Shown: positions 1 through 64,000 of the stretch, in pieces
Layout of the letters: each line of letters begins with the position of its first letter
How positions within the stretch are numbered: the stretch's first letter is position 1
Virus record (IMG/VR): IMGVR_UViG_3300043811_000078
From: an uncultured virus (IMG/VR IMGVR_UViG_3300043811_000078)
Lineage: Duplodnaviria; Heunggongvirae; Uroviricota; Caudoviricetes
DNA length: 64,000 bases
Reading direction: 5' to 3' (one strand)
Made by a program: the position numbers and the translations under genes
The notes under the pieces: model-generated
What the model was told of the DNA's origin: nothing
Database searches by the model: none
Seen by the model: the letters and a program-made list of their open reading frames with translations, nothing else

Positions 1-299
1 GCCCGCGACGGGGGCGGAAGTCGCCGCGCGGGGGAAAGCCGCGGTGCTCGCCGCGATCGAGGAGGCCCGGCACTCCGGGGAGATGCCCGTCCTCCGGGAG
101 GGTCCCTGAGCGGCGCGGGAAGCGCCGTGTTCTCCCGCGCGCCCCGCGAGGGCACCCGTCCCCCGTGCGGGACGAAAAAGGGCTACTGGGCGCACCAGAA
201 GCGCGGGGAGTCCACGGAGGGGTGCGGGTGCCGCGAGGCGCACAACGCCTACAACCGGGCGCGGTACGCGGCGAAAGCGCACAGGGAAGGGGAATCTGC

Positions 300-851
300 G
301 TGAATGACGACGTGCTCACCGGCAGCCTGGAGGCGATCGTCCCGCTGTACATCGAGGAGGTCCGGGGGCTGCCCGCTGAAATCCGGCAGCAGATCGCGAA
401 GACGTGCAGCAGCGCGGTCGGGAGCCAGGGTGACACCCTCCAGTACGGTTCGTCGGTCAGGTTCGGCCACGGCGCTAAGGAGTTGGCCGCGCATGAGGCG
501 CACCCGCCTGCCGTCACCGCCGAGGATCGTGCCGCGAGCAGGTGCCCCGTCTGTGCTCGCGGCCAGGCGACGTACAGCCCCGGCGAGGTCTTCAACTTCC
601 TCGCCCGCGGGCTCGCGGTGCTGGCCTGCCAGCCCGGCGGAGTCACGTTCGCCGGGCAGCACTGGTGCGCCTGCCCGCACCCCGGCTGCCCGCGCTGCCC
701 TGGCCAGCCCGGATGGTGCACCTGCCCAGCGGAGTCGTGGCAGCGTAACGGCTGCTACCGGGCGCATAACGGCGAATGCGGCGAGTGGGGCGACGAGAAG
801 ACGGAACTGCCGCGCAGGGTCACGACAGTCTCGACGACGGGACTCCTGTGA
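300..851 (+). CDS. Hypothetical Cys-rich phage protein; shares a domain with the N-terminus of 1297..2655
   Basis: GTG start within ORF 165..851; motif LARGLAVLACQPGGVTFAGQHWC. Confidence 0.6.
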   Translation: MNDDVLTGSLEAIVPLYIEEVRGLPAEIRQQIAKTCSSAVGSQGDTLQYGSSVRFGHGAKELAAHEAHPPAVTAEDRAASRCPVCARGQATYSPGEVFNFLARGLAVLACQPGGVTFAGQHWCACPHPGCPRCPGQPGWCTCPAESWQRNGCYRAHNGECGEWGDEKTELPRRVTTVSTTGLL

Positions 852-1300
852 TGGCTGAGCGCTGCGACCTTACTGACCTCCTCGTCGAGCAGTGCGGCCA
901 CTGCACCGGGGCCGAGGCGCGGGCCGCGCAGGAGCGTGCCGGGGACTACTGCGGATACCTGCCCGAGCAGGTGAACGTCGAGGCGTGGGAACGGGGCCTG
1001 AAGGGCCGCTGCCTGCCGTTCCTGCACAAGGAGACCGACCATGAGGATCCGCCGACGCCGCGGGAACTTCAGCGACGCCAGTTCGGCAAGGAGCGCCGCA
1101 TCCCGTCGATCGCTGCCGAGGTGCACTGGGACGCCGGCGTCCGCGACGACGGTGAGCTGGTGATGCGCCCGCCGGGACACCCGCGGTTCAGCTCCCGGAC
1201 CAGCTCCGTCGAAGTCACCTGGCTCAGGGACATCCACGGGGAGCCTCTGGACGTTCCGCCGCTCATCGATGACCTGACAATGGCTGGAGGGCTCCTGTGA
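851..1300 (+). CDS. Hypothetical protein with N-terminal RCDLTDLLVEQCGHCTG motif
   Basis: ATG overlaps the upstream stop (TGATG); paralogous N-terminus at 2652. Confidence 0.65.
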   Translation: MAERCDLTDLLVEQCGHCTGAEARAAQERAGDYCGYLPEQVNVEAWERGLKGRCLPFLHKETDHEDPPTPRELQRRQFGKERRIPSIAAEVHWDAGVRDDGELVMRPPGHPRFSSRTSSVEVTWLRDIHGEPLDVPPLIDDLTMAGGLL

Positions 1301-2655
1301 GCGAACCGCGCGGTCAGCTGCTTGTCCTCCGGCTAGCAGACGACCCTCTTGCCAGCGCCGGAGACCCCGACCTGATCGCCATCCGCGAGGACTTCGGCGA
1401 GCGCCTGGAAGCGGCCGTGGAGAAGGCCACAGCGTCCGGCGTGTCAGCGGATGATCTCAGCGGAGATGCCGACATCATCGCGTGCTCCGCCGACAAGGCC
1501 ATTTTCGGTGAGACCAGCGACGGGGAAGCGGTGCTGACAGCGATGGCCCGGGTGCTGGCAGTCCTGGCCACCTGCCCGCGGGGCATCGACTTCGCCGGGC
1601 GCCACTGGTGTGCGGCGCACGACACCAGGTGCTGCGTCACGGAGGCGGCGGCTGCCGGGGCAGTGTGCAGTGACCTGGGAACCCGCTACCTCCGGAAGAA
1701 GACCGGCTCCTTCTACACCAACCCCGAGCTAGTCGACCGTCTGCTCCAGACCACCCTCTTGCCGCAGATCCTGGAGGCGCTGACCGCCGACGGCGGCGTC
1801 CGCGACGCGCCGCTGGTGAGCAGCGGCAACGGAACGCGATATACGGCCCCCCGGATAATGCCGGGCACCCCGGAAGAAGCGTTCCAGGAGCTGACTGTCT
1901 GCGACCCGGCGTGCGGGGCCGGGATCTTCCCGCTCCGGGCAGCCCGCCTCATCGCCTGGCACCTCGCGATGTTCCGGGCAGGCCACGACCGCAGCATCGA
2001 AGAAGAACTTCCCAGAGCCCGGCGCGACGTGATTACGGAGCTGATCCACGCCGTCGACCTGAATCCGCTTACGGTCGACCTCACCCGCCTGGTCCTGGCC
2101 GCCGAAGCCTACGTTCCCGGGCTCCCCAGCCCGTACCTGGGGCATCACGTCAAGTGCGGCAATGCCCTGATCGGGTCCACGCCCGCGCTGCTGGCCAAGG
2201 GCATCCCCGACAAGGCGTACACGGTCATCGGAGGGGACCGCCGGGAGCTCGTCACGGCAGCGCGGCGCAAGAACAAGGCAGAGCGGCAGGCGATGCTGAA
2301 CGGGCTGCCGGCCGCCATGGACGCGCCGGCAAGGATGGACGAGGCACGCGCTTGCGCGCTCGCCGCTCCTACTCCGGCGATAGCGCACCGGATACTCGAG
2401 GACGCGGCCCCGGTGCGACTCGCCAAGCGTGTCGCCGACGCATGGTGCGCGGCATTCATGTGGCCTCACGACGGGAACGCCGAGCCCGTGACCACGGGGA
2501 CGCTCCTGCACATCGCCGCCGGAGGGCAGCTGTCCCCGGAAGCTGAAGCCGTTCTCGCGGACCTGAAACGGCAGCACCAGTTCTTCCACTGGCACCTGGA
2601 ATTCCCCGGCATCTTCAAGGCGCTTGCGTGCGGCCGGGATGGGGAGGCGGCATGA
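1297..2655 (+). CDS. Truncated N6-adenine DNA methyltransferase-like protein (type IIG/Eco57I-like N-terminal half)
   Basis: RKKTGSFYT, VCDPACGAGIF (motif I), AVDLNP, VKCGNAL, FFHWHLEFP; ends before any NPP(Y/W) motif. Confidence 0.75.
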   Translation: MSEPRGQLLVLRLADDPLASAGDPDLIAIREDFGERLEAAVEKATASGVSADDLSGDADIIACSADKAIFGETSDGEAVLTAMARVLAVLATCPRGIDFAGRHWCAAHDTRCCVTEAAAAGAVCSDLGTRYLRKKTGSFYTNPELVDRLLQTTLLPQILEALTADGGVRDAPLVSSGNGTRYTAPRIMPGTPEEAFQELTVCDPACGAGIFPLRAARLIAWHLAMFRAGHDRSIEEELPRARRDVITELIHAVDLNPLTVDLTRLVLAAEAYVPGLPSPYLGHHVKCGNALIGSTPALLAKGIPDKAYTVIGGDRRELVTAARRKNKAERQAMLNGLPAAMDAPARMDEARACALAAPTPAIAHRILEDAAPVRLAKRVADAWCAAFMWPHDGNAEPVTTGTLLHIAAGGQLSPEAEAVLADLKRQHQFFHWHLEFPGIFKALACGRDGEAA

Positions 2656-2885
2656 CGGTGCGCTGCGACCTCACAGACCTCCTGGTAGATCAGTGCGGCC
2701 ACTGCACCGGAGCGGAGAAGAGGCTTGAGAAGGAGTCCGCCGAACCCGGCGTTTACGGTCCCTGGATCACTGCGGGCCATCCCGGCATGTGCTCCGGGTG
2801 CTGGGAGGACATCAAGGCCGGTGACCAGATCCGCGCCGATGGTGACGGCTGCTGGCTGTGCGCCGAGTGCGGAAGTGCTCCGTGA
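2652..2885 (+). CDS. Small Cys-rich protein
   Basis: ATGA overlap; RCDLTDLLVDQCGHCTG and CxxC pairs. Confidence 0.6.
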   Translation: MTVRCDLTDLLVDQCGHCTGAEKRLEKESAEPGVYGPWITAGHPGMCSGCWEDIKAGDQIRADGDGCWLCAECGSAP

Positions 2886-3203
2886 CTCCCGCCGACCGTG
2901 CATGGCGGCGCCTGAACGCGCGGGGAGTCGCCCGCATCCACCAGGGCGGCGACGGCCCGCTGGTCCTGTGGTGGCCGCGTGGCCAGTTCGGCAACCCGTT
3001 CTGCGGCAGGAGCTTCGGCGGCGAGACGCTGGAAGAGGTCCTCGTCCGCGCCGAGGAGAAGACCCGGCCGCCGTCGATGAGCATCGAGGACCTGGCGTGG
3101 CGCAGGCAGTGCGAGCGGGGGCGGGAGGCGCGGAAGCTTGCCGAGGTCGTGCCCGACGGGTCGTTCAGGCCGTGAGCGGGGAGCGCGGGCAGGCGTGAAC
3201 GGG

Positions 3204-3401
3204 CTAGGCGGCGGGAGGCTGACGTGGAGGGCGCTCGGGGAGCTTCGCACCGGGATGCCGCAGGTACCAGCGCAGGAACTGCGTGATCACGTCGGTGATG
3301 GTCTGCCCTTGGGTCTTGGCACTGGCGAGCGCCGGCTTCCATACCTCGTCGACGACGCGGAGGTTGCGGTTGGGCGTCTTGCCTGTCGGCGGTCTGGGCA
3401 C
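3204..3401 (-). CDS. Ribbon-helix-helix-like small regulator
   Basis: GKTPNRNLRVVDEVWKPALASAKTQGQTITDVITQFLRWYL: beta strand plus two helices pattern. Confidence 0.6.
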   Translation of the reverse strand: MPRPPTGKTPNRNLRVVDEVWKPALASAKTQGQTITDVITQFLRWYLRHPGAKLPERPPRQPPAA

Positions 3402-3446
3402 CGGCTGATTATCGCACGTGTACTTACGGGAATCCATCATCACCCC

Positions 3447-3486
3447 TTGACTTGTACTTACACTTACATGCTAAAGTGTAAGTACA
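3447..3486 (+). promoter_or_regulatory. Promoter/operator with 13-bp perfect inverted repeat
   Basis: TGTACTTACACTT (3453-3465) and AAGTGTAAGTACA (3474-3486); TTGACT and TGcTAAAGT; extra TGTACTTAC at 3419. Confidence 0.65.
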
Positions 3487-3509
3487 GAAACGACAAGGGG
3501 AGGGCAGCG

Positions 3510-3911
3510 ATGACCACCGGTACCACCGCCAGCCACGAGGCCAGGTGCCTGCGCTGCGGCCGGAAAATCCGGTCCGCCGGATCGGTCGCCGCGGGCTACG
3601 GCCCCGGCTGCCGCGCCCGCATCCGCCGAGAGGCCCGCGAGCACGCCCTCGACGGCCTGAACGACACGCAGCGGGAGAAGGCACTGGATCTCGTCGCCGA
3701 CAAGGCCGTCATCCGCTCAGCCCGTCCCGGCGTGTGGCTGGTCCCCTCCGGTGACCGGACCTACAAGATCCACGAGTCCGGCATCTGCACCTGCCCGTGG
3801 GGTGTCCGCCGGTCCAGCGCGACCGTCAAGCCCTGCGCGCACATCGGCGCGGTGCGGCTCATGGCGATCCCGGCGCGGCGGGTCCGCCGCTCGATGACGA
3901 AGGCGGCCTGA
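3510..3911 (+). CDS. DUF6011-like CxxC protein with C-terminal SWIM zinc finger
   Basis: CLRCGRKIRSAGSVAAGYGPGC; CTCP...CAH; RBS GGGAGG. Confidence 0.65.
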   Translation: MTTGTTASHEARCLRCGRKIRSAGSVAAGYGPGCRARIRREAREHALDGLNDTQREKALDLVADKAVIRSARPGVWLVPSGDRTYKIHESGICTCPWGVRRSSATVKPCAHIGAVRLMAIPARRVRRSMTKAA

Positions 3912-3913
3912 CA

Positions 3914-4228
3914 ATGACCTTGACAGTTACCGACCTCAGCGTTCCCGCCTACCAGGGTCCCGGTACCGGCATCTCGGACACCTGCGGACTCTGCCGCAAG
4001 ACGTTCGACCTGATGTACGAGCCCGGCCAGTACCCGAGGCTCGCCAACGACATGGACGAGCCCGGAGAGCTGATCTGCGACGCCTGCCAGGACGAGGTGG
4101 ACGCCGAGCGGCCCGACCCCCTCGCCCCCCTCCGTGCCGCCGCGACCGCCGCAGGCATCACCGCAACCTCACCCGGCCAGCTCGACGACGAGGGCGAGCG
4201 GCTGGCCCGGCAGGAAAGGCAGAACTGA
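3914..4228 (+). CDS. Hypothetical protein (two CxxC)
   Basis: ATG 2 nt after the upstream stop; GC3-biased codons. Confidence 0.55.
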   Translation: MTLTVTDLSVPAYQGPGTGISDTCGLCRKTFDLMYEPGQYPRLANDMDEPGELICDACQDEVDAERPDPLAPLRAAATAAGITATSPGQLDDEGERLARQERQN

Positions 4229-4230
4229 CC

Positions 4231-4653
4231 ATGACCAACTCCGACCCGAACGCCCACGTCAAGATCGGCACCCTGACCGGCTTCGAGGGAACCGAGGTCA
4301 CGGTCCGCCGTGACTACACGACCCTGGAACTGCCCTCGGTGCAGATCGAACGGGACCAGTTCCCGGCCCTCCGCAAGATCCTCGACGACGCGGAAGCGGC
4401 CATCATCGCCTGCGAGCAGGAGATGGCAGAGGACGGCGATGGCGGCGACGAGGACGGCGAGACACCGCGCGACAGTCTCGTCGAATGGTACGAAGCCCGC
4501 GGCCACCTGCCGTCCGAGGCCCGCGATGCGGCGGCATTCCAGCGAGTCGGCTACGACGAGACGCCGGCGTTCCTGAGGGGCAACCCCGGGCATTGCGGCA
4601 CGCGCACCGGATCATCGCGTGGCGCAAGCGGATGCTGGAGGGCTGACCGGTGA
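4231..4653 (+). CDS. Hypothetical protein, possibly frameshifted near 4560
   Basis: RBS GAAAGG; C-terminus reads better in an alternative frame. Confidence 0.55.
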   Translation: MTNSDPNAHVKIGTLTGFEGTEVTVRRDYTTLELPSVQIERDQFPALRKILDDAEAAIIACEQEMAEDGDGGDEDGETPRDSLVEWYEARGHLPSEARDAAAFQRVGYDETPAFLRGNPGHCGTRTGSSRGASGCWRADR

Positions 4654-5036
4654 CTGCGGTGATCATCAACCCCGGCTCCCGCATCGGGGAACCGGGTGAC
4701 GGGTGGGCGAACACGTACGCCACGGCCCGCGCCACGGCAGAGGAGTGGCTCGCCGCGATGCACGCCGAGGGGCTGACCGGCGTCACGCTGCTGGATGGCG
4801 GCGAGGACCACGGCGACGGGCGATGGGGATTCACCTTCCGCCATGAGGTCACCGGAGCGTCTGTCCGCCTGGACACGCACGGCATCGACAACCTTGACGC
4901 CTATGAGCGCAAGCACCTGTTCGCGCCCCGCGTCTACTGGAACGGCTCCAGTTGCTCCAATCCCGAGCTGGAGGACTTCGCCGCTCCCGGCTTCGTGCCG
5001 GTCCGCACGTTCGCGCCCGAGACAAAGGAGGGCTGA
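4650..5036 (+). CDS. Hypothetical phage protein
   Basis: Operonic GTGA overlap; codon bias. Confidence 0.6.
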   Translation: MTAVIINPGSRIGEPGDGWANTYATARATAEEWLAAMHAEGLTGVTLLDGGEDHGDGRWGFTFRHEVTGASVRLDTHGIDNLDAYERKHLFAPRVYWNGSSCSNPELEDFAAPGFVPVRTFAPETKEG

Positions 5037-5039
5037 CTC

Positions 5040-5216
5040 ATGGCACCTCGCCTCCGCATCTCCCAGTCCTTCGGCTTCGGCCCGTTCCGCTTCCGTGTCT
5101 CCGTCCCCCTCGGCAAAGGCCGTACCTGGGTGGGTGCCGGCACAAGGGACGGGATCGGCCGCCTCGGCGTGTCGGCCCCCGTTGGCAAGCGTGGCGGAAG
5201 GAGGCGGTCGCGGTGA
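5040..5216 (+). CDS. Small basic protein (58 aa)
   Basis: RBS AAGGAGG; MAPRLRISQSFGFGPFRFRVS; below the ORF track cutoff. Confidence 0.5.
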   Translation: MAPRLRISQSFGFGPFRFRVSVPLGKGRTWVGAGTRDGIGRLGVSAPVGKRGGRRRSR

Positions 5217-5563
5217 CTGCCGAGACGCCCGCTCCGGAGCTGCCCGGCGATGCAGTGCCCCGCCGCTGGTGGGACTCGATCCGCTCCGAGATGGACGCCC
5301 TCGTTCTCGCGGGCGCGTCGGCGAGCGAGTTCGCGCTCGGCGCGAAGGCCTACCGCGACGCGAAGGCGCGGGAGAAGCACGCCCGCTACACGCTGGCCCG
5401 GATGAACGAGTTGGAGCACGGCATGACGCTTGAGGCTGCGCTCGGCGAGCAGGAGGCAGCCGCGAAGGGGGGCCGAGAAGGTGGCGGGGTCGCCCGCAGG
5501 GCGCGCGGCGACCAGGTGGATAGCGACATGAGGCCCGAGGGGAGAGCCGATGTGGACCGATAA
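5213..5563 (+). CDS. Hypothetical protein
   Basis: GTG start with RBS AAGGAGG, overlapping the upstream stop. Confidence 0.5.
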   Translation: MTAETPAPELPGDAVPRRWWDSIRSEMDALVLAGASASEFALGAKAYRDAKAREKHARYTLARMNELEHGMTLEAALGEQEAAAKGGREGGGVARRARGDQVDSDMRPEGRADVDR

Positions 5564-5677
5564 GTGGTGCTTCACCTGCTCGCACGAGATCAAGCAGACC
5601 TGGGACGGCTGGGTACACAACGACGAGGACGACCTCGATGGCTGCATGTGCATCGAGGATGGCGAGAAATGCGCGCC

Positions 5678-6037
5678 GTGACCGCCCCCACCCACTACCC
5701 CTCCGGCCCCGCAGAGGTCATCACCGTCCGGGGGGACCTCGACGCCGGAACCGCCCCGGCCCTCCGGACCCTGACCATCAGCCTGATAGCCGCAGGCCGG
5801 CACTTCCTCGTCCTGGACCTGTCAGCTGTCCCGTACGCGGACTCCATCGGCCTCGGCGTCATCGTCGGGGCGCTCAGCCGCGCCCGCAGGCATGACGGAG
5901 GGGTCACCCTGGTGATACGGGAGGGCTCGCACCTGGCGGCCATGTTCGCCGCCAGCGGGCTGGAGAGGGTCTTCATGATCCGCGCGACCGTTGAAGAGGC
6001 GGTCGCTGAGCTGACCGTCATGGAGGGAGAGGAGTGA
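5678..6037 (+). CDS. STAS-domain anti-sigma factor antagonist
   Basis: VRGDLDAGTAPALR...LVLDLSAVPYADSIGLGVIV...GLERVF. Confidence 0.9.
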   Translation: MTAPTHYPSGPAEVITVRGDLDAGTAPALRTLTISLIAAGRHFLVLDLSAVPYADSIGLGVIVGALSRARRHDGGVTLVIREGSHLAAMFAASGLERVFMIRATVEEAVAELTVMEGEE

Positions 6038-6040
6038 ACG

Positions 6041-6325
6041 GTGAGCACCGGTTACGACGATGACGGCGATGACCACTACGAGGAATACAAAGACAGCGTG
6101 GCGATGGGTTACATCAACCCGGACGGTACTCAGCGCGAACCACCCGAACCCGACTGGGACGCGATCGGGTACGCGAAGCACTGCGACGAAGCCCACTTCG
6201 GTGCGGCGTGTGACTGCCCGCCCCCGTCTCAGGCTGAGATCGACGCGGAGTGGGCTGCCGTGGCAGAACGCCACCGCGCCAATGTTCATGACGGCGGCGA
6301 ATGCGACTGTGAATCGCCGTTCTGA
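6041..6325 (+). CDS. Acidic hypothetical protein
   Basis: RBS GAGGAG; operonic. Confidence 0.55.
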   Translation: MSTGYDDDGDDHYEEYKDSVAMGYINPDGTQREPPEPDWDAIGYAKHCDEAHFGAACDCPPPSQAEIDAEWAAVAERHRANVHDGGECDCESPF

Positions 6326-6344
6326 CGGCGGGAGAGGACTAGCG

Positions 6345-6878
6345 ATGGATAACAACAAGGTGGCCGAGATCGGCCCAGAAGATCTCGCTAAGGGTCTCCG
6401 GGGCTGGGTGCGCGGCAGGACAGACCATGAGCGGGCAGCCGTCGAGTTGCTGATCTGGCATTCGACGTGGCTGCGGCGTCCTGACTTCAAAGGTGCGTGC
6501 ATCACCCAGTACGCGCCGGGCCTTATCGCCCGGATCAACTGGGAGGAGGCCCGCGAGTTCATCGACTGCGGCTACCGGCGCAAAGGCCAGGATCGGCCGC
6601 TGCCTGCTGCCTCCTCAGAGCTGCGCATCCTTGATTTCGCTGTGGCGCTGGGGGAGGACCAGTTCGCGTTGGGCGGTTTCGGTCGTGCGCATAAACGTGC
6701 TGTGGCGCAGGCGTTCGCGTCGGCGGCCGGCCTGGGGCTTGAACCACCGGTCCCCGAGGCCGGTCACAGTCACCCGGATTTCATCCCCGGTGACCCGGCA
6801 ACCTGTCACCGGTGCGCGCTGGATGCTGGAGATGAGGGGCGCGTCCTCCCTGGAACCGAGGTAGATGATGACTGTTAA
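6345..6878 (+). CDS. Hypothetical phage protein
   Basis: RBS GGAGAGG; AAVELLIWHSTWLRRPDF. Confidence 0.6.
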   Translation: MDNNKVAEIGPEDLAKGLRGWVRGRTDHERAAVELLIWHSTWLRRPDFKGACITQYAPGLIARINWEEAREFIDCGYRRKGQDRPLPAASSELRILDFAVALGEDQFALGGFGRAHKRAVAQAFASAAGLGLEPPVPEAGHSHPDFIPGDPATCHRCALDAGDEGRVLPGTEVDDDC

Positions 6879-7239
6879 AACCCTCACCTGGGATTACCGG
6901 GAGCAGCCGGACCTTGCCGCCCTGGCTGCCGCTGTGGCGGAAGTATCAGGCGGTACCGTCCGCATCCGCGAGATCGAGACGGGCAGCGACCAGTACGAGA
7001 TCGTCATCGAGCGCTCCGATCCTGCTGCGCCGCCTGAGCGCCCCTATTACGTGGTCGCCGTGATCGGCGCGGCCAGCGGACAGATAGAAGACCTGCTCGC
7101 CTCCCAGGTGCTGCACTTCAACCCGGAGGACGCCGGCTGGGAACGGGACCTCCACACCGACAAGGCCGACCAGGCGGGACGCCGTGACCGGTACATCGTG
7201 TGCGAGGTCAGGCCCGTGAAGGAGGACGATCATGGCTGA
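6865..7239 (+). CDS. Hypothetical protein
   Basis: Operonic overlap. Confidence 0.55.
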   Translation: MMTVKTLTWDYREQPDLAALAAAVAEVSGGTVRIREIETGSDQYEIVIERSDPAAPPERPYYVVAVIGAASGQIEDLLASQVLHFNPEDAGWERDLHTDKADQAGRRDRYIVCEVRPVKEDDHG

Positions 7240-7630
7240 CGACGATCCTGTGCGCCTGGAGCTGGACGAGATCCGCGACCGCGCCGCGCTCGCCTACGCA
7301 AGCCCGAAGGGGATGGCTGAATCCGGGGCCGACGTGCCTCGCCTCGTGGAGACGATCACTGCTCTCCTCGACGACCACAAGCCGGTACCGCTGTACGCTG
7401 CCGGGCCGCGCGACAAGCCTTGCGACTGCGGTCATGACTTCGACGCGGGCTGCCACGACGAGGGCGGCAACGGAGACAGCCTGTGCCTATGCCAGCCTGA
7501 GGGTTTCGCCTGCGGGTGGTGCCGGGAGAACCTGATAGACCCGACGGATGCGGAGGAATGGCCGTGCAATACCTACACGATTGCGGCGAAGGCACTCTTC
7601 GGAGAGGAGGTTCGTGATGGCCAAGCTTAA
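7232..7630 (+). CDS. Cys-rich hypothetical protein
   Basis: RBS AAGGAGG; C-terminal WPCNT motif. Confidence 0.6.
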   Translation: MADDDPVRLELDEIRDRAALAYASPKGMAESGADVPRLVETITALLDDHKPVPLYAAGPRDKPCDCGHDFDAGCHDEGGNGDSLCLCQPEGFACGWCRENLIDPTDAEEWPCNTYTIAAKALFGEEVRDGQA

Positions 7631-8060
7631 TGCCGCCGCAAAGGCCGCCCTCCGTGATGCTGGTTTCACCCCGGCCCAGTGGGCGGTCATGTGGGGCTAC
7701 CGGGGTGAGTGGGGCGGTGACGCCTGCGGGTGTCTCGATGACCGCTGCGCGAACGGGTTCCACCATATGGGGGCCAGTGACTGCGGGTGCCTGGAGAGCA
7801 TGCTTGACGATGCCGTGGCGTGGCGGAATGCGGTGAGAGAACCCAACCGGGTCGGCTTGGTTGCCCCGTTCGGCCTGTACCGGTGGGTGACGGTGAGCAC
7901 TCCCGGTGTCCTGGCTACCGTGTCAGCGACCTCCGGCCAGCCCGGCCCGGAGGAGAGCATGATCAGGGTCGAGGCCCGCGAAGGCTGGAATGCCACCGTG
8001 GGTGAGGAAGAAGGACAGATAGTGGTCCGGCTTGTGAAGGTATCACCAGCCGCCCATTGA
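7617..8060 (+). CDS. Hypothetical protein
   Basis: RBS GAGGAGG; overlap with the upstream gene. Confidence 0.55.
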   Translation: MAKLNAAAKAALRDAGFTPAQWAVMWGYRGEWGGDACGCLDDRCANGFHHMGASDCGCLESMLDDAVAWRNAVREPNRVGLVAPFGLYRWVTVSTPGVLATVSATSGQPGPEESMIRVEAREGWNATVGEEEGQIVVRLVKVSPAAH

Positions 8061-8177
8061 GATCGGGACCGACCTGGCCCCGCGATGAGATCACGGCCCG
8101 CTTGTCATCAACGGGCCGGAGAAGCTGAGGTCCATCGCGTCAAGCTGCCGGAATCTGCCGAATCTGCCAGAACCCCC

Positions 8178-8220
8178 TTGAGACAGGTTCACATGTGAAC
8201 TAGTATACAAGTGAACTAGT
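8178..8220 (+). promoter_or_regulatory. Sigma70-type promoter with palindromic operator
   Basis: TTGAGA-N17-TAGTAT; palindrome GTTCACATGTGAAC; GTGAACTAGT twice. Confidence 0.6.
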
Positions 8221-8240
8221 CGAGCGGACGGAGCCGCGCA

Positions 8241-8777
<537 letters not shown>

Positions 8778-9322
8778 ATCTCGGCCGCCACGTCTAGACC
8801 CAGGCGTGCCGCGACGCCCGGCACCGCGCTATCCTAGCCGCAAGCCGCAGTGAGTACCGGATGACACCGGGAGGGGCTACGGACAGCGCGGGAACCGCAG
8901 GGCAAGCACCGGACCTCGGGACGGAGAGGCTAGCCCGAGCACAGCGCACCGGGCTAAACCCGCCCGCCAAGACCGTATGCACGCCCGGCGCCAGGCATGG
9001 CGCGGACAGCCCGGCGGAAGGTCAGCCGCCGGACGGGACCGGCGGATGCCCGGCAATAACTTCACGCAGGGGGGCTGATCACCCGACGCCGCGCCCCGCC
9101 CCCGTCCGCTTAGGTCATGTGGCACTGGCTCACCCGCGGCTTCGGCTACCTCACCCTCGGCCCGTCGCCGCGCCTGCGCAGGATGCGCGAAGAACAGGAA
9201 GCCGCGATGCGCAGCGCACGACCGGGCGAGCCGCTCCCGCCGCTGCCGGACAGCGCCTACCCGCCCGGCGCGGTGCCGCCCGGCACCTCCGGGATTCCGA
9301 CGCTTCCCCCTCGGCGACATCT

Positions 9323-9586
9323 TTAACTCATCATCGCGACACCGGACGGCCCGTCCGGCGCGAGAGCCACCACCGGCACGGACACGTCCCCGCTGTGAAC
9401 TACCGGGGACCCGGCGAGATGAGTCACGCCGGTCAGCGCCCAGGCCGGGACGATGAACGCCACCGCGCCCTCCGGCACGCCGAACGCGGCCACCATCCTG
9501 TCCCGCCACGCGAGCAGGCTCCCCGCGAGGCTCTGGTCCGCGAGCCGGGCGACGAGACCGAGCGTGCGCAGGTCGATCGTCGTCAT
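9323..9586 (-). CDS. Hypothetical protein
   Basis: MTTIDLRTLGLV; converges on ORF 9117..9326. Confidence 0.45.
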   Translation of the reverse strand: MTTIDLRTLGLVARLADQSLAGSLLAWRDRMVAAFGVPEGAVAFIVPAWALTGVTHLAGSPVVHSGDVSVPVVALAPDGPSGVAMMS

Positions 9587-9690
9587 GTGCTGACCGTACA
9601 GCGCGCGGGGTAATACTGTCCCGTGCCGCCGCCCGCGCTCGAGCGGGCGATGGAGCCGCGCGGGGCGTTCGAACGGGACCGCGCATGCCG

Positions 9691-9912
9691 TGGGGACAAT
9701 TCTGGGGACAGTCGCAACCGCGTCCAGCGAATTGCAACGGCTATCTGAGCAGGTGAAACGGCGTGACCGGATGCTGTTGAACGCCCCTGAATGCGGGTTA
9801 CCGCGAACTCGTAATGCGTAGGTCATCGGTTCGATTCCGATAGGCGGCTCACAGGTCAGGCCCATGTTGCGATCTTCGCGGATCGGCGGATGGGACCAGT
9901 TCTGGGACCAGT
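9691..9912. mobile_element. attP: attP region: arm-type direct repeats flanking a tRNA-derived core
   Basis: TGGGGACA twice (9691, 9703) and TGGGACCAGT twice (9891, 9903), just downstream of the integrase stop. Confidence 0.8.
9807..9850 (+). tRNA. 3' half of tRNA-Thr(CGT), att core (not a full tRNA)
   Basis: ACTCGTAATGCGTAGGTCATCGGTTCGATTCCGATAGGCGGCTC: anticodon loop, T arm ATCGG/CCGAT, acceptor 3' strand; no 5' half. Confidence 0.85.
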
Positions 9913-9989
9913 TTTGAAAATCGGCCCGGCTATCTAGCTCCTAGACGCGTTCGAACGCGACCGGCGCCGGCCGTCCTTGGCGAGCGCTT

Positions 9990-11468
9990 TCACGTCCCCG
10001 AGTCCCTCCCGAAAAGAGCCTTCCCGATCGTCCGCGCCGCCCGCTGCGCCTGAGGCGACGCAGTCTCGATGTAACCCTCCGTGACGCGGATGTCGGAGTG
10101 GCCGAGCATCTCCTTGACGACCGTGATCGCGACCCCTTCATCGACGGCGAGGGTCGCGGCGGTGTGCCGGGTGCCGTGGACGCCGCGGTGCGCGACGCCC
10201 GAGGCCTCCTGCAGCCGCTTCCACTCCTCCCAGTCCTGCCGCGGGTCGACCGGGCTCCCGTTCCACCGGGTGAAGACGAGGTCGTGCTCCGTCCACTCGG
10301 ATCCGGCGAGCATCTTCGCCTCGAACTGCTTCTCCCGGTGCTCACGGAACGGCGCGCACAGCTCGGGGGGGATGGGGACGGTCTTGACCCTGGCGCGGCG
10401 CTTCTCCTTGATCTCGCGCAGCACGAGGGCACCGGACACCGGGACGCAGCCCTGCGGGAGCTTGCGGTCCGGGCAGTCGCGGGCGTGGCTTTCGCAGTCA
10501 TCCGGGCACGGCGACGGGCACGCCCTGGTGTGCTTCTTGCACCTGGCCGGGCACGGTTTCTTCTTGCAGTGCTTTGCCGCGCACTCGTGGCGCCGTTTCG
10601 CCGCGGCCTTATCGGTCTCGGCCTTGGCCGCCCCCTTCTTCCGCAGCGCCTTCTCCGTCTCGTCAGCGCAGCCGTGCTCCCAGGTGAGCCGCTGGAGCTG
10701 CCAGGAGATCCTCGCCTCGCCGGGCTCTCCCTCGGGAACGTCGATGTTCATGTACTCCCAGCGGAGCCCGAGTACCTCGCCCTGCCGGTTGCCGACCGAC
10801 ATGCCATAGGCCCACCGGAGCCAGTTCCCGCTTTTCTCCGCCTGGGCGAGGACGGCCCGCGCCTGCCTCTTGGTCAGTGATTTCTTCTCTGTCGCCGACA
10901 GCTCGGGGGGGTCGACATAGTCGCACGGGTTCACGATGACCGTCCCGCCGGCGAGGCCGTACTTCTGGGAGCGCTCAGCCTGGACCTTATAGGCGGAGCT
11001 GAGGATGACGTGGACCTTGACGACGTGCGAGGGTGCGTGGCCTGCGGCGAGCATGTCGGCGTAGCCGTCCTCGAGCCACTCGGGGAGCAGCCGGTCGATG
11101 CGGCAGCCGCCCCACCGGGGGAAGATGTCGTTGCGGCACTTCGACCAGTAGTCGGAGATCGTGCGCGGGGCGCGCCCTTTGGCCGGCAGGACGACGGCCA
11201 GGTGCCGGGTGAGCATCTCCTCCACGGTGGGGAGCTTGCCGGGTTTCCCGCCCTGGCCTGCGTCGCGCCTGTTCTCCAGTACGCGGACCGCCTTCCTGAG
11301 TTGAGGGAGGGACTTGCGCTGGAGGTGGCGGCGGTCCGGTTTCCCGTCAGGCTTGATCCCCATCCAGACCTTGGCCTCGTAGTAGCCGCGGTCATTCGGG
11401 ACCTGGCTGACCCACGACTCCAGGTTCGCTTTCCGTGTCCGCTTCGGTCCCGGTCCCGTCTCCGTCAT
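9990..11468 (-). CDS. int: Tyrosine integrase with Cys-rich insertion
   Basis: GNRQGEVLGLRW, HGTRHTAAT, LGHSDIRVTEGY catalytic motifs. Confidence 0.95.
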   Translation of the reverse strand: MTETGPGPKRTRKANLESWVSQVPNDRGYYEAKVWMGIKPDGKPDRRHLQRKSLPQLRKAVRVLENRRDAGQGGKPGKLPTVEEMLTRHLAVVLPAKGRAPRTISDYWSKCRNDIFPRWGGCRIDRLLPEWLEDGYADMLAAGHAPSHVVKVHVILSSAYKVQAERSQKYGLAGGTVIVNPCDYVDPPELSATEKKSLTKRQARAVLAQAEKSGNWLRWAYGMSVGNRQGEVLGLRWEYMNIDVPEGEPGEARISWQLQRLTWEHGCADETEKALRKKGAAKAETDKAAAKRRHECAAKHCKKKPCPARCKKHTRACPSPCPDDCESHARDCPDRKLPQGCVPVSGALVLREIKEKRRARVKTVPIPPELCAPFREHREKQFEAKMLAGSEWTEHDLVFTRWNGSPVDPRQDWEEWKRLQEASGVAHRGVHGTRHTAATLAVDEGVAITVVKEMLGHSDIRVTEGYIETASPQAQRAARTIGKALFGRDSGT

Positions 11469-11967
11469 CGTCTTCGGCCCCCTCGGGGTGCTCGTACTTC
11501 CAGATGCCGTCCTCTACCGCCTCGTCGAGGCCGCCCTCGCCGAGCTCGGCGGCCAGCTCGGCGGCCTGGCCGCGGACGCTCTCGTACGGGCTGTCCTGCG
11601 CGGCACTGACCGCCCGTACGGCGCCGTCCCTGGCGCGCAGGTATGCCGCGACCGACCGGATCACCTGCGCGCGGCCCGAGTGCAGGCGCCCGAGAGCGTG
11701 GTCGGCCATCATGAGTGCCGCGGTCTCGGGCGGGGGCCTGGTCAGCATGTCGACCGTGGTCGCGAGGATGCGGGCCAGCGACGCGGCTTCCATGACGCGC
11801 ACCGCCTGGCGGCCGGCCTCGGCGCGGGCGACGGTCGACTGGAACCACGCATGGCCGTCCTCGGTCATGAGGCGTGCCAGCTCGCGCTGGCCGATGCCCA
11901 GCCGGTCTCTCCCGGCGCGGAGGTTCGCGCCGAACCACTCGTCACCGCTTTCCCGCCCTGATGTCAC
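11392..11967 (-). CDS. XRE-family HTH repressor
   Basis: FGANLRAGRDRLGIGQRELA...WFQSTVARAEAGRQAV; upstream of int. Confidence 0.85.
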   Translation of the reverse strand: MTSGRESGDEWFGANLRAGRDRLGIGQRELARLMTEDGHAWFQSTVARAEAGRQAVRVMEAASLARILATTVDMLTRPPPETAALMMADHALGRLHSGRAQVIRSVAAYLRARDGAVRAVSAAQDSPYESVRGQAAELAAELGEGGLDEAVEDGIWKYEHPEGAEDDDGDGTGTEADTESEPGVVGQPGPE

Positions 11968-12096
11968 GCCGTCACCGTATAGCAGTTGAGAGTCACTGGC
12001 AATCGCAGGTTGCTATTGGCTGTCGTTGGCAGTACCGTGTGAACGCACGCCGGCATCACAGGTGATGCGATCTGGCTATCACGACAGGAGAAGCCG

Positions 12097-12345
12097 ATGA
12101 CGGACGCGGGTGACACCCCGGACGGGTCGCTGCTGCTGACCTACGACGAGGCGCGCCGCAAGATCGGCGTTTCCATCTCGCAGCTCTACCGGCTCATGCG
12201 CCAGGGGAAGATCCGCAAGCTCGAGCTGGCCCCGCAGGTGCGGCGCATCTCGCTCGCCGAGTGCGAGCGGTACGTCAGCGAGCTTGAGACCGAGCAGTAC
12301 GGCGAAGCATCCGGCGACGCAGGCCGCAAGCACTCCGCCGCATAA
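12097..12345 (+). CDS. Excisionase-like HTH protein
   Basis: LLTYDEARRKIGVSISQLYRLMRQGKI; divergent from the repressor. Confidence 0.8.
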   Translation: MTDAGDTPDGSLLLTYDEARRKIGVSISQLYRLMRQGKIRKLELAPQVRRISLAECERYVSELETEQYGEASGDAGRKHSAA

Positions 12346-12480
12346 CCCCCCGAACCCCTGTCCCGCGCCGCCCGGACGGGCGGCCGCAACCCCCGAAAGG
12401 TGCGAGTCCATGGATACCCCTGCGCCGGGAGCGCCGGAAATATCACGGCCAATGGCCATCACTGCCGCTGCGAGGCAGTC

Positions 12481-13089
12481 ATGACGGCCTTGTTCACGGT
12501 CGACCGCGAAGGTGACCGCCTGTCCGCCTCGGACGGGGTCTCGCGGTACGGCCATTACGTCCGCGACCGGATCCCGGGCGGCTTCGCCGAGCTGTGGGAC
12601 GGGACGTTCGAGGACCGGCTGAGGGAGCGGTTCGCGAAACTGGCCTGGTCCTGCGCGACCGGCCCGGTGATGTCGCCCCCGTACGCGGACTGGCACGCGC
12701 CGGTCCTGGACGTGCGGCTCAGCCTCGACGATAACGGCGGCCCCGGGCTCATCGCCGCGGTGGAGCTGGCGTCCCCGTGGCCGCAGGGCCTGCGGGACCG
12801 CCGCTACCAGCTCGGGGAGTCGTGGCACCCGTGGCCGCGCGAGCACTCGTTCGCCAGCGACGAGGACTGCCCGCGCGAGCCGTGGGCTGACGAGGTGACC
12901 CGGGGCAACTGCTACGCCCTCTCGTCGGTGCGCCTGGTGTTCGCGGTGCCGCTGGGGCGGCTCCCGGATGCGCCTGGCGCGTACCGCCGGCCCGGCGAGG
13001 TCGAGGAGACGGCCCGTGAGGCGGTCAGCGTGCTGGCCGCCGAGTTCAGCGCGGTCGTCGCCCCGGTTGCTGACGCGCTGGAGCGGTGA
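12481..13089 (+). CDS. Hypothetical protein
   Basis: ATG start, codon bias. Confidence 0.6.
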   Translation: MTALFTVDREGDRLSASDGVSRYGHYVRDRIPGGFAELWDGTFEDRLRERFAKLAWSCATGPVMSPPYADWHAPVLDVRLSLDDNGGPGLIAAVELASPWPQGLRDRRYQLGESWHPWPREHSFASDEDCPREPWADEVTRGNCYALSSVRLVFAVPLGRLPDAPGAYRRPGEVEETAREAVSVLAAEFSAVVAPVADALER

Positions 13090-13165
13090 TGCGGATCTTC
13101 TTCACTGCTGCCGCCGGGGTCGTCGTGATCGTGCTCATCGTCCTCGCGGCGCGGGGCGGTGACCG

Positions 13166-13759
13166 GTGAGCGCGGCCGGATGGAACGCGGACCCCGTCGA
13201 CGCGGATGCCCTGCTAGCGGAACTCGCCGCGTGGTGGCAGGATCCGGAACCGGACCACTACTCGCGCAACATCCCCGCCAGGATCGCCGGCGGCAAATGG
13301 GATCAGGAAGTCCCGGTCGGGACCCGGAACCCGTACTGGGAAATCATCCGCCAGCTCCCGCTGTCGGACATACCGTTCCCGCGGGAAACGCGGCCCGAGC
13401 CTATGACGCACCTGTTCACGGGCACGCCGGGGAACGATCTCCGCGTCTTCGCTGACCGGTTCTCCCTCTGCCGGACGTTCTCCTGGTCGATTCCGTCGCC
13501 AGGGGATATCGCGTGGATGCGGGACATCCTCGGCGGGAAGGGCGTCGTGGAGACGGGGGCAGCGCAGTCCCTGGCCTGCTACGACGGTGACCTGCTGATC
13601 TTCGCGGGAGAGCCGGAAGGCGGGTGCGCCGCTGATGACGAGTTCTTCAAGCTGCTTGACGCCGAATGGGAAGAGTCCGGCGTCGCTCCGCAGCACGTCA
13701 GCCACTGGGGCATCCATTGCTACCTGACCGCTTACATGCGGAAGGGGGCCGCGTCGTGA
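13166..13759 (+). CDS. Hypothetical protein with possible methyltransferase-fold remnant
   Basis: SWSIPS...VVETGA...LIFAGE. Confidence 0.5.
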   Translation: MSAAGWNADPVDADALLAELAAWWQDPEPDHYSRNIPARIAGGKWDQEVPVGTRNPYWEIIRQLPLSDIPFPRETRPEPMTHLFTGTPGNDLRVFADRFSLCRTFSWSIPSPGDIAWMRDILGGKGVVETGAAQSLACYDGDLLIFAGEPEGGCAADDEFFKLLDAEWEESGVAPQHVSHWGIHCYLTAYMRKGAAS

Positions 13760-15540
13760 GCGCCCCGACGCTGCCGAACGGCTTCCGGGCCGCACGGGAC
13801 GACGACTTCCCGGCGACGGGGCAGCAGATCGCCCTCGGCCCGCATGAGGAACTGGCGGAGCTGGTACGGCGGGGACGGATGACGCCGGTGCCGGACGTGC
13901 CGTACACGGGACCGGTGACCGGGGACCAGCTTGACTCGCTCGCGGTACTGGAGGCGCTGGGTGAGACGCAGCGGCTTGACCGCGCGCCCTCGGCGTCCCC
14001 GTTCTTGCAGCACCGGGGCGTGTTCCGGACGGGGATTCACCGGGTCAGCCGGTCCGCGGTCGCGCTGGGACTGATCCTGATCGTTCAGGCGGCGCTGTCG
14101 CTAAGGCTCATCTGGTCGAACACGGCGTTCCCCGACGAGGCGCTGTACCTGTGGGCCGGGCACCTGGAGTGGGCGCACTGGCTGCACGGCGCGCCGCTGC
14201 CCGCCTTCCCGACGTATTTCTCCGGAGCCCCGGTCGTGTATCCGCCGGTCGGCGCGCTAGCCGACTCTCTCGGCGGACTGGCCGGCGCCCGGATCCTGTC
14301 CCTGTGCTTCATGCTGACGGCGACATGTCTCCTGCACTCGCTAACGCGGAGCCTGTTCGGCCGGCGTGCGGCTCTGCTTGCGGCGGGCATGTTCGCGGCA
14401 ACTGCGGCGACGCAGTTCCTCGGAGCGTTCGCCACTTATGACTCGATGGCGCTGACGCTGCTGGCATTCGCCGCATGGCTTGCTGTAAAGGCGGCCGAAC
14501 GCGGTTCCGCCGTCGCGGCCTTCGGGATCGCAGGTAGCTGCGGGGCAGTGCTGGCGGTGGCCGACGCGGCGAAGTATGCGGCAGCCCTCTGGAATCCAGT
14601 GGTGGTCGCACTGGTGATCCTGCTCGCGTGGCGGGCGCGAGGCCTCCGTGCCGGCGTCGCCGCAGGTGCCCTGTGCGCAGCGGTGCTCGCCGCTGCTGTC
14701 GCCGCCGCACTGGAGCTCGCAGGGCATCCCTACTGGCGGGGCATCACATTCACCACCCTGGGCCGCGCTCACGGGTCGTCGTCGGCGGCCGGGATCGCCG
14801 CGGACAGCCTCGGCTGGGTTGGCGTAGCGGGGGTCCTCGCCGCGCTCGGCGCGGTAATCATGACCGTCCGGAGCCGCGACCTGCCGCTGAGGCTGACCAC
14901 GTGGGTGCTGGCTGGCGCCATCATCCTCGCACCTGCGAACCAGGCCCGGATTCACGTGTTCACCAGCTTGTTCAAGCACGTGGGGTTCGGGGCGTGGTTC
15001 GCTGCGGCCGCTGCGGGATACGCGCTCGCGTCGCTGGCCGATGCGGTGCCCGCAGCGAAGCGCCACAGCGCACTCCGGGCTGCTGGAGGGGCGATTGCGG
15101 GGGCCGCGCTGCTGGGTGCTGCGCTGGCCGCGACTCATTTCGGGTCATGGCCGGACAGCGCGCAATTCACGGCGAAGCTGCGGACAGTCCTGGCTGGCGA
15201 GCGGGGGCCGGTGCTGGCGGCCGATAACGGCAACGTGATCGAGTACTACCTGCCCGGCGAGGCCGGGGGCGTTGTCTTCTACGGGCCATGGTTCTTCGAC
15301 TACCGGGATCCGGAGACGGGCAAGCACCTTGTCGACGCTCCCGGGTTCGCGGATGCGGTCCGGCACCGGTACTTCTCCGTCGTCGCACTGTCGTTCTCCG
15401 ACTCGCAGCCCGTTGACGTAGAGATCAGTGCCGACATCCGCGCTTACGGCGGCTACCGGCTGGTGTCGGTGCTCCCGTACCGGGTGGCGGGATGGCAGAG
15501 CGCATTCCGGATCTGGGTCCGGGAAGGGGCCTCAAAGTGA
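13756..15540 (+). CDS. GT-C (PMT/ArnT-like) membrane glycosyltransferase
   Basis: AFPDEALYLWAGH, many TM helices. Confidence 0.8.
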   Translation: MSAPTLPNGFRAARDDDFPATGQQIALGPHEELAELVRRGRMTPVPDVPYTGPVTGDQLDSLAVLEALGETQRLDRAPSASPFLQHRGVFRTGIHRVSRSAVALGLILIVQAALSLRLIWSNTAFPDEALYLWAGHLEWAHWLHGAPLPAFPTYFSGAPVVYPPVGALADSLGGLAGARILSLCFMLTATCLLHSLTRSLFGRRAALLAAGMFAATAATQFLGAFATYDSMALTLLAFAAWLAVKAAERGSAVAAFGIAGSCGAVLAVADAAKYAAALWNPVVVALVILLAWRARGLRAGVAAGALCAAVLAAAVAAALELAGHPYWRGITFTTLGRAHGSSSAAGIAADSLGWVGVAGVLAALGAVIMTVRSRDLPLRLTTWVLAGAIILAPANQARIHVFTSLFKHVGFGAWFAAAAAGYALASLADAVPAAKRHSALRAAGGAIAGAALLGAALAATHFGSWPDSAQFTAKLRTVLAGERGPVLAADNGNVIEYYLPGEAGGVVFYGPWFFDYRDPETGKHLVDAPGFADAVRHRYFSVVALSFSDSQPVDVEISADIRAYGGYRLVSVLPYRVAGWQSAFRIWVREGASK

Positions 15541-17075
15541 CCGCGGCTGCTGCCGGGCGTCACCGGTCAGCCCGGAGCCTGATCCTTCCCTCTGCTCCGG
15601 ACGCCGACGAGAAGACGTCGTACGCGTGGCGCTCGCTTCCGCTGCTGACCGGCGCGATCACCGTCAGCGCCCTGTGCATCATCATCGCCCAGGCGTGGCT
15701 TGAGGCCAAGTACCTGGTTGCGCTGCCGTTCGCCGTCTACACGCTCGCCTACCTCGCCTACCAGTGCCTGTCCGTCCCGGTGAACTTCACCGGGGGCAGC
15801 TTCGACCTCGAAGAGCACGAGCTGCGGGTGATGACCTGGCAGCCGGAGCGCTACCCGGACGTCGACGTGTTCCTGCCGGTGTGCGGGGAGCCGCTCGCGG
15901 TGCTGGCCAACACGTGGGAGGGCGTCGCGGAGATGCGCGATTCCTACCCCGGCGACGTGCGCCCGTACGTCCTCGACGACGCCCACGACGACGGCGTGGC
16001 CGCACTGGCGCGCCGGGTCGGCTTCGGGTACGGACGCCGCTCCGAGCGGATCCACAAGAAGGCGGGGAACATCCGGCACGCGTTCGCCCGGACCCGCGGC
16101 GAGCACATCGTGATCTTCGATGCGGACTTCCGGCCCCGCCCCGATTTCCTCGCCGAGACGCTGCCGTACATGGACGACCCTGCGACCGGGATCGTGCAGA
16201 CCCCCCAGTACTTCCGCGTCGCCAAGGGGCAGACGTGGGTGGAGAAGGCCGCAGCGGCGACGCTGGAGGTCTTCTACCGGTCGGTGCAGCAGTCCCGCGA
16301 CCGGTTCGGGTCGGCGCTGTGCGTCGGGTCCAACGCCGTCTACCGCCGTGCCGCGCTCGAGGCCGTGGGCGGCTGTACTCTCATCCCGTACGCGGAGGAC
16401 TCCCACACCGGGCTCGACGCGAGGCGGGCCGGCTACGCGCTGAAGTACCTGCCCGTCCCGCTGGCGGCCGGGGTGTGCCCGTCCGGCATCGACAAGTTCA
16501 TGGGCCAGCAGTACCGGTGGTGCTGCGGAGCCACGTCCCTGGTGTGGACCAAGCACATGTGGCGGGTGCCGATGCCCTGGAAGTCGCGGCTCCCGTACGT
16601 CGCCGGGTGGATGTGGAACTTCACCACTGCACTGCGCACCGTCATCATCCCGCTGATCCCCGTGGTCCTGCTGGCGTTCCTGCCCGCCGAGATCCAGCTC
16701 CGCAACGCGCTGCTGCTCATACCCGCCGTCATCACCGGCACCGTGCTGTACCCGCTGTGGCACAACACGAAGTGGCCGCTCGGGACATGGCCGCTGGCCA
16801 TCGCCGTCGGCTGGGCGCAGGCCCTCGCCTTGTGGGATTTCGCCCGCGGCAACGTCATGTCGTGGCAGCCGACCCGCGGCCCGAAAGACGCCGCGCGGCG
16901 CTTCCGCAAGTGCCTCGTCGCCTGGAACGGGACGCTGGCCGTCGCGTGGCTCGCCCTCGCCGCCTGGCGCATCGCGCAGACCGGCAGCGACCGGTTCGCC
17001 ATCGTCGCCGCCTTCGGCATCGTCAACGCGGTCATCATCGGCCGCATCGCATTCCCCGGAAAGGACGTCTCGTGA
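15537..17075 (+). CDS. Cellulose-synthase-like GT2
   Basis: VLDD, KAGN, FDADF, QTPQ, AEDS, QQYRW. Confidence 0.9.
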   Translation: MTAAAAGRHRSARSLILPSAPDADEKTSYAWRSLPLLTGAITVSALCIIIAQAWLEAKYLVALPFAVYTLAYLAYQCLSVPVNFTGGSFDLEEHELRVMTWQPERYPDVDVFLPVCGEPLAVLANTWEGVAEMRDSYPGDVRPYVLDDAHDDGVAALARRVGFGYGRRSERIHKKAGNIRHAFARTRGEHIVIFDADFRPRPDFLAETLPYMDDPATGIVQTPQYFRVAKGQTWVEKAAAATLEVFYRSVQQSRDRFGSALCVGSNAVYRRAALEAVGGCTLIPYAEDSHTGLDARRAGYALKYLPVPLAAGVCPSGIDKFMGQQYRWCCGATSLVWTKHMWRVPMPWKSRLPYVAGWMWNFTTALRTVIIPLIPVVLLAFLPAEIQLRNALLLIPAVITGTVLYPLWHNTKWPLGTWPLAIAVGWAQALALWDFARGNVMSWQPTRGPKDAARRFRKCLVAWNGTLAVAWLALAAWRIAQTGSDRFAIVAAFGIVNAVIIGRIAFPGKDVS

Positions 17076-17986
17076 AACTCGCCGCCCTCGCAGGCATCGC
17101 CCTGTCCGCCGCCCTCACAGGCTGCGCGGCGACGGCACCTGTCCCGCCGGCCCCTCGCCCGGTGACGATCCCCGCGATCCCGGATTCCCTCAACGGCGTG
17201 TACGAGCCCGGCGCCCCCGCCTCCTATGCCGGGATCACCCGGTTCGCTGCGGCGACTGGCGCCGCGCCGGAGCTGGCCCTCTACTACTCGGCGTGGTTCG
17301 AGCGGTTCGCCGCGGGGTTCGCCGCGCAGGCGCACGCTCACGGCGCGGTCCCGTTCGTCCAGATCCAGTCCGGCCGCGAGCCGCTGGCGGGGATCACGGC
17401 GGGACGCTTCGACGCCTTCCTGCGGGCCTACGCCCTCTCGGTGAAGGCGTACGGGCATCCGGTGGTCCTCAGCTTCGATCACGAGATGAACGGAGGCTGG
17501 TACCCCTGGGGTGCCGGTCACACCGCTCCCGCCGTATACATCGCGGCATGGCGGCACGTCGTGGGCGTCTTCCGCGCCGTCGGCGCATCAAACGTGACGT
17601 GGATGTGGACTGTCAACTCAACCAACGTGGCCACGGATTCCCTGCGCCAGTGGTGGCCAGGATCCGCCTACGTCGGCTGGGTCGGGATCGACGGCTATTA
17701 CTACTACTCCACCGACACCTTCGCGTCGGTGTTCGGCGCGACCGTCGCGCAGGTACGGAAGTTCACCACCGCCCCGGTCCTGATCGCGGAGACCGCGGTG
17801 GGGACGACGGCTGACCGTGACGCGCAGATCACAGGCCTGTTCGCCGGGGTGAAGGCAGACAAGCTGCTCGGCCTGGTGTGGTTCGACGAGAAGCAGGACA
17901 AGGGCGTCTATCACCAGGACTGGCGGCTGGAAAATGACCCGCCTGCGCTCGCCGCGTACCGGGCTGCGGTCAAGGCGGCACGGTGA
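17072..17986 (+). CDS. GH26-like glycoside hydrolase lipoprotein
   Basis: Lipobox LTGC; FDHEMNGGWYPWG; WWPG..YVGWVGIDGY; IAET. Confidence 0.85.
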   Translation: MKLAALAGIALSAALTGCAATAPVPPAPRPVTIPAIPDSLNGVYEPGAPASYAGITRFAAATGAAPELALYYSAWFERFAAGFAAQAHAHGAVPFVQIQSGREPLAGITAGRFDAFLRAYALSVKAYGHPVVLSFDHEMNGGWYPWGAGHTAPAVYIAAWRHVVGVFRAVGASNVTWMWTVNSTNVATDSLRQWWPGSAYVGWVGIDGYYYYSTDTFASVFGATVAQVRKFTTAPVLIAETAVGTTADRDAQITGLFAGVKADKLLGLVWFDEKQDKGVYHQDWRLENDPPALAAYRAAVKAAR

Positions 17987-18444
17987 CCCATCCCCTCACC
18001 ACGGAGGAATTCGACGCGATCTACGCCCGCGTCCCGCGCCTGACCGTGGAGGTCATCCTCCGCGACCACCGCGGCGTGTTCCTCACCCGCCGCGATTCAG
18101 GGCCGTGCGCCGGCCGCTGGCACATCCCCGGCGGCACCGTCCGCTTCGCCGAACCGCTGCACCAGGCCGTGGAACGCGTCGCGCGGGACAAACTCGGCGT
18201 GACCGTCACAGCCTCCCGCCACGCAGGGTTCATCGAGTACCCGTCCCACTACCTGGAGGGCACCGATACCCCGGTGGGGGCGGCGTTCGAGGCGGACTGG
18301 GACGGGGATCCGGTGCCGGTGGCCGGGGCGCTGGACGCGGGATGGTTCACGGCCGCGCCGGACGGGATGCATGACGAGCAGGCCCGGTTCCTCGGATGGC
18401 ACACACAAGACGACCCGGCCGGGACCCCCGGCCGGGCGACCTAG
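17983..18444 (+). CDS. Nudix hydrolase (GDP-mannose hydrolase-like)
   Basis: VPRLTVEVI...WHIPGGTVRFAEPLHQAVERVARDKLG. Confidence 0.8.
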   Translation: MTHPLTTEEFDAIYARVPRLTVEVILRDHRGVFLTRRDSGPCAGRWHIPGGTVRFAEPLHQAVERVARDKLGVTVTASRHAGFIEYPSHYLEGTDTPVGAAFEADWDGDPVPVAGALDAGWFTAAPDGMHDEQARFLGWHTQDDPAGTPGRAT

Positions 18445-18473
18445 CACGACCACGACACAAAGGAACTAGCCCC

Positions 18474-19346
18474 TTGAGAACAGCAAGGATCCTGGCGGCA
18501 GCATCAGCCGTCGCCCTCACGGCCGGACTGGCGCTCGCGCCCGCAGCGGCATCAGCAAGCCCGGCAGCGGTGCCGTCAGCCAGCCCCCGGGTGACGGTCA
18601 GCGGCCCGCTGAGGGCCGCCCCGGCAGCGGAACTGCCCCGCACCCACCTGCCCGCAGTGAAGCCCCAGCGGTCCAGCACCTACTACAGCTCGAACTGGTC
18701 AGGCTGGGTGGCCGCCGCCCGCTCAGGCAAGACGATCACGTCGGCCAGCGTGAACTACACCATCCCGTCGCTCGACAGCGGGAAGTGCACGCCGGGCACG
18801 TCCGGCTACGCATACAACTCCGACTGGGTAGGCCTCGACGGGTTCAGTGACGGGACCGTCGAGCAGACAGGCACCGCGGACTACTGCTACGCAGGCGGCG
18901 GCACCGGCCTCTACGCCTGGTACGAGATGTACCCGCTGAACCCGGTCGCCTACTCCGGGGTGCGCCCCGGCGACGCCATCGACGTGTCGGTGACCTACAG
19001 CACGTCCACCAGGCTGTATCACCTGGTGCTGAAGGACGTGACGATCGATGGCGAGATCTCGGTGTACGAGGGCTGCCCGTCCGGGTCGGTGTGCCATGAC
19101 TCGTCGGCTGAGGTGGTCGACGAGGCCCCCGGCGGCGGTCCCGGCGGCGGCTACAACCTCGCCGACTTCGGCCAGACCGGCTTCACCGCCGCGACCGTCG
19201 CAGGCTCCGGGATCTCCGGGACGCTCGCGTCGTCGGCGGACTGGACCGCCGACGATGTGGTCATGGAGTACGACCACATCATGGACGTCCCGACCGGCCT
19301 CGAAGGCGGCCAGGCGTTCGACTCCGACTGGGAAGCCCCGTATTAA
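18474..19346 (+). CDS. Secreted G1-family glutamic peptidase
   Basis: Signal peptide; SSNWSGW, WVGLDG, EQTGT, AWYEMYP, SAEVVDE. Confidence 0.88.
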   Translation: MRTARILAAASAVALTAGLALAPAAASASPAAVPSASPRVTVSGPLRAAPAAELPRTHLPAVKPQRSSTYYSSNWSGWVAAARSGKTITSASVNYTIPSLDSGKCTPGTSGYAYNSDWVGLDGFSDGTVEQTGTADYCYAGGGTGLYAWYEMYPLNPVAYSGVRPGDAIDVSVTYSTSTRLYHLVLKDVTIDGEISVYEGCPSGSVCHDSSAEVVDEAPGGGPGGGYNLADFGQTGFTAATVAGSGISGTLASSADWTADDVVMEYDHIMDVPTGLEGGQAFDSDWEAPY

Positions 19347-19355
19347 CCCCTGAAC

Positions 19356-19393
19356 GCGGCTGCGGGTACCGCCTTCCCGGTGCCCGCAGCCGC
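19356..19393. terminator. GC-rich hairpin after the peptidase gene
   Basis: GCGGCTGCGGGTACCG / CGGTGCCCGCAGCCGC. Confidence 0.6.
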
Positions 19394-19435
19394 CCTATTG
19401 CAAGCGCACGGAGATGTGCAGAGAGGGGGGAAGCG

Positions 19436-19711
19436 ATGGTCAGCGTGCTGGCGATCATCCTCGTGAGCGGAATACAGGTCGCGCTCGGCGTCATCGTCGG
19501 CTGGGTCCTGGGGCAACGGACCCGGCAGCTTCCCGCGCTGGAGCAGCCCCGGCCTGTATGCGGCTGCACCCACCATTACTCGATGCACGACCCGAAGACG
19601 GGCGAGTGTCAGGTAGCGGTTGGGGATGGCGAGTGCGCTTGCGTCCGCTATACGGGTCCGGTCCCGCTGACCGAGTACTACGCCCCTGATATCACCGGGA
19701 GCGGGCAGTGA
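19436..19711 (+). CDS. Small membrane-anchored Cys/His protein
   Basis: TM helix then CGCTHHYSMHD...CAC..Y. Confidence 0.6.
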   Translation: MVSVLAIILVSGIQVALGVIVGWVLGQRTRQLPALEQPRPVCGCTHHYSMHDPKTGECQVAVGDGECACVRYTGPVPLTEYYAPDITGSGQ

Positions 19712-20156
19712 ACGGGCTGCTCGTCGGCGGCGCCGCCTTTTGCATTGCCGGCGGCCTGGGTGCGCTGGCGGTGAATATCGTCGCGTGGGTGCGCGGCCTC
19801 AGCGACCTTGAGTACTGGTCCTCGGGCATCCTGGCCGTGACGAGCTGGATCCTGGTCCCCGCCTGCCTGCTGTCGGGGGACTGGGTTGCCGCTGCCGAGA
19901 ACGCCGTGCTGTCGGTGATATGGCCGCTGGACTGGTGGCGACAGCGGAGGTCCCGCTCATGATGGCCGTCGCCGCCCTGGGCTGCTGCATCATCCATGCG
20001 GCACTCAACGGTCATGACCCCGTGCTGGCGGGGGCCTTCGCCGTGCTGGCCTACCTGGCGGGCGCCGTCCTGACCCTGGCCTCCGTGGCCGGCGGCAACT
20101 GGCCCGGCGTCCTCCTCGGTGCCATGTTCTGCGGCTACTGGACGCTGGCCTGGTGA
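19708..20156 (+). CDS. Two small hydrophobic membrane proteins (19708..19962 and 19959..20156)
   Basis: Overlapping start/stop codons; hydrophobic sequences. Confidence 0.5.
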
Positions 20157-20556
20157 TCCGCGAATGATGCGTCCCGGCTGACGTAACAGCCGGCGAGAGA
20201 ACACCTGATGAGGACAGGAGAGAAGAACGTGGACATCGTAGACCGCAGGACGATGGAAGGACGGAAGGTGGACGGCAGCGAGGCAATAGCCAGGGTCAAG
20301 GCGCTCAGCGAGACCGACAGGGCCTACTTGCTGTACTGGCTGGCCAGCAAGCACCCGGCGACGGTGGACTCGGGCATATCCAGTCTGGAGTTGCACGACA
20401 TGATCGCCAAGGAGGCGGCCGGGGAGTGAACCCGGCCGCGTTGCCTGCGGCCGGGAGCACGCGATCCAGGGCATCACGCACGATGCCCGTTTTAACCCCG
20501 CATCACAGTACACGTCCCGTCACGGAGACGAGGACACAGGAGAGAGGGTAACGGAA

Positions 20557-20766
20557 ATGAGCACAGCCATAGCCGATTACGAGGCACTGCTGACCCCCGC
20601 CGAGGTCGCGACGATGTTCCGCGTCGACCCGAAGACCGTGACACGGTGGGCGAAGGCAGGCAAGCTCACATCAATCCGAACGCTGGGCGGGCACCGGCGC
20701 TACCGTGAGACCGAGGTCCGGGCGCTGCTAGCCGGGATCCCCGTGCGCCTGGCGCAAGCGTCCTGA
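20557..20766 (+). CDS. bldC: BldC-family MerR-like regulator
   Basis: LLTPAEVATMFRVDPKTVTRWAKAGKLTSIRTLGGHRRYRETEVRALL, the BldC signature. Confidence 0.92.
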   Translation: MSTAIADYEALLTPAEVATMFRVDPKTVTRWAKAGKLTSIRTLGGHRRYRETEVRALLAGIPVRLAQAS

Positions 20767-21082
20767 CTGCCCGGTGCTGTCGTAAGCGGCACCGCAAGAC
20801 GTGACCGTGCGGGACCGCGGACCCCCCCTCCGCGCTCCCGCACGGCACGCGAAGCCCCGCCCCCTGTCACCGGCCCCCAGCTGACCTGCCCGGCCAGTTG
20901 CCGGCAGGCCGCGAAGCGGGACAACGGAGACGGGGGGCGGGGCGACCGGAAAACAATGCAACGGGGAACTGGACGTTAAATAACTCAAGGCAAACCCGGT
21001 ATTAGCAGCCGGGTTTACTTTGCATACCCGGAAATGCATAACACCAGCTCACAGTACGATTCCGGTTAATTGCCGGATGCGT

Positions 21083-21139
21083 TTGACATGGCTGTACGCG
21101 ACCGGTAGCTTTCCGTTCCGCGAGAGAAAAGAAAGGAGG
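21083..21139 (+). promoter_or_regulatory. Housekeeping-type promoter and RBS of the CRISPR effector
   Basis: TTGACA (21083)-N17-TAGCTT (21106); AAAGGAGG at 21132. Confidence 0.8.
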
Positions 21140-21148
21140 CGACCATCA

Positions 21149-23785
21149 GTGCCCACGGAAATCAGGATGATCCAGCAGGCGTATAAATTCGCACTGGACC
21201 CGACACCCGCGCAGGCCCGGATGTTCGCCTCTTTCGCGGGCGCGAAGCGCGCATCGTTCAACTTCGCCCACGCCATGATCATGGCGGGGGCCGACGCCTG
21301 CAAAGCCAGGAAGGACGAGCTCGTTCTCCGGTACCTGTCCGAGGGGCTGAGCGAATCCGAGGCGGCACGCAAAGCCAAAGCCGAGGCCGAGGCCGCGATC
21401 CCGGTTCCCCGGCAGATGAAAATCCCGGACCCCGCAGACCCCAGGAAGATCAGGGTTCTCCACAGAGGGGTCGGCGTCGAATGGACCGAGTTCACGCGCA
21501 CCGCCGTGGGCTGCACGACCTGCCGGCGCCTCCTCGCCCGCGACCCCGGATCAAGCGCCCCGTGGGCCGACGCCCGCACCGGCAGCGTTACCTGCGACCC
21601 TGACGTGCTGAAACGCCTCGGCATCGAGGGGGAACCTGGACCGCACGACCCCACCGGCGTCGGCTGCAAACGCTGCTGGAACCCCCTGCACCAGGCCCCG
21701 GACGGCACCTGGGCAGACAAGAACGGCTCGGGCGCCTGCCCCGAGGCCCGCGAGGCCGGCGCACCCCACGAGCCGCGCAGCGACTTCATGGCCTGGACGA
21801 AGGACGTGTTCTCCGGCACGATACAGGCCGCCCACCGCGACGCCGACGTTGCATGGCAGCGGTTCCTGCACGGGAAATCCCGCCGCCCCCGGTTCAAGAA
21901 GAAAGGCAAGTGCACCGAGTCGTTCCAGGTGCACGGCGACGACCTGGGCATCCCGGAGACGACGGAGGCGGAAAGGATAAGGATCCCGGAGGCGGTGGCC
22001 GCCCTCAGGCCGCACGGGAAACGCCCGGTGCAGCAGCAGACCGCGCAGCACATCACGCTCCCGAAAATCGGCCCGGTCCGGGTCATGTCCGACGACAGCC
22101 TGCACCCGGCGATGCGGCGCAGCCGCCGCAGGGGCTCCGGCGTGACGCCCGCGCGCCGGCCGGGACGCAAGCTCAAAGCGGCCCGGGCGCGCCTCGAAGC
22201 GGCCGGGCGCGCTTACGAGCATGCAGCCGAGACCATGCCGGAGATCCCCGCGTCCACCCTGCATGAGGTCAGCGCCGCCCGGGATGCTGCCGCCAGGGCA
22301 GAACAGGCCGTCGCGTACGCCAGGCAGCGCGACGCCGGGCACGGCCGCCACATGGGAAACCGCCGGCGCTTCCGTCAGCTGCACCGGCACATGCGCAAGA
22401 GCAGCGAGAAAGCCGCCCGGCTCGGCCCGCTGCTGCGGCAGGTCCGCGAAGACGCCGGCTGGACCCTCGATCAGGCCGTGGCCCTCCTCGGTGCCGAGGC
22501 TGACGCCCGTGCGGTCGCCGCCGTGCGGGTACGTCTCGCCGCCGCCGAGGATGCCGTAGCCATCGCGGCTGCTGCTGCCGCTGAAGCCGTGGCCGCAGGA
22601 GACGCCGAGGGCGCTGCGGCGGCGGAGAAAGACCAGAGGAACGCGCGGAACCGCGTCAAGGGCGCACTGAAGAGGCTGGGGGACCTGGCTGCCGCGAAGC
22701 CGGGGGAGAAAGCGTCCCGCACCGACCGGTGGAGTGCCGCCAAGCTGAAGAAGCTGGAAGCTACCGGGGTCACGCTGGGCCTGGACCAAGCCAGCGTCAT
22801 CTGCTCCGCCTACCAGCTTGCCGGCCCTCTCCGCGAGCAGGTGACGGACCTCGCCGCGCAGGCCAGGATCGTCCGCGCCACCATCACCCTCGGCGCCGAC
22901 GGCCTGTGGTGGTGCTCAGCCGGCGCCGAGGTCCCGTATGCCGTGCGCACCGCGCCGTCGAAGCGCCAGGAAGCGCGGGGAACTGCCGGGATCGACTTCG
23001 GCACCGCGCGGATCATGACGGTGACCGGCCGGCGCCCTGCCGGTGCCCCCGGCTACTACGAGAAGGAACTGGCAGCGCTCAGTGCCGCCCAGCGGCACGC
23101 CGCCCGCGCTGTCCCCGGCTCGGGGCGGCACCGCAAGGCGACGGCGAAAGCCGGGCTCATCCACGCCGACGTGGCCAGGCTCCGTGCCGACACCCTGCAC
23201 CGGGCCACGACGAGCCTGAGCCGGAACTTCTCCGCGCTCAGCTTCGAGGGCTTCAACGTGCAGCAGCTGATGCGGGACGGCTCCCGGGGGCTGCCCCGCC
23301 AGGCGCGCGGGCGCCGGAACCGGTCGCTCGCGGACACGGGCATCGGCATGGCCCGTGACATGCTCCGGAACAAGGGTCCGAGGTGGGGTGCGACAGTGGT
23401 CGCGCTCGGCCCGGACGTCATCACGATCACAGGACCCCGGCCGGAGGACGCGAGAGAAGCGGACCTCCCGCCGGGTGCGAAGCCGAACGGCACATGCGCC
23501 GGGTGCGGGCAGGCGAGAACCAAGCCAGCCCGCCCTCATGAGGCGCTGTACCGGTGTGACGCGTGCGGTCGCGTCAGGCTGCGCACCCTCAACAGCGCTG
23601 AGAACATCCGCCGGTGGGCGGATGAGGCGCTTACCGCAGATCCCGGCTGCGCAACCAGCGGGCCGGATCAGTCTCGTGGAGGAGATGAACCCGCGACAGT
23701 AGGTGCGGGACGATCTCCGGTGAAGCGAGCAGCCATAACCTCATCGCGGCCGCGCCGCGGTGAGGCTGGCACCCCTGGCGGGTAA
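21149..23785 (+). CDS. 878-aa TnpB-derived, CRISPR-adjacent type V-like effector; RuvC probably inactive
   Basis: OrfB N-terminus AYKFALDPTPAQ; PRFKKK; ITLPKIG; RuvC-I GIDFG (D616); RuvC-II SFEG (E700); CAGC..CDAC Zn finger; RuvC-III LRTLNSAENI. Confidence 0.9.
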   Translation: MPTEIRMIQQAYKFALDPTPAQARMFASFAGAKRASFNFAHAMIMAGADACKARKDELVLRYLSEGLSESEAARKAKAEAEAAIPVPRQMKIPDPADPRKIRVLHRGVGVEWTEFTRTAVGCTTCRRLLARDPGSSAPWADARTGSVTCDPDVLKRLGIEGEPGPHDPTGVGCKRCWNPLHQAPDGTWADKNGSGACPEAREAGAPHEPRSDFMAWTKDVFSGTIQAAHRDADVAWQRFLHGKSRRPRFKKKGKCTESFQVHGDDLGIPETTEAERIRIPEAVAALRPHGKRPVQQQTAQHITLPKIGPVRVMSDDSLHPAMRRSRRRGSGVTPARRPGRKLKAARARLEAAGRAYEHAAETMPEIPASTLHEVSAARDAAARAEQAVAYARQRDAGHGRHMGNRRRFRQLHRHMRKSSEKAARLGPLLRQVREDAGWTLDQAVALLGAEADARAVAAVRVRLAAAEDAVAIAAAAAAEAVAAGDAEGAAAAEKDQRNARNRVKGALKRLGDLAAAKPGEKASRTDRWSAAKLKKLEATGVTLGLDQASVICSAYQLAGPLREQVTDLAAQARIVRATITLGADGLWWCSAGAEVPYAVRTAPSKRQEARGTAGIDFGTARIMTVTGRRPAGAPGYYEKELAALSAAQRHAARAVPGSGRHRKATAKAGLIHADVARLRADTLHRATTSLSRNFSALSFEGFNVQQLMRDGSRGLPRQARGRRNRSLADTGIGMARDMLRNKGPRWGATVVALGPDVITITGPRPEDAREADLPPGAKPNGTCAGCGQARTKPARPHEALYRCDACGRVRLRTLNSAENIRRWADEALTADPGCATSGPDQSRGGDEPATVGAGRSPVKRAAITSSRPRRGEAGTPGG

Positions 23786-23820
23786 CTGCCAGGCGTCCCA
23801 TGCACTGCCCATGGCGGGCA
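23673..23820 (+). ncRNA. Omega-RNA/tracr-like structured RNA overlapping the effector 3' end
   Basis: CTCG-TGGA-GGAGAT..ATCTCC-GGTGAAG-CGAG nested stems, a 12-bp hairpin, and CCTGGCGG-GTAA-CTGCCAGG. Confidence 0.6.
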
Positions 23821-23871
23821 CGCCTAACTCAATAGCGGATATTGCGCGCACAAACTTGCTGGCCGCGAAGA

Positions 23872-25604
23872 GTGCGGCCCACGGGCGCTGGGGCGACGGG
23901 TCACCGGCCTGATCTCGCGGAAGGCCCGTGAGGTGCGGCCCACGGGCGCTGGGGCGACGGGACCACGCCGAGTTCGTGCCCGCTACCCGGGATGTGCGGC
24001 CCACGGGCGCTGGGGCGACGGGCTCTCCGCGGACAACCAGGTGATCTACACAACGTGCGGCCCACGGGCGCTGGGGCGACGGTTGGCAGAAAATCTCCGA
24101 TGATTACCGTCTCTGGTGCGGCCCACGGGCGCTGGGGCGACGGTTGGCCTGTCCGGCTCTTGGATGCCGGTCGCTTGTGCGGCCCACGGGCGCTGGGGCG
24201 ACGGGGACACCGGTCCCCGCCGCGCCGGTGCGCATCAGTGCGGCCCACGGGCGCTGGGGCGACGGATTGACCTCACATGGACAACGTGGACGGACAAAGT
24301 GCGGCCCACGGGCGCTGGGGCGACGGGACTCCGCCGAGCCGCCGGGCCGAGCTGGAGATGTGCGGCCCACGGGCGCTGGGGCGACGGCTGGAATTGCCTA
24401 GAGATATGCCAAGTCTCTACGTGCGGCCCACGGGCGCTGGGGCGACGGTCCACTACCGGTCAATCTCCCGAGTCCGGGAATAGTGCGGCCCACGGGCGCT
24501 GGGGCGACGGTTTACCACGACATGCTGACGAGCGGTGGCCGGAGTGCGGCCCACGGGCGCTGGGGCGACGGTCCCTTTGCCCGCTGTGCACGGGCCGTGG
24601 GCAGGTGCGGCCCACGGGCGCTGGGGCGACGGGTAGTCCCTGTTACTTGGGCGTAATATCCGGACGTGCGGCCCACGGGCGCTGGGGCGACGGGCATGAT
24701 CAGTAAGCAGTCCCCTCGCGATCGAGTGTGCGGCCCACGGGCGCTGGGGCGACGGCTTGACCCGAAGTTCTGGTTGCTTGACCTCAGTGTGCGGCCCACG
24801 GGCGCTGGGGCGACGGTTGCTGAGCTGAGCGTTCGGCGCCCTCGAAAGGGTGCGGCCCACGGGCGCTGGGGCGACGGGACACCGCTCATATCCTGCGCCA
24901 TCGAGATGGCGTGCGGCCCACGGGCGCTGGGGCGACGGGAATGAACATTGCTACTCTTTGCTCAGAATGTGGTGCGGCCCACGGGCGCTGGGGCGACGGT
25001 ATGTCGGCCCGTCGGTTGGCTAGGGACGGGAGGTGCGGCCCACGGGCGCTGGGGCGACGGTGAACCTGACTCAGATGGTGATGGAGGCCGAAGGTGCGGC
25101 CCACGGGCGCTGGGGCGACGGGCCAAGGCGCAGCCCCCACCATGAGCGGTTGGTGTGCGGCCCACGGGCGCTGGGGCGACGGACCGGCGTGCCGCGTTCG
25201 CGATCGAGGCTTCGTGTGCGGCCCACGGGCGCTGGGGCGACGGTCTGAGAACTCGGGACTGGCAACAGCGTGCTGTGTGCGGCCCACGGGCGCTGGGGCG
25301 ACGGGAGGTCGGCCCGCTACATCGTCCGTGACGCCAGGTGCGGCCCACGGGCGCTGGGGCGACGGGCCACCGGGCACCGGGGTGAAACGCACGCCGGAGT
25401 GCGGCCCACAGGCGCTGGGGCGACGGGATGACGCTGCCGGGCACGGCCAGCAGCGCGATGTGCGGCCCACGGGCGCTGGGGCGACGGTTTGATATTTTGC
25501 TGGGTGTTAGTGCCTTCGTCGTGCCGGCCTGCGGGCGCGGGGACGGCGGTACAAGGTGGGTAATCGAGGCAAGGAGCCACGCGTGCGGCCCGCAGGGGCG
25601 ACGG
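23872..25604 (+). CRISPR. Type I-E-like CRISPR array: 27 intact repeats (one with a SNP) plus 2 degenerate distal repeats; 28 spacers
   Basis: GTGCGGCCCACGGGCGCTGGGGCGACGG at 61-nt period; spacers 33 nt (two of 34 nt); degenerate copies at 25521 and 25583, possible remnant at 25641. Confidence 0.99.
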
Positions 25605-25758
25605 TCTGGTCAGCAAGGGGCGCCTGTCCGGCATTAGCAGGCGCGGCCCGCAGATCCGGGTCTGGCCGACCCGGAATCTGGCGCGCGGGATGACGGCCGA
25701 GTTGCAGGAGGGTCCAGGGGGCGGCGGGTTCCTTGACTGGCAGAGGGGAGCGCGACAA

Positions 25759-26694
25759 ATGAAAGGCGCATTACCGGCCAAAGCGACGGAACTCAGCCGC
25801 ATCAGCGACCGGCTCAGCTTCCTGCACGTTGAGCATGCAAGGATCGACCGCGACCTGAACGCAGTCACCATCTGGCAAGCCGAAGGGGTCGCGAGCATCC
25901 CCGCTGCTGTGCTCGCGGCGCTTCTCCTCGGCCCCGGCGTGACGATCACCCACGCCGCCATCTCGCTCCTGGCCGGCAGCGGGTGCACCGTCGCGTGGGT
26001 GGGCGAGGAAGGCGTCCGCCTCTACGCCGGCACCACGGCAGCAGCGGCATCGTCGGTGCTGCTGCAACGGCAGGCCGCGCTCGTCACCGGGCAGAAAACC
26101 CGCATCGCCGTCGCCCGGCAGATGTACGCGATGCGGTTCCCCGGCGAGGATGTCTCCCGGCTGAGCATGCAGCAACTGCGCGGCCGGGAAGGCGCCCGGG
26201 TCCGCGCCTGCTACCGGCTGCACGCAGAGAAAACCGGCACCGCATGGCGCGGCCGGAGATACGACCCGAAGGACTGGAGCGCGGGTGACCCGGTGAACAG
26301 GTGCCTGTCGGCCGCGAACTCCGCCCTCTACGGCATCACCCACGCCGCGATCCTGCACCTCGGGTGCAGTCCAGGGCTCGGATTCGTCCACACCGGGCAC
26401 CAGCTGTCCTTCGTGTACGACATCGCGGACCTGTACAAGGCGGAGGTCACGATCCCGGCGGCGTTCGGGATCGCCGCGGAAGGCGGCCGGGATCTCGGGG
26501 CTAAGACCAGGCGCGCGGTGCGGGACGCGATCGTCTCAGCGCGGCTGCTGCCCCGCATCGCCGATGACATCCGGGGACTGCTCGGCGCCCCCGGAGATGA
26601 CGGCGAGACAGTCGCGGGGATCGCGGTGCCGGACCTGATCGACGACCACGGCACTGTGCCGGGCGGCGTCAGCTACGGGGAGGACGGGCCGTGA
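25759..26694 (+). CDS. cas1: Type I-E Cas1
   Basis: DRLSFLHVEH, LLLGPGVTITH, WVGEEGVRLYA, QLRGREGARVR, SPGLGFVHTG, FVYDIADLYK. Confidence 0.97.
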   Translation: MKGALPAKATELSRISDRLSFLHVEHARIDRDLNAVTIWQAEGVASIPAAVLAALLLGPGVTITHAAISLLAGSGCTVAWVGEEGVRLYAGTTAAAASSVLLQRQAALVTGQKTRIAVARQMYAMRFPGEDVSRLSMQQLRGREGARVRACYRLHAEKTGTAWRGRRYDPKDWSAGDPVNRCLSAANSALYGITHAAILHLGCSPGLGFVHTGHQLSFVYDIADLYKAEVTIPAAFGIAAEGGRDLGAKTRRAVRDAIVSARLLPRIADDIRGLLGAPGDDGETVAGIAVPDLIDDHGTVPGGVSYGEDGP

Positions 26695-26984
26695 TCGTCC
26701 TTGTCCTCACTTCGGTGCCGCCGGGGCTGCGCGGCGACCTGTCCCGGTGGCTCCTGGAGATCGCCCCGGGCGTGTTCACCGGGAAAGTATCGCGGCGTGT
26801 CCGGGAGCACCTGTGGCGCCGGGTCCGGTTCGGCGTCCTGCAAGGAGGGTCGGCGGTCATGGTGGTCACTGACCGGGGCAGGGAGCAAGGCTGCGAGATC
26901 CTGACGGCCGGGGCGGGACGGTGGACGGCGGCGGACTTCGAGGGGCTGACGCTGATGGTCAGGCCGCGTCCGGGAACACGGTGA
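26691..26984 (+). CDS. cas2: Type I-E Cas2
   Basis: VPPGLRGDLSRWLLEIAPGVFTGKVSRRVREHLW...DFEGLTLM. Confidence 0.96.
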   Translation: MIVLVLTSVPPGLRGDLSRWLLEIAPGVFTGKVSRRVREHLWRRVRFGVLQGGSAVMVVTDRGREQGCEILTAGAGRWTAADFEGLTLMVRPRPGTR

Positions 26985-27036
26985 GCCCCCCGCGCGGGGG
27001 CGTCCGGAAGACAGCAACGAAAGGAGGAAGGGACCC

Positions 27037-27605
27037 ATGGCACGCATCCCGGACATCATCGCCGGCGCGCTCGCTGCGGAGATCAAGAGCCGCACCGGGT
27101 GGGACGAGGCCCCCGGGCTGTACTTCCTGTACCTGCGGGGGGGGAGCCCCGGATCCGGGAAATCCCGGTACCTCCCGCGTTCTGGGCGCAGGACCGGCCC
27201 CCTCTGGTCCTGGCGTACATGGCCGCCAGTCTCGGCGACTTCGGCCCGCTGCTCCAGGCGCATGCGCCGGAAGGGCTGCACGGCGCGGCGTTCCGCTGCG
27301 AGTCATGGATGGTTGCCGAGGGTGCGCCGGGAACGCCGGAGACCGACGGCATCAGGGCGGACGCCAGGGCGCACCGGCTGCACATGCGCCCCGACCGGAT
27401 CGAAGCGCGGACCATGCTCGCAGTGGACCGCGCCGGGATCACCTACAGCGCGGCGCAGGTGCGCGGCCAGGACGACGTGCGGACATCGGTCACGTACCCG
27501 GGGCCGGGGAAACCCGGCGTCTCCGGTACTGTCCCGTCTGCGCTCGATGCGATCGTGACCGCGCTGCTCGGCGTCGGGATTCCGGCACGGCCTGATCCGG
27601 GCTGA
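27037..27605 (+). pseudogene. Hypothetical gene frameshifted at a G8 tract
   Basis: RBS AAGGAGG; adding one G at 27137-27144 joins MARIPDII...LRGG to EPRIREIP...PDPG. Confidence 0.7.
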
Positions 27606-27659
27606 TCCGGTAAGGCAACCTGCACGCGGCCCGGCGCGTCTGATGAGCGCCCCGGTGCC

Positions 27660-27745
27660 GGCCCCGTACGGCACACCCCCCCTCGTGCCGTACGGGGCCA
27701 CGAGGAATGGAGTGAGCCCCCGGCATTACCCGATGCCGGGGGCTC
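27660..27745. terminator. Two strong hairpins between convergent units
   Basis: GGCCCCGTACGGCAC/GTGCCGTACGGGGCC and GAGCCCCCGGCAT/ATGCCGGGGGCTC. Confidence 0.7.
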
Positions 27746-27803
27746 TTGTATCCGCCCATCTGCGCACGCCAGCGGCGTTTAAGACCGCAGGTCATCTCTC
27801 AGG

Positions 27804-27875
27804 CCCGGTGCTCTGCCTATTGAGCTACAGCGCCACGTGGAGGCGCCGGAAGGGCTCGAACCCTCAACCTCCGGA
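27804..27875 (-). ncRNA. Circularly permuted tRNA-like (YrlA-like) module 2
   Basis: TCCGG, T arm GAGGG-TTCGAGC-CCTTC, looped acceptor CGGCGCC/GGCGCTG, D arm TAGCTCAATAGGCAGAGC, CCGGG. Confidence 0.75.
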
Positions 27876-27952
27876 AGCGTTGCCTGCGGTCGGTCGATCT
27901 GGCGTTAAGCGGCAATGCTGAGCCTGGAGCGAGAATCTGAGCCTGGCGGTTG

Positions 27953-28025
27953 CCGGATGCCTCTACCGGGTGGGCTACCGGCCATCGAGTTGGCCGGGGA
28001 GGAGTCGAACCTCCGCTTGGTCCGG
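27953..28025 (-). ncRNA. Circularly permuted tRNA-like (YrlA-like) module 1
   Basis: CCGGA, T arm GGAGG-TTCGACT-CCTCC, looped acceptor CCGGCCA/TGGCCGG, D-like arm with GGTA, TCCGG. Confidence 0.75.
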
Positions 28026-28078
28026 GCGTACCTGATTCAGGTGTGATCTTCAGTTTCAGCTTGCGCTCGCGGAGAAGT

Positions 28079-28813
28079 CTACGCGGCGAACAGCCAGGAG
28101 AAGACAGCCTCGCCGGCCTTCTGATCGGCGACCTCGACGCCGTTGGCCTCCTCGCGGGCGAACTTCACCGCATGCTGGAGCGCCGTGACGCGGCCCAGCA
28201 GCGTCCGGACCCGCGACGCGGGGAGGGCGCCGGAGAACTTAACTGTCGTCCAGTCACCCTCGGGCACGTCCTCCATGTACACCTGCACCTGCGCCGGGTG
28301 TTCCTTGGTCGCCTCGGCGAGAGTGTGGTTGCGGGGGATCTTCTTGCCGCGCACCGTCTTGACGGGAGGCGTCGCGTAGCAGCCCCGCGCCGAGTCGAAC
28401 GCCCACTCTTCCGAGGGGTCGAGCACGGGGAGCTTGGCGACGAAGGTGTGCAGGTCGGTGAGCTGCTTCTCCAGGAACAGCAGGTAGGTGACCGGCACGT
28501 CGCGCAGGATCGTCTCCCCTTCGACGGTGACGTCGGCGCGGGCCGCCGTGTTGGCGTGGTCCTTCGTCAACGTGATGTCGAACAGCCGCGTCATCGCCGC
28601 CGCGGCTTCCGCCAGCACGTCCGGCGCGGTGGCCTGGACCCTCGTGGATTCTGCGGGGAGCTGGTCGCCGTCGTCGGCGCGCGGCTGGTAGGTGCGCGAG
28701 ATGCCGGACAGTAGCTGGGGTTTCTGCACGTCCCGGTGCAGGTCGGTGATGCGCCGGGAGGCGTCGGACTTGACGCCCTTCTCGACGGCGATGATCTGGC
28801 TGAGTCTCGTCAT
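28079..28813 (-). CDS. Conserved-looking hypothetical protein directly upstream of the tRNA-like RNAs
   Basis: MTRLSQIIAVEKGVKS...VPVTYLLFLEKQL...AVKFAREEAN; strong codon bias. Confidence 0.85.
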   Translation of the reverse strand: MTRLSQIIAVEKGVKSDASRRITDLHRDVQKPQLLSGISRTYQPRADDGDQLPAESTRVQATAPDVLAEAAAAMTRLFDITLTKDHANTAARADVTVEGETILRDVPVTYLLFLEKQLTDLHTFVAKLPVLDPSEEWAFDSARGCYATPPVKTVRGKKIPRNHTLAEATKEHPAQVQVYMEDVPEGDWTTVKFSGALPASRVRTLLGRVTALQHAVKFAREEANGVEVADQKAGEAVFSWLFAA

Positions 28814-28936
28814 GGGTACAGATCGTAGTCCCGCATCGCCCTTATCCCGGAACGCAGAAAACCGCCCCCGCCGCCAGTCCGCGAGGACCGGCGGCGGGGG
28901 GCGGCATGCGTGAGGGCTGCTGGCCGCGTCCGGTGC

Positions 28937-29221
28937 CTACATGCCAGGGGCAAGCTCCCCGGCGATCCGCGTGATCACCTTCACGGCGTCGCCGAGCGCG
29001 GCGCTTGCCGCTGCCACTTCCGGGGACGCGGCCGGGTCGATCGTCTTCACGACCGTTTCGAGGGTGGTCGCGACGGTCGCCAGGGACGGGGCGGCCTCGC
29101 GGAGCTTGGCCACGTCGGCGCGGAGGGCGGCCAGTTCCGGGGCGATGTCCCGTTCGAACCAGGAGCGGATGTGCGCTAGCGGCCCCGGTGTCTCTGCGGC
29201 TGATCCGGCAGTGTCGGTCAT
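28937..29221 (-). CDS. Hypothetical protein
   Basis: RBS GAAAGGA; followed by a hairpin at 28862-28904. Confidence 0.6.
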   Translation of the reverse strand: MTDTAGSAAETPGPLAHIRSWFERDIAPELAALRADVAKLREAAPSLATVATTLETVVKTIDPAASPEVAAASAALGDAVKVITRIAGELAPGM

Positions 29222-29273
29222 GGGGGTTCCTTTCGTCGGTGGAATGTCAGTGAGGGGCGTTATCGTGGCTTCT

Positions 29274-29717
29274 ATGCCGTCGCGTGATTACGGGCCGCAC
29301 CAGCTAGCGGACCATCTCGGCACCTGGCACAGCCAGGTCGACCGGGCGCGGGACTTCGGGCTGCTCCCGGCACCCGACCGGCCGCGCGGACGCTGGTCGG
29401 CTGAGGCAGCAGAAGACATCCGTGAACGGTGGCCCGAGATCAAGGCGGCGACCGAGTGCACCGGCGCGGCCGGGCTGAAGAAACGCGGCTGGACAGAGGC
29501 GATGATCCGGGACCTGCTCGGCGCCCCGGATCTGCACGTGAAGAACCCGCACGTCTCCAGCGCCGCCCCGATGAGGCTGTGGCGCGTCCAGAGGGCCGCG
29601 GCGATCGAAGCCACACCGGAGTTCGCGCAGCGGCAGGAGCGTGCCCTGCGGTCGTGCGCAGCCGCCGCCAGGGCGTCGGAGACCCGGAAGATCTGGAAGG
29701 TGCTCGGGGGCAGCTAA
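29274..29717 (+). CDS. Hypothetical protein, possibly DNA-binding
   Basis: LKKRGWTEAMIRDLLGAPD...NPH...APMRLW. Confidence 0.6.
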   Translation: MPSRDYGPHQLADHLGTWHSQVDRARDFGLLPAPDRPRGRWSAEAAEDIRERWPEIKAATECTGAAGLKKRGWTEAMIRDLLGAPDLHVKNPHVSSAAPMRLWRVQRAAAIEATPEFAQRQERALRSCAAAARASETRKIWKVLGGS

Positions 29718-29808
29718 CTCCCCGGTGGCTTCGCTACTTCGGTTGACATGCGCGCTCCATTGCGGCATTATTGGTGATGTCAGCAAAGAGCAACCCGAGG
29801 AGCACCAG

Positions 29809-30094
29809 ATGAGCTGGACGTACCGCGCTGTCCCGGCCTCCGAAGTCCCGGACAGCATCGTATTTACCACCCCCGCACGCAACACGGGGCAGATAGTCGA
29901 AGTCAGCTACTCGCGAGGCATCCCCGCCGGGCGCGCGCGGGATATGGGGACAGCTCCTATATCGAGACGGGCGTCTCACCATCCCCGCCGGGCGCGCGCG
30001 GGATATGGAAGCCGGCGACGGCGACCCGTGGATGCGCGTCACCGACCGCTCTGACCGCTCCGTGACCTTCTACCGTCGCGACGGGCGGGCATGA
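29809..30094 (+). pseudogene. 74-aa gene disrupted by a 61-bp repeat-spacer insertion
   Basis: Promoter TTGACA at 29743, RBS GAGGAG; removing 61 nt restores an ORF ending just before the next ATG at 30096. Confidence 0.8.
29919..30008. repeat. Direct repeat pair at 61-nt period (repeat-spacer-repeat unit)
   Basis: CATCCCCGCCGGGCGCGCGCGGGATATG(G) at 29919 and 29980. Confidence 0.95.
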
Positions 30095-30095
30095 C

Positions 30096-30398
30096 ATGAC
30101 CGTCACCATCACCCAGACAGGCATCCCGAGCCGCAGCAAGATGGCCGGCCCGTGCTGGATCCGGATCGGCGCGACCTATGCCAGCACCACCGCCCGCGAG
30201 ATCGACGCCGTGCCGGGCGACATCATCACGGCCGAGGGCAAACTCCACGTCCGGCGCGCCAGCGGCAGGTCCGAGGAACTCCGCGAGACATGGCAACTCC
30301 GGGTCACCGGCAGCCCCGCCGACACCGCCGAGCTGACCGTCACCCCCTACGGCCAGACCGTTACCGCCGTCGTGACCGGCGCGGTCCTGGTGCCGTGA
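30096..30398 (+). CDS. Hypothetical protein
   Basis: Operonic; codon bias. Confidence 0.6.
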   Translation: MTVTITQTGIPSRSKMAGPCWIRIGATYASTTAREIDAVPGDIITAEGKLHVRRASGRSEELRETWQLRVTGSPADTAELTVTPYGQTVTAVVTGAVLVP

Positions 30399-30814
30399 CC
30401 CGCAAGACGGACGAAGGCAAGCGGGCGCAAGCCCGGCAGCTCTACGCGACGACGCTGACCACGCGGGCCATCGCCGCCCGGCTCGGCGTCGACCCGCGTA
30501 CAGTGCAGCGGTGGCTCGGCGACGCGACGCGCCCGCGCGGTCCGCGCAAGCGCCCCGATGTGCCCGACAGCAAGATCGTCGAGCTGCGCGAGCGGGAGGG
30601 CCTGTCGTTCGCCGCGATAGCTGCCCTCACCGGCATGTCGGCGACGGGCGCACGGAACCGGTACTGGGCGATCACCGGCAGGCCGCGAGCCGAGCGGAAG
30701 CCGGGGGACCAGGACGCGCCGCCGCACGCGAACGGCGCGGCTCACACCCCGAGCAGCACAGGCCAGGTCGCCGGCCCGACCACCCCGTCGGCGACGATCC
30801 CGGCGCCCGACTGA
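30395..30814 (+). CDS. Tandem HTH DNA-binding protein
   Basis: TTRAIAARLGVDPRTVQRWL; GLSFAAIAALTGMSATGARNRY. Confidence 0.75.
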   Translation: MTRKTDEGKRAQARQLYATTLTTRAIAARLGVDPRTVQRWLGDATRPRGPRKRPDVPDSKIVELREREGLSFAAIAALTGMSATGARNRYWAITGRPRAERKPGDQDAPPHANGAAHTPSSTGQVAGPTTPSATIPAPD

Positions 30815-31593
30815 ACGTTCCTGACCGCCATCTGGGTCACAGGCCCGAAATCCCCGTCGACGGCGATCAGGTGCCCTCGCGAGACGCAGAGCCCCTGTAC
30901 GGTCCGCACAGCGGCGGCGTCGGCACTTCCGGCTGTGACCTCGGGTAGCTGCTGCATCATGGCCTCCTGCCAGTCAGGTACGGGACGCGGGCCGGCCGGC
31001 GCGGGCTTCCCCGCACGCCCCGCGATCCACGCGTCAAGCTCCGCCCTCGTCCCGTTGAACGCGTCGTGGTCGAGGTTCCCCGGTGAACCCCACTGCCAGA
31101 AACGCCAGGTGCCCCACGGTGCGACCAGCGCCGGGGCGGTAGCTGACGGCCACGCCACCCACAGGTCATAGCCGGTGCACGAGGTCAGCGCCTTCGCCAC
31201 GGTCAGGTCCGAGTAGACCAGCACCGGGGAAGCCGGGGCGGCAGCATGGACAGAATCGCAGAACGCTTTGACTTCGCTGTCCGTCACGCCCTGGTAGTCC
31301 GAGACAACGACCGCCAGCATGTCGCCAGCCTCCAGGCCCTCCGCGATCACGGTCGCCAGGAAGTACCGGGCCTGGACCAGCCCGGACGCCGCAGCCGGGG
31401 ACACCAGCTCGTGGTAGGCACCTCTGCGGATGCCCGCCGCCTTCACCGCCGCCCAGTTCCGGGCGAAGTTCGCGTCCGCGAGCTGGTCGCCGTTCGTGGC
31501 CTTGCAGAACGCGAAGTCGAGCCCTTCCAGGGCGGCCGGGGTCAGCGGAGGCTGATAGGCCGAGACATCGATCCCCTGCGCGCTAGCAGTCAT
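30742..31593 (-). CDS. Endolysin (GH25 muramidase plus peptidoglycan-binding domain)
   Basis: GIDVSAYQ, FAFCKAT, RGAYH, WRFWQW; VDGDFGPVT...ADGVVGPATW. Confidence 0.92.
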   Translation of the reverse strand: MTASAQGIDVSAYQPPLTPAALEGLDFAFCKATNGDQLADANFARNWAAVKAAGIRRGAYHELVSPAAASGLVQARYFLATVIAEGLEAGDMLAVVVSDYQGVTDSEVKAFCDSVHAAAPASPVLVYSDLTVAKALTSCTGYDLWVAWPSATAPALVAPWGTWRFWQWGSPGNLDHDAFNGTRAELDAWIAGRAGKPAPAGPRPVPDWQEAMMQQLPEVTAGSADAAAVRTVQGLCVSRGHLIAVDGDFGPVTQMAVRNVQSGAGIVADGVVGPATWPVLLGV

Positions 31594-31676
31594 GTGACGG
31601 GCCTCTCATGTACGGGGTGGCCGGGGCCACATGGTGATGACGATGACGACCGCGATAGCGATCCAGAGCGCGACGG

Positions 31677-32153
31677 TCATGCCGGCGCAGCGCCCGGACT
31701 CCCCGCGGCCTGCGCGCTGAGAAGCTGGTGGACCGCGGCGGTGAGATCATGGACCTTCTGCGTCAGCTCCGTGTTCGCCGCGATCGCCGCCGTCAGGCCC
31801 GACTCAAGCTCGGCGTCCCGGTCCTCGGCTGCCTGGATCCCTGCGAGAGTCGCCTCAAGGTTCCGCTCGCTGCGGTTCGACGCGGCGGCCACCAGAAACC
31901 CGATGAAGAGCTCAGCTACGGTAGTTATGAGATTCAAGGGGAAGTTGAATCCCTGGCTGGTGAACCACGCGGGCAGCCACGTGCCGGCCGCGATGCGGGA
32001 CCCGCCGAACGCGAAGATCCCCGTCCACGCGATCACCGCCAGCAGCCAGATCATGATGTTGGCGGGGCGTCCCATCGCCGCGGAAACATAGTCCGCGACC
32101 TTCAGGAACGCCGACTCCCGCTCGGGGGCGTCTTGCTTCGCGGGATCCGTCAT
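31677..32153 (-). CDS. DUF1003/Fet4-like membrane protein
   Basis: ADYVSAAMGRP...FPLNLITTVAELFIGFLVAAASNRSE. Confidence 0.65.
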   Translation of the reverse strand: MTDPAKQDAPERESAFLKVADYVSAAMGRPANIMIWLLAVIAWTGIFAFGGSRIAAGTWLPAWFTSQGFNFPLNLITTVAELFIGFLVAAASNRSERNLEATLAGIQAAEDRDAELESGLTAAIAANTELTQKVHDLTAAVHQLLSAQAAGSPGAAPA

Positions 32154-32590
32154 GCGGCACCTCCGGGCAGTAGCAAGCTGCACGCCACCACGACCAGGGC
32201 GACAGCGGCGAGCAGGGCGAACGTCTCCAGCAGCGCGAGGCCGAGGCCGCGGTTAGGCCGCATCCCGGCGACCGCGATACCGATCGCGGCGATGAACAGG
32301 GCCGACGCGGCGATCTCCGCCGGGCCGGTGCCGAACGCGAACGGGACAGCGGGCAGCGCCGCCCCGGCGAAGGTCGCCAGCGCCATCACGCCGGACGCTG
32401 GCAGGCCACTGTCGGAGTCGGAGAGGAACTCCCCGCCTCCCATGCTCACCGCGCTGCTGAGGGCTCCGGAGACTGCCGTGGGGAAGATCAGCGCCGGATG
32501 AGTGATCAGCAGGTAGATGATGACGCCGAGCAGGCTCGCGCAGCCGTCGAAGCTCCCGAGCACGGCCGGGCGGGTGAGGGAAGCCTTCAC
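32150..32590 (-). CDS. VIT1/CCC1-like membrane protein
   Basis: AVLGSFDG...AVSMGGGEFLS...ALPAVPF. Confidence 0.75.
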   Translation of the reverse strand: MKASLTRPAVLGSFDGCASLLGVIIYLLITHPALIFPTAVSGALSSAVSMGGGEFLSDSDSGLPASGVMALATFAGAALPAVPFAFGTGPAEIAASALFIAAIGIAVAGMRPNRGLGLALLETFALLAAVALVVVACSLLLPGGAA

Positions 32591-33027
32591 TCGGGGTTGA
32601 TGTCGCCGCGGAACGATGTGCGCCGGTCCACACCGGTGCCGAACTCGCGGACGAGGTACGGGTCGTTGCCGGGGCCGTGACTCGGCGCGTACGGCCTGAC
32701 GGCGTGCTCGCTGCCCGGCGAGTCGCGAATCGCGAAGAACTCCATCGCCTCGTGCCGCTCCACGAGCAGGAACTGATCGAACAGCCACCGCTGCCACGAC
32801 CTGGCATCGAAGGCGGCAGGGGGGACGGGCATGTAGTGGTTGACGCGGTAGTTCTCGCCGCGCCCCGGATGATAGCTGTCGTAGCCGCGGGTGGTGATGA
32901 TCAGGGTCAGGCCCGCACTGCCCTGCCCGCGGTCGATGTCGGCCAGTTCGAATGTCCAGCCGGGCCGGTACCTCAGCCGGTCGACCAGGTATTTCAGCGG
33001 CTCCGGGTCGGGGGCTTCCTGCCTCAC
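32587..33027 (-). CDS. Hypothetical phage protein
   Basis: VERHEAMEFF...PYAPSHGPG. Confidence 0.6.
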   Translation of the reverse strand: MRQEAPDPEPLKYLVDRLRYRPGWTFELADIDRGQGSAGLTLIITTRGYDSYHPGRGENYRVNHYMPVPPAAFDARSWQRWLFDQFLLVERHEAMEFFAIRDSPGSEHAVRPYAPSHGPGNDPYLVREFGTGVDRRTSFRGDINPE

Positions 33028-33587
33028 ACGTCCACCAGCTTTCCGTCGCGAATCCAGCCATGCCAGCCCGTCGGCGCGTTGTGCCAGATCGACGGGCTGA
33101 CGGTGATACCCGGCGGCGTTCCGGTGACTGCCCAGAAGCCGCCGCCCCTGGCTTTCTGGGTGGTGATCCACTCACCGCCGCCGGGGAGCGCGATGATCCA
33201 CGACTCGCCGGGCTGCCCGGCGTACTCGTCGCACCAGGACGCCCGGATCATCGCGCCTGGCGGCGCGGTGCTCCCGAACGAGCCGCGGAAGGTGAACTCG
33301 GCACCATCAGGCAGCCGGTAGATCCCGCTGTCGTTCCGCTGCCAGCGATCCTCGGCGGCGAACACGTAACCGCATCCGCACGCGGACGGCCAGCGGGGAT
33401 CATCGTGCGGCCAGTTGTCGCCGGATGCTTCTGCGCGTTCGGACTCGTCGACGTCGCCTATGTCGGCGCTCGCATTGTGGTAGCCGCCAGCGGCACAGTC
33501 GCGGTCGGCGGAGAGCACGTACCGCCGCAGCGAGCGCCGGTAGCGTCCGGTGGGCTCGGCGATGCGGAGCGGGATGCCGGTCGTCAT
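33024..33587 (-). CDS. Hypothetical protein with DUF6527-like C-terminus
   Basis: ITVSPSIW...WHGWIRDG. Confidence 0.55.
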   Translation of the reverse strand: MTTGIPLRIAEPTGRYRRSLRRYVLSADRDCAAGGYHNASADIGDVDESERAEASGDNWPHDDPRWPSACGCGYVFAAEDRWQRNDSGIYRLPDGAEFTFRGSFGSTAPPGAMIRASWCDEYAGQPGESWIIALPGGGEWITTQKARGGGFWAVTGTPPGITVSPSIWHNAPTGWHGWIRDGKLVDV

Positions 33588-33926
33588 GCCTGCACGTCCA
33601 GCGTCACGACCAGCCCGCCCGCTTCCGGTAGCACGAGGTCACCGGGCACCCCGAGTCTCCGCAGCTCCTCGCACCACGCCTCTACGTCGGCCAGCGTGTA
33701 CCGGCGCCGGGGCAGCGCCCTCTCGTCCAGCTCCCAGTAGTCAGATTCCTCGGGGCCTGTTGCCTGGCAGGTGACCGTGCGCGTGCAGGTCTCACCGGGG
33801 CGGTGGTCGGGCGCCGGGCCGGGATGGTGCTTCACCTCGACGCCTCCCCGTGCATCTCGATCAGGTGCGTGGCGAGAAACCGGGCATGGACGAACCAGCG
33901 CCCGCACCGGTAGCAGGTCCAGCCGC

Positions 33927-34556
33927 TCACTTCGACGGCGCCGCTGCCTGCGCCGCGAACGCCTGCACGGCCAGCGGGTGACAGGCGTCGAGGATGTGCG
34001 GTACGGCCGCCGCCTCGGCGGCGGCGTGCTCACCGTGGAGCGCCGAGCCGGGCGTGGCCCACAGGACATGCACCCGGCCGTCCCCGGATCCGCGAGGGCC
34101 GGCGGGAGCGACGGCCGCGGGATGCCCCTCCTCGTCGGTCACCCAGAGCCGGAAATCGTCGCGCCTGGTGAGCTGGATATCCCAGATGCTCTTGGGGTAG
34201 TGATGCCAGCCGCCGACCGCCTGATGATCGGACACGACGCCCTGGTGCATCCCCGGTGAGAGCGGGACGCAGGCGTTGAACAGGCTGTCGGTCCACCGCG
34301 CGACGCCGGGATGGTCCGTGATCGGCGCGGCAAGGATCTTGCGGCACTCGGCGTAGCCGAGGCGTTCCATCTCGTCGAGCGTCTCCGGGAACCGCGCGTA
34401 GAGCCGCTGCGCGTTCTGCCGGAGGGCATCGACCTTCGCCGGGTCGGCGGACCACTGGGCGGACCACTCCACCCCGGCGATGTTCAGGAGCAGGAACCAT
34501 TCGCCGTCGAAAACCCACAGGCTCCCGGCATGATGGGCCTGGACGGGTGCCGTCAT
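33927..34556 (-). CDS. DUF6424-like protein, C-terminal part
   Basis: HHAGSLW...GVEWSAQWSADPAKVD. Confidence 0.6.
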   Translation of the reverse strand: MTAPVQAHHAGSLWVFDGEWFLLLNIAGVEWSAQWSADPAKVDALRQNAQRLYARFPETLDEMERLGYAECRKILAAPITDHPGVARWTDSLFNACVPLSPGMHQGVVSDHQAVGGWHHYPKSIWDIQLTRRDDFRLWVTDEEGHPAAVAPAGPRGSGDGRVHVLWATPGSALHGEHAAAEAAAVPHILDACHPLAVQAFAAQAAAPSK

Positions 34557-34771
34557 TCGGAGATCGCCCCTATCAGGCTGAAGCCGCCCGGAGCCTGCCC
34601 GGCTATCGCGGCGAGGATCCTGTGCATCGCTTCCTTTGCCCGGCGGAAGCCTGGTGACTCCGTGCGGCCCGGATGGTCAGGGATCTCGATCGACCAGGGC
34701 TCATCCTCGCGCTCCGTGTGATTCGACTCTGCCTGCTCGGCTGCGGCTACCGGTTCAGGGATGGCCATCAT
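34553..34771 (-). CDS. DUF6424-like N-terminal fragment
   Basis: PWSIEIPDHPGRTESPGF. Confidence 0.55.
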   Translation of the reverse strand: MMAIPEPVAAAEQAESNHTEREDEPWSIEIPDHPGRTESPGFRRAKEAMHRILAAIAGQAPGGFSLIGAISE

Positions 34772-35114
34772 GCCGCCTCTCGCCGCTGTCCTCGAAGTAC
34801 CGGCGCCCGCGCCGTCTTCCGTGCCACTGCGCCTTGATGAGCACCTTCGTGATCCAGCCGATCCCTACGACGGCCACGGATACCGCCGCGACCTGGAACC
34901 AGGCGAACGGGGCGCTGTCGGCGGTGGACAGCCCGAACGGGTGCCGGAGAAGCTCCGCCAGCGACACGAGCCAGAACCCGGTCGACATGACCATCAGGGC
35001 GCGCCCGGCCGGGTTCCTGAACCAGGGGGCCAGGAGCATGTAAGCCGACCCGAAAACGCTCAGGGCGGCGAACGCCGCCACGAACACGGCGCTGGTGAGG
35101 ATGCCGGGCGGCAT
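34755..35114 (-). CDS. Putative holin-like membrane protein
   Basis: Three TM segments; PWFRNPAGRALM. Confidence 0.6.
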   Translation of the reverse strand: MPPGILTSAVFVAAFAALSVFGSAYMLLAPWFRNPAGRALMVMSTGFWLVSLAELLRHPFGLSTADSAPFAWFQVAAVSVAVVGIGWITKVLIKAQWHGRRRGRRYFEDSGERRHDGHP

Positions 35115-35446
35115 CACGGGTCTTCCGGAGGTTTCGGCCGCCCGCGCCACTGGACCTTGAGCACGAACCACACCCGCCACCAGGTGGCGAGACCGACCAC
35201 GGCGATAGAGGCGACGAAATACCAGGCGTAACCGATGCTCGCCAGGGACAGGCCGGTGAGCCGGTGCACGACGGACGGCCCCAGCGCCAGCGTCAGCCCG
35301 GCGTCCATGACGATGAGCGCCCGGCCGATCTCCGTCCGGTACCCGCGCGCCAGCAGGATGTACGCGGCCAGGAACGCCACGCTCCCGGCGCACGCGGCGA
35401 ACACCGCGTCGTTGCCGAGATCCGTCACGAGCTGTGCCTGTGTCAC
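35114..35446 (-). CDS. Putative holin-like membrane protein (paralog of the adjacent gene)
   Basis: Three TM segments; YRTEIGRALI. Confidence 0.6.
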   Translation of the reverse strand: MTQAQLVTDLGNDAVFAACAGSVAFLAAYILLARGYRTEIGRALIVMDAGLTLALGPSVVHRLTGLSLASIGYAWYFVASIAVVGLATWWRVWFVLKVQWRGRPKPPEDP

Positions 35447-35668
35447 GGCCGCTCCCGCCTGACGCTGGCAAGGATCATCTCGGCCAGGTGGTTTTCCCGG
35501 CGCATCGCCCGGAGCTCGGAGATGACGGTGCGCTGCTCATGGGCAGCCGTCTCTGCCGCCGCGGCGTGCGTCTCGCTGGCGCTGGCGAGCCGCTCGCTAG
35601 CTTCCGCCCCGGCCGTGATGGCGCTGCTGACGGCGGCCTTCGCGTCACCCGGCTGCGATGCGCGCTTT

Positions 35669-35989
35669 CTACGGGTGAGGCGCATCGGCTGTCCTCTTCC
35701 GGAGGTCCTCCAGCAGCGCCTGGGCGAGTTTCGCGGTCTCCACCGCCGCGTCGGCCCGCTGGCTCTGCACCAGGGCGGCGGCCCGCAGCTCGTCGTTAGC
35801 GCGCCTCTCCGTCTCGCGCGCGTTCTTTTCCGCCTCGTAGGCCGCTTTCCAGTCCGCGGCATCGCGATCGACTCGTTCGGCGTACGGCTTGGTGACGAGG
35901 ATGCCGGTCAGCAGCAGGATCACGATGATGGCGGTGCCCGCGCCGGCTGAGGACAGGATGCCGGTGAGGATGCCGGAGTCGACTGCCAT
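35669..35989 (-). CDS. Membrane-anchored coiled-coil lysis-region protein
   Basis: N-terminal TM helix, then WKAAYEAEK coiled coil. Confidence 0.65.
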   Translation of the reverse strand: MAVDSGILTGILSSAGAGTAIIVILLLTGILVTKPYAERVDRDAADWKAAYEAEKNARETERRANDELRAAALVQSQRADAAVETAKLAQALLEDLRKRTADAPHP

Positions 35990-36049
35990 GTGCCCCCGCT
36001 CAGGCGTGGTGACGCAGGCGATAGCCGGGCTGCACGTGATCACGGCCCG

Positions 36050-36727
36050 TCAGGGGAAGCCCCCGGTCATCGCCCCGGAGGCGCGGCCGGCGGCGGACGG
36101 GACCTGCGCGATCCACACGCTTGCCAGCCCGACCGGGTCCGCGGCGAGCTTGTCCCAGGTGAGGTCTCCGGTGTCGCTGACGGCCACGGTGACGGACCCG
36201 GAGCCGCTGTAGTCCGCCGAGACCATCGCGACCAGCAAGGTCCCGGCCGGCGGCGTGAACGACGCGGTGGTGATCGTCTTGGCCGACGTGGTGGACACTC
36301 CCGTAGGTGACGAGGCGTCCTCGGCCAGCGTCCCCGCGGCGAGGATCTCGGCGAGGGCTATGTTTCCTTCGCCGCTCGGAATCGTCGGGCCGCTCGCGCC
36401 TGCGGTCACGGGCGTGCCGGACGTGGTGGTGCTGGTGCTGCGGAATGCTCCGTACGCGGCGCCGTGAACCGAGTCCGCGACGTTGGCAGAGAACGTCGTG
36501 GTGGACGCGGCAGTGAACGTCGTGTCGTTGTCGCCCTGGATCACGGCACCGTAGATCCACGATCCGGTGTCATCGGGGGTGATCGACTGCTCGGGCACCG
36601 TGAAGGCGTCGCTGTTCCCGGTCGCCCCGTTCTGCGTGACGGCGGCGTTGTCGAGGACCTTGACGACTAGCAGGATGCCGTTCTCGGAGCCCGACCCGGA
36701 CGCCGTGGCGGTGACGGTGCGGGACAT
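36050..36727 (-). CDS. Virion/tail accessory protein
   Basis: S/T/A/G-rich beta protein in the tail module. Confidence 0.65.
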   Translation of the reverse strand: MSRTVTATASGSGSENGILLVVKVLDNAAVTQNGATGNSDAFTVPEQSITPDDTGSWIYGAVIQGDNDTTFTAASTTTFSANVADSVHGAAYGAFRSTSTTTSGTPVTAGASGPTIPSGEGNIALAEILAAGTLAEDASSPTGVSTTSAKTITTASFTPPAGTLLVAMVSADYSGSGSVTVAVSDTGDLTWDKLAADPVGLASVWIAQVPSAAGRASGAMTGGFP

Positions 36728-36728
36728 G

Positions 36729-38558
36729 TCAGAATCCCAGGGCGTAGCCGAGGCACAGCCACTTGCCCTTGGACGCCGAGTAGCGGAAGCTCACGGCGTC
36801 GACGTCGCCCGCCGTCGTGGACAGCGTCGGCGCGCCGGCCGTCCCGAAGTCGAAGCCCCCGGAGCCGGACGCCCACGCCACGGTGAAGCTGCCTCCGGTG
36901 CCCTGAGTCAGGTCGAACTCGATCACCTGACCGCTTACCGGGTTGCCCGGCGCGGCGATCGTCGCCGTCGACGCGGTGAGGGTCAGCGTGAAGACGTTGC
37001 CCAGGGCGGCGTTGACCGCCACCGACGTGCCGTACGTGAGGGGCGCCACGGCGGGAGCGAGCGCGCCCGTCAGCGTGCCGCCGGCCTCCGGCAGCCAGGG
37101 GCCGCTGAACGGCACGCCCTGGCTGACCAGGGCAATCGTGTTGCTGGCATCGTCGTGCGTGACGCCCGCCGAGGTCTTGAGGTAGCTCCCGGTGAAGCAC
37201 ATCCCGGCCGAGCTGCTGACCTGGCTTGCCCCGTACTGCGGGTAGTCGGTGGTGGAGTCTTCCTGGGCCACGCACCCGGTGCCGATCACGAGGGCGGCGC
37301 AGCCCGAGGCGGCGAACCCCGCGTAGCCGCCGCTGGTGCTGGCCTGCCCGTCCTGCTGCGCCACGCACCCCGTCAGCAGGTAGACGCCGCCCGAGCCGCC
37401 GCCGGCGGGGCCGGTGTTGTCGAACAGGAACCCGTTGTGCTGGTTGATGTGCGACGAGCACCCGGTCAGCCATTGCACCTGGTGCGCGCCCACCCCGGTG
37501 AAATGCCAGCCGTTAGCCGAGTTGTTCTCGCCTTTGCAGCCGGAGAACCTCGTGTTCACGCCGTAGTTGACCAGCCAGCCGTCAAGATCGTTCTCGCTCG
37601 ACTCGCAGTCGGTGAACCAGGAGTCGGCCAGCTCGGCCGCGTACACCCCGTAGCCGTTGCGGGAGGCGCTGAACTTGCAGTTCGTGACCTGCCAGTCGTC
37701 GGGGATCTTGCCGCTCGTCGTGTCGGTCACGAACCTGATGCAGTCGGCGGGCGGCCGGTGGACGCACACGCCCCGGATGAACCCCGCGCCCCATGCCCCG
37801 TCCACGAGGATGCCGTAGACGGTGCCGCTGCTGAGCTCGTAGCCCTCGATCGTGAACCCGGCGAGGTCCACCCCGTAATACTGGGTGCCGGTCGTGTTGG
37901 TCATGTCGATCGCGGCGGACCCGGTGAACCCGGCCACCATCACGATCGTGGTGCCGCCGCTGGCACCGACGCCGGCCGAGTAGTTGTCGTTCTCCGACGC
38001 CGACCACCACTGGGCACCCCAGAGCCGCGACTGCGTCACCGGCGTGATCGGCGCGTTGATGTAATACGGGGCGCTCAATGGCGCGGCGACGAGCTGCACC
38101 GCACCGCCGCTCGCAAGCCCTGCGTTGATCGCTGCCGTGTCCGTCGCCCCGGTCGAGTCGCCGGACGGGAAGACGTAGCGGAACAGGGACTTGAGGCCGC
38201 CGAGCGGCAGCGAGTCGTCCATGATGTACCACAGGCCGTACGTGGCGCTGTACTGGTAGACCTGGCCCTGGTTCGCCAATGTGAGGGCCACGGCGGCGGC
38301 GCCCCCGGACTCGTTGAACCGGTCGGTGCCCAGGGTCGCCACAGTCAGGACATTGGTCCCGGCCGCGTTGGTCGCGATGATCTTCACCGCGACGCGTGAC
38401 CCGTCAGCCGGGGACTCGGGGAGCGTGACCGTGAAGCCGCCGCCGGAGATGTTGCACGGCACCAGGTTGCCGGGCACCGCGGAGTACGCCGAGGACTGGA
38501 CGGCTACCGGGGAGACGCCCATCTCCGCGCCGCCGAAACCGTACACGTTCGCGACCAC
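36729..38558 (-). CDS. Tail fiber/spike with right-handed beta-helix
   Basis: PSGDSTGATDTAAINA, then beta-helix-like repeats (CESSEN, CKGENN, CSSHIN). Confidence 0.8.
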   Translation of the reverse strand: MVANVYGFGGAEMGVSPVAVQSSAYSAVPGNLVPCNISGGGFTVTLPESPADGSRVAVKIIATNAAGTNVLTVATLGTDRFNESGGAAAVALTLANQGQVYQYSATYGLWYIMDDSLPLGGLKSLFRYVFPSGDSTGATDTAAINAGLASGGAVQLVAAPLSAPYYINAPITPVTQSRLWGAQWWSASENDNYSAGVGASGGTTIVMVAGFTGSAAIDMTNTTGTQYYGVDLAGFTIEGYELSSGTVYGILVDGAWGAGFIRGVCVHRPPADCIRFVTDTTSGKIPDDWQVTNCKFSASRNGYGVYAAELADSWFTDCESSENDLDGWLVNYGVNTRFSGCKGENNSANGWHFTGVGAHQVQWLTGCSSHINQHNGFLFDNTGPAGGGSGGVYLLTGCVAQQDGQASTSGGYAGFAASGCAALVIGTGCVAQEDSTTDYPQYGASQVSSSAGMCFTGSYLKTSAGVTHDDASNTIALVSQGVPFSGPWLPEAGGTLTGALAPAVAPLTYGTSVAVNAALGNVFTLTLTASTATIAAPGNPVSGQVIEFDLTQGTGGSFTVAWASGSGGFDFGTAGAPTLSTTAGDVDAVSFRYSASKGKWLCLGYALGF

Positions 38559-38586
38559 GGCCCCATCCCCCCTCTAAGCTGACGGG

Positions 38587-38991
38587 ATGGACATGGCAGC
38601 GGTGATCGCGTTCGCCGAGGCCCGGCTAGCCGAGGACGAGGCGCCAGCGAAGGCAGCACAGCTTCGCTTCCCCGGCCCGTGGGAACAGGCAGAGAACACG
38701 AACTCGCCGCTGCTGTCAGCGGTGACCCTCTACGACTCCCGCGATGAGTCGGTCGGCGTGATCAGGGGCAGCTACGCCGCCGCCCACATCGCCCGACACG
38801 ACCCGGCGCGCACCCTCCGCGAGATCGAGGCTAAGCGGCGCATCCTGGAGCGGCATCGCGGATGCGGAGACGGCTTCGGCTATTGCGCTGACGGCGGCCA
38901 CGACCGGGACGACGGCGGGTGCGCCGAGCTGGCCGACGCACTATCCGCCTGGAGCGACCACCCGGACTACCCGCAGGAGCTGAAGCCGTGA
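38587..38991 (+). CDS. DUF6221-like protein
   Basis: FAEARLAEDE...HIARHDPARTLREIEAKRRIL...DHPDY. Confidence 0.8.
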   Translation: MDMAAVIAFAEARLAEDEAPAKAAQLRFPGPWEQAENTNSPLLSAVTLYDSRDESVGVIRGSYAAAHIARHDPARTLREIEAKRRILERHRGCGDGFGYCADGGHDRDDGGCAELADALSAWSDHPDYPQELKP

Positions 38992-39293
38992 GCGACAAGA
39001 TGACCTGCCCCGGCTGCCACGCCGAAAGCAGCAGCATACTCATGGCCGTCAACGACGACCTCCCGTGCCCCTTCTGCGGGCTGTCAGCCGACGCCATCCT
39101 GGAGATAGGCTCCGTGCGCCGCAAGAAGGCCGACGAGCAGCTGAAAGAGCAGCTTGAGACCGCCCTGGCCGAGCGGGACCGGGCCCTGACCGAGGCAGCC
39201 AAGCTCCGGGGCGCCGTCGAGGGCGCGCGGCACGCCCTCGGGTGCGAGTTCCCTTACGTGCCGCACGACGCGCCCAGCCCGAAGCGGACGTGA
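38988..39293 (+). CDS. Zn-ribbon plus coiled-coil protein
   Basis: CPGC...CPFCG. Confidence 0.6.
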   Translation: MSDKMTCPGCHAESSSILMAVNDDLPCPFCGLSADAILEIGSVRRKKADEQLKEQLETALAERDRALTEAAKLRGAVEGARHALGCEFPYVPHDAPSPKRT

Positions 39294-39324
39294 CCGCTTC
39301 CGCGACGCCGGCCGCAGCCCCGTC

Positions 39325-39630
39325 TCAGGCCAGTTTGCCCATGATTACGTACGACTGCAGCGCCCCGACCGGTGCGAGGATCACCGCGTCATTCGCCGCC
39401 GGCGTGTAGCTCGCGAGGTACTGGAACGGCCCGCTCAGGGCCGACGACCCGTTCACGTAGACCTGCGGGTTCCCCGACGTGTACGTGCCGGAGACCACGC
39501 CGGGGAGCATCATCAGCGGCATCCCGCTGTCGATCCCCGCTGTGCGCGTCTTCAGCTTCCTGACGTCCGCCTGGATCGCGGTCAGGGTGGCCTGGAACCG
39601 CTGCAGCAAAGGCCGCGGGTAGTTCGTCAC
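39325..39630 (-). CDS. Minor tail protein
   Basis: YLASYTPAAND; position in the tail module. Confidence 0.65.
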   Translation of the reverse strand: MTNYPRPLLQRFQATLTAIQADVRKLKTRTAGIDSGMPLMMLPGVVSGTYTSGNPQVYVNGSSALSGPFQYLASYTPAANDAVILAPVGALQSYVIMGKLA

Positions 39631-40826
39631 GACGCCACCACGCCGCTGAGGCTGTACTGGACGTACTCTGCCTGCTGCGGCCCCGGAGGGTAGGCGGTCC
39701 ACCCGGTGACGCGCATCTCCTGCTGGACACCCGGCGACCCGTCCGCCTGCGGCGGATGCAGCGGGGACGTGATCGCCAGCAGGCAGCCGTCCCCGAGCTG
39801 TACGTTCTGCAGCCTCGGGTACCCGGCCCCTCCGACGTTCACGGTCGGCGTGGTCATCCCCGCGGTCATCAGGGCGACCTGACCGTCAGCGAACGAGTTG
39901 ACCTGCGACTGGCTCGTGACGTACGACCCGTCCCAGCTCACCGTCGACTCGAGCACCGGGAATGACGCGAGGTCGGAGGTGTCGGCCCCGTGCGGGTAGG
40001 TGCTTTCCCAGGTCAGCTCGCTGCCGTTCGGGGGTGCCGTGGCGAAGATCATGTTGGCCGACTGCGACCCGGTGACAGGCCACCCGTAGTCGGTGCAGTT
40101 GCCCGGATAGGAGAAGACGATCCCGGAGTCGGCGAGGGGGCGGCCGAGCGCGGTGTACCCGAGCTGCAGGAACACGGTCAGTTCCCCGGCGGTGTCGAGG
40201 CCGGCGGCGAAGACGTACTCGAGGTTCCCGCTCGCCGTCATGTCGCTCCACGCGCTGGAGACCTGCGTCAGGTCTGAGTACGTGTAGCTGGCGGTCCACG
40301 GGACCCCGGACGTGAGGCCGGACGGCAGTGCCAGCCGGGCAACCTTCCCCTGGGTGGCGAACATCGCCAGGTAGGCAGGATCGCGGGTCTGGGCGGGTGA
40401 GACGCCCGTCTCGATATAGGAGCTGTCCTTGCTCGTCCCGTAGCTGACCAGGTCCAGGAAGGTGGTGAACAGGTCGGTTTCCGGGTATTCCAGGGTGTCA
40501 GTGATCAGCCGGTGCGACCAGAGGGAGTCCATTGTCTGGGCGCTGATGCTGAGCGTGCCCTGCGCCATGGACATCTGCGGCCAGTCCCAGACGATCCCGG
40601 CCCACACCGGCCACCCGTCCGCGAGCGCCCACAAGACGGCGCGCCTGGGGGTGAGCGCGGTGATGTACGGGGTGTTCACCGCGGGCAGCTCGTTCAGGTT
40701 CAGGCTGCCGTTGAGCGTGCCCGTGCCGTTGAGGTTCGCGCTCAGCGACTGCACGTCCAGCGGCAGGTCGTCGCACAGCAGCTGCCCCGAGAGCAGGTCC
40801 GTCGCCGCGTATTTCCAGTCGGCCAC
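39627..40826 (-). CDS. Minor tail (baseplate hub-like) protein
   Basis: WKYAATDLLSG...VWAGIVW...QLGDG...MRVTGW. Confidence 0.75.
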   Translation of the reverse strand: MADWKYAATDLLSGQLLCDDLPLDVQSLSANLNGTGTLNGSLNLNELPAVNTPYITALTPRRAVLWALADGWPVWAGIVWDWPQMSMAQGTLSISAQTMDSLWSHRLITDTLEYPETDLFTTFLDLVSYGTSKDSSYIETGVSPAQTRDPAYLAMFATQGKVARLALPSGLTSGVPWTASYTYSDLTQVSSAWSDMTASGNLEYVFAAGLDTAGELTVFLQLGYTALGRPLADSGIVFSYPGNCTDYGWPVTGSQSANMIFATAPPNGSELTWESTYPHGADTSDLASFPVLESTVSWDGSYVTSQSQVNSFADGQVALMTAGMTTPTVNVGGAGYPRLQNVQLGDGCLLAITSPLHPPQADGSPGVQQEMRVTGWTAYPPGPQQAEYVQYSLSGVVAS

Positions 40827-41878
40827 TAGAGCACGACCGGTTCGACCCGCAGGTAGCAGGCGGCAACGTCGATCCCGTCCTGGTTGATGGTTCCCGTCGA
40901 CCCGGAGACCCCGAGAGTGACCGTATGGGTGCCGCTGGACGGCGTGGTGCCCGCGGCCGAGGACGTGTAGACGGTCGCGCCCATGGACGTCCACTGGGTA
41001 GCCGGGTCGCCCTGCTGCGCCACCTCGATGTCGGTGCCGTCGATCGCGGTGTGAACCGCGACGGTGGTCGCGCTGGTGCAGTTGATCTGCGGGATGCGCC
41101 AGCTGATCTTCAGGTCGGTCAGGCCGTCTGTGGTGACGGTCGCACTCAGGACCGTCAACTCACCGGTGTGGAGCTCGAAGCTGGTGGTGAGGATCTCATG
41201 GACCGGAGCCCACGGCAGGACGCGCGCCTGCTTGCTGCCGCCCGTGTTCGTGTTGTGATAAAAGCTGCCTGATGGCTTGTCGTAGCCGAGCTGCCCGACG
41301 TACCCGGTGACGCTGCCCTTCGGGGCCACCAGGACGCCGCCCGCCGCGGTAGTGAACGGCCGTTCGTCAGTAATCATCCCGCTGGTGACCGTCGTGGTGG
41401 CCGCCGGGATGGTGAGCTGCGCGAGGGTGATGCTGTTCGCCGGCGCGGACGGCGCGGACGGTGACGCGGCGGCAGTGCCGGTGATGATCTCCACCGCGCC
41501 GGACGATGAGGACGTGCCGACGTCGGAGACGTAGGCGACCACGATGTCGATGCGCGGGTTGGCGGGGTCGGCGGTCTGCACGGTGAGGGTCGCCTGCTGG
41601 GCGAGTTTCGACACGTAGCCGCCCGCCGCCGGGGTGCCGGTGTTCTGGACGACGTACCCGCCTGGCTGCACGGCGACGGTCATCGCGCCGCCTGCGGACA
41701 CCTGAAGGCCCGCGCCGCCGATCACGCCGCTGAGCACGCCGGTGACGGACCCGGTGACGATGCCCTCGTCGTAGAAGTAGGCCGCGGGGCCGCTGAGGCG
41801 CAGGTCGTTGCCGCCGTTGCCGTCGTACGTGCAGCCTTCGAGCCATTGCGGCTCGCTGGTCACAACTGAAGTCGCCAC
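40826..41878 (-). CDS. Minor tail protein
   Basis: ADPANPRIDIVV...PSAPANSITLA...ITDER. Confidence 0.75.
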   Translation of the reverse strand: MATSVVTSEPQWLEGCTYDGNGGNDLRLSGPAAYFYDEGIVTGSVTGVLSGVIGGAGLQVSAGGAMTVAVQPGGYVVQNTGTPAAGGYVSKLAQQATLTVQTADPANPRIDIVVAYVSDVGTSSSSGAVEIITGTAAASPSAPSAPANSITLAQLTIPAATTTVTSGMITDERPFTTAAGGVLVAPKGSVTGYVGQLGYDKPSGSFYHNTNTGGSKQARVLPWAPVHEILTTSFELHTGELTVLSATVTTDGLTDLKISWRIPQINCTSATTVAVHTAIDGTDIEVAQQGDPATQWTSMGATVYTSSAAGTTPSSGTHTVTLGVSGSTGTINQDGIDVAACYLRVEPVVL

Positions 41879-41908
41879 CGGACCCCCGTTTCAGGCAGAG
41901 TGGTGGAC

Positions 41909-42391
41909 GTGGACGGAGACTTCGCGGCGTTCCTGGATGCCCGCTACGACGAGGCCGGGGCGCTGGCGCAGGCGGCGACGGCCGGCCCGTGGAAGTACCA
42001 GGTGTTCCGCCGCGACGAGGGGCACCGGGAGTGGGTCATGTGCGGCAGGAGCAGCCCGTACGGCGTGATGATCGGAGACGCCGGGATCGGGTGGATGCCC
42101 TCGACAGGCATCCCGGATCCCGACTTCATCGCCGCGTGCGACCCGGCGCACCGGCTGCGGGACATCGCGCTCAAGCGCGCCATCCTCGCCGAGCACGCGC
42201 AAGTCAGGGCGGACAGCGACGAAGAAGACGAAGAAGGGGCCACCGGATGCCGGGTGTGCGACTGGGACCGCGATTGCGGAGAGGTCCGGCCGGCCGGCCG
42301 GCCGTGCGTCACTGCACGCCAGCTCGGGACCGAGTTCAGCGACCACCCCGATTACCGCCCCGGCTGGGCACCGGAGGACAGCCCTGGATGA
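41909..42391 (+). CDS. DUF6221-like protein (second copy)
   Basis: FLDARYDE...ATAGPW...DPAHRLRDIALKRAIL...DHPDY. Confidence 0.8.
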   Translation: MDGDFAAFLDARYDEAGALAQAATAGPWKYQVFRRDEGHREWVMCGRSSPYGVMIGDAGIGWMPSTGIPDPDFIAACDPAHRLRDIALKRAILAEHAQVRADSDEEDEEGATGCRVCDWDRDCGEVRPAGRPCVTARQLGTEFSDHPDYRPGWAPEDSPG

Positions 42392-42571
42392 GCTGATCGC
42401 GAGAGAGCCGAAGTGTCCCCGCTGCCAGTCTCCGCGCTGGGTCTCAGTCTCACTGGATGGCGGCTGGACGCGCCGGGCGCAATGCGTGCCGTGCGGGGCG
42501 CTTCACGAGCCGGTCATCGGTCCCGGTTACCTGTCGAGCCGGTACGGCGATCCCGGCGCGACCCACCCGGA

Positions 42572-44080
42572 CTACCGGCAGGAACGGAAGCCGTGAACGA
42601 GTCGCGCGGTCACTGCTCTGGCCGGGCAGGTACGTGCACCGCCGCGCCGGAATACATCTGGACCGGGTCGCACGGAGGCGAGTACGGCCTGTGCGCCCGG
42701 TGCTGCGCGGAATGGCGCGAGCAGGTGCGAGGCTTTCCGCCGGCTGAGGCGGTGCGCATCCGCAGTATCCGGAAGCCGTGAGTGCCCTAAGGACCACGCA
42801 TCCGCGAAATACAGCGTGGCGCTGCACCCGCTCCCGGTGCTGCCGCCCAGCTCGATCGCGTTGCTTCCCGGCTCCAGGTCCCACCATGCGCTGCTGATGT
42901 CCGCCGGCCAGTAGGTGCCGGTACCGGACGGCATGCCCGGCACCGTCGACACGGCGGACGGATTCACCCAGGTCTCGCGGTTGAGGAAGTCGACGACGGC
43001 GATGCTGCCCGAGGGGAGCGTCAGCGTCGACCACGACACGGTCTCGCCGGTCGTGAGGTTCGCCAGGGCCGGCCCGGTGACCGGGCCGGTGATCACCGCG
43101 ACCGGCGGCGAGCCGAAGTTCCCGAGATTGACCGCGACCGCCGACCCCGGCGGCGCGCTTGAGTCCAGGGTGAACGGGACCGTGAACGGCACCGTCATCC
43201 CGCCGCCGCCGCCGGACGGCACCGGGGTGATCGTCAGCGTCTTGCCTGCCGTCGCGTACTTGCGCATGTCAGGCGCGACGAGCCCGATGGTGAACGTCAC
43301 GTCGCACAAGGTCGGGTACGCCTCGGTGAGCTGCCCGGACCGGCGCACGCGGGCGACCTTGCTGACCGGCTCGTCATACCGGAGTGTCGCCAGGTCCGAC
43401 ACCGGGACGGCCTGCTGGAGCAGCGCCCGTGCCACATCCCGCAGGGCCTGCGTCGGGGCCGACGCGGTGACCGTCAGCGTCAGCGTCCGCGCGGCATAGT
43501 ACTGCGGGGACGCCCACGCGCCGTGGTCGCCGGAGCGGGGGATCACTCCGGCGCCCTGCACGGGAGGGCCGTCCCATCCGGTGATCTTCTGCCACAGCCA
43601 CGCGATGCCGTTGCTGTCGACGGTCCCGAACTCGATATCAAGCCCGGCGGCGGGATAGATCAGTCCGCCGGTCCAGTACCCGAGGTCCCCTGCGGGCACC
43701 GGCGGCGCGTAGCCGCCGCTGACCCAGAAGTTCTCGCTGCCCGGGTATGAGCCGTCGCCGTAGCCGATGCTCCAGTTCGCGACGTAGCTGCCCTCGGGGA
43801 CGCTGGCGGGGATCTGCCAGGTGCACGAGTAGACGCCCGTGCTGACCCGCCACACCTGGCCGGCGGTCTCGGACGATGCGCCCTGGTAGGTGAACGGGCC
43901 CGCGACGTCGGGGGCGAAGCCCAGCTCCGACCCGTACGTGATGTCCAGCTGCACCGAGGAGGGGTCGGCGAGGACGCCGCCGATCCAGAAGTCCACGGTG
44001 AGGGTGACCGGCTGCCCGGCAACCCCGGTCGTCTCCGTCTCGCCATAAGTCGGCCCGTATTCCGGGGTGTAGACGCCCAC
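42572..44080 (-). CDS. Distal tail protein; true end probably near 42787
   Basis: ITGWDGPP, RTLTLT, LVAPD, WWDLEPGSN, ADAW; the remainder overlaps a + strand gene. Confidence 0.75.
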   Translation of the reverse strand: MGVYTPEYGPTYGETETTGVAGQPVTLTVDFWIGGVLADPSSVQLDITYGSELGFAPDVAGPFTYQGASSETAGQVWRVSTGVYSCTWQIPASVPEGSYVANWSIGYGDGSYPGSENFWVSGGYAPPVPAGDLGYWTGGLIYPAAGLDIEFGTVDSNGIAWLWQKITGWDGPPVQGAGVIPRSGDHGAWASPQYYAARTLTLTVTASAPTQALRDVARALLQQAVPVSDLATLRYDEPVSKVARVRRSGQLTEAYPTLCDVTFTIGLVAPDMRKYATAGKTLTITPVPSGGGGGMTVPFTVPFTLDSSAPPGSAVAVNLGNFGSPPVAVITGPVTGPALANLTTGETVSWSTLTLPSGSIAVVDFLNRETWVNPSAVSTVPGMPSGTGTYWPADISSAWWDLEPGSNAIELGGSTGSGCSATLYFADAWSLGHSRLPDTADAHRLSRRKASHLLAPFRAAPGAQAVLASVRPGPDVFRRGGARTCPARAVTARLVHGFRSCR

Positions 44081-44083
44081 GCG

Positions 44084-45289
44084 TCACGCCACCCGGTACC
44101 ACAGGCTCGCGGCAGGCTCCCAGATGTAGGTGACCGCGGTCCCGGCCGCGATCACGTCGCTCGTCCCGTCCGCCACGTTGCTGGTCCCCGCGGCGGCGAA
44201 CGTCATGCTGTACGCGCTCGTGTTGATCAGGGTGACCCGGATGGACGCCGCCACCGGGGCGGTCAGCGCGGGCGGCGCGGCCGTCAGCGACGGGGCGGAC
44301 AGGATCAGCCCGGTCACGGCCCCCGCGGCGGTCAGCGGGTACGAGTCGTACTGGTAGTTCCAGGTGATCGCGGCGCCCGTCGTGAGCGTCGCCGTCGCGG
44401 CGGGACCGGGAGCGAACCCGCTCCGGCACCAGGCGACCTGATGGGACCAGAACAGCGGGTTGGACGTGGCGTTGCCCGCCAGCGTCGTGTAGCCGCCCAG
44501 GCTGTCGATCACGTACACGTAGCCGGCCCGGAACGTCCTGCTGAGCGCCAGGACCTCGCCGAGCTGCGCCAGCGTCGCGACTTCCTCGATAATATGGAAG
44601 TACCGCGACGCCGCGTAATAGGGCAGCCAGTCCGGCTGCGACGCGGCGTACTCCGTCGTGTAGTACGTGTACGTCTCCTCGCAGGTGCACAGGATGTCGC
44701 ACGTGCTCATGTATGACTGGTCCGGGATGTCTCCGCAGTTGAGGAGGACGATGCATTCGCCGGTGTTCTTGGCCTTCACGTAGTTGTAAAGCGACAGGTA
44801 GTACGGCTGGCTCGCGATCAGGTAGGCGCCCTCGTCGTAGAAGATGCCGTCGAGCGCCGGGTAGTACGAGTACCACGTGTCGACCATGCTCTCGACGGTC
44901 GCGAGGACGTCGTCCCCGTAGCCGGTGGGCACGTAGCCCAGCGCATAGATCCCGGCCGCGTGCAGCTCGCTGATCTGCGCGGTCCAGTCATCGGTGTAGG
45001 TGCCGGGCCCGCTGTCGGCGTTGAGGATGACAATGGACGCGACCGGGCCGGCGGCCTGGATCGTCTGGTAGTCGCCGGAGGCCAGGTAGTACGTCGGGTA
45101 CTCGTAGAGGGGGACGACGATCCGCTGGGCACCGTCCCCGGCGTCCCGCCGCATGAAGTAGCCGGGCGGCAGCGCGCTTCCGGGTGGTGAGTTCGTGACG
45201 CGGGCCAGGACATCCGCCACGTCATCCATGTCAGCGGCGGGATTGCCCTGCCCCGTCTGGCGCGTGTCGGGCGGGATGGTCGCGTTCAC
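44084..45289 (-). CDS. Spherulin-4/GH135-like glycoside hydrolase with virion-type C-terminus
   Basis: VVPLYEYP, LNADSGPG, LGYVPTGYG, LDGIFYDEG, LNCG, CTCEE. Confidence 0.8.
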   Translation of the reverse strand: MNATIPPDTRQTGQGNPAADMDDVADVLARVTNSPPGSALPPGYFMRRDAGDGAQRIVVPLYEYPTYYLASGDYQTIQAAGPVASIVILNADSGPGTYTDDWTAQISELHAAGIYALGYVPTGYGDDVLATVESMVDTWYSYYPALDGIFYDEGAYLIASQPYYLSLYNYVKAKNTGECIVLLNCGDIPDQSYMSTCDILCTCEETYTYYTTEYAASQPDWLPYYAASRYFHIIEEVATLAQLGEVLALSRTFRAGYVYVIDSLGGYTTLAGNATSNPLFWSHQVAWCRSGFAPGPAATATLTTGAAITWNYQYDSYPLTAAGAVTGLILSAPSLTAAPPALTAPVAASIRVTLINTSAYSMTFAAAGTSNVADGTSDVIAAGTAVTYIWEPAASLWYRVA

Positions 45290-45418
45290 GGCTCACCCCC
45301 CTGTACGCTCAGGATCGCGGCGGCGCAGGCGGCGGAGAACGGAACCGCGAGGGGAAACCGCGCCCGCAACAGAGGTTGCAGAGCAGCCGGCCGGCTTGGC
45401 ATGCCGGGGCGCCGCCGC

Positions 45419-45613
45419 CTAACTGCCCTCCGCCTCATCCATCGCGTCGGCAGTTGCGCGCAGAACCGTGGCCAGTGACGGGACGGTCGCGAGCAGCGTC
45501 GCCGTCCCCTCGTCGTCGCGTGACAGTTCCGGGGTGATCGTCCCGACGTGGACCTCCGGGCCGTCTCCGACCCGCATGTAGACGGGGATTCCCGGTGCCT
45601 GCGCCTCTGCCAT
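45419..45613 (-). CDS. Small hypothetical protein
   Basis: RBS AGAAGGG. Confidence 0.5.
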   Translation of the reverse strand: MAEAQAPGIPVYMRVGDGPEVHVGTITPELSRDDEGTATLLATVPSLATVLRATADAMDEAEGS

Positions 45614-45652
45614 ATCGCGCCCTTCTTCGGGTTGAAGTCAAGACCGTGCTCT

Positions 45653-48600
45653 TTACGCCCCGCCGACTGCCATGGCCAGGCGCCGCTCGATCTCCGCCAT
45701 CTGCTCCGCGTTCGGCAGCTGCGTGCCCACGAAGTTCACCGTCACTGGCGGCCGGGTCCCGCCGCCGGACTGCCCCGAGGTCATCTGCTGCACGAGCCTG
45801 AGGAACGCGACCGACTGGTCCGGGGTCAGGACCGCTTCCGGTTGCCCGGTGAGGTTCGGCGGTCCCGTCATCCACCCTCCGCTGTCGAACGAGCCCCAGC
45901 CCATCGCGTGGTAGACGGCGTTGGCCGAGGACATCCGCTGCGGCAGTGACGCGGACAGGTTCGCGGGCTTCTCGTAGTAGTCCTGGTACAGCAGCGCCGC
46001 GTTGCTCGGCGACGTGGCCCGGTTGACGATCCCGAGGCCGCCGCCCCACGACAGGATCGCGTTGAGCTGCGTCATCAGGTCCGCCTGCGCATTGCCGGTG
46101 ATGTAGCCGGGCGGGTAGGGCGTCCACTGGATCAGGCCGCCTCCGCCGCCGCCTCCGGTCTCCAGGATCTCCGGGTCGCCACCCGACTCGGCGTCGATAT
46201 TTCCTGTTATGCCCGCCGCTGCGTACTTTGTCGCACCGTGGGAGGCGAGGAACGACGCGATCGGCTTCCAGTTGGCCGGCAGGCTCCCGGTCGCCCCGCT
46301 GCTGCCGCCCGGCAGGCTCCCGCCTCCGCCGGACACCGACCCGGACAGCTTCCGCGCCAGATCGGTGATCAGCGCCTTCGGGATGCCGGTCATGATCTTG
46401 CCCAGATCACCGGCGGCGCCGGTGCCGATCATCTTCGCAGCCGCGTTCGTGAACGCCGCCGTGTTGCCCGTCGCGATGGCCGCGACCATCTTCGCGATGT
46501 CGAGCGCCCCGCCGATTGCGCCGGAGACCGCATGCCCGGCGTCGCTGGCAGCGTGCGACAGCCAGCCCGGGACAAGGCCGCCACCGGCGAACATCCCCGC
46601 CGTCGCCACGTGCTCGGCAGGACGCTCGACGGTGTGCTTGCGCAGTTCTTTCAGCGGCAGCTTCACCGCCATCTTCGCCACCGCGTCGTGACCGCCCGGT
46701 GCCGCCGATGACGGCGGGTACGCCTTGTTGAGCGCGTCGATCGTGGGCTTCCCGCCGACCGCCCGGGTCGCCTGCGGGGTCAGGATCCCCTCACCGCCGC
46801 TCACCGCCGCCAGGTGATTGTCCCTCCCCGGCGACCAGCCGGGCACGACGCCGCCGTGCGCCAGCGCGGGGATGACCGGGAGCTTCAGCGACCCGAGGCC
46901 GATCGCCTTGACGACCGAATCCCACAGCTTCGCGATGCCGTCGTCGTACACGGTGCTGATCAGGAAGTTCACCGGCGTCTTGAAGACAGATTCGAGTTTG
47001 CCCCACACCGTGCCGAACCCGGAGACGAACGTGCGCGCCCCCGACTCGATGCCCTGCCATACCGGGTCGAAAACGTTGTGCCACATCCACAGGGCCGCGT
47101 TCTCCAGCCCGGCGATATCGGTCTTGATGTCCTGGATGACCGGCGCGATGCCGCTGGAGTACAGCCGCTGCGCCCCCGCCGAGATCCCCTGCCATACCGG
47201 GTCGAGCACGTCATGCCACAGCCAGTCCGCCACGTCGCCGATCTGGCGGAACCCGGTCCCGAAGTCCGTGCTCAGCTCGTCCAGCGCCCCGGACGTGAAC
47301 TCGCCGAAGGCCTTCGCGACGGGTGCGAGGCCGCCGGTGCTGAGCCCGAGGAGTGCCGCGACCGCGCGGCCGATCACGTCGATCACCTTGCCGGTCCCGG
47401 TGACGAGCCGTGCCAGCGGCGGCAGGATGAACCCGAGCTCGGCGGAGGTCAGCCGCAGGTTCGCCCGCAGGCCCGCTGCGAGGATGTCAGCGAACCCGGT
47501 GATCAGCGGCATCAGCGACTGGAGCACGGGCACCAGCGCGGTCGCGAGCTGCGCGATCATCTGCCCGAGCTGCGGCAGCACCGGGGCGAGCGCGACAGCG
47601 ATCTTGCTCACCGCCTGCCCGAGAACACCCAGCAGCGGGCCCACCCCGACAAGTGCCGCGGCGAGGCCCTGGCCGAGTGCCCCGGTCAGCGCCCGGAACC
47701 CGGGCAGGAGCGCCGAGAGGGCCGGTGCCAGCGCGGACGCCAGTGCCCCGATCACCTGCCCTAGCGGGCCGCCGATGGCGGCCAGGGCCGACCCGAGGGT
47801 AGAAAACACGGACGACAGCGACGAGGTGAACGGGGCGAGGCCCTTCTCCAGCCCGGTGAGGCCGTCCGCCAGGCCGGCCAGCAGGTTCGCCAGCCCGTCG
47901 ACCGCGCCCTTCTTGCTGCCGACGACGGCGAGTTCCCGGATGAACCCGGCGAACGCCGGGAGCACGATGTCAGTGAACCGGATGCCGTTGCTGATCAGCC
48001 CGTCGAGGACCTTCGCGAACGCGGGCGTCTGCATCTGCTTCCCGAACGCCCCGAACGCGCCCGAGATGGCGGCGCCCATCCGGCCTACCCCGGACTCGAT
48101 CGAGGGCAGCAGCGACTTGATGCCCTGCAGCCAGATCGTCATGCCGGGCAGCACCGTGTTCTGCGCGATGCTCTCCAGGGTCCGGAACGCGGGCTCGAGG
48201 CCGAGGAAGACGTTGACGAACGCCCGGCCGGCGGGGGTGAGCTTGCTCATGTCCAGGGCGAACTGGTTCGCGCTGGAGTTGGCCGTGGACATCATCGACG
48301 CCCACTGGAGCTGCTGCTCCTTGATCGTGTTCGTCACGTTCTGCTGGGCGATCGCGACGGACTGGGCGTCCATCTTCTGCTGGTACGCCGCCTGCTCCTG
48401 TGCCGACGCCACCTGCATCTGCGCCTGCTTGACCTGCTCGGCGTTGTTGAGCTCAACGTTGGTGACGTTGACCTGGGCGTCCTTGTAGGACTGCAGTGAG
48501 TCGGTGAGGGAGTCCTGCGCGGCCAGGAGCGCCTGCTTGGCCTGGATCACCACCTGCGACCCGTCGACGCCCTGGCTGTTGGCCAGGTTCGCCGAGGTCT

Positions 48601-49871
48601 GCGCGTCCGACTCGCTGGCGGTCGCGTCGGTGACCTGCTGCTTGGCCTGTGCCACGGCCAGGGCCGCCTGCTCGCGGTCAAGATCGGTCGAGTAGGCGTT
48701 CTGATTGACGAGCAGCTCGTTGTATTCCGCCTGCTGCACCGCCAGGCTCGCGGACTTCACGTTCAGTTTCGCGTCGGCCAGGGCGTCGTTTTCCTGGACG
48801 ATCGCCTCGCGGGCCGACACGTACGCCTGCCCGAGGGTGTACTGCGCCTCGCCGAGGTTGTACGTGGACTGCTGGACCTGCTGCTGCGCCTGCCCGACAG
48901 CCTGGATCGCCTGGACCTGCGCCGCGGCGGCGTTCCGCTCGGTGCTGGCCAGGTTCATCTGCGCCTGCTCGATGGACTGCGCGGACGTGATCTGGTCCTG
49001 CGCGGACTGCTCGGATGCCTGGGCGACGCCCTGCTGCGCCTGCTGCACCTGGACGGAGTCGGAGAACTGCTGGGCGGCGAGTTGCTGGCTCGTCATCCCG
49101 ACGTTCTGCGACGCCTCATGGCTGGCCTCGAGAGCTTTCGCGATCCCGGAGAACGCCAGGTACCCGGTGCCGCCGAGCAGTCCCAGCCCGGTCGCCGCGC
49201 CCGCGAACCCCGGCGACAGGGCGGCGAGGCCGGTCGCGATGCCGCCGATCATCCCGCCGGGAAAGTCCGGCACGGAGAAGCCGCCGCCGCTTTCGTCTTC
49301 CTCGTCCTGCAGTGCCTTGATCTGCGCCTGCAGGGCGGCGATCTTCATCTCGGCCGGGGTGGCGTCCGCGTCGATGGTGATGCCCTGCTTCTGCAGCCGC
49401 AGGATCGCAAGCTGCATCTTCAGGTCATCGATCGCCCCCTTGGCGGAGGCGTCGTCCGCGCCGATCTCTACCTCGGCATGGGAGCCGTCAAGGTCATCGC
49501 GGCTGGCCTTGACGTCATCAAGGTCGGCCTTGGCCTCATCGGCGTCGGCGGCGACCTTGAGACTGGCGTCGCTGCCGTCTAGCTCGTTCCGGCTGGCCTT
49601 GACGTCATCAAGGTCGGCCTTGGCCTCATCGGCGTCGGCGGTGACCTTGATCTCGGCCTTGCTGCCGTCGAGGTCGTCTTTTTTCTCCCTGACCTCATCG
49701 AGGCCGTCTTTCGCTTCCTCGGTGTCGGCGGTGACGGTGATCTTGACCTTGCCCTCGACGCCCTCGGTCGCTTCCTGGACCTTGGCTTCGAGTTCCTCGG
49801 CGAAACCGTCCAGATCGGGCGATACCGTGACGTAGGCACTGGCAATGCCTTAATCGGAAGCCTTCCGGCAT
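45653..49871 (-). CDS. Tape measure protein with C-terminal phage-tail lysozyme domain; frame break near the start
   Basis: About 1400-codon A/Q/G-rich frame with W/F periodicity and 30-aa N-terminal repeats; AGITGNIDAESG..GLIQWT; ATG at 49871 is out of frame. Confidence 0.9.
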
Positions 49872-49907
49872 CCTGACATCACCTCCCTCCAGCGGGGGTC
49901 AGCCGCC

Positions 49908-50626
49908 TCAGCCGAAGGAAAATATGCCGCGGAACGCCGGGTCGGCCTGGATCGTCGCCCGCGTCCCCGGATTGACCTGCCGCGACGGCGCGGCACGGCG
50001 CGCGGCCGGCGGCGCTCCCCGGGGTGTCTCGTGTGCTTGCATCACCCGCGCCCGCATCACGCCCTCGTACGCGGGCAGCCGCCACGCCAGCCGGAAGAAC
50101 CGGGCACCCGGCATCGACCAGATGTCATCCACCCGGTGGATCGCCGACATATCCGACTCGATGTCGGCGAGATGATCACGGACCCACTGCAGCTGCGCCA
50201 TCCGGCGCGTCAGCGGTTTGGGGACTCCTCATCCTCCAGCGCGCCCATCGTCTTGTCCCGGCACACCTCGACGAGCCGCAGGTAGTCCTTCCACGACACG
50301 GCTTTCTCCCGCATCAGCCGCCGCAGCACCGCCCACCCGTCATCGCCGAGCATCGCGCCCATGAAGTAGTCCTCGGCGTACGCCTCGCCGCGTACCGCCC
50401 CGATGTGCATCGCCTCGATGGCGATACCGGGACCCGGGTCGGCGGGGATCGTCCACGCCACGTCGTCGACGTAGAACAGCGGCTCCCGTTCCTCCTCGGG
50501 AGGCTCCGCGGGGATGGTGAAGCGCGGCGCGCCGGCGGCCGGGGGCTGCGGGGGTGCCGCGGGGATCGCTGCCCGGGGCGCGCGGGCCGGGCGCGATCTC
50601 GCCCCGGCCTTGACTGTTGCTGCCAT
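49908..50626 (-). CDS. Tail assembly chaperone pair (50210..50626 plus -1 frameshift extension to 49908)
   Basis: Between major tail and tape measure genes; slippery C CCA AAC at 50216-50222. Confidence 0.8.
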
Positions 50627-50726
50627 TGCTCCCTTTACGGGTCGCGGCGGACTGGGACATGCGGAAGCCCGGCGCGGGATCTGCTCCCGGTACCGGGCCG
50701 CGATGGACGATACGGGTGCGTTAGCC

Positions 50727-51329
50727 CTAACTGTCCTCATCGGTGATGTGCACCGGGTTGATTGAGGTACTCACGAAATACGCCGTGAACGTCACATCAA
50801 GTGACTCTTGCGTCTTTTTGTCATACGCCAGCGTCGCCTTGACCTGCGACAGCACCTTGCGGACGATGATGCGGCGGAGCGCAGGGAGTCCCGTCGACAA
50901 GGTGGGTGCCCACCCGTAGATGCACAGCGCCACATACGACGGCTGCGTGGACGTCGCGCCCACCGGGATGTCGAACGTGTTGTAGCCGCTGCCGGAGCCG
51001 GTGATCCCGATGCCGTTCATCGCCGTGTTCAGGTTCGCCAGCGTCATCTCCGACATCTTCGTGGCGACCGTGATCTTCGTCTCGGTCAGCCGCGCGCCCG
51101 GGGACATGGTGAGCTGGTCGACCGAGAAGTCGGTGTAGGTGAGATCCGCCTCGAAGGTCACGCCGCCGTCAGTCGCGCCGATGTCTGCCCACGGCGACGC
51201 GGGAGGCGTCGTGTAGCCCTGCGGGGAGACGACCGCATCGGTCGGCTCGGTGGTGCCGAACGGGGCGACGAAGAATCCGGACGTCGGACCCATAATCAGG
51301 TTTACCGCATTGACTCCGATTGGGATCAT
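50727..51329 (-). CDS. Major tail tube protein
   Basis: WADIGATDGGV...VDQ...MSEMTLANL...RRIIVRK. Confidence 0.85.
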   Translation of the reverse strand: MIPIGVNAVNLIMGPTSGFFVAPFGTTEPTDAVVSPQGYTTPPASPWADIGATDGGVTFEADLTYTDFSVDQLTMSPGARLTETKITVATKMSEMTLANLNTAMNGIGITGSGSGYNTFDIPVGATSTQPSYVALCIYGWAPTLSTGLPALRRIIVRKVLSQVKATLAYDKKTQESLDVTFTAYFVSTSINPVHITDEDS

Positions 51330-51360
51330 CCCCTTTGGGCGGGCCGTTTACCGGCGCATG

Positions 51361-51384
51361 AAAAAAGCCCGCACGCTGGCGGGC
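51361..51384 (-). terminator. Intrinsic terminator upstream of the major tail gene
   Basis: GCCCGC-cagcgt-GCGGGC-TTTTTT on the minus strand. Confidence 0.8.
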
Positions 51385-51410
51385 CGGAAGACGGGAGTGC
51401 GGTAAGCGGG

Positions 51411-51779
51411 TCAGTAGACGCCGACGTTCTGCAGCAGGGCGACAGTCACCGCCGAGACGGTCCCGAACGTCACCTCGATGAGGTTCCCGGGCTGCACGTC
51501 CTCGTCACCGGGGAACGGCCCGATCACGTTGATCGCAGACGAGACCAGCGCCGGGGTGAGGGACGTCACCGGCTCGCCCTCGACCGTGGTCCCGATCGCG
51601 ATGGAGCACGTCGAGGCGCCCGACGTGACGTTCGCGTACAGCACTTCCTTGCCGGTGTTCACGAACGAGACGCCCGTGTAGCCGGTGAGCACCCCGGCAG
51701 CCAGCAGGCTGGTGAGGTTCAGCGGCGCGCTCGCCCCCGTCTTCGGGAGCTGTGTCGCGGTGAGGGACAGCAGTGCCAT
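51411..51779 (-). CDS. Virion structural protein
   Basis: SFVNTGKEVLY...IGPFP; RBS GAAGGAG. Confidence 0.7.
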   Translation of the reverse strand: MALLSLTATQLPKTGASAPLNLTSLLAAGVLTGYTGVSFVNTGKEVLYANVTSGASTCSIAIGTTVEGEPVTSLTPALVSSAINVIGPFPGDEDVQPGNLIEVTFGTVSAVTVALLQNVGVY

Positions 51780-51782
51780 CGG

Positions 51783-51953
51783 TCAGGCTCCTTCGGTGGT
51801 CTTGCCGGACGGCTTCGCCGCGGCGGTCTTCGGGGGCGCGGCGGGGTTCTCGTCCTCGATGAGGAGTCCCTGGCTGCGCAGGCCCGGCAGCTCGTGGTCC
51901 TCCACCTCGATCGGGTCGGCGAACATGGTGACCCGGACCTTCTGCTTGGCCAT
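51783..51953 (-). CDS. Small protein
   Basis: MAKQKVRVTM...LRSQGLL. Confidence 0.6.
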   Translation of the reverse strand: MAKQKVRVTMFADPIEVEDHELPGLRSQGLLIEDENPAAPPKTAAAKPSGKTTEGA

Positions 51954-51964
51954 GGATGCTCCGT

Positions 51965-52465
51965 TCAGGGCAGGACGTCGCCGGGGGTCCGCCACACGAC
52001 CTGCATGTCGCACAGGTAATGGGCGTAGTCGGCGGCGTCGGCGTAGTCGCGGCGCGGCTCGGTCAGGAAGTACGCGCTGTCCACGACGGCGGACGGGTAG
52101 GCGACGCCGTTCGCGGTCAGGGTGAGCAGCCGGTTGAAGCCGGTGCGCTGCAGGGTGGCGTAGCGGATCGTCTCGATCAGCACGTTCGCCATGCCCCACG
52201 GGGGCTTGTTACTGCCGGGCACGGCCGCCCACGCGTCGACCTGGAGGACGGGTTTCTTCACCGGCAGGTACGGGTCAGGGCTGCCGCCGACGACGGAGAT
52301 CGTCACGAACCCGGTCTGGATCCACGGGGCAGGCTTGCCGGCAGGTGTCACGTCGGGGGGGAGGGTCGTGGCGACCATCTGCGGCGAGAGACCGTCAATT
52401 GAGGCGATCCACGCGGCCACGACCAGTTCTGAGGTCGCCAGGAGGGGGAGCGCGGGGGCGGTCAT
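51965..52465 (-). CDS. Tail terminator-like protein
   Basis: GFVTISVVGG...LQVDAWA; synteny. Confidence 0.7.
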   Translation of the reverse strand: MTAPALPLLATSELVVAAWIASIDGLSPQMVATTLPPDVTPAGKPAPWIQTGFVTISVVGGSPDPYLPVKKPVLQVDAWAAVPGSNKPPWGMANVLIETIRYATLQRTGFNRLLTLTANGVAYPSAVVDSAYFLTEPRRDYADAADYAHYLCDMQVVWRTPGDVLP

Positions 52466-52485
52466 GGATCGCCTCCCTGGCTAAG

Positions 52486-53064
52486 GTGAGCGCGGTCTAC
52501 GATGGCCCGGTGGAACGCAGAACATGGACAGTGACGGACAAGGCGGCGTGGGGTCCGGGGCCGTGGCGGGATGAGCCCGACAAGGAGCAGTTCACCGACG
52601 AGGCCACCGGCCTGCCGTGCCTGATCGTGCGGAACTCAGCTGGCGCCCTGTGCGGTTACGTGGGCGTCGGCGAGGGTCACCCCTGGTTCGGGAAGGACCC
52701 CGGCGACCTGGAGACCCGCACTGCCTTCGAGGTCGACTACGCGGATCTCTGCCAGGAAGGCCCGGAGGCGGAGACGATCTGCCATGTCCCCGCGCCCGGC
52801 GAGCCTGACCGGGTCTGGTGGCTGGGGTTTCACTGCAGTCACGCATGGGACATCTCGCCCGGCATCGAGGCCCGCGAAGAATCCCTGCACGGCTGGGAGC
52901 CGGTCAGGCTCGCCGGCGCGTCGTACAAGACTGCCGCCTGCGTCAAGGTCCTGTGTGCGGTACTGGCGGCAGATGCGGTCGCGGCAGCGCGCTCTAGTCG
53001 CCGCGCTCTTGATAGAGCGCAGGGCGCAGGAAACTGTGCGGGGGGACCGATTCGGGGCCTGTGA
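52486..53064 (+). CDS. Hypothetical phage protein (opposite-strand insert)
   Basis: WGPGPWRDEPD...LCGYVGV...HP...WWLGFHCSH. Confidence 0.7.
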   Translation: MSAVYDGPVERRTWTVTDKAAWGPGPWRDEPDKEQFTDEATGLPCLIVRNSAGALCGYVGVGEGHPWFGKDPGDLETRTAFEVDYADLCQEGPEAETICHVPAPGEPDRVWWLGFHCSHAWDISPGIEAREESLHGWEPVRLAGASYKTAACVKVLCAVLAADAVAAARSSRRALDRAQGAGNCAGGPIRGL

Positions 53065-53461
53065 CACGAGTTGACGGGTGAAACACCCTATGTCCCATTT
53101 CTACAAAAAGGGCATACGTGCGGCCTTCGTCCTCGACGTGGTGCACGGCCCGCGTCGTCAGCGACCCGGCGTTCCGTCCCGGGTCCGGGTGCGTGAGCGA
53201 TGCCGTCCGCTCACTGAGCCGTCCCGGCCTGCGGGAGACGTACAGGTTCCCGTCGCTGTCCTCGCCGCCGCCGGACGCCGACACGATGATGTCCTCGTCC
53301 TCCATGTGATGCTCGATGGAGGCCTTGAGAGCGCCGGTACGCACCGGGCAGTAGCGGCGCGCATCGTCGGCGATGTCCGGGCCGAGGCGCTCGTCGCCGA
53401 ACGTCTCCCACGCGACCATGACCTGCTCGCGCCATCCGGGGTCGATCTCGACACGCGCCAT
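52994..53461 (-). CDS. HK97 gp10-like neck protein
   Basis: PVRTGALKASI...YALFVEMG...FLRPAL. Confidence 0.85.
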   Translation of the reverse strand: MARVEIDPGWREQVMVAWETFGDERLGPDIADDARRYCPVRTGALKASIEHHMEDEDIIVSASGGGEDSDGNLYVSRRPGRLSERTASLTHPDPGRNAGSLTTRAVHHVEDEGRTYALFVEMGHRVFHPSTRVTGPESVPPHSFLRPALYQERGD

Positions 53462-53840
53462 AGGGCACCTCCCGCGCAGTACGGTCAGAGCATGGACCTG
53501 AACCGCGCGACCGGGTACCCGCCGGAGGATCACCAGGCGATCACCGAAGGCTGCACCTGCCCCGGGCGGTTCCGGCACCGGCACGACATGTGCTGCGAAT
53601 GGGTGCTGCGCGGCGCAGGGCTGCTGGCCGCCGAGAGCACGCCCGGGCAGGTAACCGGCGGCCAGTGAAGATAAACCTGACCGTTGAGGAAGCAGACCGT
53701 CTCGCGCAAGAGCGGCGAGTCGGGATGTGCAAGGTGTACGAGGCGATCCTGACCATGGGGACCGCGCAGCGGGTGATCGTCCGCCATACGCTCGGCGAGC
53801 TTGCTATCCGGCTCGATTACGTCACCAAGGAGAAACAGCA

Positions 53841-54248
53841 GTGATCAGCAAAGCACGGGCGGCCATGGGGCTGGGGCTGGCCGCCGCGGCCATGAGCGTG
53901 GCCGGGTGCGCGTCCGCTCATGCCGCTACCCCGGTCCCCTCGGCGGCGGGTGCCTCCGATGTGCCCGCCGGGTGGACGACAGTCAGCACCCCGGACGCGA
54001 ACGCGCTGGCGTTCCGCTGCGCGCTGTCTGGCGGCATCCTGTCGGTCACGGTATGGAACATCTCGGCGGTCCAGGAGCAAGCCTGGCATCTCGTCGTGCC
54101 GATGTTCGACGGCGGCCAGCAGATCGGCACGCTCGATGACGGCGACTACGACATCGGCGACAACGAAGTGCAGCCCCAGCAGAAGATGACGTTCACGGAG
54201 CAGGTCACCGGGCCCGCCACGTCATGCCAGGTCACCGGGAATGACTGA
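53841..54248 (+). CDS. Lipoprotein
   Basis: Lipobox VAGC; RBS AAGGAG. Confidence 0.65.
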   Translation: MISKARAAMGLGLAAAAMSVAGCASAHAATPVPSAAGASDVPAGWTTVSTPDANALAFRCALSGGILSVTVWNISAVQEQAWHLVVPMFDGGQQIGTLDDGDYDIGDNEVQPQQKMTFTEQVTGPATSCQVTGND

Positions 54249-54403
54249 CCCGGCGGTGAAATGGAGCGGGATGCTGAGAAGCAGGCTGGTCCTGGTGGCC
54301 ATGTGGGCCGGGGTGGCGATCATCGTCGCCATCATCATGTACGTGAACTCCAGGCGGAGTTGCGGGCCGAACGGCTTGCGGCGATCGAGTCCGCGCGACG
54401 GGC

Positions 54404-54820
54404 CTAGGAGACTGCCGGGAGGTCACCTTCGGCACCGACGGCCAGCATGCGCACGGGCAGCGTGACGGTGACCGTCACCATTTCCCTCTGCGGATGAAAG
54501 TCCAGCTCGTGCAGCTTGATGCCGCCCTGGGTGAGCACCGAGACGCCGTTGATCCGCACGTCGTCCGGGACGATGATCGTCGACGCCATGCTGTCATCGC
54601 TGGTGGTCCGCCCGCGCTCGATGATCTCCATGGTCACCGCGAGCGGGGGCTTAGCGCCGAACGCCTCGCGGCGTGCCCGCTGGAGCGACAGGATCAGCCG
54701 GTCCAGTTCGTGCGCCGAGAACTCCGGCTGGCCCGCGCCAGCCTGGCAGCAGCCATCGGACCAGGCGACCTCGAAGTCCGCGCCGTCCTCGTCACGGCTC
54801 TTGAAGACCTCGCGGGGCAT
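54404..54820 (-). CDS. Hypothetical protein
   Basis: ORF with codon bias. Confidence 0.55.
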   Translation of the reverse strand: MPREVFKSRDEDGADFEVAWSDGCCQAGAGQPEFSAHELDRLILSLQRARREAFGAKPPLAVTMEIIERGRTTSDDSMASTIIVPDDVRINGVSVLTQGGIKLHELDFHPQREMVTVTVTLPVRMLAVGAEGDLPAVS

Positions 54821-54867
54821 AAGTCTCCGATCTCTACGGGCTCATCCGCGCTGGTGACGCCGGGCGG

Positions 54868-55290
54868 TTACGTGTCCCCGGCGACAGCGACGCCGGACCT
54901 GAGCCGCAGCGTGAGGATGGTGCGCGGCGGGTAGTACCCGAGACCCGGCTCCTGCTGCAGGTCCTCGATCATGTAGGCCCATCCCGTGGCGGGATCAACG
55001 ATCGTGTCCGTCTCCTCGACGCCGGCCCATCCGGGCATGATGCACTTGATCGCCCGGATGACGGACAGCCGCTGGGTGGCCGCGTCGAACGCGGTCTGCG
55101 ACGTCTCGGCGATGGCCGCCGGGACCCCCGTCAGGTACGGCGTGCCCACGTCAGACTCGTCGCCGTAGGCGTTCGCCGTGGTGCCGCGGAGAACGGTCAC
55201 CCTGCGGTTCATGAACCGCAGCACCGAGGACGACCCGGCGCCGGAACCGGGGCTTCCGCCGCCGGGTGACGGCGGCCGCGCCCTGGCCAT
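54868..55290 (-). CDS. Head closure/head-tail adaptor
   Basis: VTVLRGTTANAYGD; synteny. Confidence 0.65.
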   Translation of the reverse strand: MARARPPSPGGGSPGSGAGSSSVLRFMNRRVTVLRGTTANAYGDESDVGTPYLTGVPAAIAETSQTAFDAATQRLSVIRAIKCIMPGWAGVEETDTIVDPATGWAYMIEDLQQEPGLGYYPPRTILTLRLRSGVAVAGDT

Positions 55291-56213
55291 CACATAATCC
55301 GTTTGAACGGATCGAGTGCCATCTCGCTCTCGGTCGCCAGCGACCCGAGGCCGCCGGGGAGCATCCCGGATGAGGACTGGGCGGCGATCGCCGTGATCGC
55401 CTCCAGTGCCATCACCGCCGCCGTCAGGGCCGCGGCGTGGAGGGCGGCGAGCGGGATCGCCGTGAACACCGCGCCGGGGCCGTGGGCGTACTCCAGCGGC
55501 GACGCGAGGGTGAGCGTCCCCGGTCCCGCCTGCACCGTGCCGCCGGCACCGGGAAGCTGCACCGGAGCGGTCGCCGCCGCTGCGGTGACCGACGCGCATT
55601 CGGTCGCCGGGCCGTCGAGAATGAACCCGGCCCATCCGTCCCACCCGGTCACGTCGTCGACCGGCACGGACTCCGCGCCCGCGTCGACCTGCCCTGTGAC
55701 GCCGGCATGCGGGTAGCCCGAGGTGGCCGACAGGGAGACGAGCAGGCCGCCCCTGCCGTAGTCCCGGTTGATGTAGCGGGGCGCGATGTCGACCGCGCTG
55801 CCGCCGGACGGCCCGTACACCGGGTTGCCTGAGGCTGGCTGGAGGACCGGCGTGCGGATCCGGCACTGGTTCGCGGGGACCGGCGTCCACTGCGGCGGGA
55901 ATGCTCTTGCCTGCGACACCTGGACCGCGTTGACCGCGATCACCGGCCACTGGCGGGTGATCAGCGTGGCGATCCCCGTGTTCCGGTCGACTGCGACGCG
56001 GGGCATTCCCGGCCCGGGGTTCTGCTCGGTGACCGCTACTGCACGCAGGGGCTGCCCGAGGTAGCCGTCGACCAGGGACGTGGCTGTCTGGCAGGTGATG
56101 GCGAGCTGCGCGTGCCGCGTTACCGCGTCGGCGGTCAGGGCCGGGACCACATCCCAGGCCAGTCCGGCGGGGTGATTAAGGAGGATCTGCGGCGTTATGT
56201 AACTCGTTGCCAT
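55290..56213 (-). CDS. Head-tail connector-like protein
   Basis: ATSLVDGYLGQPL...LDPFKR; synteny. Confidence 0.7.
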   Translation of the reverse strand: MATSYITPQILLNHPAGLAWDVVPALTADAVTRHAQLAITCQTATSLVDGYLGQPLRAVAVTEQNPGPGMPRVAVDRNTGIATLITRQWPVIAVNAVQVSQARAFPPQWTPVPANQCRIRTPVLQPASGNPVYGPSGGSAVDIAPRYINRDYGRGGLLVSLSATSGYPHAGVTGQVDAGAESVPVDDVTGWDGWAGFILDGPATECASVTAAAATAPVQLPGAGGTVQAGPGTLTLASPLEYAHGPGAVFTAIPLAALHAAALTAAVMALEAITAIAAQSSSGMLPGGLGSLATESEMALDPFKRIM

Positions 56214-56281
56214 GCTGCCCCCCGCCGCCTATGCTCGTGATCGCGGGAGGCCGGGGGCCGTACAGGAATCAGGCACCGTGC

Positions 56282-56352
56282 GGGCCGGTAGGCGCCTAGG
56301 TCGCCGGGCGCCCGGAGATCGGAGTTTGCGGGTTCGAGTCCCGCGCGGCCTC
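56282..56352 (+). ncRNA. Degenerate tRNA-like element
   Basis: GGGCCG/CGGCCT acceptor, perfect T arm GCGGG-TTCGAGT-CCCGC, no canonical anticodon arm. Confidence 0.5.
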
Positions 56353-56372
56353 CCGCGCCTAGCATTGGCCCC

Positions 56373-57059
56373 ATGAGCGAACCACTCGCGCAACGCCAGT
56401 ATCCGTACGGAGTCCGGATCCTCTCGTACTGCCCGCTGTCGGCATGCTCGTGGCAGCACGAGGACGGCCCGCTGCCGGAAGGGTCCGGGGCGAGCGTCGA
56501 CGAGGCGGTCACGAGCATCCTGACGGAGCACTTCGCCGCCCTTGAAGAGATCGTTCAGGCTCACCTGGAAACCCACTCGCTGCTGGAATGGGTGCAAGAG
56601 GTGATGCGCCTTCGCGAGCACGCAGCAGGAGCCGTAACCGTCAGCCGGGACGACCTCGCGGCTGTCTACGGTTACGCACGGCATTTCGACGTCGGCAGCG
56701 ACACGTCGATGCTGCGGATCCGGTTCGCGCTGGGACTCCCCGGCCCAGGGATGATGGAGCGCATGTGCGAGACCGCTGAGTCATACACCTGCGCCAGCTG
56801 CGGAGGCGCGTTCACCAAGGGCCGGAGCGATGAGGAGGCGATGGCCGAGGCCAGGTCACTGCTGCCGGCCGATCAGCTCAGCGACCCGGGCGCACTCGCC
56901 GTCATATGCGATCCCTGCTGGCTGGGGATCATGGGACGCATGCAGATCGAAGCCCCGGAGATGCTCGCGCCCGGTGCCGCGCTGGTGCCCGGCGCGTGCT
57001 ACCGGACCAGCGGCGGCCTCCCTGTTCACGTCACGAGCGCCTGCCGGTGCCCGCGGTGA
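56373..57059 (+). CDS. Cys-rich hypothetical protein
   Basis: CPLSAC, CASC, ICDPC. Confidence 0.6.
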   Translation: MSEPLAQRQYPYGVRILSYCPLSACSWQHEDGPLPEGSGASVDEAVTSILTEHFAALEEIVQAHLETHSLLEWVQEVMRLREHAAGAVTVSRDDLAAVYGYARHFDVGSDTSMLRIRFALGLPGPGMMERMCETAESYTCASCGGAFTKGRSDEEAMAEARSLLPADQLSDPGALAVICDPCWLGIMGRMQIEAPEMLAPGAALVPGACYRTSGGLPVHVTSACRCPR

Positions 57060-57442
57060 GCGAGACCGGCATCCATGCCTGCGACCTTGAGCCGCCGCTG
57101 AGGCCCGGCGAGACGGGATACCCCCTCATCGCGCGCTTCACGCCGCTGAGCAAGCCCGGCACCGCATCGCCGCGGCCGCGCTACGTGCCCGGCCCGCTGC
57201 CCGCAGGCATGGCGCGGGTCGTGCTGAACGAGGACTACTACACGGGCCCCGGCTTCACCGACTACCATGCCGGGTCATCCGAGAGCCCCTGCCGCGTGTT
57301 CGACATCCCGCAGGAGCAGCGCGACCGGTGGCAGGCTGCCAGCGATGCTTACTACGCGATGCAGGAGGAGATCGAGGCGCTCACCGAGGACCGGTCCCGC
57401 AATCCCCTCCCGGTGCCGTCGCCAGGGCTGCCGCCGGTCTAG
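57056..57442 (+). CDS. Hypothetical protein
   Basis: GTGA overlap with the upstream gene. Confidence 0.5.
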   Translation: MSETGIHACDLEPPLRPGETGYPLIARFTPLSKPGTASPRPRYVPGPLPAGMARVVLNEDYYTGPGFTDYHAGSSESPCRVFDIPQEQRDRWQAASDAYYAMQEEIEALTEDRSRNPLPVPSPGLPPV

Positions 57443-57661
57443 CCGCTGTCGCCTGCCAGCCACGCGCCCGGGTCGGTGCACAGAACCAGCGTCACCTTTT
57501 CCGGCATCACCCCGGAGCGTTCCGGCCAGCTCCTGATGAACTCGCCGATCGCGGCCAGGTGCGAGTCGTCGGCGGCGGCAGCCCACGGGCCGTAGGTCTC
57601 CCCGCCGGGGCTCCCCGTCATCCCGCTCAACCTGGACGACGAGGAACCGCGCGCCCACCCG

Positions 57662-58096
57662 TCACCGCCCGAACAGGCTGAACGACACGCCGCTGAACAC
57701 CGGGGACGTCCCCGTCAGCACCCACCGGATCCGCCCGTTGTAAGTCAGGCTGTAGCCGTCGGAGATGTTGCCGTACACGGTGCCGGGGAAACCCAGCGTC
57801 GCACCCGAGATCGCGGTCGCGTTGCTGACCAGGCACCAGTTCCCGTACGCATCCTCGACATCGAAGAACACCGCCAGCTCCGGCGTCGTGCCCGACACGG
57901 CGGCGACGCCGACGACCAGCAGCCCGTTGGACACCGACGACACGTCGATCACGCCGCCGCCGGCCTGGCTGACCTGGTTCGTGATGTCCGCTGTCACCGT
58001 GTCGGAGCTGGCGGCAAGAGTCAGCTCGCAGGCACGGAACAGTTCCTGCGTGGCGGTGAAACCCGGCTCGGGAACACCGGCGCGGGCAGGGGGCAT
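57662..58096 (-). CDS. Virion structural protein
   Basis: RBS AAGGAGG; VSGTTP...RIRW. Confidence 0.7.
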   Translation of the reverse strand: MPPARAGVPEPGFTATQELFRACELTLAASSDTVTADITNQVSQAGGGVIDVSSVSNGLLVVGVAAVSGTTPELAVFFDVEDAYGNWCLVSNATAISGATLGFPGTVYGNISDGYSLTYNGRIRWVLTGTSPVFSGVSFSLFGR

Positions 58097-58124
58097 CGGT
58101 CCTCCTTGAAAACGGGGGCGTCCG

Positions 58125-58514
58125 CTAGCAGCCGATAGCCGTCTGCGTGGCGATCGCCGTGGTCGTCCCGGCCCACTTCACGTACCAGCCGGCCGGGAGG
58201 CGGAAGCTGATCAGCTGCCCTGCGGTCACGGACGAGCTGGGCAGGATCGTGTTCGCCGGCGTCGACGTGGGACCGATCGCGACCGTAGTCGCCGTCCCCG
58301 AGGTGGTGACGGCCAGGTAAACCATGTAATCCCGGGTCGTATCGCTGAGCTGCGCTGCGGTGCCGGCCGCGAAGGCGGGAGCAAGGACCGGCGCGGACCC
58401 GGCGGTGCTGGTGCCCGCGTTGAGGGACTGCACGCCGTTCAGCGTCTCGGGGTTGCCGGAGGACTCCGCCTGAAGGGGGCCGTTGTTGCCGCCGCCTACG
58501 ATTGCCGTGGGCAT
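58125..58514 (-). CDS. Virion structural/decoration protein
   Basis: RBS GGAGG; T/A/G-rich. Confidence 0.7.
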   Translation of the reverse strand: MPTAIVGGGNNGPLQAESSGNPETLNGVQSLNAGTSTAGSAPVLAPAFAAGTAAQLSDTTRDYMVYLAVTTSGTATTVAIGPTSTPANTILPSSSVTAGQLISFRLPAGWYVKWAGTTTAIATQTAIGC

Positions 58515-58571
58515 GATTGAACCTCCATGAGGTCAGCGCGGGCAAGCCCGCGCGGAGAGGGGAAACGGGGG

Positions 58572-59015
58572 CTAGCCGGCCTTGGGGGCCGGGGTCTTGC
58601 GCTTCGCGGCGGACCTCCCGGTGTCCCCGGCGTCATCTGAGGGGCCGCCCTCCGGGGCCTCCGCCGGCTGCTCCGGGGCTGCGGGGACGCTGGCGGCAGG
58701 CGAGCCGCCCTGGGCGAGCTGCATGGCGGCGAGCTGCGTCATGACCTCAGTGAGCTGCCGGGTCAGGGCCGCGTTGGTCTCCATGACCTCCAGCATCGAC
58801 GCCGGGTCACGGCGGCGGGCCATCTCCATGCCGTGCAGCCGGCCGGCCCGCTCCTCCTCGGTCTCCCACAGCTTGCGTCCCTTGACGCCGGTGGTGGCCA
58901 GCACGTCCGACACGTCGTCAGGGAAGGCGAACGAGCCGTCGTCCGGGTCGGCCTCGAAGTGGCCGTACCCGGGATCCTCGTGGGCGATCGCGCCGATCAG
59001 TGAGTACAGGCGCAT
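58572..59015 (-). CDS. Hypothetical protein downstream of the capsid gene
   Basis: RBS GAAGGAG; MRLYSL. Confidence 0.65.
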   Translation of the reverse strand: MRLYSLIGAIAHEDPGYGHFEADPDDGSFAFPDDVSDVLATTGVKGRKLWETEEERAGRLHGMEMARRRDPASMLEVMETNAALTRQLTEVMTQLAAMQLAQGGSPAASVPAAPEQPAEAPEGGPSDDAGDTGRSAAKRKTPAPKAG

Positions 59016-59375
59016 GGGCAATGGCTCCTTCGGGCATGGCGGAGGCCCGGGAGAATCAGCCTCCCGGGCCTTGATGGCGGGTCTTGGTCTTATGCCGCAG
59101 GATCGCGGCGGTACTTCCGCAGCCTCAGGTTCTCGCACCAGCCGCGCGCGAAGACCGGCTTGCGGCATGGCATGCCGTCCTCGATCATCGGGCACGGGTC
59201 GCCCTTACGGGCCAGGGTTCCTTCTGTAGCGTGGTCCACGCCTGTCTCTCCCGGTTAGGTCGGGGGTTTCGGGCTACGCCCGGTCAGCGGTGACACACTG
59301 GCCGGGCCGCTCCCATTCCTACCGAGATCCCACCGTAGTGAGTGGCATGGCATGTGGCGATTCACGTTTTCCCAG

Positions 59376-60869
59376 TTAGGCAACGCAGCTGAGCGTTGCC
59401 ATGGCAACAGGGGCGCGATTGCAGAACGCGCTGACACTGCGAATTTCGAACTCGCGGCGCGGGCCGCCGCCCTTGACGCCCGCGACCCTCGAGATCCCGT
59501 AGTCGAACTGGGCGGTGTCGCGGAGGCAGCGCTGGGCGATGACGTTCTCGATTTCGGCCTGCGGGAACGGCACCCGGTCGGTGCGGCCGATGATGGTGCC
59601 CGGCGGCAGGCTGACGTGGACCTCGATCGGGACGGTGACGTTGGCGGAGGTGTTGATGATCTCCCCGACCCTGCCGCCGGCGGTGACCGAGATACGGCCT
59701 GCGGCGTCAGTGTTCAAGAAGGTGGTCGCCGACCCTGAGCCGACGATCAGGTTGGCGATTTCCTGTGCCTGCGCGGCGTTCATCATCAGTGCCGTCGGGG
59801 AGCACTTCACGCTGTTCCACAAGGTCAGGAAGATGTACTCGGCGATCTCGTTGACACTGCCGCCGGTGAGGGTGAGCGCGGCGCCGTTGAGCGAGGTCCA
59901 CACCGACGGGTTGGGGGTGGCGGTGCCGGGCTGCGCCCACTGGCCGGTGGCCGTGTAGTCGCCGCTGAGGCTGGCGAGGAACCCGTCGTAGTCCTTCGGG
60001 TTGCCGGAGCCGTTGTCGGCTGCCGCATTGTAGGTCGGGGTCCCGGCGGCGCCCTGCCACATCGTGGACAGGTCGGCGAGGCCCGGGAGCGCCTGTGCCT
60101 GGGTGATGACCTTGGTCATGGTGACCGTGTTGGTGGTCGTCGACGTGTAGTAGTACCAGGTCGTGCCGTTGCTGGACTGGAACCAGTCGTACAGGACGGC
60201 GCCGCGGATAGCGGCGGCGGAGGCGGTGAGGGAGTTGGCCGCCCCGGACCCGAACGTGGTGCTGTTGCTGTTGCCCTGGCTGTTGCCGGAGCCGTAGTAG
60301 TAGCCGCTGCCGGTCCTGGCCGCGACGCCGACGTACACCTGGACGGCGCCGATGGAGCCGCCGGAGCCGACCTGGGTGATCGACGGTGCCGCGGCGGCGG
60401 CGAGAGGGAAGGACTGCGCGCCGAGCTGCTTGCGGTCGTCCCCGATGAGGCACTGGTTCAGGGTCTGGAAAGTCGCCAGCGCGTAGGGGTCGGTGTACCC
60501 GCGGGCGAAGTCCACGGAGTCCTGCGTGACGTTCCCGGAGTAGCCGGTCGGCATGTACTTCGCCTGGAAGTCCTGCTCTTGGAACGTCGCCTCGTTCGCC
60601 GCGTAGTCGACGCCCATGGCGGGGTCGAGCTGGCTGGAGTTGACGTTCATCAAGCTACGCCAGACCGCGAACGGGTTGCCGTCTTCCGGTGTCTCCCGGG
60701 CGACCAGGTCGCGGAACGGGGTGACGACGGGGACGAGCGAGACCAGCGACGACAGGTCGTAGCCGTAGAAGCCGGACGACGCGTAGATCCCGGCCGCCGC
60801 GGCGGCCTTGGCGATCCTGTCGGCGCCCTCCAGGGTTTCCTGGGTGATTTCCTGCATTCCTGCGGTCAT
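59376..60869 (-). CDS. Major capsid protein
   Basis: 497 aa after the scaffold gene; LVPVVTPFR, YDG, PTALMMN, IEVHVSLPPGTI; RBS AAGGAGG. Confidence 0.8.
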   Translation of the reverse strand: MTAGMQEITQETLEGADRIAKAAAAAGIYASSGFYGYDLSSLVSLVPVVTPFRDLVARETPEDGNPFAVWRSLMNVNSSQLDPAMGVDYAANEATFQEQDFQAKYMPTGYSGNVTQDSVDFARGYTDPYALATFQTLNQCLIGDDRKQLGAQSFPLAAAAAPSITQVGSGGSIGAVQVYVGVAARTGSGYYYGSGNSQGNSNSTTFGSGAANSLTASAAAIRGAVLYDWFQSSNGTTWYYYTSTTTNTVTMTKVITQAQALPGLADLSTMWQGAAGTPTYNAAADNGSGNPKDYDGFLASLSGDYTATGQWAQPGTATPNPSVWTSLNGAALTLTGGSVNEIAEYIFLTLWNSVKCSPTALMMNAAQAQEIANLIVGSGSATTFLNTDAAGRISVTAGGRVGEIINTSANVTVPIEVHVSLPPGTIIGRTDRVPFPQAEIENVIAQRCLRDTAQFDYGISRVAGVKGGGPRREFEIRSVSAFCNRAPVAMATLSCVA

Positions 60870-60974
60870 CGGTGCCTCCTTCCGGGGGCATGCGAAAGCC
60901 CCCGCGGCGCGCTGGCCGTGAGGGCTCGGCTGATGCTGTTCGGGGGGGTGCCGGGCCGTCGGCGGCCCGGGCTG

Positions 60975-63260
60975 CTAGAGCTTGCGGGGGCCTGCGGCGT
61001 GGACCGCGGCGAGCGCCGCGGCCGCATCGCCCTGCATGCTCTTGGCGATCTGGTCCTGCCGGCGCGCGTCGGGGGCCTCGTACAGTTCCCGCTTGCGGGC
61101 CAGGGCCTTGGCCACGTCGACCTGCGAGGCGCCGCCGTGGTCCTGGCCGCGGAACTGAGGCGCGGGCGGCGGCGCTGCATCCCGGGGCGGTGTCGCGCCG
61201 TTGCTGAACACGCCGGGGACCGCGGGCTGCTCTTCCACGTTGGCGACGCGGGCCTTGAGGACTTCTATTTCCCTGGCCTGTGCGTCGCTGCCTGCGGTGA
61301 CCGCCTTGGTGACGGCCTCCAGGTACTGCGCCTGCTGGGCGGCGAACGCGGCCTGCGCGTCGGCGATGCCCTTCAGGATGTTCTCCATCGTTGCCTCCTC
61401 AGGGCTGCGTGCCGACTTGCCGACGGCACTGGCGGGGGTTCCCGCGTCGGCGGACGGCTGCGGCTCCATGTCGTCGGGGTCCGCGGCCTGGGCTGCGGGA
61501 TCGGGGGCGTCCTGCGTGTCCCCGGGGTCCGGTGCGCCGGCCCCGGCGACCGGCTGGATGGCGCTCGCGGGCACCACGCCGATGAGGTCGCCGTCCTGAT
61601 CGAACACGGCGGTCAGCGTGTCGCCGGAGCTGCCGCCGTCAGCCTTGGCGATGCTGGTGCGGATAACGTCCTGGCTGGTGATGCACTGGCGGCCGGCCCG
61701 GTCGTAGACCACGACCTGGAGCGCCGACTTGACGACCGTCCGGCCCGCGGCGTCACCGGGGAGCGCGGCCTGCGGGCCGTCGCCGGGGAGTGCCGCGTCA
61801 GGGCCCGTGGCTCGCGGCTGCCCCGTCCCGGTCGTCCCGCCCGCATTGACGGGGCCGGTGTTACGGGCCTGCTCTTCCGGCGCCGCGGCTGCGGCGCCTT
61901 CCTTCGCCACCGGCGCCGCCGGGGCCTCTCCTGCGGTCTTGGCTGCGGGCATCCCCGCCTCCTTCTGGGACTTGGCAACTGGGGCATCAGGCAGTGAGGC
62001 GAGAACTTTCTGCAGGGAGTCGACGGCACCGCGGATCGCGGCCTCGTTCGGCGCGGACAGGACACGGCCGGCCTTCTTGACTGCGGCGAACGTCTCGATG
62101 ACCTTCAGGTCGGCGGGCCGCACGAACCCGGCGGCCTTGGCGATGCCCTCCATCTCCATCGCCCCGCAGTCAGCCTCGGACTGCTCGCCGACGGCGTACG
62201 GGGCCAGGACGCTGATGGCGTAGTCGAGGGCGCAGCCCACGTCCTGCAGGTCCCAGGCGTTCTCCTGGTCGTCGGGGTCCGCGCTGGCCGCCTCGAGCAT
62301 TTCCCGCTCGGCGAGGAGCCCGATCGCGTACCCGGCCCTGGCCAGGATCGCGGTCCACTTGCAGGCGGTTGCGGCGTCGATGGCCTCCCATGCGGGGGAG
62401 CCGGGGTCGGTGGGGTCGCCGGGAACGTCCGGGTCATCCGGCGCGGCGAGCGGCACCGTCGGGTCCAGGCCGTCGATGCCGTCATCTAGCGGGGCGGCGT
62501 CGCCTGCGGCGTCCATCAGGTCCTTCGCGACGGCAGTCACGGGCGGCTCCTCTTCCTTGCTCACGGGCTGCTTGAGGCTGCCGTCGGCGTTCCAGTTACC
62601 CGGGATCTCGGAGGACTTGCCGAGGGCCTTCGCGCGCTTGATGACATGCCGCCTGATGGCGTCGTGGTCGGCACCGCCGCGACCGACCGCCTTGATAGCG
62701 TGATCAAGGTCGGCTTCATCCTTGACCGGGTAGGAGCCGTCATCCATGGCCTCGCCGGAGGCCGCCATCTTCCGCTTGTCGCCGGCGGAGTACTTGGCCT
62801 TCACGATCTGCTCGTACTCGGCGACCGCCTTGGCCACGTCGGCGCGGTGCTGCTCCGCGAGCTCGCCGGTGTCCGGGACGGCCTTCACGTAGGCGGTTGC
62901 GAGCCGGAAGCCGTCTGCGCCGCCGGCGCCCTCCCGGTCCCTCGCAGCGATCGCGGCCTTGTGGATGAACGAGGCGATGTCTCCCGGGGAGCCGGTCAGG
63001 GTGAGGCCGTTCGGGGTGACGAACCGCTCCCGCTCCCTGGTGGCAGTCGAGTCAGGCACGTAGCCTCCCGTGGTGGTGTCTTGAGGTCCGGACTTGCCGA
63101 TGAGGCTGCGCACGAACTCCGGCTCCAGCAGGCCGACGGAAGCGTCCTGCTTGGCGATGAGGAATCTCATGCCGTTCGCTGCTTTCCCGACGAGGTCCAC
63201 GCGGTCGGGGTGGAAGTCGACAAGCTCGGTGAAGTCGTCCTCGTCAGGCGCGATCGTCAC
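60975..63260 (-). CDS. Scaffold/maturation protein
   Basis: RVDLVGKAANG..FLIAK; AMDDGSYPV...RRHVIKRA; KAGRVLSAPNE. Confidence 0.75.
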   Translation of the reverse strand: MTIAPDEDDFTELVDFHPDRVDLVGKAANGMRFLIAKQDASVGLLEPEFVRSLIGKSGPQDTTTGGYVPDSTATRERERFVTPNGLTLTGSPGDIASFIHKAAIAARDREGAGGADGFRLATAYVKAVPDTGELAEQHRADVAKAVAEYEQIVKAKYSAGDKRKMAASGEAMDDGSYPVKDEADLDHAIKAVGRGGADHDAIRRHVIKRAKALGKSSEIPGNWNADGSLKQPVSKEEEPPVTAVAKDLMDAAGDAAPLDDGIDGLDPTVPLAAPDDPDVPGDPTDPGSPAWEAIDAATACKWTAILARAGYAIGLLAEREMLEAASADPDDQENAWDLQDVGCALDYAISVLAPYAVGEQSEADCGAMEMEGIAKAAGFVRPADLKVIETFAAVKKAGRVLSAPNEAAIRGAVDSLQKVLASLPDAPVAKSQKEAGMPAAKTAGEAPAAPVAKEGAAAAAPEEQARNTGPVNAGGTTGTGQPRATGPDAALPGDGPQAALPGDAAGRTVVKSALQVVVYDRAGRQCITSQDVIRTSIAKADGGSSGDTLTAVFDQDGDLIGVVPASAIQPVAGAGAPDPGDTQDAPDPAAQAADPDDMEPQPSADAGTPASAVGKSARSPEEATMENILKGIADAQAAFAAQQAQYLEAVTKAVTAGSDAQAREIEVLKARVANVEEQPAVPGVFSNGATPPRDAAPPPAPQFRGQDHGGASQVDVAKALARKRELYEAPDARRQDQIAKSMQGDAAAALAAVHAAGPRKL

Positions 63261-63754
63261 GCCGCCTCCCTCGTGATCACGGTGAGCGGGATGAGCGGGC
63301 GGCTTCCCTCGGGGCGCTCCGCGCGGGGGACATCGGCGAGATAGGAGCAGTGCGAGGGCAGGCTGGCTGCCCGTTCTGCGCATGGGGCGCCGCTATACCA
63401 CGGGTAGTTACGGCAGACGGGCGGCCGGGAGTCGTGCGCGCCGCACAATCCGGTCGCCGGGTCGAAGGCGTCACACTTGCATCCGCTGTCGCCGTCCGGG
63501 GTCCAGTGCGCGGCGATGAAGTCGGCGTCCTGCCGCCATGGGCCGGAAGGGTCGGTGCGCCCGATCGCTTTGTCCCGCTCGGCCGCGTCCCAGCCGTGGT
63601 CCAGCCACCATGCCCAGCCGTCGTCCGTGCGCGGGTCGGGGATGCCGGCGGCTTTCATTGCCGCGCCGGACCATGCCGAGACTGTCTCGTGCTCGGCGGC
63701 AGTGAACGGCACCGGGTCGCAGCAAGAGGCGCAGCGAGCGCAGCCGGCGGTCAC
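63257..63754 (-). CDS. YkgJ-like CxxCxxCC cysteine-cluster protein
   Basis: CARCASCC...C..FD....C..H..RP.VCRNYP. Confidence 0.8.
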   Translation of the reverse strand: MTAGCARCASCCDPVPFTAAEHETVSAWSGAAMKAAGIPDPRTDDGWAWWLDHGWDAAERDKAIGRTDPSGPWRQDADFIAAHWTPDGDSGCKCDAFDPATGLCGAHDSRPPVCRNYPWYSGAPCAERAASLPSHCSYLADVPRAERPEGSRPLIPLTVITREAA

Positions 63755-64000
63755 GCCGCCGTCCTGAACTTGCGCCGCCGCGCCACGCCCTGCGGTGACC
63801 AGCCTGTTACGAGCCCGCGCTGGTGCATGTCCCACGCCTTCGGGCTGAGGATGGCACCCAGGAGCCAGTCGCCGGGCTTGGCGACGATCCCGTCACCGAG
63901 ATCCCAGTCCGGGCCGCGGTAGATGTAGGACTCGACCACGGTCGCGAGGCCGTCCTCGTCGGTGCCGTCGAGATGGAACGCCCCGACGCGCGGGCCGTTG
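63751..64000 (-). CDS. XkdF-like phage protease (partial, runs off the window)
   Basis: VVESYI...KPGDWLLG...W...GLVTGWS. Confidence 0.8.
   Translation of the reverse strand, partial: NGPRVGAFHLDGTDEDGLATVVESYIYRGPDWDLGDGIVAKPGDWLLGAILSPKAWDMHQRGLVTGWSPQGVARRRKFRTAA

Follow-up and report, generated by a model that had tools for sequence, protein, structure and literature searches.

A probable self-contained type V CRISPR-Cas module with a Cas12n-sister effector and type I-E adaptation genes in a temperate actinophage-like contig

The locus described here lies on 64,000 nucleotides of an uncultured virus (the window) and is probably a self-contained type V CRISPR-Cas system, an accessory module of a temperate actinophage in which an effector from a sister clade of Cas12n would be combined with an array and adaptation genes of type I-E, and in which interference would most likely proceed through binding. 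An earlier note on this DNA had joined the effector gene, an 86-nt gap, the array, cas1 and cas2 into one + strand unit, and each part was found again (gap at 23786-23871, whole unit at 21152-26984), as was the central observation of a class 2, TnpB/Cas12-type effector beside an array of I-E style and cas1e-cas2e, with neither Cascade nor Cas3. The promoter assigned to the unit was not recovered, a sigma-70 scan having returned 0 sites. The features are as follows.

20557 to 20766, + strand: gene for a 69-aa BldC/excisionase-like HTH protein (PADLOC small-HTH 'mad1', E 2.3e-13)
21152 to 23785, + strand: effector gene, type V, 877 aa (Pfam, NCBIfam, PADLOC and PDB matches)
23673 to 23871, + strand: scaffold RNA, putatively omega-RNA-derived, putative tracrRNA (8-locus alignment, covariation)
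23786 to 23871, + strand: leader, its last ~14 nt a degenerate actinobacterial I-E leader-repeat junction motif
23872 to 25604, + strand: CRISPR array, 28 spacers (27 intact and 2 degenerate repeats)
25759 to 26694, + strand: cas1e (longest ORF from 25690; TIGR03638, PADLOC Cas1e)
26691 to 26984, + strand: cas2e (PF09707, TIGR01873, PADLOC Cas2e)
26972 to 26995, + strand: G+C-rich palindrome GAGCCCCCCGCGCGGGGGCGTCC across the cas2 stop codon (read from the sequence)

The carrier appears to be temperate and actinophage-like, as had been proposed: the window holds an integrase gene, an Xis-like gene, and capsid, endolysin, tape measure and tail genes, and its capsid protein is 36% identical to Arthrobacter phage capsids. 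The 69-aa HTH protein, which also stands upstream of the effector in two related contigs (L008 and L019, 88-93% identity), is a possible regulator; in another (L187), relatives of its gene lie directly 3' of the array. The palindrome at the end of cas2 may be a hairpin resembling a terminator or else a solitary remnant that resembles a repeat.

The effector ORF spans 21020/21152..23785, and the GTG at 21152 was taken as its start because a database protein of 100% identity has 877 aa, one fewer than the 878 previously given. The protein matches HTH_OrfB_IS605 (30.7 bits) and OrfB_IS605 (PF01385, 47.9 bits) in Pfam, guided_TnpB in NCBIfam (NF040570, 103 bits, cut-off 100) and Cas12u4 in PADLOC (166.8 bits, E 2e-49). 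When the family profile was compared with the PDB, the best solved relative was RdCas12n (9j09, E 3.9e-38), matched in three stretches that include the N-terminus, with TnpB next at 5e-29; against that profile, RdCas12n itself reaches only 134.6 bits. Matches to TnpB and Cas12f/m in the PDB and fold searches point to a TnpB-like RuvC domain in a single effector; that to Cas12m was weak (E 1.7e-5), and Cas12m was also among the weak fold matches. The predicted structure is poor (pLDDT 65, pTM 0.33), with a disordered C-terminal tail (pLDDT <50 over residues 834-877), and relative to a 506-aa family member (L005) the window effector carries two insertions of ~134 and 237 aa.

In a FastTree phylogeny of 153 rows, the effector falls inside a 41-row clade (support 98; each row a cluster at 50% identity or less) that neighbours a separate 37-row clade holding a Prauserella protein. 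The tree took in this protein, which scores 261 bits against 9j09, and not RdCas12n itself; on this placement, membership inside the Cas12n clade was rejected. Among characterised families, Cas12n (V-N, formerly V-U4/c2c9) is the closest by sequence, and the most fitting description of the lineage is that of a sister clade to Cas12n in which the RuvC-III motif is altered. The interpretation given in the earlier note, a candidate new type V-like lineage, is partly supported, the effector being a sister of Cas12n and not a freshly captured TnpB. The suggestion that an IS605 TnpB had been newly paired with a class 1 module does not stand, since the nearest family is Cas12n and in Prauserella rugosa a Cas12n-like locus shares the leader motif and carries an array with canonical repeats of I-E type; linkage to an I-E array therefore predates the window lineage.

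Cas12n (RdCas12n, Rothia dentocariosa, 9j09) is the closest to the window effector by sequence, in profile and in solved structure, and the accessible text of PMC12216341 describes further likenesses: an actinobacterial source, a tracrRNA region that overlaps the ORF at its 3' end, a disordered C-terminal tail and an array directly downstream of the effector. The same text gives a size of 400-700 aa, as against 877 aa here, and unlike Cas12n the window system is phage-borne, belongs to a sister clade and has cas1e-cas2e in cis. With TnpB of the IS200/IS605-IS607 elements (ISDra2 TnpB, 8h1j) the effector has in common the RuvC/TNB core and the N-terminal HTH_OrfB_IS605, and the scaffold resembles omega RNA as a 3'-overlapping structured RNA (Rfam Transposase-2), but the window effector is more than twice as large, would take its guide from a CRISPR array and has no TnpA. 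An IS200/IS605 transposon was rejected, neither a Y1 (PF01797) nor a serine TnpA or other recombinase adjoining the effector gene in the window.

In the array, a 28-nt repeat, GTGCGGCCCACGGGCGCTGGGGCGACGG, occurs 27 times at 23872-25487, with 26 identical copies, and two degenerate repeats follow at the cas1-proximal end (25521-25549 and 25583-25604); all together enclose the 28 spacers previously counted (33-34 nt each, 61-nt period). Its 28+33 geometry had been read as type I-E, and the junction between leader and array agrees with this: of 7 canonical I-E loci, 5 show the motif AGGTCAGC(A/G)AG ahead of their first repeat and the other 2 a related form, and the motif recurs in the effector family and in the Prauserella locus, being degenerate in the window (~4 mismatches to the family consensus). 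Cas1e scores 361.1 bits against TIGR03638 (cut-off 215.6) and 423.8 bits against PADLOC Cas1e; its best solved relatives are I-E Cas1 proteins (321 bits; E. coli Cas1, 225 bits), it is 55-60% identical to Cas1e of Nocardia and Amycolatopsis, and a start at 25759 is more likely than one at 25690 because its relatives have ~310 aa. Cas2e scores 64.4 bits against TIGR01873 (cut-off 33.15), 100.6 bits against PF09707 and 113.3 bits against PADLOC Cas2e, so that the I-E assignment of both proteins holds at curated cut-offs. Type I-E is, as far as sequence can tell, the source of the array, of its leader-repeat junction and of Cas1e-Cas2e.

Neither Cascade genes, cas3 nor Y1 tnpA were found among the window ORFs scanned (65 with Pfam, 69 with PADLOC), in agreement with the earlier reading of the 64 kb. 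A Cascade operon elsewhere in the same phage was sought both in these scans and by a six-frame search of G001, a near-identical 68.8-kb record, in which the profiles PF09344, TIGR01587 and PF09481 found no Cas7e, cas3 core or Cse1, at a sensitivity that is imperfect given that two Pfam controls matched solely in Thermus. A complete type I-E system was rejected, as none of Cse1, Cse2, Cas7e, Cas5e, Cas6e and Cas3 was found among the scanned window ORFs. As such, the locus resembles actinobacterial type I-E systems in Cas1e/Cas2e, repeat (28-29 nt) and spacer (32-33 nt) lengths, junction motif and AA(G)-type flank, and differs from them in lacking Cascade, Cas6e and Cas3, in placing the array before cas1 and in its degraded repeat hairpin.

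A structured, covarying RNA spans the effector stop codon. This scaffold overlaps the last ~113 nt of the effector ORF and the whole gap, and includes a hairpin at the stop codon (23774-23793), an anti-repeat CGTCCCA (23794-23800), a second hairpin (23806-23820) and a conserved CCTAACTCAATAGCGG (23823-23838). RNAalifold of 8 loci gave 64 consensus pairs, with pairing in 92% of cells and compensatory changes at 25 pairs; sliding lowered these values to 37-43% and 4-10, and none of 500 shuffles came as high. The fold z-score is -4.15. The anti-repeat/repeat helix is 97.9% paired across the same 8 loci, and 2 of its 7 pairs show compensatory changes. Rfam RF03015 (Transposase-2) was matched above cut-off in 3 relatives (44.7-60.4 bits) and in the window at 23.8 bits, below the threshold of 42.7 bits. 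The scaffold is thus a putative tracrRNA derived from omega RNA, the ends of which we infer, as we do the expression of the system.

The array begins ~90-100 nt after the effector stop in all 10 contigs with downstream sequence (7 lineages, 37-100% identity; 6 other contigs end before the stop or within 100 nt of it), lineages without cas1-cas2 included. Five contigs continue for 1 kb or more past the array; of these, the window has complete cas1e-cas2e, L005 a remnant, and L014, L015 and L187 none. The expected linkage of homologues thus extends to the array but to full adaptation genes in only one of five, and it is cis cas1e-cas2e that is uncommon in the locus. L014 has an unrelated IS200/605 pair 3' of its array. 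Spacers are replaced even among near-identical relatives: L010 and L011, at 99.2-99.7% identity across effector and leader, have 0 common spacers among 3 and 6. Searches of phage, plasmid, viral and 401 genome records gave no target for any spacer. Protospacers do occur in the same soil metagenomes, where AA stands directly 5' of them in all 5 contig ends listed (spacers 5, 6, 15, 20 and 26), as read from 30-letter consensus ends, there being 111 further loose ends beyond those listed. The type I-E PAM of E. coli is AAG. A 5'-AA flank would fit Cas1e-Cas2e and Cas12n alike, the latter having the similarly A-rich PAM 5'-AAN (PMC12216341).

Taken together, we consider it quite likely that the type V system works and that type I-E adaptation supplies its spacers. 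The array and cas1e-cas2e could otherwise be a phage-borne I-E satellite that feeds the Cascade-Cas3 of a host, with the TnpB-like gene merely adjacent. The I-E character of repeats, spacer length, junction motif and Cas1e/Cas2e would suit such an arrangement, as would three more IMG/VR contigs (L222-L224) in which array, cas1e-cas2e and then phage genes are seen with no effector, each contig starting inside the array so that the effector side is cut off, and G001, which retains cas1-cas2 and the remainder of the array without the effector and 16 spacers. We nevertheless hold it to be very improbable, as the effector adjoins the array even where cas1-cas2 is missing, its scaffold carries an anti-repeat that covaries with the repeat, the window repeat has kept the canonical I-E stem only in degraded form, and the array, its leader facing the effector, precedes cas1, whereas in the 7 canonical loci it lies 3' of cas2. 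The G001 deletion also bears on a reading to which we give little credence, that of a decaying, non-functional remnant in which a domesticated or dead TnpB sits beside an orphan array. Because G001 lacks the effector and 16 spacers, the module is dispensable, and it may be decaying in some genomes; the cas1/cas2 fragments of L005, the missing RuvC-III Asp and the spacers without database targets could be taken in the same sense. Against this stand the intact effector, cas1e and cas2e ORFs with matches at curated thresholds, the near-uniform repeats (26/27), strong purifying signals on both protein and RNA, the consistently flanked protospacers and the spacer turnover.

If the type V system works, the question is whether its effector cuts. 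RuvC-I D615 and RuvC-II E699 are kept in 41/41 clade rows, whereas at position 812 of RuvC-III, which aligns with D484 of RdCas12n, 92 other rows have D and all 41 clade rows have R or T (Thr in the window effector, Arg in the rest of the clade), for which reason an intact Cas12n-type D-E-D triad was rejected. D700, next to E699, is changed to G in 98% of the clade. Because the RuvC-III Asp is replaced and this neighbouring acidic residue is lost, non-cutting interference is thought most likely: the effector more likely binds or silences DNA than cuts it and, granted a working type V system, non-cleaving interference is the reading to which we incline, if only slightly. Cas12m (V-M) and Cas12c (V-C) provide precedents for type V interference in which DNA is bound, or its transcription blocked, but not cleaved (PMC12669027, PMC10691335, in the text accessible), to which the window effector, distant in sequence (E 1.7e-5) and with another RNA architecture, would be comparable by analogy. 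That one catalytic residue is gone is no proof that cleavage is lost, and the invariant D615 and E699, unusual for a dead site, could belong to a rearranged active site. In that case, which we regard as rather doubtful, the same system would have an active nuclease, which either cleaves target DNA or uses the Asp/Glu pair still present for pre-crRNA processing alone; acidic residues at shifting positions near a conserved Asn (D at -4 or E at -1 in many members, E817 in the window subclade) would accord with this, and the accessible part of a TnpB/Cas12 survey makes the case that activity can persist despite conserved substitutions in RuvC-III (PMC10691335). However, Arg as a replacement for a metal ligand is neither acidic nor His, D700G removes a second acidic residue, and no compensating, clade-wide conserved acidic residue was found among the 41 rows.

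A binding effector could operate in the following manner. The scaffold, from the effector 3' end and the 86-nt gap, would serve as tracrRNA, its anti-repeat pairing with the 3' part of each repeat so that repeat-spacer units become crRNAs; Cas1e-Cas2e would place AA-flanked protospacers into the effector-proximal end of the array; and the effector, reading the same 5'-AA PAM as Cas12n does, would block its targets by binding, much as Cas12m and Cas12c do. We infer both this binding without cleavage and the targets, competing mobile elements against which the phage would deploy the system. By description, not by sequence, a comparable case is Cas12r-CRISPR of Thermus Lalka phages, for which the accessible text of the preprint (bioRxiv 10.64898/2026.04.20.719267) reports a phage-encoded compact type V system with I-E-resembling repeat and spacer lengths, a PAM overlapping AAG, entry of new spacers beside the effector gene, a proposed dependence on I-E adaptation and targeting of competing integrative elements. 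According to that text, Cas12r needs no tracrRNA, requires RuvC for immunity and, being without adaptation genes, would borrow those of its host, in contrast to the scaffold RNA, altered RuvC-III and own cas1e-cas2e of the window phage.

We tentatively propose, at somewhat less than even confidence, that the 41 clusters of the 'RR-NTA' clade make up a type V subtype of their own, in which a Cas12n-like nuclease has been turned into a programmable non-cutting DNA binder (RuvC-III Asp to Arg/Thr, neighbouring acidic residue lost) that temperate actinophages have coupled to their own Cas1e-Cas2e. If so, the phage would gain an adaptive, PAM-matched (AA) means of silencing that can be updated against rival elements, and the lysogen could keep such a system without DNA cutting.

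Our best reading of the locus, on its sequence features, is a putative working type V system in which type I-E adaptation and a Cas12n-type effector would use a common 5'-AA PAM, a scaffold RNA would provide the anti-repeat, and interference would probably occur by binding. The components of the locus, and the landmarks of the phage that surrounds it, are as follows.

21152..23785, + strand: effector ORF, GTG start, 877 aa (start taken from a 100%-identical database protein over 877 aa)
86 nt: gap from the effector stop to the array
Start 25759 (likelier) or 25690, + strand: cas1e, 361 bits (cut-off 215.6)
Downstream of cas1e, + strand: cas2e, 64.4 bits (cut-off 33.15)
9990-11468: tyrosine integrase; Xis-like and HTH_31 genes are also present
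30742-31593: GH25 endolysin
45653-49417: tape-measure protein; Dit-like, tail tube and minor tail genes are also encoded
59376-60869: capsid-like 497-aa product, with an end-to-end identity of 36% to the major capsid proteins of Arthrobacter phages Mufasa8 and Sonali

The array has a 61-nt period and comprises 27 repeats of 28 nt (26 of the 27 identical) followed at the far end by two further degenerate repeats, for a total of 28 spacers of 33-34 nt each. Degeneration of the repeats at the cas1 end places the conserved leader at the effector end, and the array is accordingly read on the + strand. Start 25759 is preferred for cas1 because its relatives are of ~310 aa, and the best solved relatives of the product are type I-E Cas1 proteins. 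A promoter proposed in an earlier note for the effector unit was not recovered, a sigma-70 scan returning 0 sites. A 28-nt direct repeat, its copies 71% alike (TAAC.C....TCACAGTAC...), occurs at 20493-20520 and 21039-21066, ~40-110 nt upstream of the HTH gene and the effector gene alike, and may be a shared operator or promoter.

Judged by its genes, the window is actinophage-like, and one of its minor tail proteins matches 21 Streptomyces phage records at ~26% identity. No Cascade subunit, Cas3 or TnpA was found among the window ORFs (65 by Pfam, 69 by PADLOC), and six-frame searches of G001, a near-identical 68.8-kb IMG/VR record, were empty for Cas7e, the cas3 core and Cse1, although these searches are not fully sensitive, two Pfam controls having been positive only in Thermus. 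Several neighboring features merit mention in their own right. A 452-aa DNA methyltransferase-like protein (1297-2655; PADLOC DrmMI/type IIG methyltransferase region, E 1e-17 to 6e-19) is likely a phage anti-restriction methylase. Possible lysogenic-conversion genes, acting on the cell envelope, are the PMT_2-like and family 2 glycosyltransferase genes (13666-17075) that lie past the integrase region and ahead of the CRISPR module. A match to the Y RNA-like Rfam family YrlA (27779-27892, - strand; 36.9 bits, below the cut-off of 69), a tRNA-like sequence near 27960-28030 and an adjoining DUF7873 gene (28079-28813, E 2e-109) may form a phage Ro/Y-RNA module; in L005, a 154-kb IMG/VR contig with a related locus, a TROVE (Ro60-like) gene follows the cas1/2 remnants. 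Two opposite-strand DUF6221 genes (38587-38991 and 41900-42391) lie inside the tail gene block.

The effector carries HTH_OrfB_IS605 and OrfB_IS605 domains and scores 103 bits against NCBIfam guided_TnpB (cut-off 100). Its family is rare in databases: a word-indexed search of 5.8 billion proteins gave 19 close relatives of 609-920 aa, nearly all of them unnamed proteins from soil metagenomes, and neither a first profile scan of genome contigs with the family alignment nor a viral scan with the single effector protein returned a relative. An exhaustive profile search instead revealed a continuum, from seven representatives above 950 bits down to ordinary TnpBs. The best PADLOC model is Cas12u4 (V-U4/Cas12n; 166.8 bits), followed by a Cas12f-labelled model (163.7 bits), and the best solved relative of the family profile is RdCas12n of Rothia dentocariosa (PDB 9j09; E 3.9e-38, in three stretches), ahead of ISDra2 TnpB (5e-29). 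In a FastTree phylogeny of 153 rows (13 of the first 19 matches, six proteins read from the window and related loci, and representatives of at least 350 aa, with near-duplicates and fragments left out and RdCas12n itself absent), the effector falls within a 41-row clade with support of 98. The sister of this clade is a 4-row group. A neighboring 37-row clade, mostly of 480-570 aa, includes a Prauserella rugosa protein that scores 261 bits to RdCas12n versus 100 bits to TnpB; we take this clade to be Cas12n proper. Family members range from 506 aa (L005) to the 877 aa of the window, whose protein appears in tblastn segments as an L005-type core with one insertion rich in cysteine at about residues 56-189 and another of long helices at about 334-570; when the insertions were scanned by themselves, Pfam returned nothing beyond a sub-threshold HTH_31 match of 17 bits.

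RuvC-I D615 and RuvC-II E699 are kept in 41/41 rows of the clade. D484 of RdCas12n, the second Asp of DRDxNAA, aligns with T812 of the window, a position that is Arg in 37 and Thr in 4 of the 41 clade rows and Asp in 92 other rows. Ordinary TnpBs have an Asp immediately after the Glu, where 98% of the clade has Gly. The clade also has several Arg residues of its own, and the 41 rows show no acidic residue newly conserved throughout; D803 sits within the second zinc knuckle, and its conservation stops at the core family. The overall pattern argues for loss or change of DNA cleavage. Foldseek returned only TnpB, Fanzor and Cas12f/m matches (TM at most 0.37), confirming the TnpB/Cas12 fold, and the AlphaFold model (pLDDT 65, pTM 0.33) is too poor for active-site geometry or insertions. 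That the effector is an active nuclease with a rearranged site is a serious alternative to interference by binding; section 8 of a survey of TnpB and Cas12 (PMC10691335) notes that conserved RuvC-III substitutions may retain some activity.

Nucleotide conservation extends over ~110 nt inside the effector ORF and through the gap, so the conserved C-terminal peptide (RGGDVRP...SPVKRAA...GTPGG) is largely a shadow of RNA constraint. An alignment of eight loci (263 nt ending with repeat 1) was folded by RNAalifold into 64 pairs. On this consensus structure 92% of cells pair, versus 37-43% with the partners slid, a percentage inflated by derivation of the structure from the same eight sequences; compensatory change is seen at 25 pairs versus 4-10 with partners slid, and the observed values were reached by 0/500 shuffles. 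A 227-nt stretch from the window itself folds into the same helices with a z-score of -4.15. One predicted hairpin holds the stop codon in its loop, and directly 3' of it CGTCCCA (23794-23800) pairs with TGGGGCG of the repeat. As a duplex-energy scan for the anti-repeat was uninformative in DNA of 70% G+C, covariation was used instead, and this helix does covary between loci (T..A, G..C and A..T at one end; C-G versus T-A inside). The Rfam Transposase-2 RNA matches the same place in three relatives at 60.4, 47.8 and 44.7 bits (cut-off 42.7), and below the cut-off in a fourth (41.4 bits) and in the window (23.8 bits). This arrangement is as described for Cas12n in the introduction of PMC12216341, where a tracrRNA region overlaps the ORF and the protein has a disordered tail.

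The junction between leader and array further connects the two halves. At the Prauserella Cas12n-like locus (L047) the motif CCTAACTCAATAGCGG is followed by GCAGGTCAGGAAGT and then by the textbook actinobacterial I-E repeat GTGCTCCCCGCACGAGCGGGGGTGATCC; a search for Cas1e in that genome was empty, which does not show absence. Among 121 genomes of the same class, six supplied seven canonical cas1e loci, of which five have AGGTCAGC(A/G)AG before the first repeat, only ~20 nt past the cas2 stop, the remaining two giving CTGGTCAAAAA and CAGGTCGGTAAG in opposite-strand reading. The leader ends of the family share the motif (GCAGGTCAGGAAGC in L010, ACAGGTCAAGAAGT in L005 and a degenerate GCTGGCCGCGAAGA in the window). 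The arrays of Cas12n and of the clade thus carry the integration junction of I-E systems, attached behind a scaffold derived from omega RNA. A scan with the 16-nt leader motif gave mostly chance matches, the real ones being only L047, L157 (on the same contig as L005) and L187. In a Streptomyces sp. genome (L032, ~5700-5800), CCTAACTCAATAGCGG is likewise found between smpB, which it directly follows, and the tmRNA gene, which starts a few bases further on; this could be chance (hundreds are expected) or a shared promoter-like element.

The linkage of effector homologues to arrays held throughout: an array follows the effector in 10/10 contigs with downstream sequence (the window, L006, L005, L008, L010, L011, L013, L014, L015 and L187), the other six being cut off. 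In L010 and L011 the effector and leader are 99.2-99.7% identical, yet none of their three and six spacers is common to both, and arrays thus turn over. Cas1e-cas2e in cis is rarer than array linkage, being full in the window, present in L005 only as fragments (cas1 residues 24-112, cas2 residues 44-92) and absent from L014, L015 and L187. Three further IMG/VR contigs, with Cas1 at 72%, 68% and 54% identity, start inside an array, their effector side cut off, and continue through cas1e-cas2e into phage genes for lysis, tail or integration, Cascade being absent; in two of them the repeat is exactly that of L187. P0012, an effector homologue with 43% identity, and P0041, a Cas1e with 75% identity, are each encoded on a contig of 143,761 bp, probably one and the same. 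The window Cas1e groups within a large clade of uncultured origin (62-99% identity), and the I-E Cas1e proteins of Nocardia and Amycolatopsis are 55-60% identical to it. On the 83.5-kb contig L015 the effector-array unit stands beside a type IV system, with an Aca2-like HTH gene, a Cas6e-like gene and type IV Csf1 (Cas8; 117.5 bits) at 17997-21209, ~7.5 kb downstream of the array. In L014 an ordinary IS200/IS605 pair (Y1 TnpA and a 396-aa TnpB; 2308-3967) comes right after the array, and the near-identical L015 is without it.

The arrangement recurs on L006, an independent metagenome contig of 6.5 kb that aligns colinearly with window 17555-24042 (99.5% identity), and contigs from two soil runs span 19500-23899. 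In each of five runs at least 58% of the words sampled are present. These runs, soil metagenomes dated 2022 and belonging to five studies, may stem from a single campaign, and the source of the window may be among them; no RNA run was among the listed runs carrying window words. G001 is identical to the window minus 20219-24846 (HTH gene, effector, leader and spacers 1-16), and at its junction (C1 ~48615-48620) the upstream ...GAGGACAGG runs straight into repeat 17. The difference is either a natural deletion or an assembly variant; no equal joint was found among the contig joints listed from four soil runs. The module would thus be accessory and can be lost.

Protospacer flanks were sought in contigs of four soil runs placed on the locus, at loose ends inside the array where a contig matches one spacer and then continues into unrelated, mutually different sequence. 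AA stands at the end of 5/5 'before' ends shown (spacers 5, 6, 15, 20 and 26, of which spacer 26 mismatches at its first base; 30 letters per flank, 111 more not being shown), which is very unlikely by chance in DNA of 60-70% G+C. Type I-E adaptation makes an AAG-type choice. The flank would fit both this choice and the 5'-AAN PAM of Cas12n, the latter as reported in PMC12216341. Spacers average 61% G+C versus 70% for the window, and 8/28 fall below 55% versus 3.9% of window 33-mers, which hints at foreign sources. The whole array gave only chance matches in phage and plasmid collections (E at least 0.1), exact IMG/VR scans with parts of spacers 1, 9 and 5 gave 0 matches, no score exceeded 52 bits among 401 genomes from the class of G002, and none of the spacers has a match in the window itself at up to 7 mismatches. 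Two candidates among the genomes were rejected: a match to spacer 2 has 10 mismatches, and one to spacer 6 (24205-24237) has an identical 23-nt core but 7-8 mismatches over 33 nt and no AA flank. The core is identical in at least nine of these genomes and falls within a conserved coding region; given the mismatches and the lack of an AA flank, the true target of spacer 6 may be a mobile homologue of that gene.

Two further explanations fit these observations poorly. Were the array a feeder for a host Cascade, neither the effector-array linkage, nor the covarying anti-repeat, nor the position of the array upstream of cas1 would be expected. A dead remnant, in turn, does not fit with intact genes and uniform repeats, with AA-flanked protospacers from the same soils, or with spacer turnover. 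A type V system that probably interferes by binding remains the reading we favor.

Cas12n (type V-N) is the closest family, from which the window effector differs in clade membership, catalytic triad and size. The closest biology is that of Cas12r, described in bioRxiv 10.64898/2026.04.20.719267 as a type V system of Thermus phages whose repeats are I-E-like and which is proposed to rely on the I-E adaptation of the host and to target rival integrative elements; in contrast, the phage studied here itself carries adaptation genes. PMC10691335 infers at least 12 independent links of Cas12 to adaptation modules and six branches with altered RuvC-III, so such events are already known. We found no publication that describes the clade or pairs a Cas12n-type effector with cas1e-cas2e in cis; the clade may be listed in the V-U6 to V-U45 tables or the 2025 classification data and may already bear a V-U number.

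The locus is a natural example of a viral operon-like unit that unites a class 2 effector with an adaptation module of class 1, in which the RNA, leader and PAM evidence jointly show the fit of the two halves. It suggests that the unusual A-rich PAM of Cas12n reflects long co-evolution with I-E spacer acquisition, for which the junction motif provides a concrete, testable sequence. If the effector is indeed naturally non-cutting, the locus would represent a self-adapting silencing system of phage origin from a compact lineage.

Follow-up and report, generated by a model that had tools for sequence, protein, structure and literature searches.

Defence by binding is known for the RuvC-disabled type V effectors of V-M and V-C and is predicted for others. 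TldR, a TnpB derivative without cleavage, acts by RNA-guided DNA binding, and the PAM read by Cas12n is 5'-AAN. Inactivation of RuvC in type V is described as having arisen repeatedly (PMC12669027, PMC10691335), and Cas12k and other RuvC-inactivated TnpB derivatives are described as having lost cleavage and as acting by RNA-guided DNA binding (PMC10691335). Section 8 of the same paper argues that conserved RuvC-III substitutions often go together with retained activity. Cas12m effectors are compact and TnpB-like, with a non-canonical RuvC; according to PMC10442227 and PMC11013384 they bind DNA without cutting it and silence plasmids and phages, and effectors with HDD, NDD and even DED triads protect in this way. 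Cas12n, whose RuvC is intact (D287/E386/D484 in RdCas12n), is presented as a proven effector on arrays of the kind described below (PMC12216341). In the Thermus Lalka phages a phage-encoded TnpB-like effector, Cas12r, is followed by an I-E-like array with 29-bp repeats and 32-33-bp spacers; in its authors' proposal, spacers reach the array through type I-E adaptation and the system plays a role in mobile-element conflict (bioRxiv 10.64898/2026.04.20.719267).

Here we describe a locus in a temperate tailed phage from soil, contained in a stretch of 64,000 nucleotides (the window; IMG/VR record IMGVR_UViG_3300043811_000078) to which all positions refer. The locus is best explained as a phage-borne hybrid CRISPR system, in which a single TnpB-derived effector and a scaffold RNA are combined with an I-E-like array and with a Cas1e-Cas2e integrase that the phage itself encodes. 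A first-pass annotation of the same sequence had recognized the lesion in the RuvC domain, which stands, and had missed the kinship with Cas12n, the phage-borne nature of the locus and the remodelling of three residues.

The effector and its RuvC active site

The effector gene, its landmarks and a small gene upstream of it are located as follows.

20557..20766, + strand: small BldC/excisionase-like HTH gene upstream of the effector (Pfam HTH_17 and MerR)
21167..23785, + strand: effector gene, a single ORF with an ATG start (MIQQAYKF...) encoding 872 aa (P0001), TnpB-derived and Cas12n-related
22154..22855, + strand: long helical, coiled-coil-like REC insertion, residues ~330-563 (DSSP of the AF2 model)
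22346-22369, + strand: Arg-rich motif RHMGNRRR inside the REC insertion
22994-22996, + strand: RuvC-I Asp D610 (GIDFG), kept (ORF translation)
23246-23248, + strand: RuvC-II Glu E694 (SFEG), kept; residue 695 is G
23495..23566, + strand: zinc finger CxxC...CxxC (C777, C780, C797, C800), which includes A793
23585-23587, + strand: Thr T807 at the position of the RuvC-III catalytic Asp (LRTLNSAENI), aligned with RdCas12n D484

P0001 matched the Pfam families OrfB_IS605 and HTH_OrfB_IS605 and, at 103.4 bits (cut-off 100), the NCBIfam family guided_TnpB. With its AF2 model (pLDDT 89.1, pTM 0.84) as the query, Foldseek returned TnpB structures as the best matches and also Cas12f, Cas12m and similar proteins. 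P0001 is a single large effector with a TnpB-type RuvC fold. The ORF is intact and has a coding-type GC3; its product also bears a Cys-rich insert, and the C-terminal tail (residues 830-872) is disordered in the model. Homologues of the small HTH gene adjoin the effector in five loci (L014, L019, L020, L007, and L012; tblastn); the gene recurs near family loci, with a putative tie to the effector. A promoter and terminator scan of 20100-24000 gave no promoter-like site.

The first-pass annotation had stated that the RuvC-I Asp and the RuvC-II Glu are intact and that the third catalytic Asp is replaced by Thr. Both statements were borne out: the first two residues were found as D610 and E694, and the codon at 23585-23587 was exact and reads T807. 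Its residue numbers (D616/E700/T813) were six too high, as an upstream start had been assumed. In the phmmer alignment, RTLNSAENI of P0001 faced RDLNAAVNI of RdCas12n (9J09), the D of which is residue 484. The spacing agrees with that of ISDra2 TnpB, in which 7 residues separate D361 from C354, the last Cys of the zinc site (PMC10097598), just as T807 follows C800 at a distance of 7. Judged by alignment and spacing, T807 occupies the true catalytic position.

We aligned 130 sequences, namely 60 family members (R- or T-state), 57 ordinary TnpBs with D and 13 others; column 807 accordingly held R in 51, T in 9, D in 57 and another residue in 13. Conservation of the substitution in homologues had been named beforehand as a check, and it was found: T in 9, R in 51 and D in none of the 60 family members. 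In a homologue search all 9 relatives with at least 70% identity had T and the remaining 31 homologues R, while the more distant ordinary TnpBs have D. The Asp of RuvC-I and the Glu of RuvC-II were each present in 60 of the 60 family members, and because D610 and E694 are invariant the site keeps some function and is under selection. Two neighbouring positions differed as well. At position 695, 59 of the 60 family members had G and 44 of the 57 ordinary TnpBs had D; position 793 was R in 43 of the 57, E in 42 of the 60, and A or V in the T clade. At 695, 793 and 807 the states are thus D, R and D in ordinary TnpBs, G, E and R in the family, and G, A or V, and T in the clade of P0001, which sits within the R clade and has uncharged residues at both 793 and 807. 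Even at identities as low as 35% the substitution and the linkage to an array are kept, in 60 proteins and 11 loci. On this comparison the loss of the RuvC-III Asp is family-wide and not a chance lesion, and the three residues have changed in a correlated manner; we infer that the P0001 family has lost cleavage.

In the T clade the active site could conceivably be reached by E792, beside 793, or by E760, E764 or D766 of a clade-specific loop (751-770). On the RuvC-III helix the nearest new acidic residue is E812, five residues on and on a different helical face. All 9 T-state proteins and 32 of the 51 R-state proteins carry the motif [RK]HxGN[RK]3 of the REC insertion, which none of the 57 ordinary TnpBs has. 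Among isolated phages no close relative was found: when 50,697 phage records were searched with P0001 by tblastn, only 4 matched, each of them an ordinary TnpB with at most 26% identity. A scan of the GTDB representative genomes gave 36 loci, every one D-state or partial.

Array, scaffold RNA and phage setting

Downstream, the effector gene is followed by these features.

23673..23871, + strand: predicted conserved structured RNA, an omega-RNA or tracrRNA-like scaffold, overlapping the 3' end of the ORF and reaching the first repeat
23872..25487, + strand: CRISPR array of 27 repeats of 28 nt (GTGCGGCCCACGGGCGCTGGGGCGACGG) and 26 spacers of 33-34 nt, with a 61-nt period
25690..26694, + strand: cas1e, full length (TIGR03638, 361.1 bits, cut-off 215.6; PADLOC Cas1e, E 8.5e-128)
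26691..26984, + strand: cas2e (TIGR01873, 64.4 bits, cut-off 33.15; Pfam Cas_Cas2CT1978, E 5.4e-29)

The array is type I-E-like; 26 of its 27 repeats are identical, and the one at 25399 has a single mismatch. Type I-E adaptation features are present, with intact genes for Cas1e and Cas2e beside an array with 28-nt repeats, and the cas1e product aligned over residues 24-331 with a Cas1 in the PDB (8hi1, E 5.2e-95). In 11 of 11 evaluable R- or T-state loci the array begins 63-210 nt 3' of the stop codon, whereas among the D-state relatives that these scans yielded, an array of this kind follows in only 2 of the 48 that were evaluable. P0001 is therefore a CRISPR effector and not an IS remnant; with its TnpB-type RuvC fold and conserved array linkage it belongs to type V CRISPR-Cas in the broad sense. 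Gene, scaffold RNA and array are linked in all 11 loci, 9 of which lack any I-E gene within the retrieved sequence. Between loci the repeats co-vary with the effector lineage, and their 3' end (...CGACGG) is kept.

The I-E-like repeat pattern, as multi-copy arrays with 61-nt spacing, was seen in about 10 of 401 Actinomycetes genomes sampled. Of 24 sequencing runs listed none was of RNA, and the four inspected consisted of DNA contigs. Contigs from soil metagenome runs carried the repeat of the window array next to spacers that the window does not contain; the locus itself was nearly unchanged in several soil runs. The element CTAACTCAATAGCGG, conserved before repeat 1, was considered as a general I-E leader and rejected, being no commoner than its reversed control. 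With at most one mismatch it occurred in 11 of the 401 Actinomycetes genomes, and among the six loci inspected (5 genomes) it was array-adjacent only in L126, the locus of L099 in G002.

The scaffold RNA was analysed in two alignments (A2 and A3) of 8 loci, in comparison with shuffles and slid controls. Of the scaffold cells 95.2% were paired, against 84.3% in shuffles and 36-44% in slid controls, and 14 of 40 pairs had changed on both sides, a count that none of 500 shuffles reached. The stop codon TAA (23783-23785) lies within the GTAA loop of a hairpin at 23774-23793, and the scaffold region encodes the disordered tail of the protein. The Rfam family RF03015 (Transposase-2 RNA) matched weakly at 23722-23797, with a score of 23.8 bits (E 0.18) that falls short of the gathering score. 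The scaffold motifs recur in L099 and L090, where they lie outside the ORF. We propose that the scaffold was inherited from the omega-RNA of TnpB.

A search for repeat complementarity and comparison with 7 other loci gave no clear anti-repeat in the window. The strongest complementary stretch lies inside the ORF (21536-21575, -49.3 kcal/mol; mean -27.3, sd 5.0 and minimum -43.5 in 500 background windows) and has no conserved counterpart in the 7 other loci. An element of the CCGTCGCC type, complementary to the 3' end of the repeat, is located near the 5' end of the scaffold and is clear in L007, L021, and L014; it was not seen in the window.

Neither Cascade (Cse1, Cse2, Cas7e, Cas5e, and Cas6e) nor Cas3 was detected by PADLOC in 42 of the 68 candidate ORFs of the window; a transposase or TnpA was likewise absent from these 42 ORFs and from the flanking genes, and no tRNA was found within the window. 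The nearest record, the near-identical virus G001, lacks the effector and 16 repeat units and keeps the array and cas1e-cas2e, so the effector is dispensable for that phage variant; a second effector copy was not found there. A transposon-borne TnpB of the IS200/IS605 or IS607 kind is contradicted by the conservation data, with no adjacent TnpA and no second copy in G001.

The 26 spacers gave no credible match to GenBank phages (best E 0.1) or PLSDB plasmids (best E 0.1), and against the window and all fetched loci they matched only the same array in L001, L002, and L010. Exact 25-nt cores of 2 of the 26 spacers had no match in IMG/VR.

Function of the locus and rival explanations

As the best reading, and with moderate confidence, we take P0001, by analogy, to be an RNA-guided DNA binder of the Cas12m kind that does not cut. 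The first-pass annotation had suggested an RNA-guided binder or repressor. This is supported in part, by the arrays in 11 of 11 loci, the family-wide absence of the third carboxylate, the uncharged residue at 793 in the clade of P0001 and the precedent of Cas12m; the silencing or replication roadblock that it added would be directed at targets for which the spacer searches gave no protospacer.

With two of the three metal ligands left, two-metal DNA hydrolysis would no longer be possible. P0001 loaded with crRNA would still find PAM-flanked targets and hold them in a stable R-loop, and replication or transcription of rival mobile elements or superinfecting phages would be blocked without cutting, as by Cas12m. 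One metal ion is probably bound by the Asp and Glu that remain, and it could help to grip the displaced DNA strand or to process the guide RNA, and the helical REC insertion with RHMGNRRR probably supplies extra binding energy. New spacers would be inserted by Cas1e-Cas2e. In type I-E as in type V, recognition is of a 5' PAM that adjoins the spacer at its 5' end, and spacers acquired by the I-E machinery should therefore be directly usable by P0001.

The two retained carboxylates can also be read as the remains of a rearranged rather than a dead site, in which a different acidic residue fills the gap among the metal ligands and the enzyme still cuts DNA, or only ssDNA or RNA. The third residue would then be E793, swapped with R807, in the R clade, and E792 or a residue of the 751-770 loop in the T clade. 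Besides the invariance of D610 and E694 in 60 of 60, the new residues are conserved and specific ones (of the 60, 51 have R807 and 42 have E793) and resemble a charge swap of the ordinary R793/D807 pair; section 8 of PMC10691335 describes compensated RuvC-II rearrangements and reads six RuvC-III-altered branches as probably active. In the clade of P0001, however, both swap partners are small residues without charge (793 is A or V, and 807 is T), D695 is lost too, and E812 is five residues away and off the helical face. Restoring the DED triad in Cas12m2 did not restore cleavage (PMC10442227), which indicates that such sites can be dead for several reasons. A rearranged, active site is in our view unlikely, though it is the most probable of the rivals.

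We rate lower still, as improbable, the proposal that Asp and Glu serve RNA processing (scaffold or pre-crRNA), with interference left to another machine, such as a host I-E Cascade-Cas3, and P0001 as an accessory or regulator. The I-E-like repeats, with matching arrays in about 10 of 401 Actinomycetes genomes, would fit it, as would a phage that has Cas1e-Cas2e with no Cas6e or Cascade found in the ORFs scanned, and G001, which retains array and cas1-cas2 without the TnpB-like gene. It accords poorly with the linkage of gene, scaffold and array in 11 of 11 loci, nine of them without an I-E gene in the fetched sequence, with repeats that co-vary with the effector lineage, and with Cas12n, whose intact-RuvC members are proven effectors on such arrays (PMC12216341). 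Finally, Pfam and NCBIfam label P0001 a TnpB transposase accessory protein and JGI annotates its relatives as 'transposase', as would be expected of a decaying IS605/IS607 TnpB beside an orphan I-E array, with the Asp lost by pseudogenisation. An intact ORF of 872 aa with coding-type GC3 and a model of pLDDT 89.1, no TnpA nearby, a substitution and array linkage kept in 60 proteins and 11 loci to 35% identity, and a locus nearly unchanged in several soil runs make decay hardly credible.

Returning to P0001 as a non-cutting binder, we suggest a fuller picture that is tentative and yet may well apply: a self-contained chimera on a temperate actinophage, in which a class 1 (type I-E) integrase feeds a class 2, Cas12n-derived clamp, rewired stepwise from D-R-D to G-E-R to G-A-T and still using an omega-RNA-like scaffold, would provide heritable adaptive silencing of rival mobile elements with no break in their DNA. 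If so, the lineage would be an example in cis of the borrowing of I-E adaptation by type V, and would explain why Cas12n-type effectors read A-rich, I-E-like PAMs. From each independent RuvC-disabled case one learns what has to change in the scaffold on the way from cutter to clamp. Here residues I and II are kept and III and two neighbours lost, a natural series (D-R-D, G-E-R, G-A-T) for studies of mechanism. With a type I-E integrase and a Cas12n-like effector on one phage, cross-class use of I-E adaptation becomes directly testable, and an omega-RNA-like scaffold beside a true array bears on the origin of CRISPR arrays from TnpB guides. P0001 is also predicted to be a naturally nuclease-free, programmable DNA binder with a compact core, of possible use in repression or base editing.

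Comparison with known systems

Systems of the TldR or Cas12k type have one fixed guide beside a regulated gene, or a Tn7-like transposase as partner; the P0001 locus instead has a 26-spacer array and an integrase, and no transposition genes. Cas12r, which we compared with P0001 by its published description, differs in needing an active RuvC, D238A abolishing interference, and, as described in the preprint, in having no cas1/cas2 of its own, in using crRNA only and in its thermophile host (bioRxiv 10.64898/2026.04.20.719267).

Cas12m resembles P0001 in its REC coiled-coil insertion and Arg-rich elements, which strengthen DNA binding by Cas12m (PMC10442227, PMC11013384). In Cas12m, however, the first and second residues are altered (HDD, NDD) and the third Asp kept, and in the P0001 family it is the reverse, from which we infer that a different metal site is affected. 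The V-M loci described are without adaptation genes, whereas the P0001 locus has cas1e-cas2e. Cas12m gave no phmmer match to P0001 at E up to 1, and the family profile matched UnCas12m4a only at E 1.3e-7, far behind Cas12n and TnpB. By these sequence searches P0001 lies outside the Cas12m family and forms a separate lineage.

The best PADLOC family for P0001 was Cas12u4 (E 4.4e-49, 165.6 bits), with Cas12f close behind (E 2.6e-48); against the PDB, the family profile matched RdCas12n (9J09) best, at E 6.8e-57, and ISDra2 TnpB at E 7.1e-46. A Prauserella relative (L099) with an intact DED triad matched RdCas12n at E 9.9e-76; it shares the scaffold motifs and an I-E-type array with the P0001 locus and is 29% identical to P0001 in the RuvC region. 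The closest known kin thus appears to be Cas12n (V-U4/V-N), with P0001 a relative that is not clearly inside the Cas12n family. Each is an actinobacterial, TnpB-like protein whose gene has an array directly downstream and whose C-terminal tail is disordered, for P0001 in the model; a guide-scaffold RNA, putative in the P0001 locus, overlaps or abuts the 3' end of the ORF (PMC12216341). While Cas12n has an intact D-E-D triad and cuts dsDNA, P0001 has T at the third Asp (R in most of the family) and is altered at 695 and 793 as well. Cas12n has ~400-700 aa, and the 872 aa of P0001 are due to the helical REC insertion and the Cys-rich insert. The P0001 locus further differs from Cas12n in carrying cas1e-cas2e and in being borne by a phage.

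The RuvC site of the effector and its relatives

P0001, the TnpB/Cas12-like effector of the window (G+C 69.6%), retains two RuvC carboxylates and carries a threonine in place of the third:

21167..23785, + strand: effector ORF P0001, 872 aa, start codon ATG, beginning MIQQAYKFALDPT
22994..22996, + strand: RuvC-I Asp D610 (GIDFG), retained
23246..23248, + strand: RuvC-II Glu E694 (SFEG), retained
23585..23587, + strand: T807 in LRTLNSAENI, after the CxxC...CxxC zinc finger, replacing the catalytic Asp

The first-pass annotation had located the Thr codon at 23585-23587 and described the RuvC-I Asp and RuvC-II Glu as intact. These coordinates were right; its residue numbers were 6 too high relative to P0001, because it had used an upstream start. 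In phmmer against PDB sequences, RTLNSAENI of P0001 was paired with RDLNAAVNI of 9J09_A, the solved Cas12n member RdCas12n, with the Asp counted as residue 484; according to PMC12216341 the catalytic residues of RdCas12n are D287, E386 and D484. T807 lies 7 residues past C800, the same spacing as in ISDra2 TnpB, where D361 is placed 7 residues past the last zinc Cys, C354 (PMC10097598). An AlphaFold2 model of P0001, made from a 130-sequence alignment, was confident (mean pLDDT 89.1, pTM 0.84), with residues 803-805 as strand and 806-823 as helix.

A word-indexed search with P0001 gave 40 homologues, and a full HMMER scan 1,751 proteins at E <=1e-3, with 29 cluster representatives at E <=1e-30. 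Conservation of the substitution in homologues, a check proposed in the first-pass annotation, was confirmed as a family trait: in a 40-sequence alignment, T was found in 9 close-clade proteins (at least 70% identity to P0001, P0001 counted) and R, in the motif xRRLNTA, in the other 31. After addition of ordinary TnpBs (130 sequences), column 807 held R 51, T 9, D 57 and other residues 13 times, and D610 and E694 were kept in 60/60 R/T-state proteins. Two further positions differed:

Position 695, directly after the catalytic Glu: D in 44/57 ordinary TnpBs; G in 59/60 of the R/T family
Position 793, in the zinc finger: R in 43/57 ordinary TnpBs; E in 42/60 of the R/T family; A or V in the T clade

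We take the ordinary Arg at 793 to correspond to the Arg required for cleavage in Cas12f; P0001 has no charged residue at either 793 or 807. A midpoint-rooted FastTree of the conserved core (all 130 rows), read from topology only, ordered the states (695-793-807) as D-R-D, followed by G-x-D/Q at the base and by G-E-R, inside which the G-A/V-T clade is nested. Judged from these alignments, the loss at 807 is shared across the family and goes together with the changes at 695 and 793. Positions 793 and 807 probably touch, an Arg/Asp pair having given way to a swapped Glu/Arg pair and then to two small residues. Many R-state members no longer have the zinc-finger cysteines (e.g. CSVDG...SDQCGH); CxxC...CxxC persists in the T clade and in some R lineages.

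Linkage to a CRISPR array and a structured RNA

The effector gene is followed on the same strand by:

23673..23793, + strand: RNA helices, RNAalifold structure mapped on the window
23774..23793, + strand: hairpin with the effector stop codon in its GTAA loop
23872..25487, + strand: CRISPR array, 27 repeats of 28 nt (26 identical) and 26 spacers of 33-34 nt
25690..26694, + strand: cas1e, after the array, well over the NCBIfam cut-off
26691..26984, + strand: cas2e, after the array, well over the NCBIfam cut-off

The first repeat lies 86 nt past the effector stop codon. A same-strand array was found 63-210 nt past the stop in 11/11 R/T-state loci with enough downstream sequence (the window, equal to L010 in sequence; L007, L014, L016 on the L006 contig, L017-L022 and L029), spanning crown and basal R-state lineages; the array of L019 has two repeats only, and L011, L012 and L013, whose sequence ends before the stop, were excluded. 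The repeats vary among family loci, with length and the ...CGACGG 3' end constant. From the same scans, 53 loci carried D; 5 with <200 nt downstream were dropped to leave 48, as were 2 loci without a readable motif. Arrays were present in 2/48 of these D-state relatives, L090 (Nocardiopsis) and L099 (Prauserella). No transposase was found near the effector by Pfam on flanking genes or PADLOC on 42/68 candidate ORFs of the window. P0001 is a CRISPR effector; its reading as an IS remnant is contradicted by the 11/11 linkage, against 2/48 in D-state relatives, and by the absence of a nearby transposase.

Eight loci, whose proteins are 35-45% identical to P0001, align at 61% mean column identity from ~170 nt before the stop to the first repeat. 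RNAalifold gave 40 pairs, 14 of them changed on both sides. With the structure taken from the tested alignment itself, 95.2% of cells were paired vs 84.3% in shuffles, and 0/500 shuffles matched the observed value in any of five measures; sliding the partners by 1-3 columns left 36-44% paired and 0-4 covarying pairs. Rfam returned a sub-threshold match to RF03015, 'Transposase-2 RNA' (23.8 bits vs a gathering score of 42.7, E 0.18). Because the AlphaFold2 model leaves the protein tail encoded over the RNA (residues 830-872) disordered, and the RNA motifs of L099 and L090 lie outside the ORF, the conservation is attributed to the nucleic-acid level. The conserved motif ahead of repeat 1 was rejected as a general I-E leader, with one true match among 401 Actinomycetes genomes. 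In a variant of the locus from soil run X8, this ORF-tail/scaffold region has lost 6 nt in frame (window 23745) and carries two T>C changes (23668, 23796).

No convincing anti-repeat was found. A repeat-complementary stretch inside the effector ORF (21536-21575) scored -49.3 kcal/mol, where the background averaged -27.3 (sd 5.0) and went no lower than -43.5; its position is not conserved in other loci.

The window Cas1e aligns almost full length to the solved I-E Cas1 8hi1 (E 5.2e-95) and keeps the GREG, GFVHTGH and YDIADLYK stretches, which presumably hold catalytic residues. Cascade, Cas3 and Cas6e were absent among the 42/68 candidate window ORFs scanned. At one other family locus only, L006/L016 on a 154-kb IMG/VR contig (family member 45% identical to P0001), cas1e and cas2e occur as fragments, suggesting that an ancestral pair decayed there: directly past the array (~10092-10509 in L006 coordinates), part of the cas1e N-terminus (aa 24-112, 67% identical) adjoins part of the cas2e C-terminus (aa 44-92). 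The degenerate repeat form occurred in multi-copy, 61-nt-spaced runs in ~10/401 sampled Actinomycetes genomes, on repeat pattern alone; any match at all was seen in 114/401, including single chance-level matches and one unpublished genome, G038, from which no conclusion is drawn.

Kinship and phage context

P0001 matched OrfB_IS605 (E 1.7e-12) and, N-terminally, HTH_OrfB_IS605 (E 2e-7) in Pfam, guided_TnpB in NCBIfam (103.4 bits vs a cut-off of 100) and, as top PADLOC family, Cas12u4 (E 4.4e-49). Foldseek of the model against PDB ranked TnpBs top, ISFba1 TnpB (target TM 0.76) and then ISDra2 TnpB, with Fanzor2, Cas12p, TranC, Cas12f and Cas12m2 below. Against solved chains, the family profile matched RdCas12n at E 6.8e-57, ISDra2 TnpB at 7.1e-46, UnCas12m4a at 1.3e-7 and Cas12p at 0.012; membership in Cas12m was rejected on these values. 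The L099 protein, 29% identical to P0001 across the RuvC region, is regarded as a Cas12n-type effector because of its intact ED...R...DRD pattern and its RdCas12n match (E 9.9e-76). The CGTGGAG..., CCTAACTCAATAGCGG and GCAGGTCAGGAAGT motifs ahead of the window array also occur downstream of L099 and L090, followed by I-E-type repeats. From the profile scores, the L099 match and these common motifs, the R/T family is therefore placed, on sequence grounds, as a RuvC-remodelled relative of Cas12n (type V-N, formerly V-U4).

A Cys-rich, mostly beta insert (GCTTCRRLL...VGCKRCWNPL...GSGACPE; window 21500-21780, residues ~112-205), which also contains the repeat-complementary stretch, was modelled with high confidence. 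Family members of ~500 aa lack it, and it may add a further zinc-binding module to the REC lobe.

The window is a temperate tailed phage or prophage, with minor tail proteins (PHROGs) and:

1297..2655: DNA methyltransferase-like phage protein (PADLOC Type IIG REase-MTase / DrmMI-like, E 5.8e-19; phrog_25988)
9990..11468: integrase (PHROGs)
20557..20766, + strand: BldC/excisionase-like HTH protein, 69 aa (Pfam HTH_17/MerR; PADLOC mad1, E 2.3e-13)
30742..31593: endolysin (PHROGs)
45653..49417: tape measure protein (PHROGs)
Homologues of the BldC/excisionase-like HTH: L014 9255-9422; L019 3768-3929; L020 1128-1646; L007 10068-10513

In 5/11 family loci such an HTH protein is encoded no more than a few kb from the effector, on either side of the array and sometimes in two copies; it may work together with the effector or simply be an early gene common in actinophages.

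The closest record among those compared, the 68.8-kb IMG/VR virus contig G001 (L001/L002), is 100% identical on both flanks and lacks window 20219-24849; the missing 4.6 kb comprise a small ORF, the BldC-like gene, the effector and the initial 16 repeat-spacer units. G001 retains 11 repeats and cas1e-cas2e. Its junction coincides exactly with the start of a repeat and shows AGG/GG microhomology, and the record appears to be a natural deletion variant. The long form also occurs on an independent metagenome contig, L010. The effector is almost unchanged in contigs of four soil metagenome runs, where the window's repeat is flanked by spacers absent from the window; this fits spacer turnover, though different arrays built on that repeat would give the same picture. 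IMG/VR contigs hold two further family loci. With the patterns used, GTDB representative genomes yielded none, and none was found in GenBank phages.

Possible mode of action and known systems

What is established is the anatomy of the locus, the absence of the third carboxylate together with two residues near it, and a strict gene-scaffold-array linkage. Loaded with crRNA, possibly plus scaffold RNA, the effector would find PAM-flanked DNA and hold it without cutting, by analogy with Cas12m, for which HDD, NDD and DED triads are described with DNA held, not cut; in Cas12m2 the remaining site is reported to bind one Mg2+ and the non-target strand (PMC11013384, PMC10442227). D610 and E694 could likewise bind metal and the non-target strand, using the other metal position, or process RNA. 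Their invariance, and candidate acidic residues in the T clade (E792; E760, E764 and D766 in a loop particular to this clade), leave room for a RuvC site that is rearranged rather than dead.

For DNA holding, the long helical REC insertion of P0001 and its RHMGNRRR motif (9/9 T-state, 32/51 R-state proteins, 0/57 ordinary TnpBs) would parallel the coiled-coil REC2 and Arg-rich pocket of Cas12m. Spacers integrated by Cas1e-Cas2e should serve the effector as they are, because in I-E, as in type V, the PAM that is read is a 5' one adjoining the spacer 5' end; the Cas12n PAM is given as AAN (PMC12216341).

A close phage analogue is Cas12r of Thermus Lalka phages, with I-E-like repeats, whose authors propose borrowed host I-E adaptation and targeting of rival integrative elements; it differs in that its RuvC is described as required (bioRxiv 10.64898/2026.04.20.719267). 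A RuvC-altered, TnpB-derived effector is an already known kind of system, since RuvC inactivation is described in reviews as having arisen many times in type V, with ~50 independent TnpB-to-Cas12 captures, some with altered RuvC-III (PMC12669027, PMC10691335).

Follow-up and report, generated by a model that had tools for sequence, protein, structure and literature searches.

A conserved structured RNA at the 3′ end of a TnpB-derived effector gene is a probable tracrRNA descended from an IS607-type omega RNA

Introduction

A 64,000-nt stretch of DNA from an uncultured virus (IMGVR_UViG_3300043811_000078), hereafter the window, carries the gene of a TnpB-derived effector followed at once by a CRISPR array, and the question raised by this locus is what the RNA-like sequence at the junction of the two is for. 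A first-pass annotation had described the junction as an IS605-type omega-RNA-like scaffold that may now act as a tracr-like RNA, and the whole as a TnpB-to-Cas12 intermediate. The last term is a fair description, of a kind that is already in print. In the RdCas12n sgRNA, the tracrRNA is described as overlapping the ORF, stem 5 as joining it to the crRNA, and the final bases of the scaffold as forming a 3-bp pseudoknot (PMC12216341); a tracrRNA that overlaps a gene end is thus not new. In TranC, described as transposon-CRISPR intermediates, the omega RNA is reported to be functionally split into tracrRNA and crRNA (Jin 2025; PMC13565253). Here, the scaffold, its relation to the repeats and the state of the effector were analysed in the window and in related loci. 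All features described below lie on the + strand.

Results

The effector gene (21167..23785) encodes 872 aa from an ATG; the alternative start GTG at 21149, behind AGGAGG, gives 878 aa. The protein matched Pfam OrfB_IS605 and HTH_OrfB_IS605 as well as NCBIfam guided_TnpB (103.4 bits, cut-off 100), and its best PADLOC match was Cas12u4 (165.6 bits). A search with the single protein found no close relatives in the viral or genome contig collections, and relatives were obtained through profile scans only. The profile of the resulting clade was compared with the PDB, where the best match was RdCas12n (9J09, E 1.2e-49). An AlphaFold2 model of the effector (pLDDT 77.7, tail <50, residues 826-872 predicted disordered) had ISDra2 TnpB as its best fold match and reached the Cas12m2 fold at E 5.6e-7.

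The scaffold was placed at 23624..23838 from covariation, fold z-score, an RNA contig and a drop in GC3. It consists, in this order, of a 5′ stem, stems P1-P3, hairpin A, hairpin B, an anti-repeat, hairpin C and the terminal motif CTCAATAGCGG. Stems P1-P3 (23673-23729) were read directly from the sequence as an outer stem (CTCGT 23673-23677 with GCGAG 23725-23729), a middle stem (GGAGAT 23681-23686 with ATCTCC 23713-23718) and an inner stem (CCCGC 23690-23694 with GCGGG 23705-23709). The 12-bp hairpin A (23739-23765), hairpin B with its 8-bp stem and GTAA loop (23774-23793) and hairpin C (TGCCC/GGGCA, 23806-23820) were read in the same way, and the segment that follows hairpin B (23794-23805) is CGTCCCATGCAC. 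The scaffold begins between 23624 and 23673 and the effector ORF ends at 23785, so that the last ~37 codons are shared; the stop codon TAA (23783-23785) is part of the GTAA loop of hairpin B.

Folding of the 215 nt from 23624 to 23838 gave -108.6 kcal/mol against -91.05 +/- 4.52 for shuffled sequences (z -3.88), and none of 200 shuffles was equally stable. Across the alignment of eight related loci, 94.8% of 364 cells were paired, against 82.7 +/- 1.3% in shuffles. Double-sided changes were found in 24 of the 47 pairs of a structure that RNAalifold had derived from the very same eight sequences, against 11.6 +/- 2.1 in shuffles, and none of 500 shuffles reached 24. When the partners were slid by 1-3 columns in the same eight-locus test, pairing went down to 37-51%. 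The compensatory changes in eight related loci confirm the scaffold as a real, conserved structured RNA. The stems of the first-pass annotation, which had named covariation across homologues as a check, were all found where it had placed them. RNAalifold also predicted a pseudoknot between the final CGG of the repeat and a YCG upstream of P1, which was left out as too short to judge.

Another reading of the gene end is that the conserved element is the C-terminus of the effector (RGGD...RSPVKRAA...GETGTPGG), as a functional peptide, and that the stems are incidental. The tail is indeed conserved at the protein level across the clade, with S850, K853, R854 and A856 invariant. The RNA structure, however, extends beyond the stop codon, and compensatory changes affect about half of the stem pairs. 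GC3, which is 0.85 over the effector ORF, drops to 0.62 in its last 220 nt, i.e. the coding signal is gone in the overlap. The effector ORF of locus L004 stops 5 nt short of P1, ahead of the scaffold stems, and in L003 the reading frame differs through the scaffold region. The tail has a predicted pLDDT of 25-30, and an Rfam RNA family was matched at the same place in IS-type relatives. The peptide reading is therefore very improbable: given the GC3 collapse, the early stop in L004 and the predicted disorder of the tail, protein coding does not explain the conservation at the gene end.

That Rfam family, RF03015 (Transposase-2 RNA), scored above its gathering threshold in 7 of the 10 loci searched among the scaffold relatives, namely L007 (54.8), L003 (46.7) and five IS-type loci; L004, L084 and L086 failed, and the window's own score was 23.8 bits for a threshold of 42.7. 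A search with omega-RNA models, as proposed in the first-pass annotation, thus bore out the omega-RNA-like layout through the relatives and not through the window itself. Judging from these matches, the scaffold and the omega RNA of actinobacterial IS607-type TnpBs are homologues; the IS605-type lineage proposed earlier was abandoned because NCBIfam points to the IS607 type instead. The window shares with TnpB omega RNAs the position at the gene 3′ end, the order of the stems and the GTAA hairpin. IS-type relatives have the same scaffold, then a terminal hairpin, then AACGG before the guide; L037 and L040, copies of one IS within a single genome, agree as far as ...GGTAACGGT and diverge past that point. 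The AACGG ahead of the guide in the IS copies resembles the ACGG ahead of each spacer in the window. Unlike these copies, the window has no fixed guide, no transposon end and no terminal hairpin in cis, and its scaffold is directly followed by a 33-nt remnant of a type I-E leader and 27 repeats.

The array (23872..25487) consists of 27 repeats of 28 nt (GTGCGGCCCACGGGCGCTGGGGCGACGG; 0 expected by chance) and 26 spacers of 33-34 nt, with a 61-nt period. One repeat is mutated (25399, last but one at the right), and a degenerate remnant lies past the right end (25584-25605). The last 33 nt of the leader (23839..23871) were recognized as type I-E-derived from a shared leader-end motif, CAGGTCnnnnAAGT immediately before the repeat, which is present in 7 of 8 clade loci; the form in the window, CTGGCCGCGAAGA, has diverged. 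The same motif closes the leader of the bona fide I-E locus L090, and L105 has a variant of it. As the leader motif is on the left, the array is read in the direction of the effector gene. Clade repeats are identical to the L090 repeat at 14-17 of 28-29 nt. The array is followed by cas1e (25690..26694; TIGR03638 361.1 bits, cut-off 215.6; PADLOC Cas1e 423.8 bits) and cas2e (26691..26984; TIGR01873 64.4 bits, cut-off 33.15; PADLOC Cas2e 113.3 bits), and L086 has cas1e and cas2e fragments behind its array. None of the 60 window ORFs matched Cascade genes or cas3 (PADLOC); L002 has a sub-threshold Cas6e-like ORF. By sequence comparison, the array, the last ~30 nt of the leader and cas1e-cas2e derive from type I-E.

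Directly after the GTAA hairpin, the anti-repeat CGTCCCA (23794..23800) pairs with nt 18-24 (TGGGGCG) of every CRISPR repeat. This 7-bp helix is paired in 100% of cells at 8/8 loci, 3 of its 7 pairs show double changes, and it was also recovered independently by RNAalifold. The anti-repeat follows the repeat consensus of its own array locus by locus, with compensatory pairs such as CATCCCC with GGGGATG in L084 and CGTCCTC with GAGGACG in L007, and the same register is found in the Cas12u4 locus L114. The first-pass annotation had suggested pairing with the separate repeat pieces GACG, TGGG and GTGC; pairing of this segment with the repeat was retained, as one continuous helix, and pairing with the three separate pieces was dropped. 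RNAduplex gave no second or longer conserved tracr:repeat pairing, many duplexes scoring alike in such GC-rich RNA. Hairpin C could instead pair with the 5′ end of the repeat in the long-form loci (window, L084, L086), a pairing that is inconsistent across loci.

The two halves of the helix also occur joined. L003 (Jiangella) has no array; downstream of its hairpin B stand CACCCC, a short loop and GGGGATG-ACGG, beyond which the DNA is unique. On its sequence, this is the same helix in cis with the two halves fused. The last 11 nt of the repeat are UGGGGCGACGG, and the final four, ACGG, match the AACGG before the guide in transposon omega RNAs. For the L003 guide, no convincing second target was found in its own genome, where the best match has 2 mismatches and a reversed control also matches.

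Sequence of the scaffold was present in one RNA library. A 215-nt contig from soil metatranscriptome run X12 corresponds exactly to 23624-23838, with 0 mismatches, and ends at ...CAATAGCGG; this is one contig from one run, for which the strand and true ends are not shown and DNA carry-over is possible. In the same run, 25 of 30 bins of 19800-27200 were empty, and the array and effector mRNA were uncovered, which tells nothing either way.

The tracr-like role put forward in the first-pass annotation is thus supported by the covarying helix, its cis-fused form in L003 and the RNA-library contig over the scaffold, and we consider it probable that the scaffold is the tracrRNA of a Cas12n-related CRISPR system, descended from an IS607-type TnpB omega RNA. 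Stems P1-P3 and hairpins A and B would bind the effector, as omega RNA binds TnpB. In the transposon relatives, hairpin B is followed by the terminal hairpin and then by AACGG and the guide. Here, the terminal hairpin would be formed in trans, the scaffold giving CGUCCCA and the repeat UGGGGCG, with ACGG and the spacer behind it. Together, tracrRNA and crRNA would thus restore a whole omega RNA whose guide can be exchanged. We infer that the effector needs this tracrRNA and that the crRNA is processed. Several points count against the proposal: the anti-repeat is just 7 bp; the RNA contig is a single one; the Rfam score of the window is sub-threshold; the structure used for covariation comes from the same eight sequences; G001, a near-identical viral record, does without effector and leader; and the related phage system Cas12r, whose repeats are I-E-like, is reported to function with no RNA other than crRNA (bioRxiv 10.64898/2026.04.20.719267).

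The same report bears on a different role, in which the scaffold acts in cis only, as the 5′ part of a long gene-to-array transcript (leader, promoter or processing context), and the effector uses crRNA alone. Scaffold, leader and array adjoin one another on a single strand, the 33 nt ahead of the array are the I-E leader remnant, and in the RNAalifold structure the first repeat is the cis partner of the anti-repeat. A scan for promoter and terminator consensus sequences found none separating scaffold, leader and array, and was uninformative. This role is nevertheless unlikely, as the RNA contig ends at 23838, 34 nt short of the first repeat, and the scaffold is a homologue of the TnpB-binding omega RNAs. 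Moreover, each locus has an anti-repeat matched to the consensus of its own repeats, and Cas12n, which has the same layout, is described as using a tracrRNA (PMC12216341).

It was also considered that the effector gene and scaffold are simply an IS607-type transposon and its omega RNA, lying beside an I-E array by chance, with no functional link. The effector does pass NCBIfam guided_TnpB, the array, cas1 and cas2 are of type I-E, and the segment can be absent, as in the near-identical viral record G001. Chance is hard to reconcile with eight independent clade loci (window, L002, L004, L005, L007, L083/84, L086 and L087/88) in which an array begins about 60-140 nt past the effector stop; these are lineages of a deep clade, with protein identities of 37-93%. 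Nor does it fit the covariation of anti-repeat and repeat, or the loss of a catalytic Asp in 30/30 clade rows (see below). The HTH gene upstream of the effector matched the IS607 transposase model weakly (26.5 bits, cut-off 110), and no second tnpB was found among ORFs of at least 140 aa in 12000-32000. Of 399 further genomes sampled from the class, none had the clade, a distribution that does not resemble that of a spreading IS. A chance neighbourhood can be given very little weight.

In the effector, RuvC-I D610 and RuvC-II E694 are retained and invariant. The position of the RuvC-III Asp, opposite D484 in the RdCas12n alignment, is Thr807. At this position the clade has R in 25 and T in 5 of 30/30 rows, whereas D is found in 45/46 IS-type rows in which a RuvC-III motif was found. 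Arg or Thr in place of this aspartate suggests that the effector probably binds DNA without cleaving it, a reading based on one residue only, with D610 and E694 intact. The effector, which has long helical and Cys-rich insertions, is a derived and enlarged member of the TnpB-to-Cas12 kind, not a primitive one, and has probably lost nuclease activity. The whole clade most likely binds targets without cutting, as a silencer like Cas12m.

Loss of the RuvC-III Asp could also mean decay, with the effector a relic, the scaffold a fossil and the array serviced in trans by a host I-E Cascade. There is neither Cascade nor cas3 among the 60 window ORFs, and cas1e loci lie elsewhere in 2 of 4 host genomes of relatives. 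G001 lacks a 4.6-kb segment, the effector, the leader and 16 spacers; the system is thus dispensable there. Against decay, 30 of the 33 clade rows are open through RuvC-III and the other 3 are cut by contig ends, and the window gene keeps a GC3 of 0.85. In G002, the clade repeat is found only at the TnpB-linked array, and the one I-E array found there is >3 mismatches off. The I-E hairpin of the repeat is degenerate, whereas the part facing the anti-repeat is retained, and the scaffold RNA is present in an RNA library. A relic is accordingly a highly unlikely description of this gene.

Spacer targets were searched in the phage collection, the window itself and the loci compared, and none was found; exact-pattern scans of viral contigs for the left flank and repeat gave no matches. 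Protospacers of two spacers were found in soil runs, with the 5′ flanks ...GAGAA (spacer 13) and ...GGGAAA (spacer 26). Cas12n recognises 5′-AAN, and both window protospacers have AA at their 5′ side (n=2).

Discussion

Cas12n (type V-N, formerly V-U4 / c2c9) is the closest known system, being both the best PDB profile and the best PADLOC match. It resembles the window locus in its tracrRNA over the ORF 3′ end and its disordered C-terminal tail (PMC12216341; the window tail is predicted). Cas12n-type loci also have the order hairpin B, anti-repeat, I-E-type leader end and I-E-like repeats, as in L114 (Cas12u4 651 bits), where hairpin B is followed by the anti-repeat CATCCTCC, an I-E-type leader end and repeats with GGGGGATG. 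In contrast, the window clade forms a separate group in the tree; the Cas12u4 score of its member L003 is 329 bits, in the range of IS-type TnpBs, against 547-651 for true members. D484 of RdCas12n is Arg/Thr in all clade rows, the repeats end in GACGG against GATCG, the window protein is larger (872 aa, with the insertions) and cas1e-cas2e adjoin the window array. In a quick tree, the window's clade, V-U4 and IS-type TnpBs were separate, each branch with SH-aLRT 96-100; this tree and a second one both came from quick IQ-TREE runs, rooted at the midpoint and supported by SH-aLRT values only. The clade is distinct from Cas12n, possibly its sister, a relation that would require the root to lie on the IS branch. 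The system is rare and most likely related to Cas12n without being a member of it.

TranC is alike in concept, and the clade profile matches LaTranC chains at E 4e-18; in the window's clade, a fused form (L003) and a split form (the array-bearing loci) stand side by side, which makes the split of omega RNA into tracrRNA and crRNA testable by compensatory mutagenesis. Cas12r, from Thermus Lalka phages, is likewise a TnpB-like effector encoded by phages, and its array is short, with I-E-like repeat and spacer lengths and PAM and a proposed I-E adaptation; it differs in that the report describes it without a tracrRNA, as dependent on active RuvC and without adaptation genes of its own (bioRxiv 10.64898/2026.04.20.719267). 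Cas12m (V-M), Cas12c and TldR are described as silencing by binding, with an impaired or unused RuvC (PMC10691335, PMC13565253). These TnpB/Cas12 relatives with RNA-guided binding are comparable to the window effector, whose loss of cleavage is predicted; they belong to another lineage, the clade profile reaching Cas12m4a at only 5.9e-7. V-U24, which is HTH-associated and has a non-canonical RuvC-I according to PMC10691335, was rejected as an identity because RuvC-I is canonical in the window effector.

In the window, the end of the leader, the sizes of repeats and spacers and the presence of cas1e-cas2e all indicate a captured I-E array, and the I-E system would hand over spacers in the orientation needed by a TnpB/Cas12-type effector. 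Published work has left undecided whether type V arrays originated by omega-RNA duplication or by TnpB insertion beside existing arrays; the latter 'cannot be ruled out' according to PMC10691335. An IS607-type TnpB would have landed ~30 nt ahead of the first repeat in an I-E array, and the 3′ end of the I-E repeat would then have been reshaped, so that its pairing with the omega scaffold took the place of the terminal hairpin and its last bases became the omega-like ACGG. That the clade, perhaps with Cas12n, records in this way a birth of type V other than by duplication of an omega RNA segment is a tentative reading, to which we give somewhat less than an even chance. If it is true, Cas1e-Cas2e feed an adaptive effector, probably one without nuclease activity, with which a prophage-like element silences competing elements. 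If Arg/Thr abolishes cleavage, the locus encodes a self-adapting RNA-guided DNA binder on a prophage-like element.

Two small genes lie upstream of the effector. The first (20208..20429, 73 aa, GC3 0.86) opens the 4.6-kb segment missing from G001 and had no family match in Pfam, NCBIfam, PHROGs or PADLOC. The second (20557..20766, 69 aa) encodes the HTH protein mentioned above, of the BldC family (MerR/excisionase type; NCBIfam HTH_BldC 107.8 bits, cut-off 77; Pfam HTH_17 1.5e-13), and in L080 and L081, too, homologues precede the effector gene.

CRISPR locus and its surroundings

The effector ORF (872 aa) lies on the + strand at 21167-23785 and matches Pfam OrfB_IS605 and HTH_OrfB_IS605 as well as NCBIfam guided_TnpB (103.4 bits, cut-off 100); an alternative GTG start at 21149, preceded by AGGAGG, is possible. 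The CRISPR array (23872-25487, 27 copies of a 28-nt repeat, spacers of 33-34 nt) starts 86 bases past the effector stop codon. It is followed on its 3' side by cas1e (25690-26694) and cas2e (26691-26984), each exceeding its curated cut-off. None of 60 window ORFs matched Cascade or Cas3. A BldC-family HTH gene (20557-20766) and a small ORF without a family match are located upstream of the effector. Elsewhere the window encodes an integrase (9990-11468), an endolysin (30742-31593), minor tail proteins, a tape-measure protein (45653-49417), a DUF7873 protein (28079-28813) and a DNA methyltransferase-like protein (1297-2655, DrmMI and type IIG matches). Because of these phage genes, and because the closest record found for the window (G001) is an IMG/VR virus record, the surroundings look prophage-like and the CRISPR locus looks placed in or beside such an element. 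Glycosyltransferase-like genes and a peptidase A4 gene were seen between the integrase and the CRISPR locus.

G001 is identical to 18713-20218 (100%) and nearly so to 24844-27500 (99.96%), the two segments being joined directly with GA.AGG common to both sides of the junction (microhomology). Missing from it is 20219-24849 (4.6 kb), the segment with both upstream genes (small ORF and HTH gene), effector and scaffold, the leader and, on the leader side of the array, 16 repeat-spacer units; 11 units, cas1e and cas2e are retained. A deletion in G001 is more likely than an insertion in the window, because effector, leader and array co-occur across the clade (the window effector and its close TnpB-family relatives) and the first repeat of G001 is not preceded by the leader motif. 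Two array variants in which several repeat-spacer units are skipped (24786-25214 and 24206-25478) were observed in soil runs.

Conservation of the scaffold as an RNA

The first-pass annotation had listed the stems of an omega-RNA-like scaffold at the 3' end of the effector gene, and all of them were recovered by direct reading of the sequence. The region 23624-23838 folded better than 200 of 200 shuffles (z -3.88). Loci were collected from genomes and metagenomes with homologue profiles A1 and A2; clade members scored at least 465 bits against A1 and ordinary transposon-borne (IS-type) TnpBs at most 247. A CRISPR array directly follows the gene in eight independent clade lineages (window, L002, L004, L005, L007, L083/84, L086 and L087/88); contigs L079, L082 and L085 end before the end of the gene and are uninformative on the array.

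The covariation check across homologues bore the scaffold out. In an alignment of eight loci (A4), 94.8% of 364 cells were paired (82.7 +/- 1.3% in shuffles) and both sides had changed in 24 of 47 pairs (11.6 +/- 2.1 in shuffles, 0/500 as high), these values being somewhat favourable to the structure as it was derived with RNAalifold from the same eight sequences. When partners were slid by 1-3 columns, pairing fell to 37-51%, with at most five pairs changed on both sides. Hairpin B (23774-23793, GTAA loop) showed double changes in 8/8 pairs. Conservation is a stronger argument for the scaffold than the folding score. Soil-run variants carried a 6-nt in-frame deletion (23745-23750) at the tip of hairpin A.

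The effector C-terminal tail (RGGD...RSPVKRAA...GETGTPGG) is conserved across the clade; residues 826-872 are predicted to be disordered (pLDDT 25-30), and GC3 is 0.62 in the last 220 nt of the ORF vs 0.85 for the gene. The structure extends past the stop codon, whose TAA forms part of the GTAA loop. The ORF of L004 stops 5 nt ahead of scaffold stem P1, and that of L003 continues in a different frame. The scaffold region is conserved as RNA, not as protein alone.

Homology to omega RNAs and proposed split of the guide RNA

The same order of elements was found at the 3' ends of actinomycetotal IS-type TnpB relatives, in which hairpin B is followed by a terminal hairpin, (N)AACGG and then unrelated DNA. 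Two IS copies from one genome (L037 and L040) are identical through ...GGTAACGGT and divergent past it; this point marks the element end and the guide start. Rfam RF03015 (Transposase-2 RNA) scored above its gathering threshold in 7 of 10 loci, including clade members L007 and L003, and not in the clade loci L004, L084 and L086; the window reached 23.8 bits (threshold 42.7). By NCBIfam, clade members are nearest to IS607-type TnpB.

Array-bearing loci have no terminal hairpin. Instead, CGTCCCA (23794-23800) stands immediately 3' of hairpin B and pairs with repeat nt 18-24 (TGGGGCG) with one G-U pair, leaving the final ACGG of the repeat next to the spacer. A pairing of CGTCCCATGCAC with GACG, TGGG and GTGC of the repeat had been suggested earlier; its place was right and its register was not. 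The helix was found by RNAalifold unprompted, all its cells are paired in 8/8 loci, and 3/7 pairs show double changes, with compensated forms CATCCCC/GGGGATG (L084), CGTCCTC/GAGGACG (L007) and CGTCCCT/AGGGACG (L087, L004). An extra hairpin C (window 23806-23820) follows the anti-repeat only in the long-form loci (window, L084, L086); its 3' strand could pair instead with the 5' end of the repeat (9 bp in L086), which would extend the anti-repeat.

L003 (Jiangella anatolica), a clade member without an array, carries after hairpin B the sequence CACCCC, then a short loop and GGGGATG-ACGG, beyond which the DNA is unique; this is the anti-repeat:repeat helix made in cis. L003 sits at the unresolved base of the clade in a quick tree, and its fused form may be ancestral or may have been regained secondarily. 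This omega-like RNA (L003, 7230-7400) is flanked by two crcB genes, one on each side, and fluoride riboswitches occur close by; a search of the L003 genome gave no second target for the guide.

Origin of the array and its spacers

The array is of I-E origin. Its 28-nt repeats, its 33-nt spacers and the adjoining cas1e-cas2e all agree with that type, and cas1e and cas2e fragments were also found 3' of the array of L086. Bona fide I-E loci were taken for comparison from two host genomes of relatives. The I-E leader of one of them (L090) ends in ...CGCAGGTCGGTAAGT with the repeat immediately after; a CAGGTC....AAGT end precedes the first repeat in 7/8 clade loci, the window form having diverged (CTGGCCGCGAAGA). 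Because this motif is common to L090 and the clade loci, the 33 nt between scaffold and first repeat are an I-E leader end. Clade repeats are identical to the L090 repeat at 14-17 of 28-29 positions, and in genome G002 the clade's repeat occurs solely at the TnpB-linked array. With the leader on the left, array and effector are read in one direction; decay of the right-end repeats agrees with this, the single mutated repeat (25399) being the last but one and a degenerate remnant (25584-25605) lying past the end. In I-E adaptation, the PAM-proximal end of a spacer adjoins the 3' end of the upstream repeat, the side where the guide of TnpB/Cas12 begins.

The region 3' of the L086 array (10092-17500) holds, besides the cas fragments, a tyrosine integrase, a TROVE-domain protein and 18 tRNA genes, which suggests another mobile element. 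In L002, an ORF 3' of the degenerate array (4857-5507) gave full-length, sub-threshold Cas6e matches (Pfam 24.2 bits vs 25; NCBIfam 19.3 vs 45.2) and may be a relic of an I-E operon.

Spacers matched nothing in the phage collection, in the window or in the compared loci. In soil runs, spacer 13 (24633-24665) had an exact 33-nt match in DNA run X1 and RNA run X12, and spacer 26 (25428-25459) a 32-nt match in run X5, all with non-repeat flanks. Immediately 5' of the two matches stand ...GAGAA and ...GGGAAA, respectively (n = 2), which is consistent with an AA-type PAM like those of I-E (AAG) and Cas12n (AAN). The spacer 13 match apparently covers a stop codon and the ATG that follows it, with a short intergenic stretch in between.

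Scaffold contig in an RNA library

Four runs were mapped on 19800-27200, X12 being the sole metatranscriptome among them. X12 gave a 215-nt contig on 23624-23838 without mismatch (depth 7.3), and 25 of 30 bins of the 7.4-kb stretch were uncovered. The other X12 pieces were BldC-type gene look-alikes with mismatches, a 77-nt piece at the right edge and the 33-nt spacer 13 match. The last base of the contig is that of the conserved motif ...CAATAGCGG, an end resembling the ...TCAATTGCAACGG end of IS-type omega RNAs. As it lies 34 nt ahead of the first repeat, a repeat-induced assembly break does not explain it. Since contigs reveal neither strand nor true ends and this one comes from one run of one study, it is a hint of a discrete RNA, not a proof.

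Effector protein

Catalytic D484 of RdCas12n aligns with Thr807 of the window effector. The RuvC-III Asp position is occupied by Arg (25) or Thr (5) in all 30 clade rows spanning the region (three rows are truncated), vs Asp in 45 of the 46 IS-type rows in which the motif was found by pattern (16 rows gave no motif). D610 and E694 are invariant in the clade. The effector probably binds DNA without cleaving it, judging from these residues, as described for Cas12m, Cas12c and TldR (PMC10691335, PMC13565253). Proteins are about 440-530 aa long at the clade base and, having gained helical and Cys-rich insertions, 740-880 aa in the branch of the window. The clade is rare (0/399 further sampled genomes of the class at E <= 1e-60). 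On metagenome contigs L083 and L082, the clade's effector gene is immediately preceded by a second TnpB-like ORF (57-1751 and 34-1677, respectively), which keeps its DRD motif intact and belongs to the IS200/IS605 type (359.6 bits).

Comparison with Cas12n

The best PDB match of the clade profile was RdCas12n (9J09, E 1.2e-49), followed by an AI-designed RNA-guided nuclease (9YYG, 4.7e-45), ISDra2 TnpB (1e-42), LaTranC (4e-18) and Cas12m4a (6e-7). The window protein alone matched RdCas12n (2.5e-9) and TnpB (7.7e-9) about equally; its top PADLOC match was Cas12u4, and a fold search returned TnpB, Cas12f, Cas12p, Cas12m2, LaTranC and RdCas12n. Among 401 sampled genomes of the class, 33 (including G266 and G376) matched the Cas12u4 model at E <= 1e-80; the top five scored 547-651 bits and clade member L003 329 bits, within the IS-type TnpB range. 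The quick tree contains three groups (the window's clade, V-U4 and the IS-type TnpBs), each set apart by a branch with SH-aLRT 96-100; the window's clade and V-U4 would be sisters if the tree were rooted on the IS branch. L114, the best Cas12u4 locus, has the layout of the clade, with hairpin B, CATCCTCC, ...CCCAGGTCGAAAAGT and repeats that contain GGGGGATG and end in GATCG.

In PMC12216341, the RdCas12n sgRNA comprises a 170-nt tracrRNA overlapping the ORF and five stems, of which stem 5 joins tracr and crRNA, the last scaffold bases making a 3-bp pseudoknot. As published there, it fits the model proposed for the window scaffold. Already in print are the division of an omega RNA between tracrRNA and crRNA (Jin 2025, as cited in PMC13565253), the overlap of the Cas12n tracrRNA with the ORF (PMC12216341), and, for Cas12r, a TnpB-like effector that is carried by phages and has I-E-like arrays (preprint, bioRxiv 10.64898/2026.04.20.719267). 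In the literature searched, which took in neither the primary papers on Cas12n and TranC nor the Zenodo supplements to PMC10691335, no clade was found that has cas1e-cas2e of its own together with a scaffold like that of Cas12n and a lost RuvC-III Asp, so that the clade may be one of V-U6 to V-U45 (PMC10691335). At two further loci with strong Cas12u4 matches, L115 and L116, a single repeat-like unit follows the leader motif in place of an array (2990-3030 and 3370-3410, respectively), and in L116 the position of the RuvC-III Asp is taken by His.
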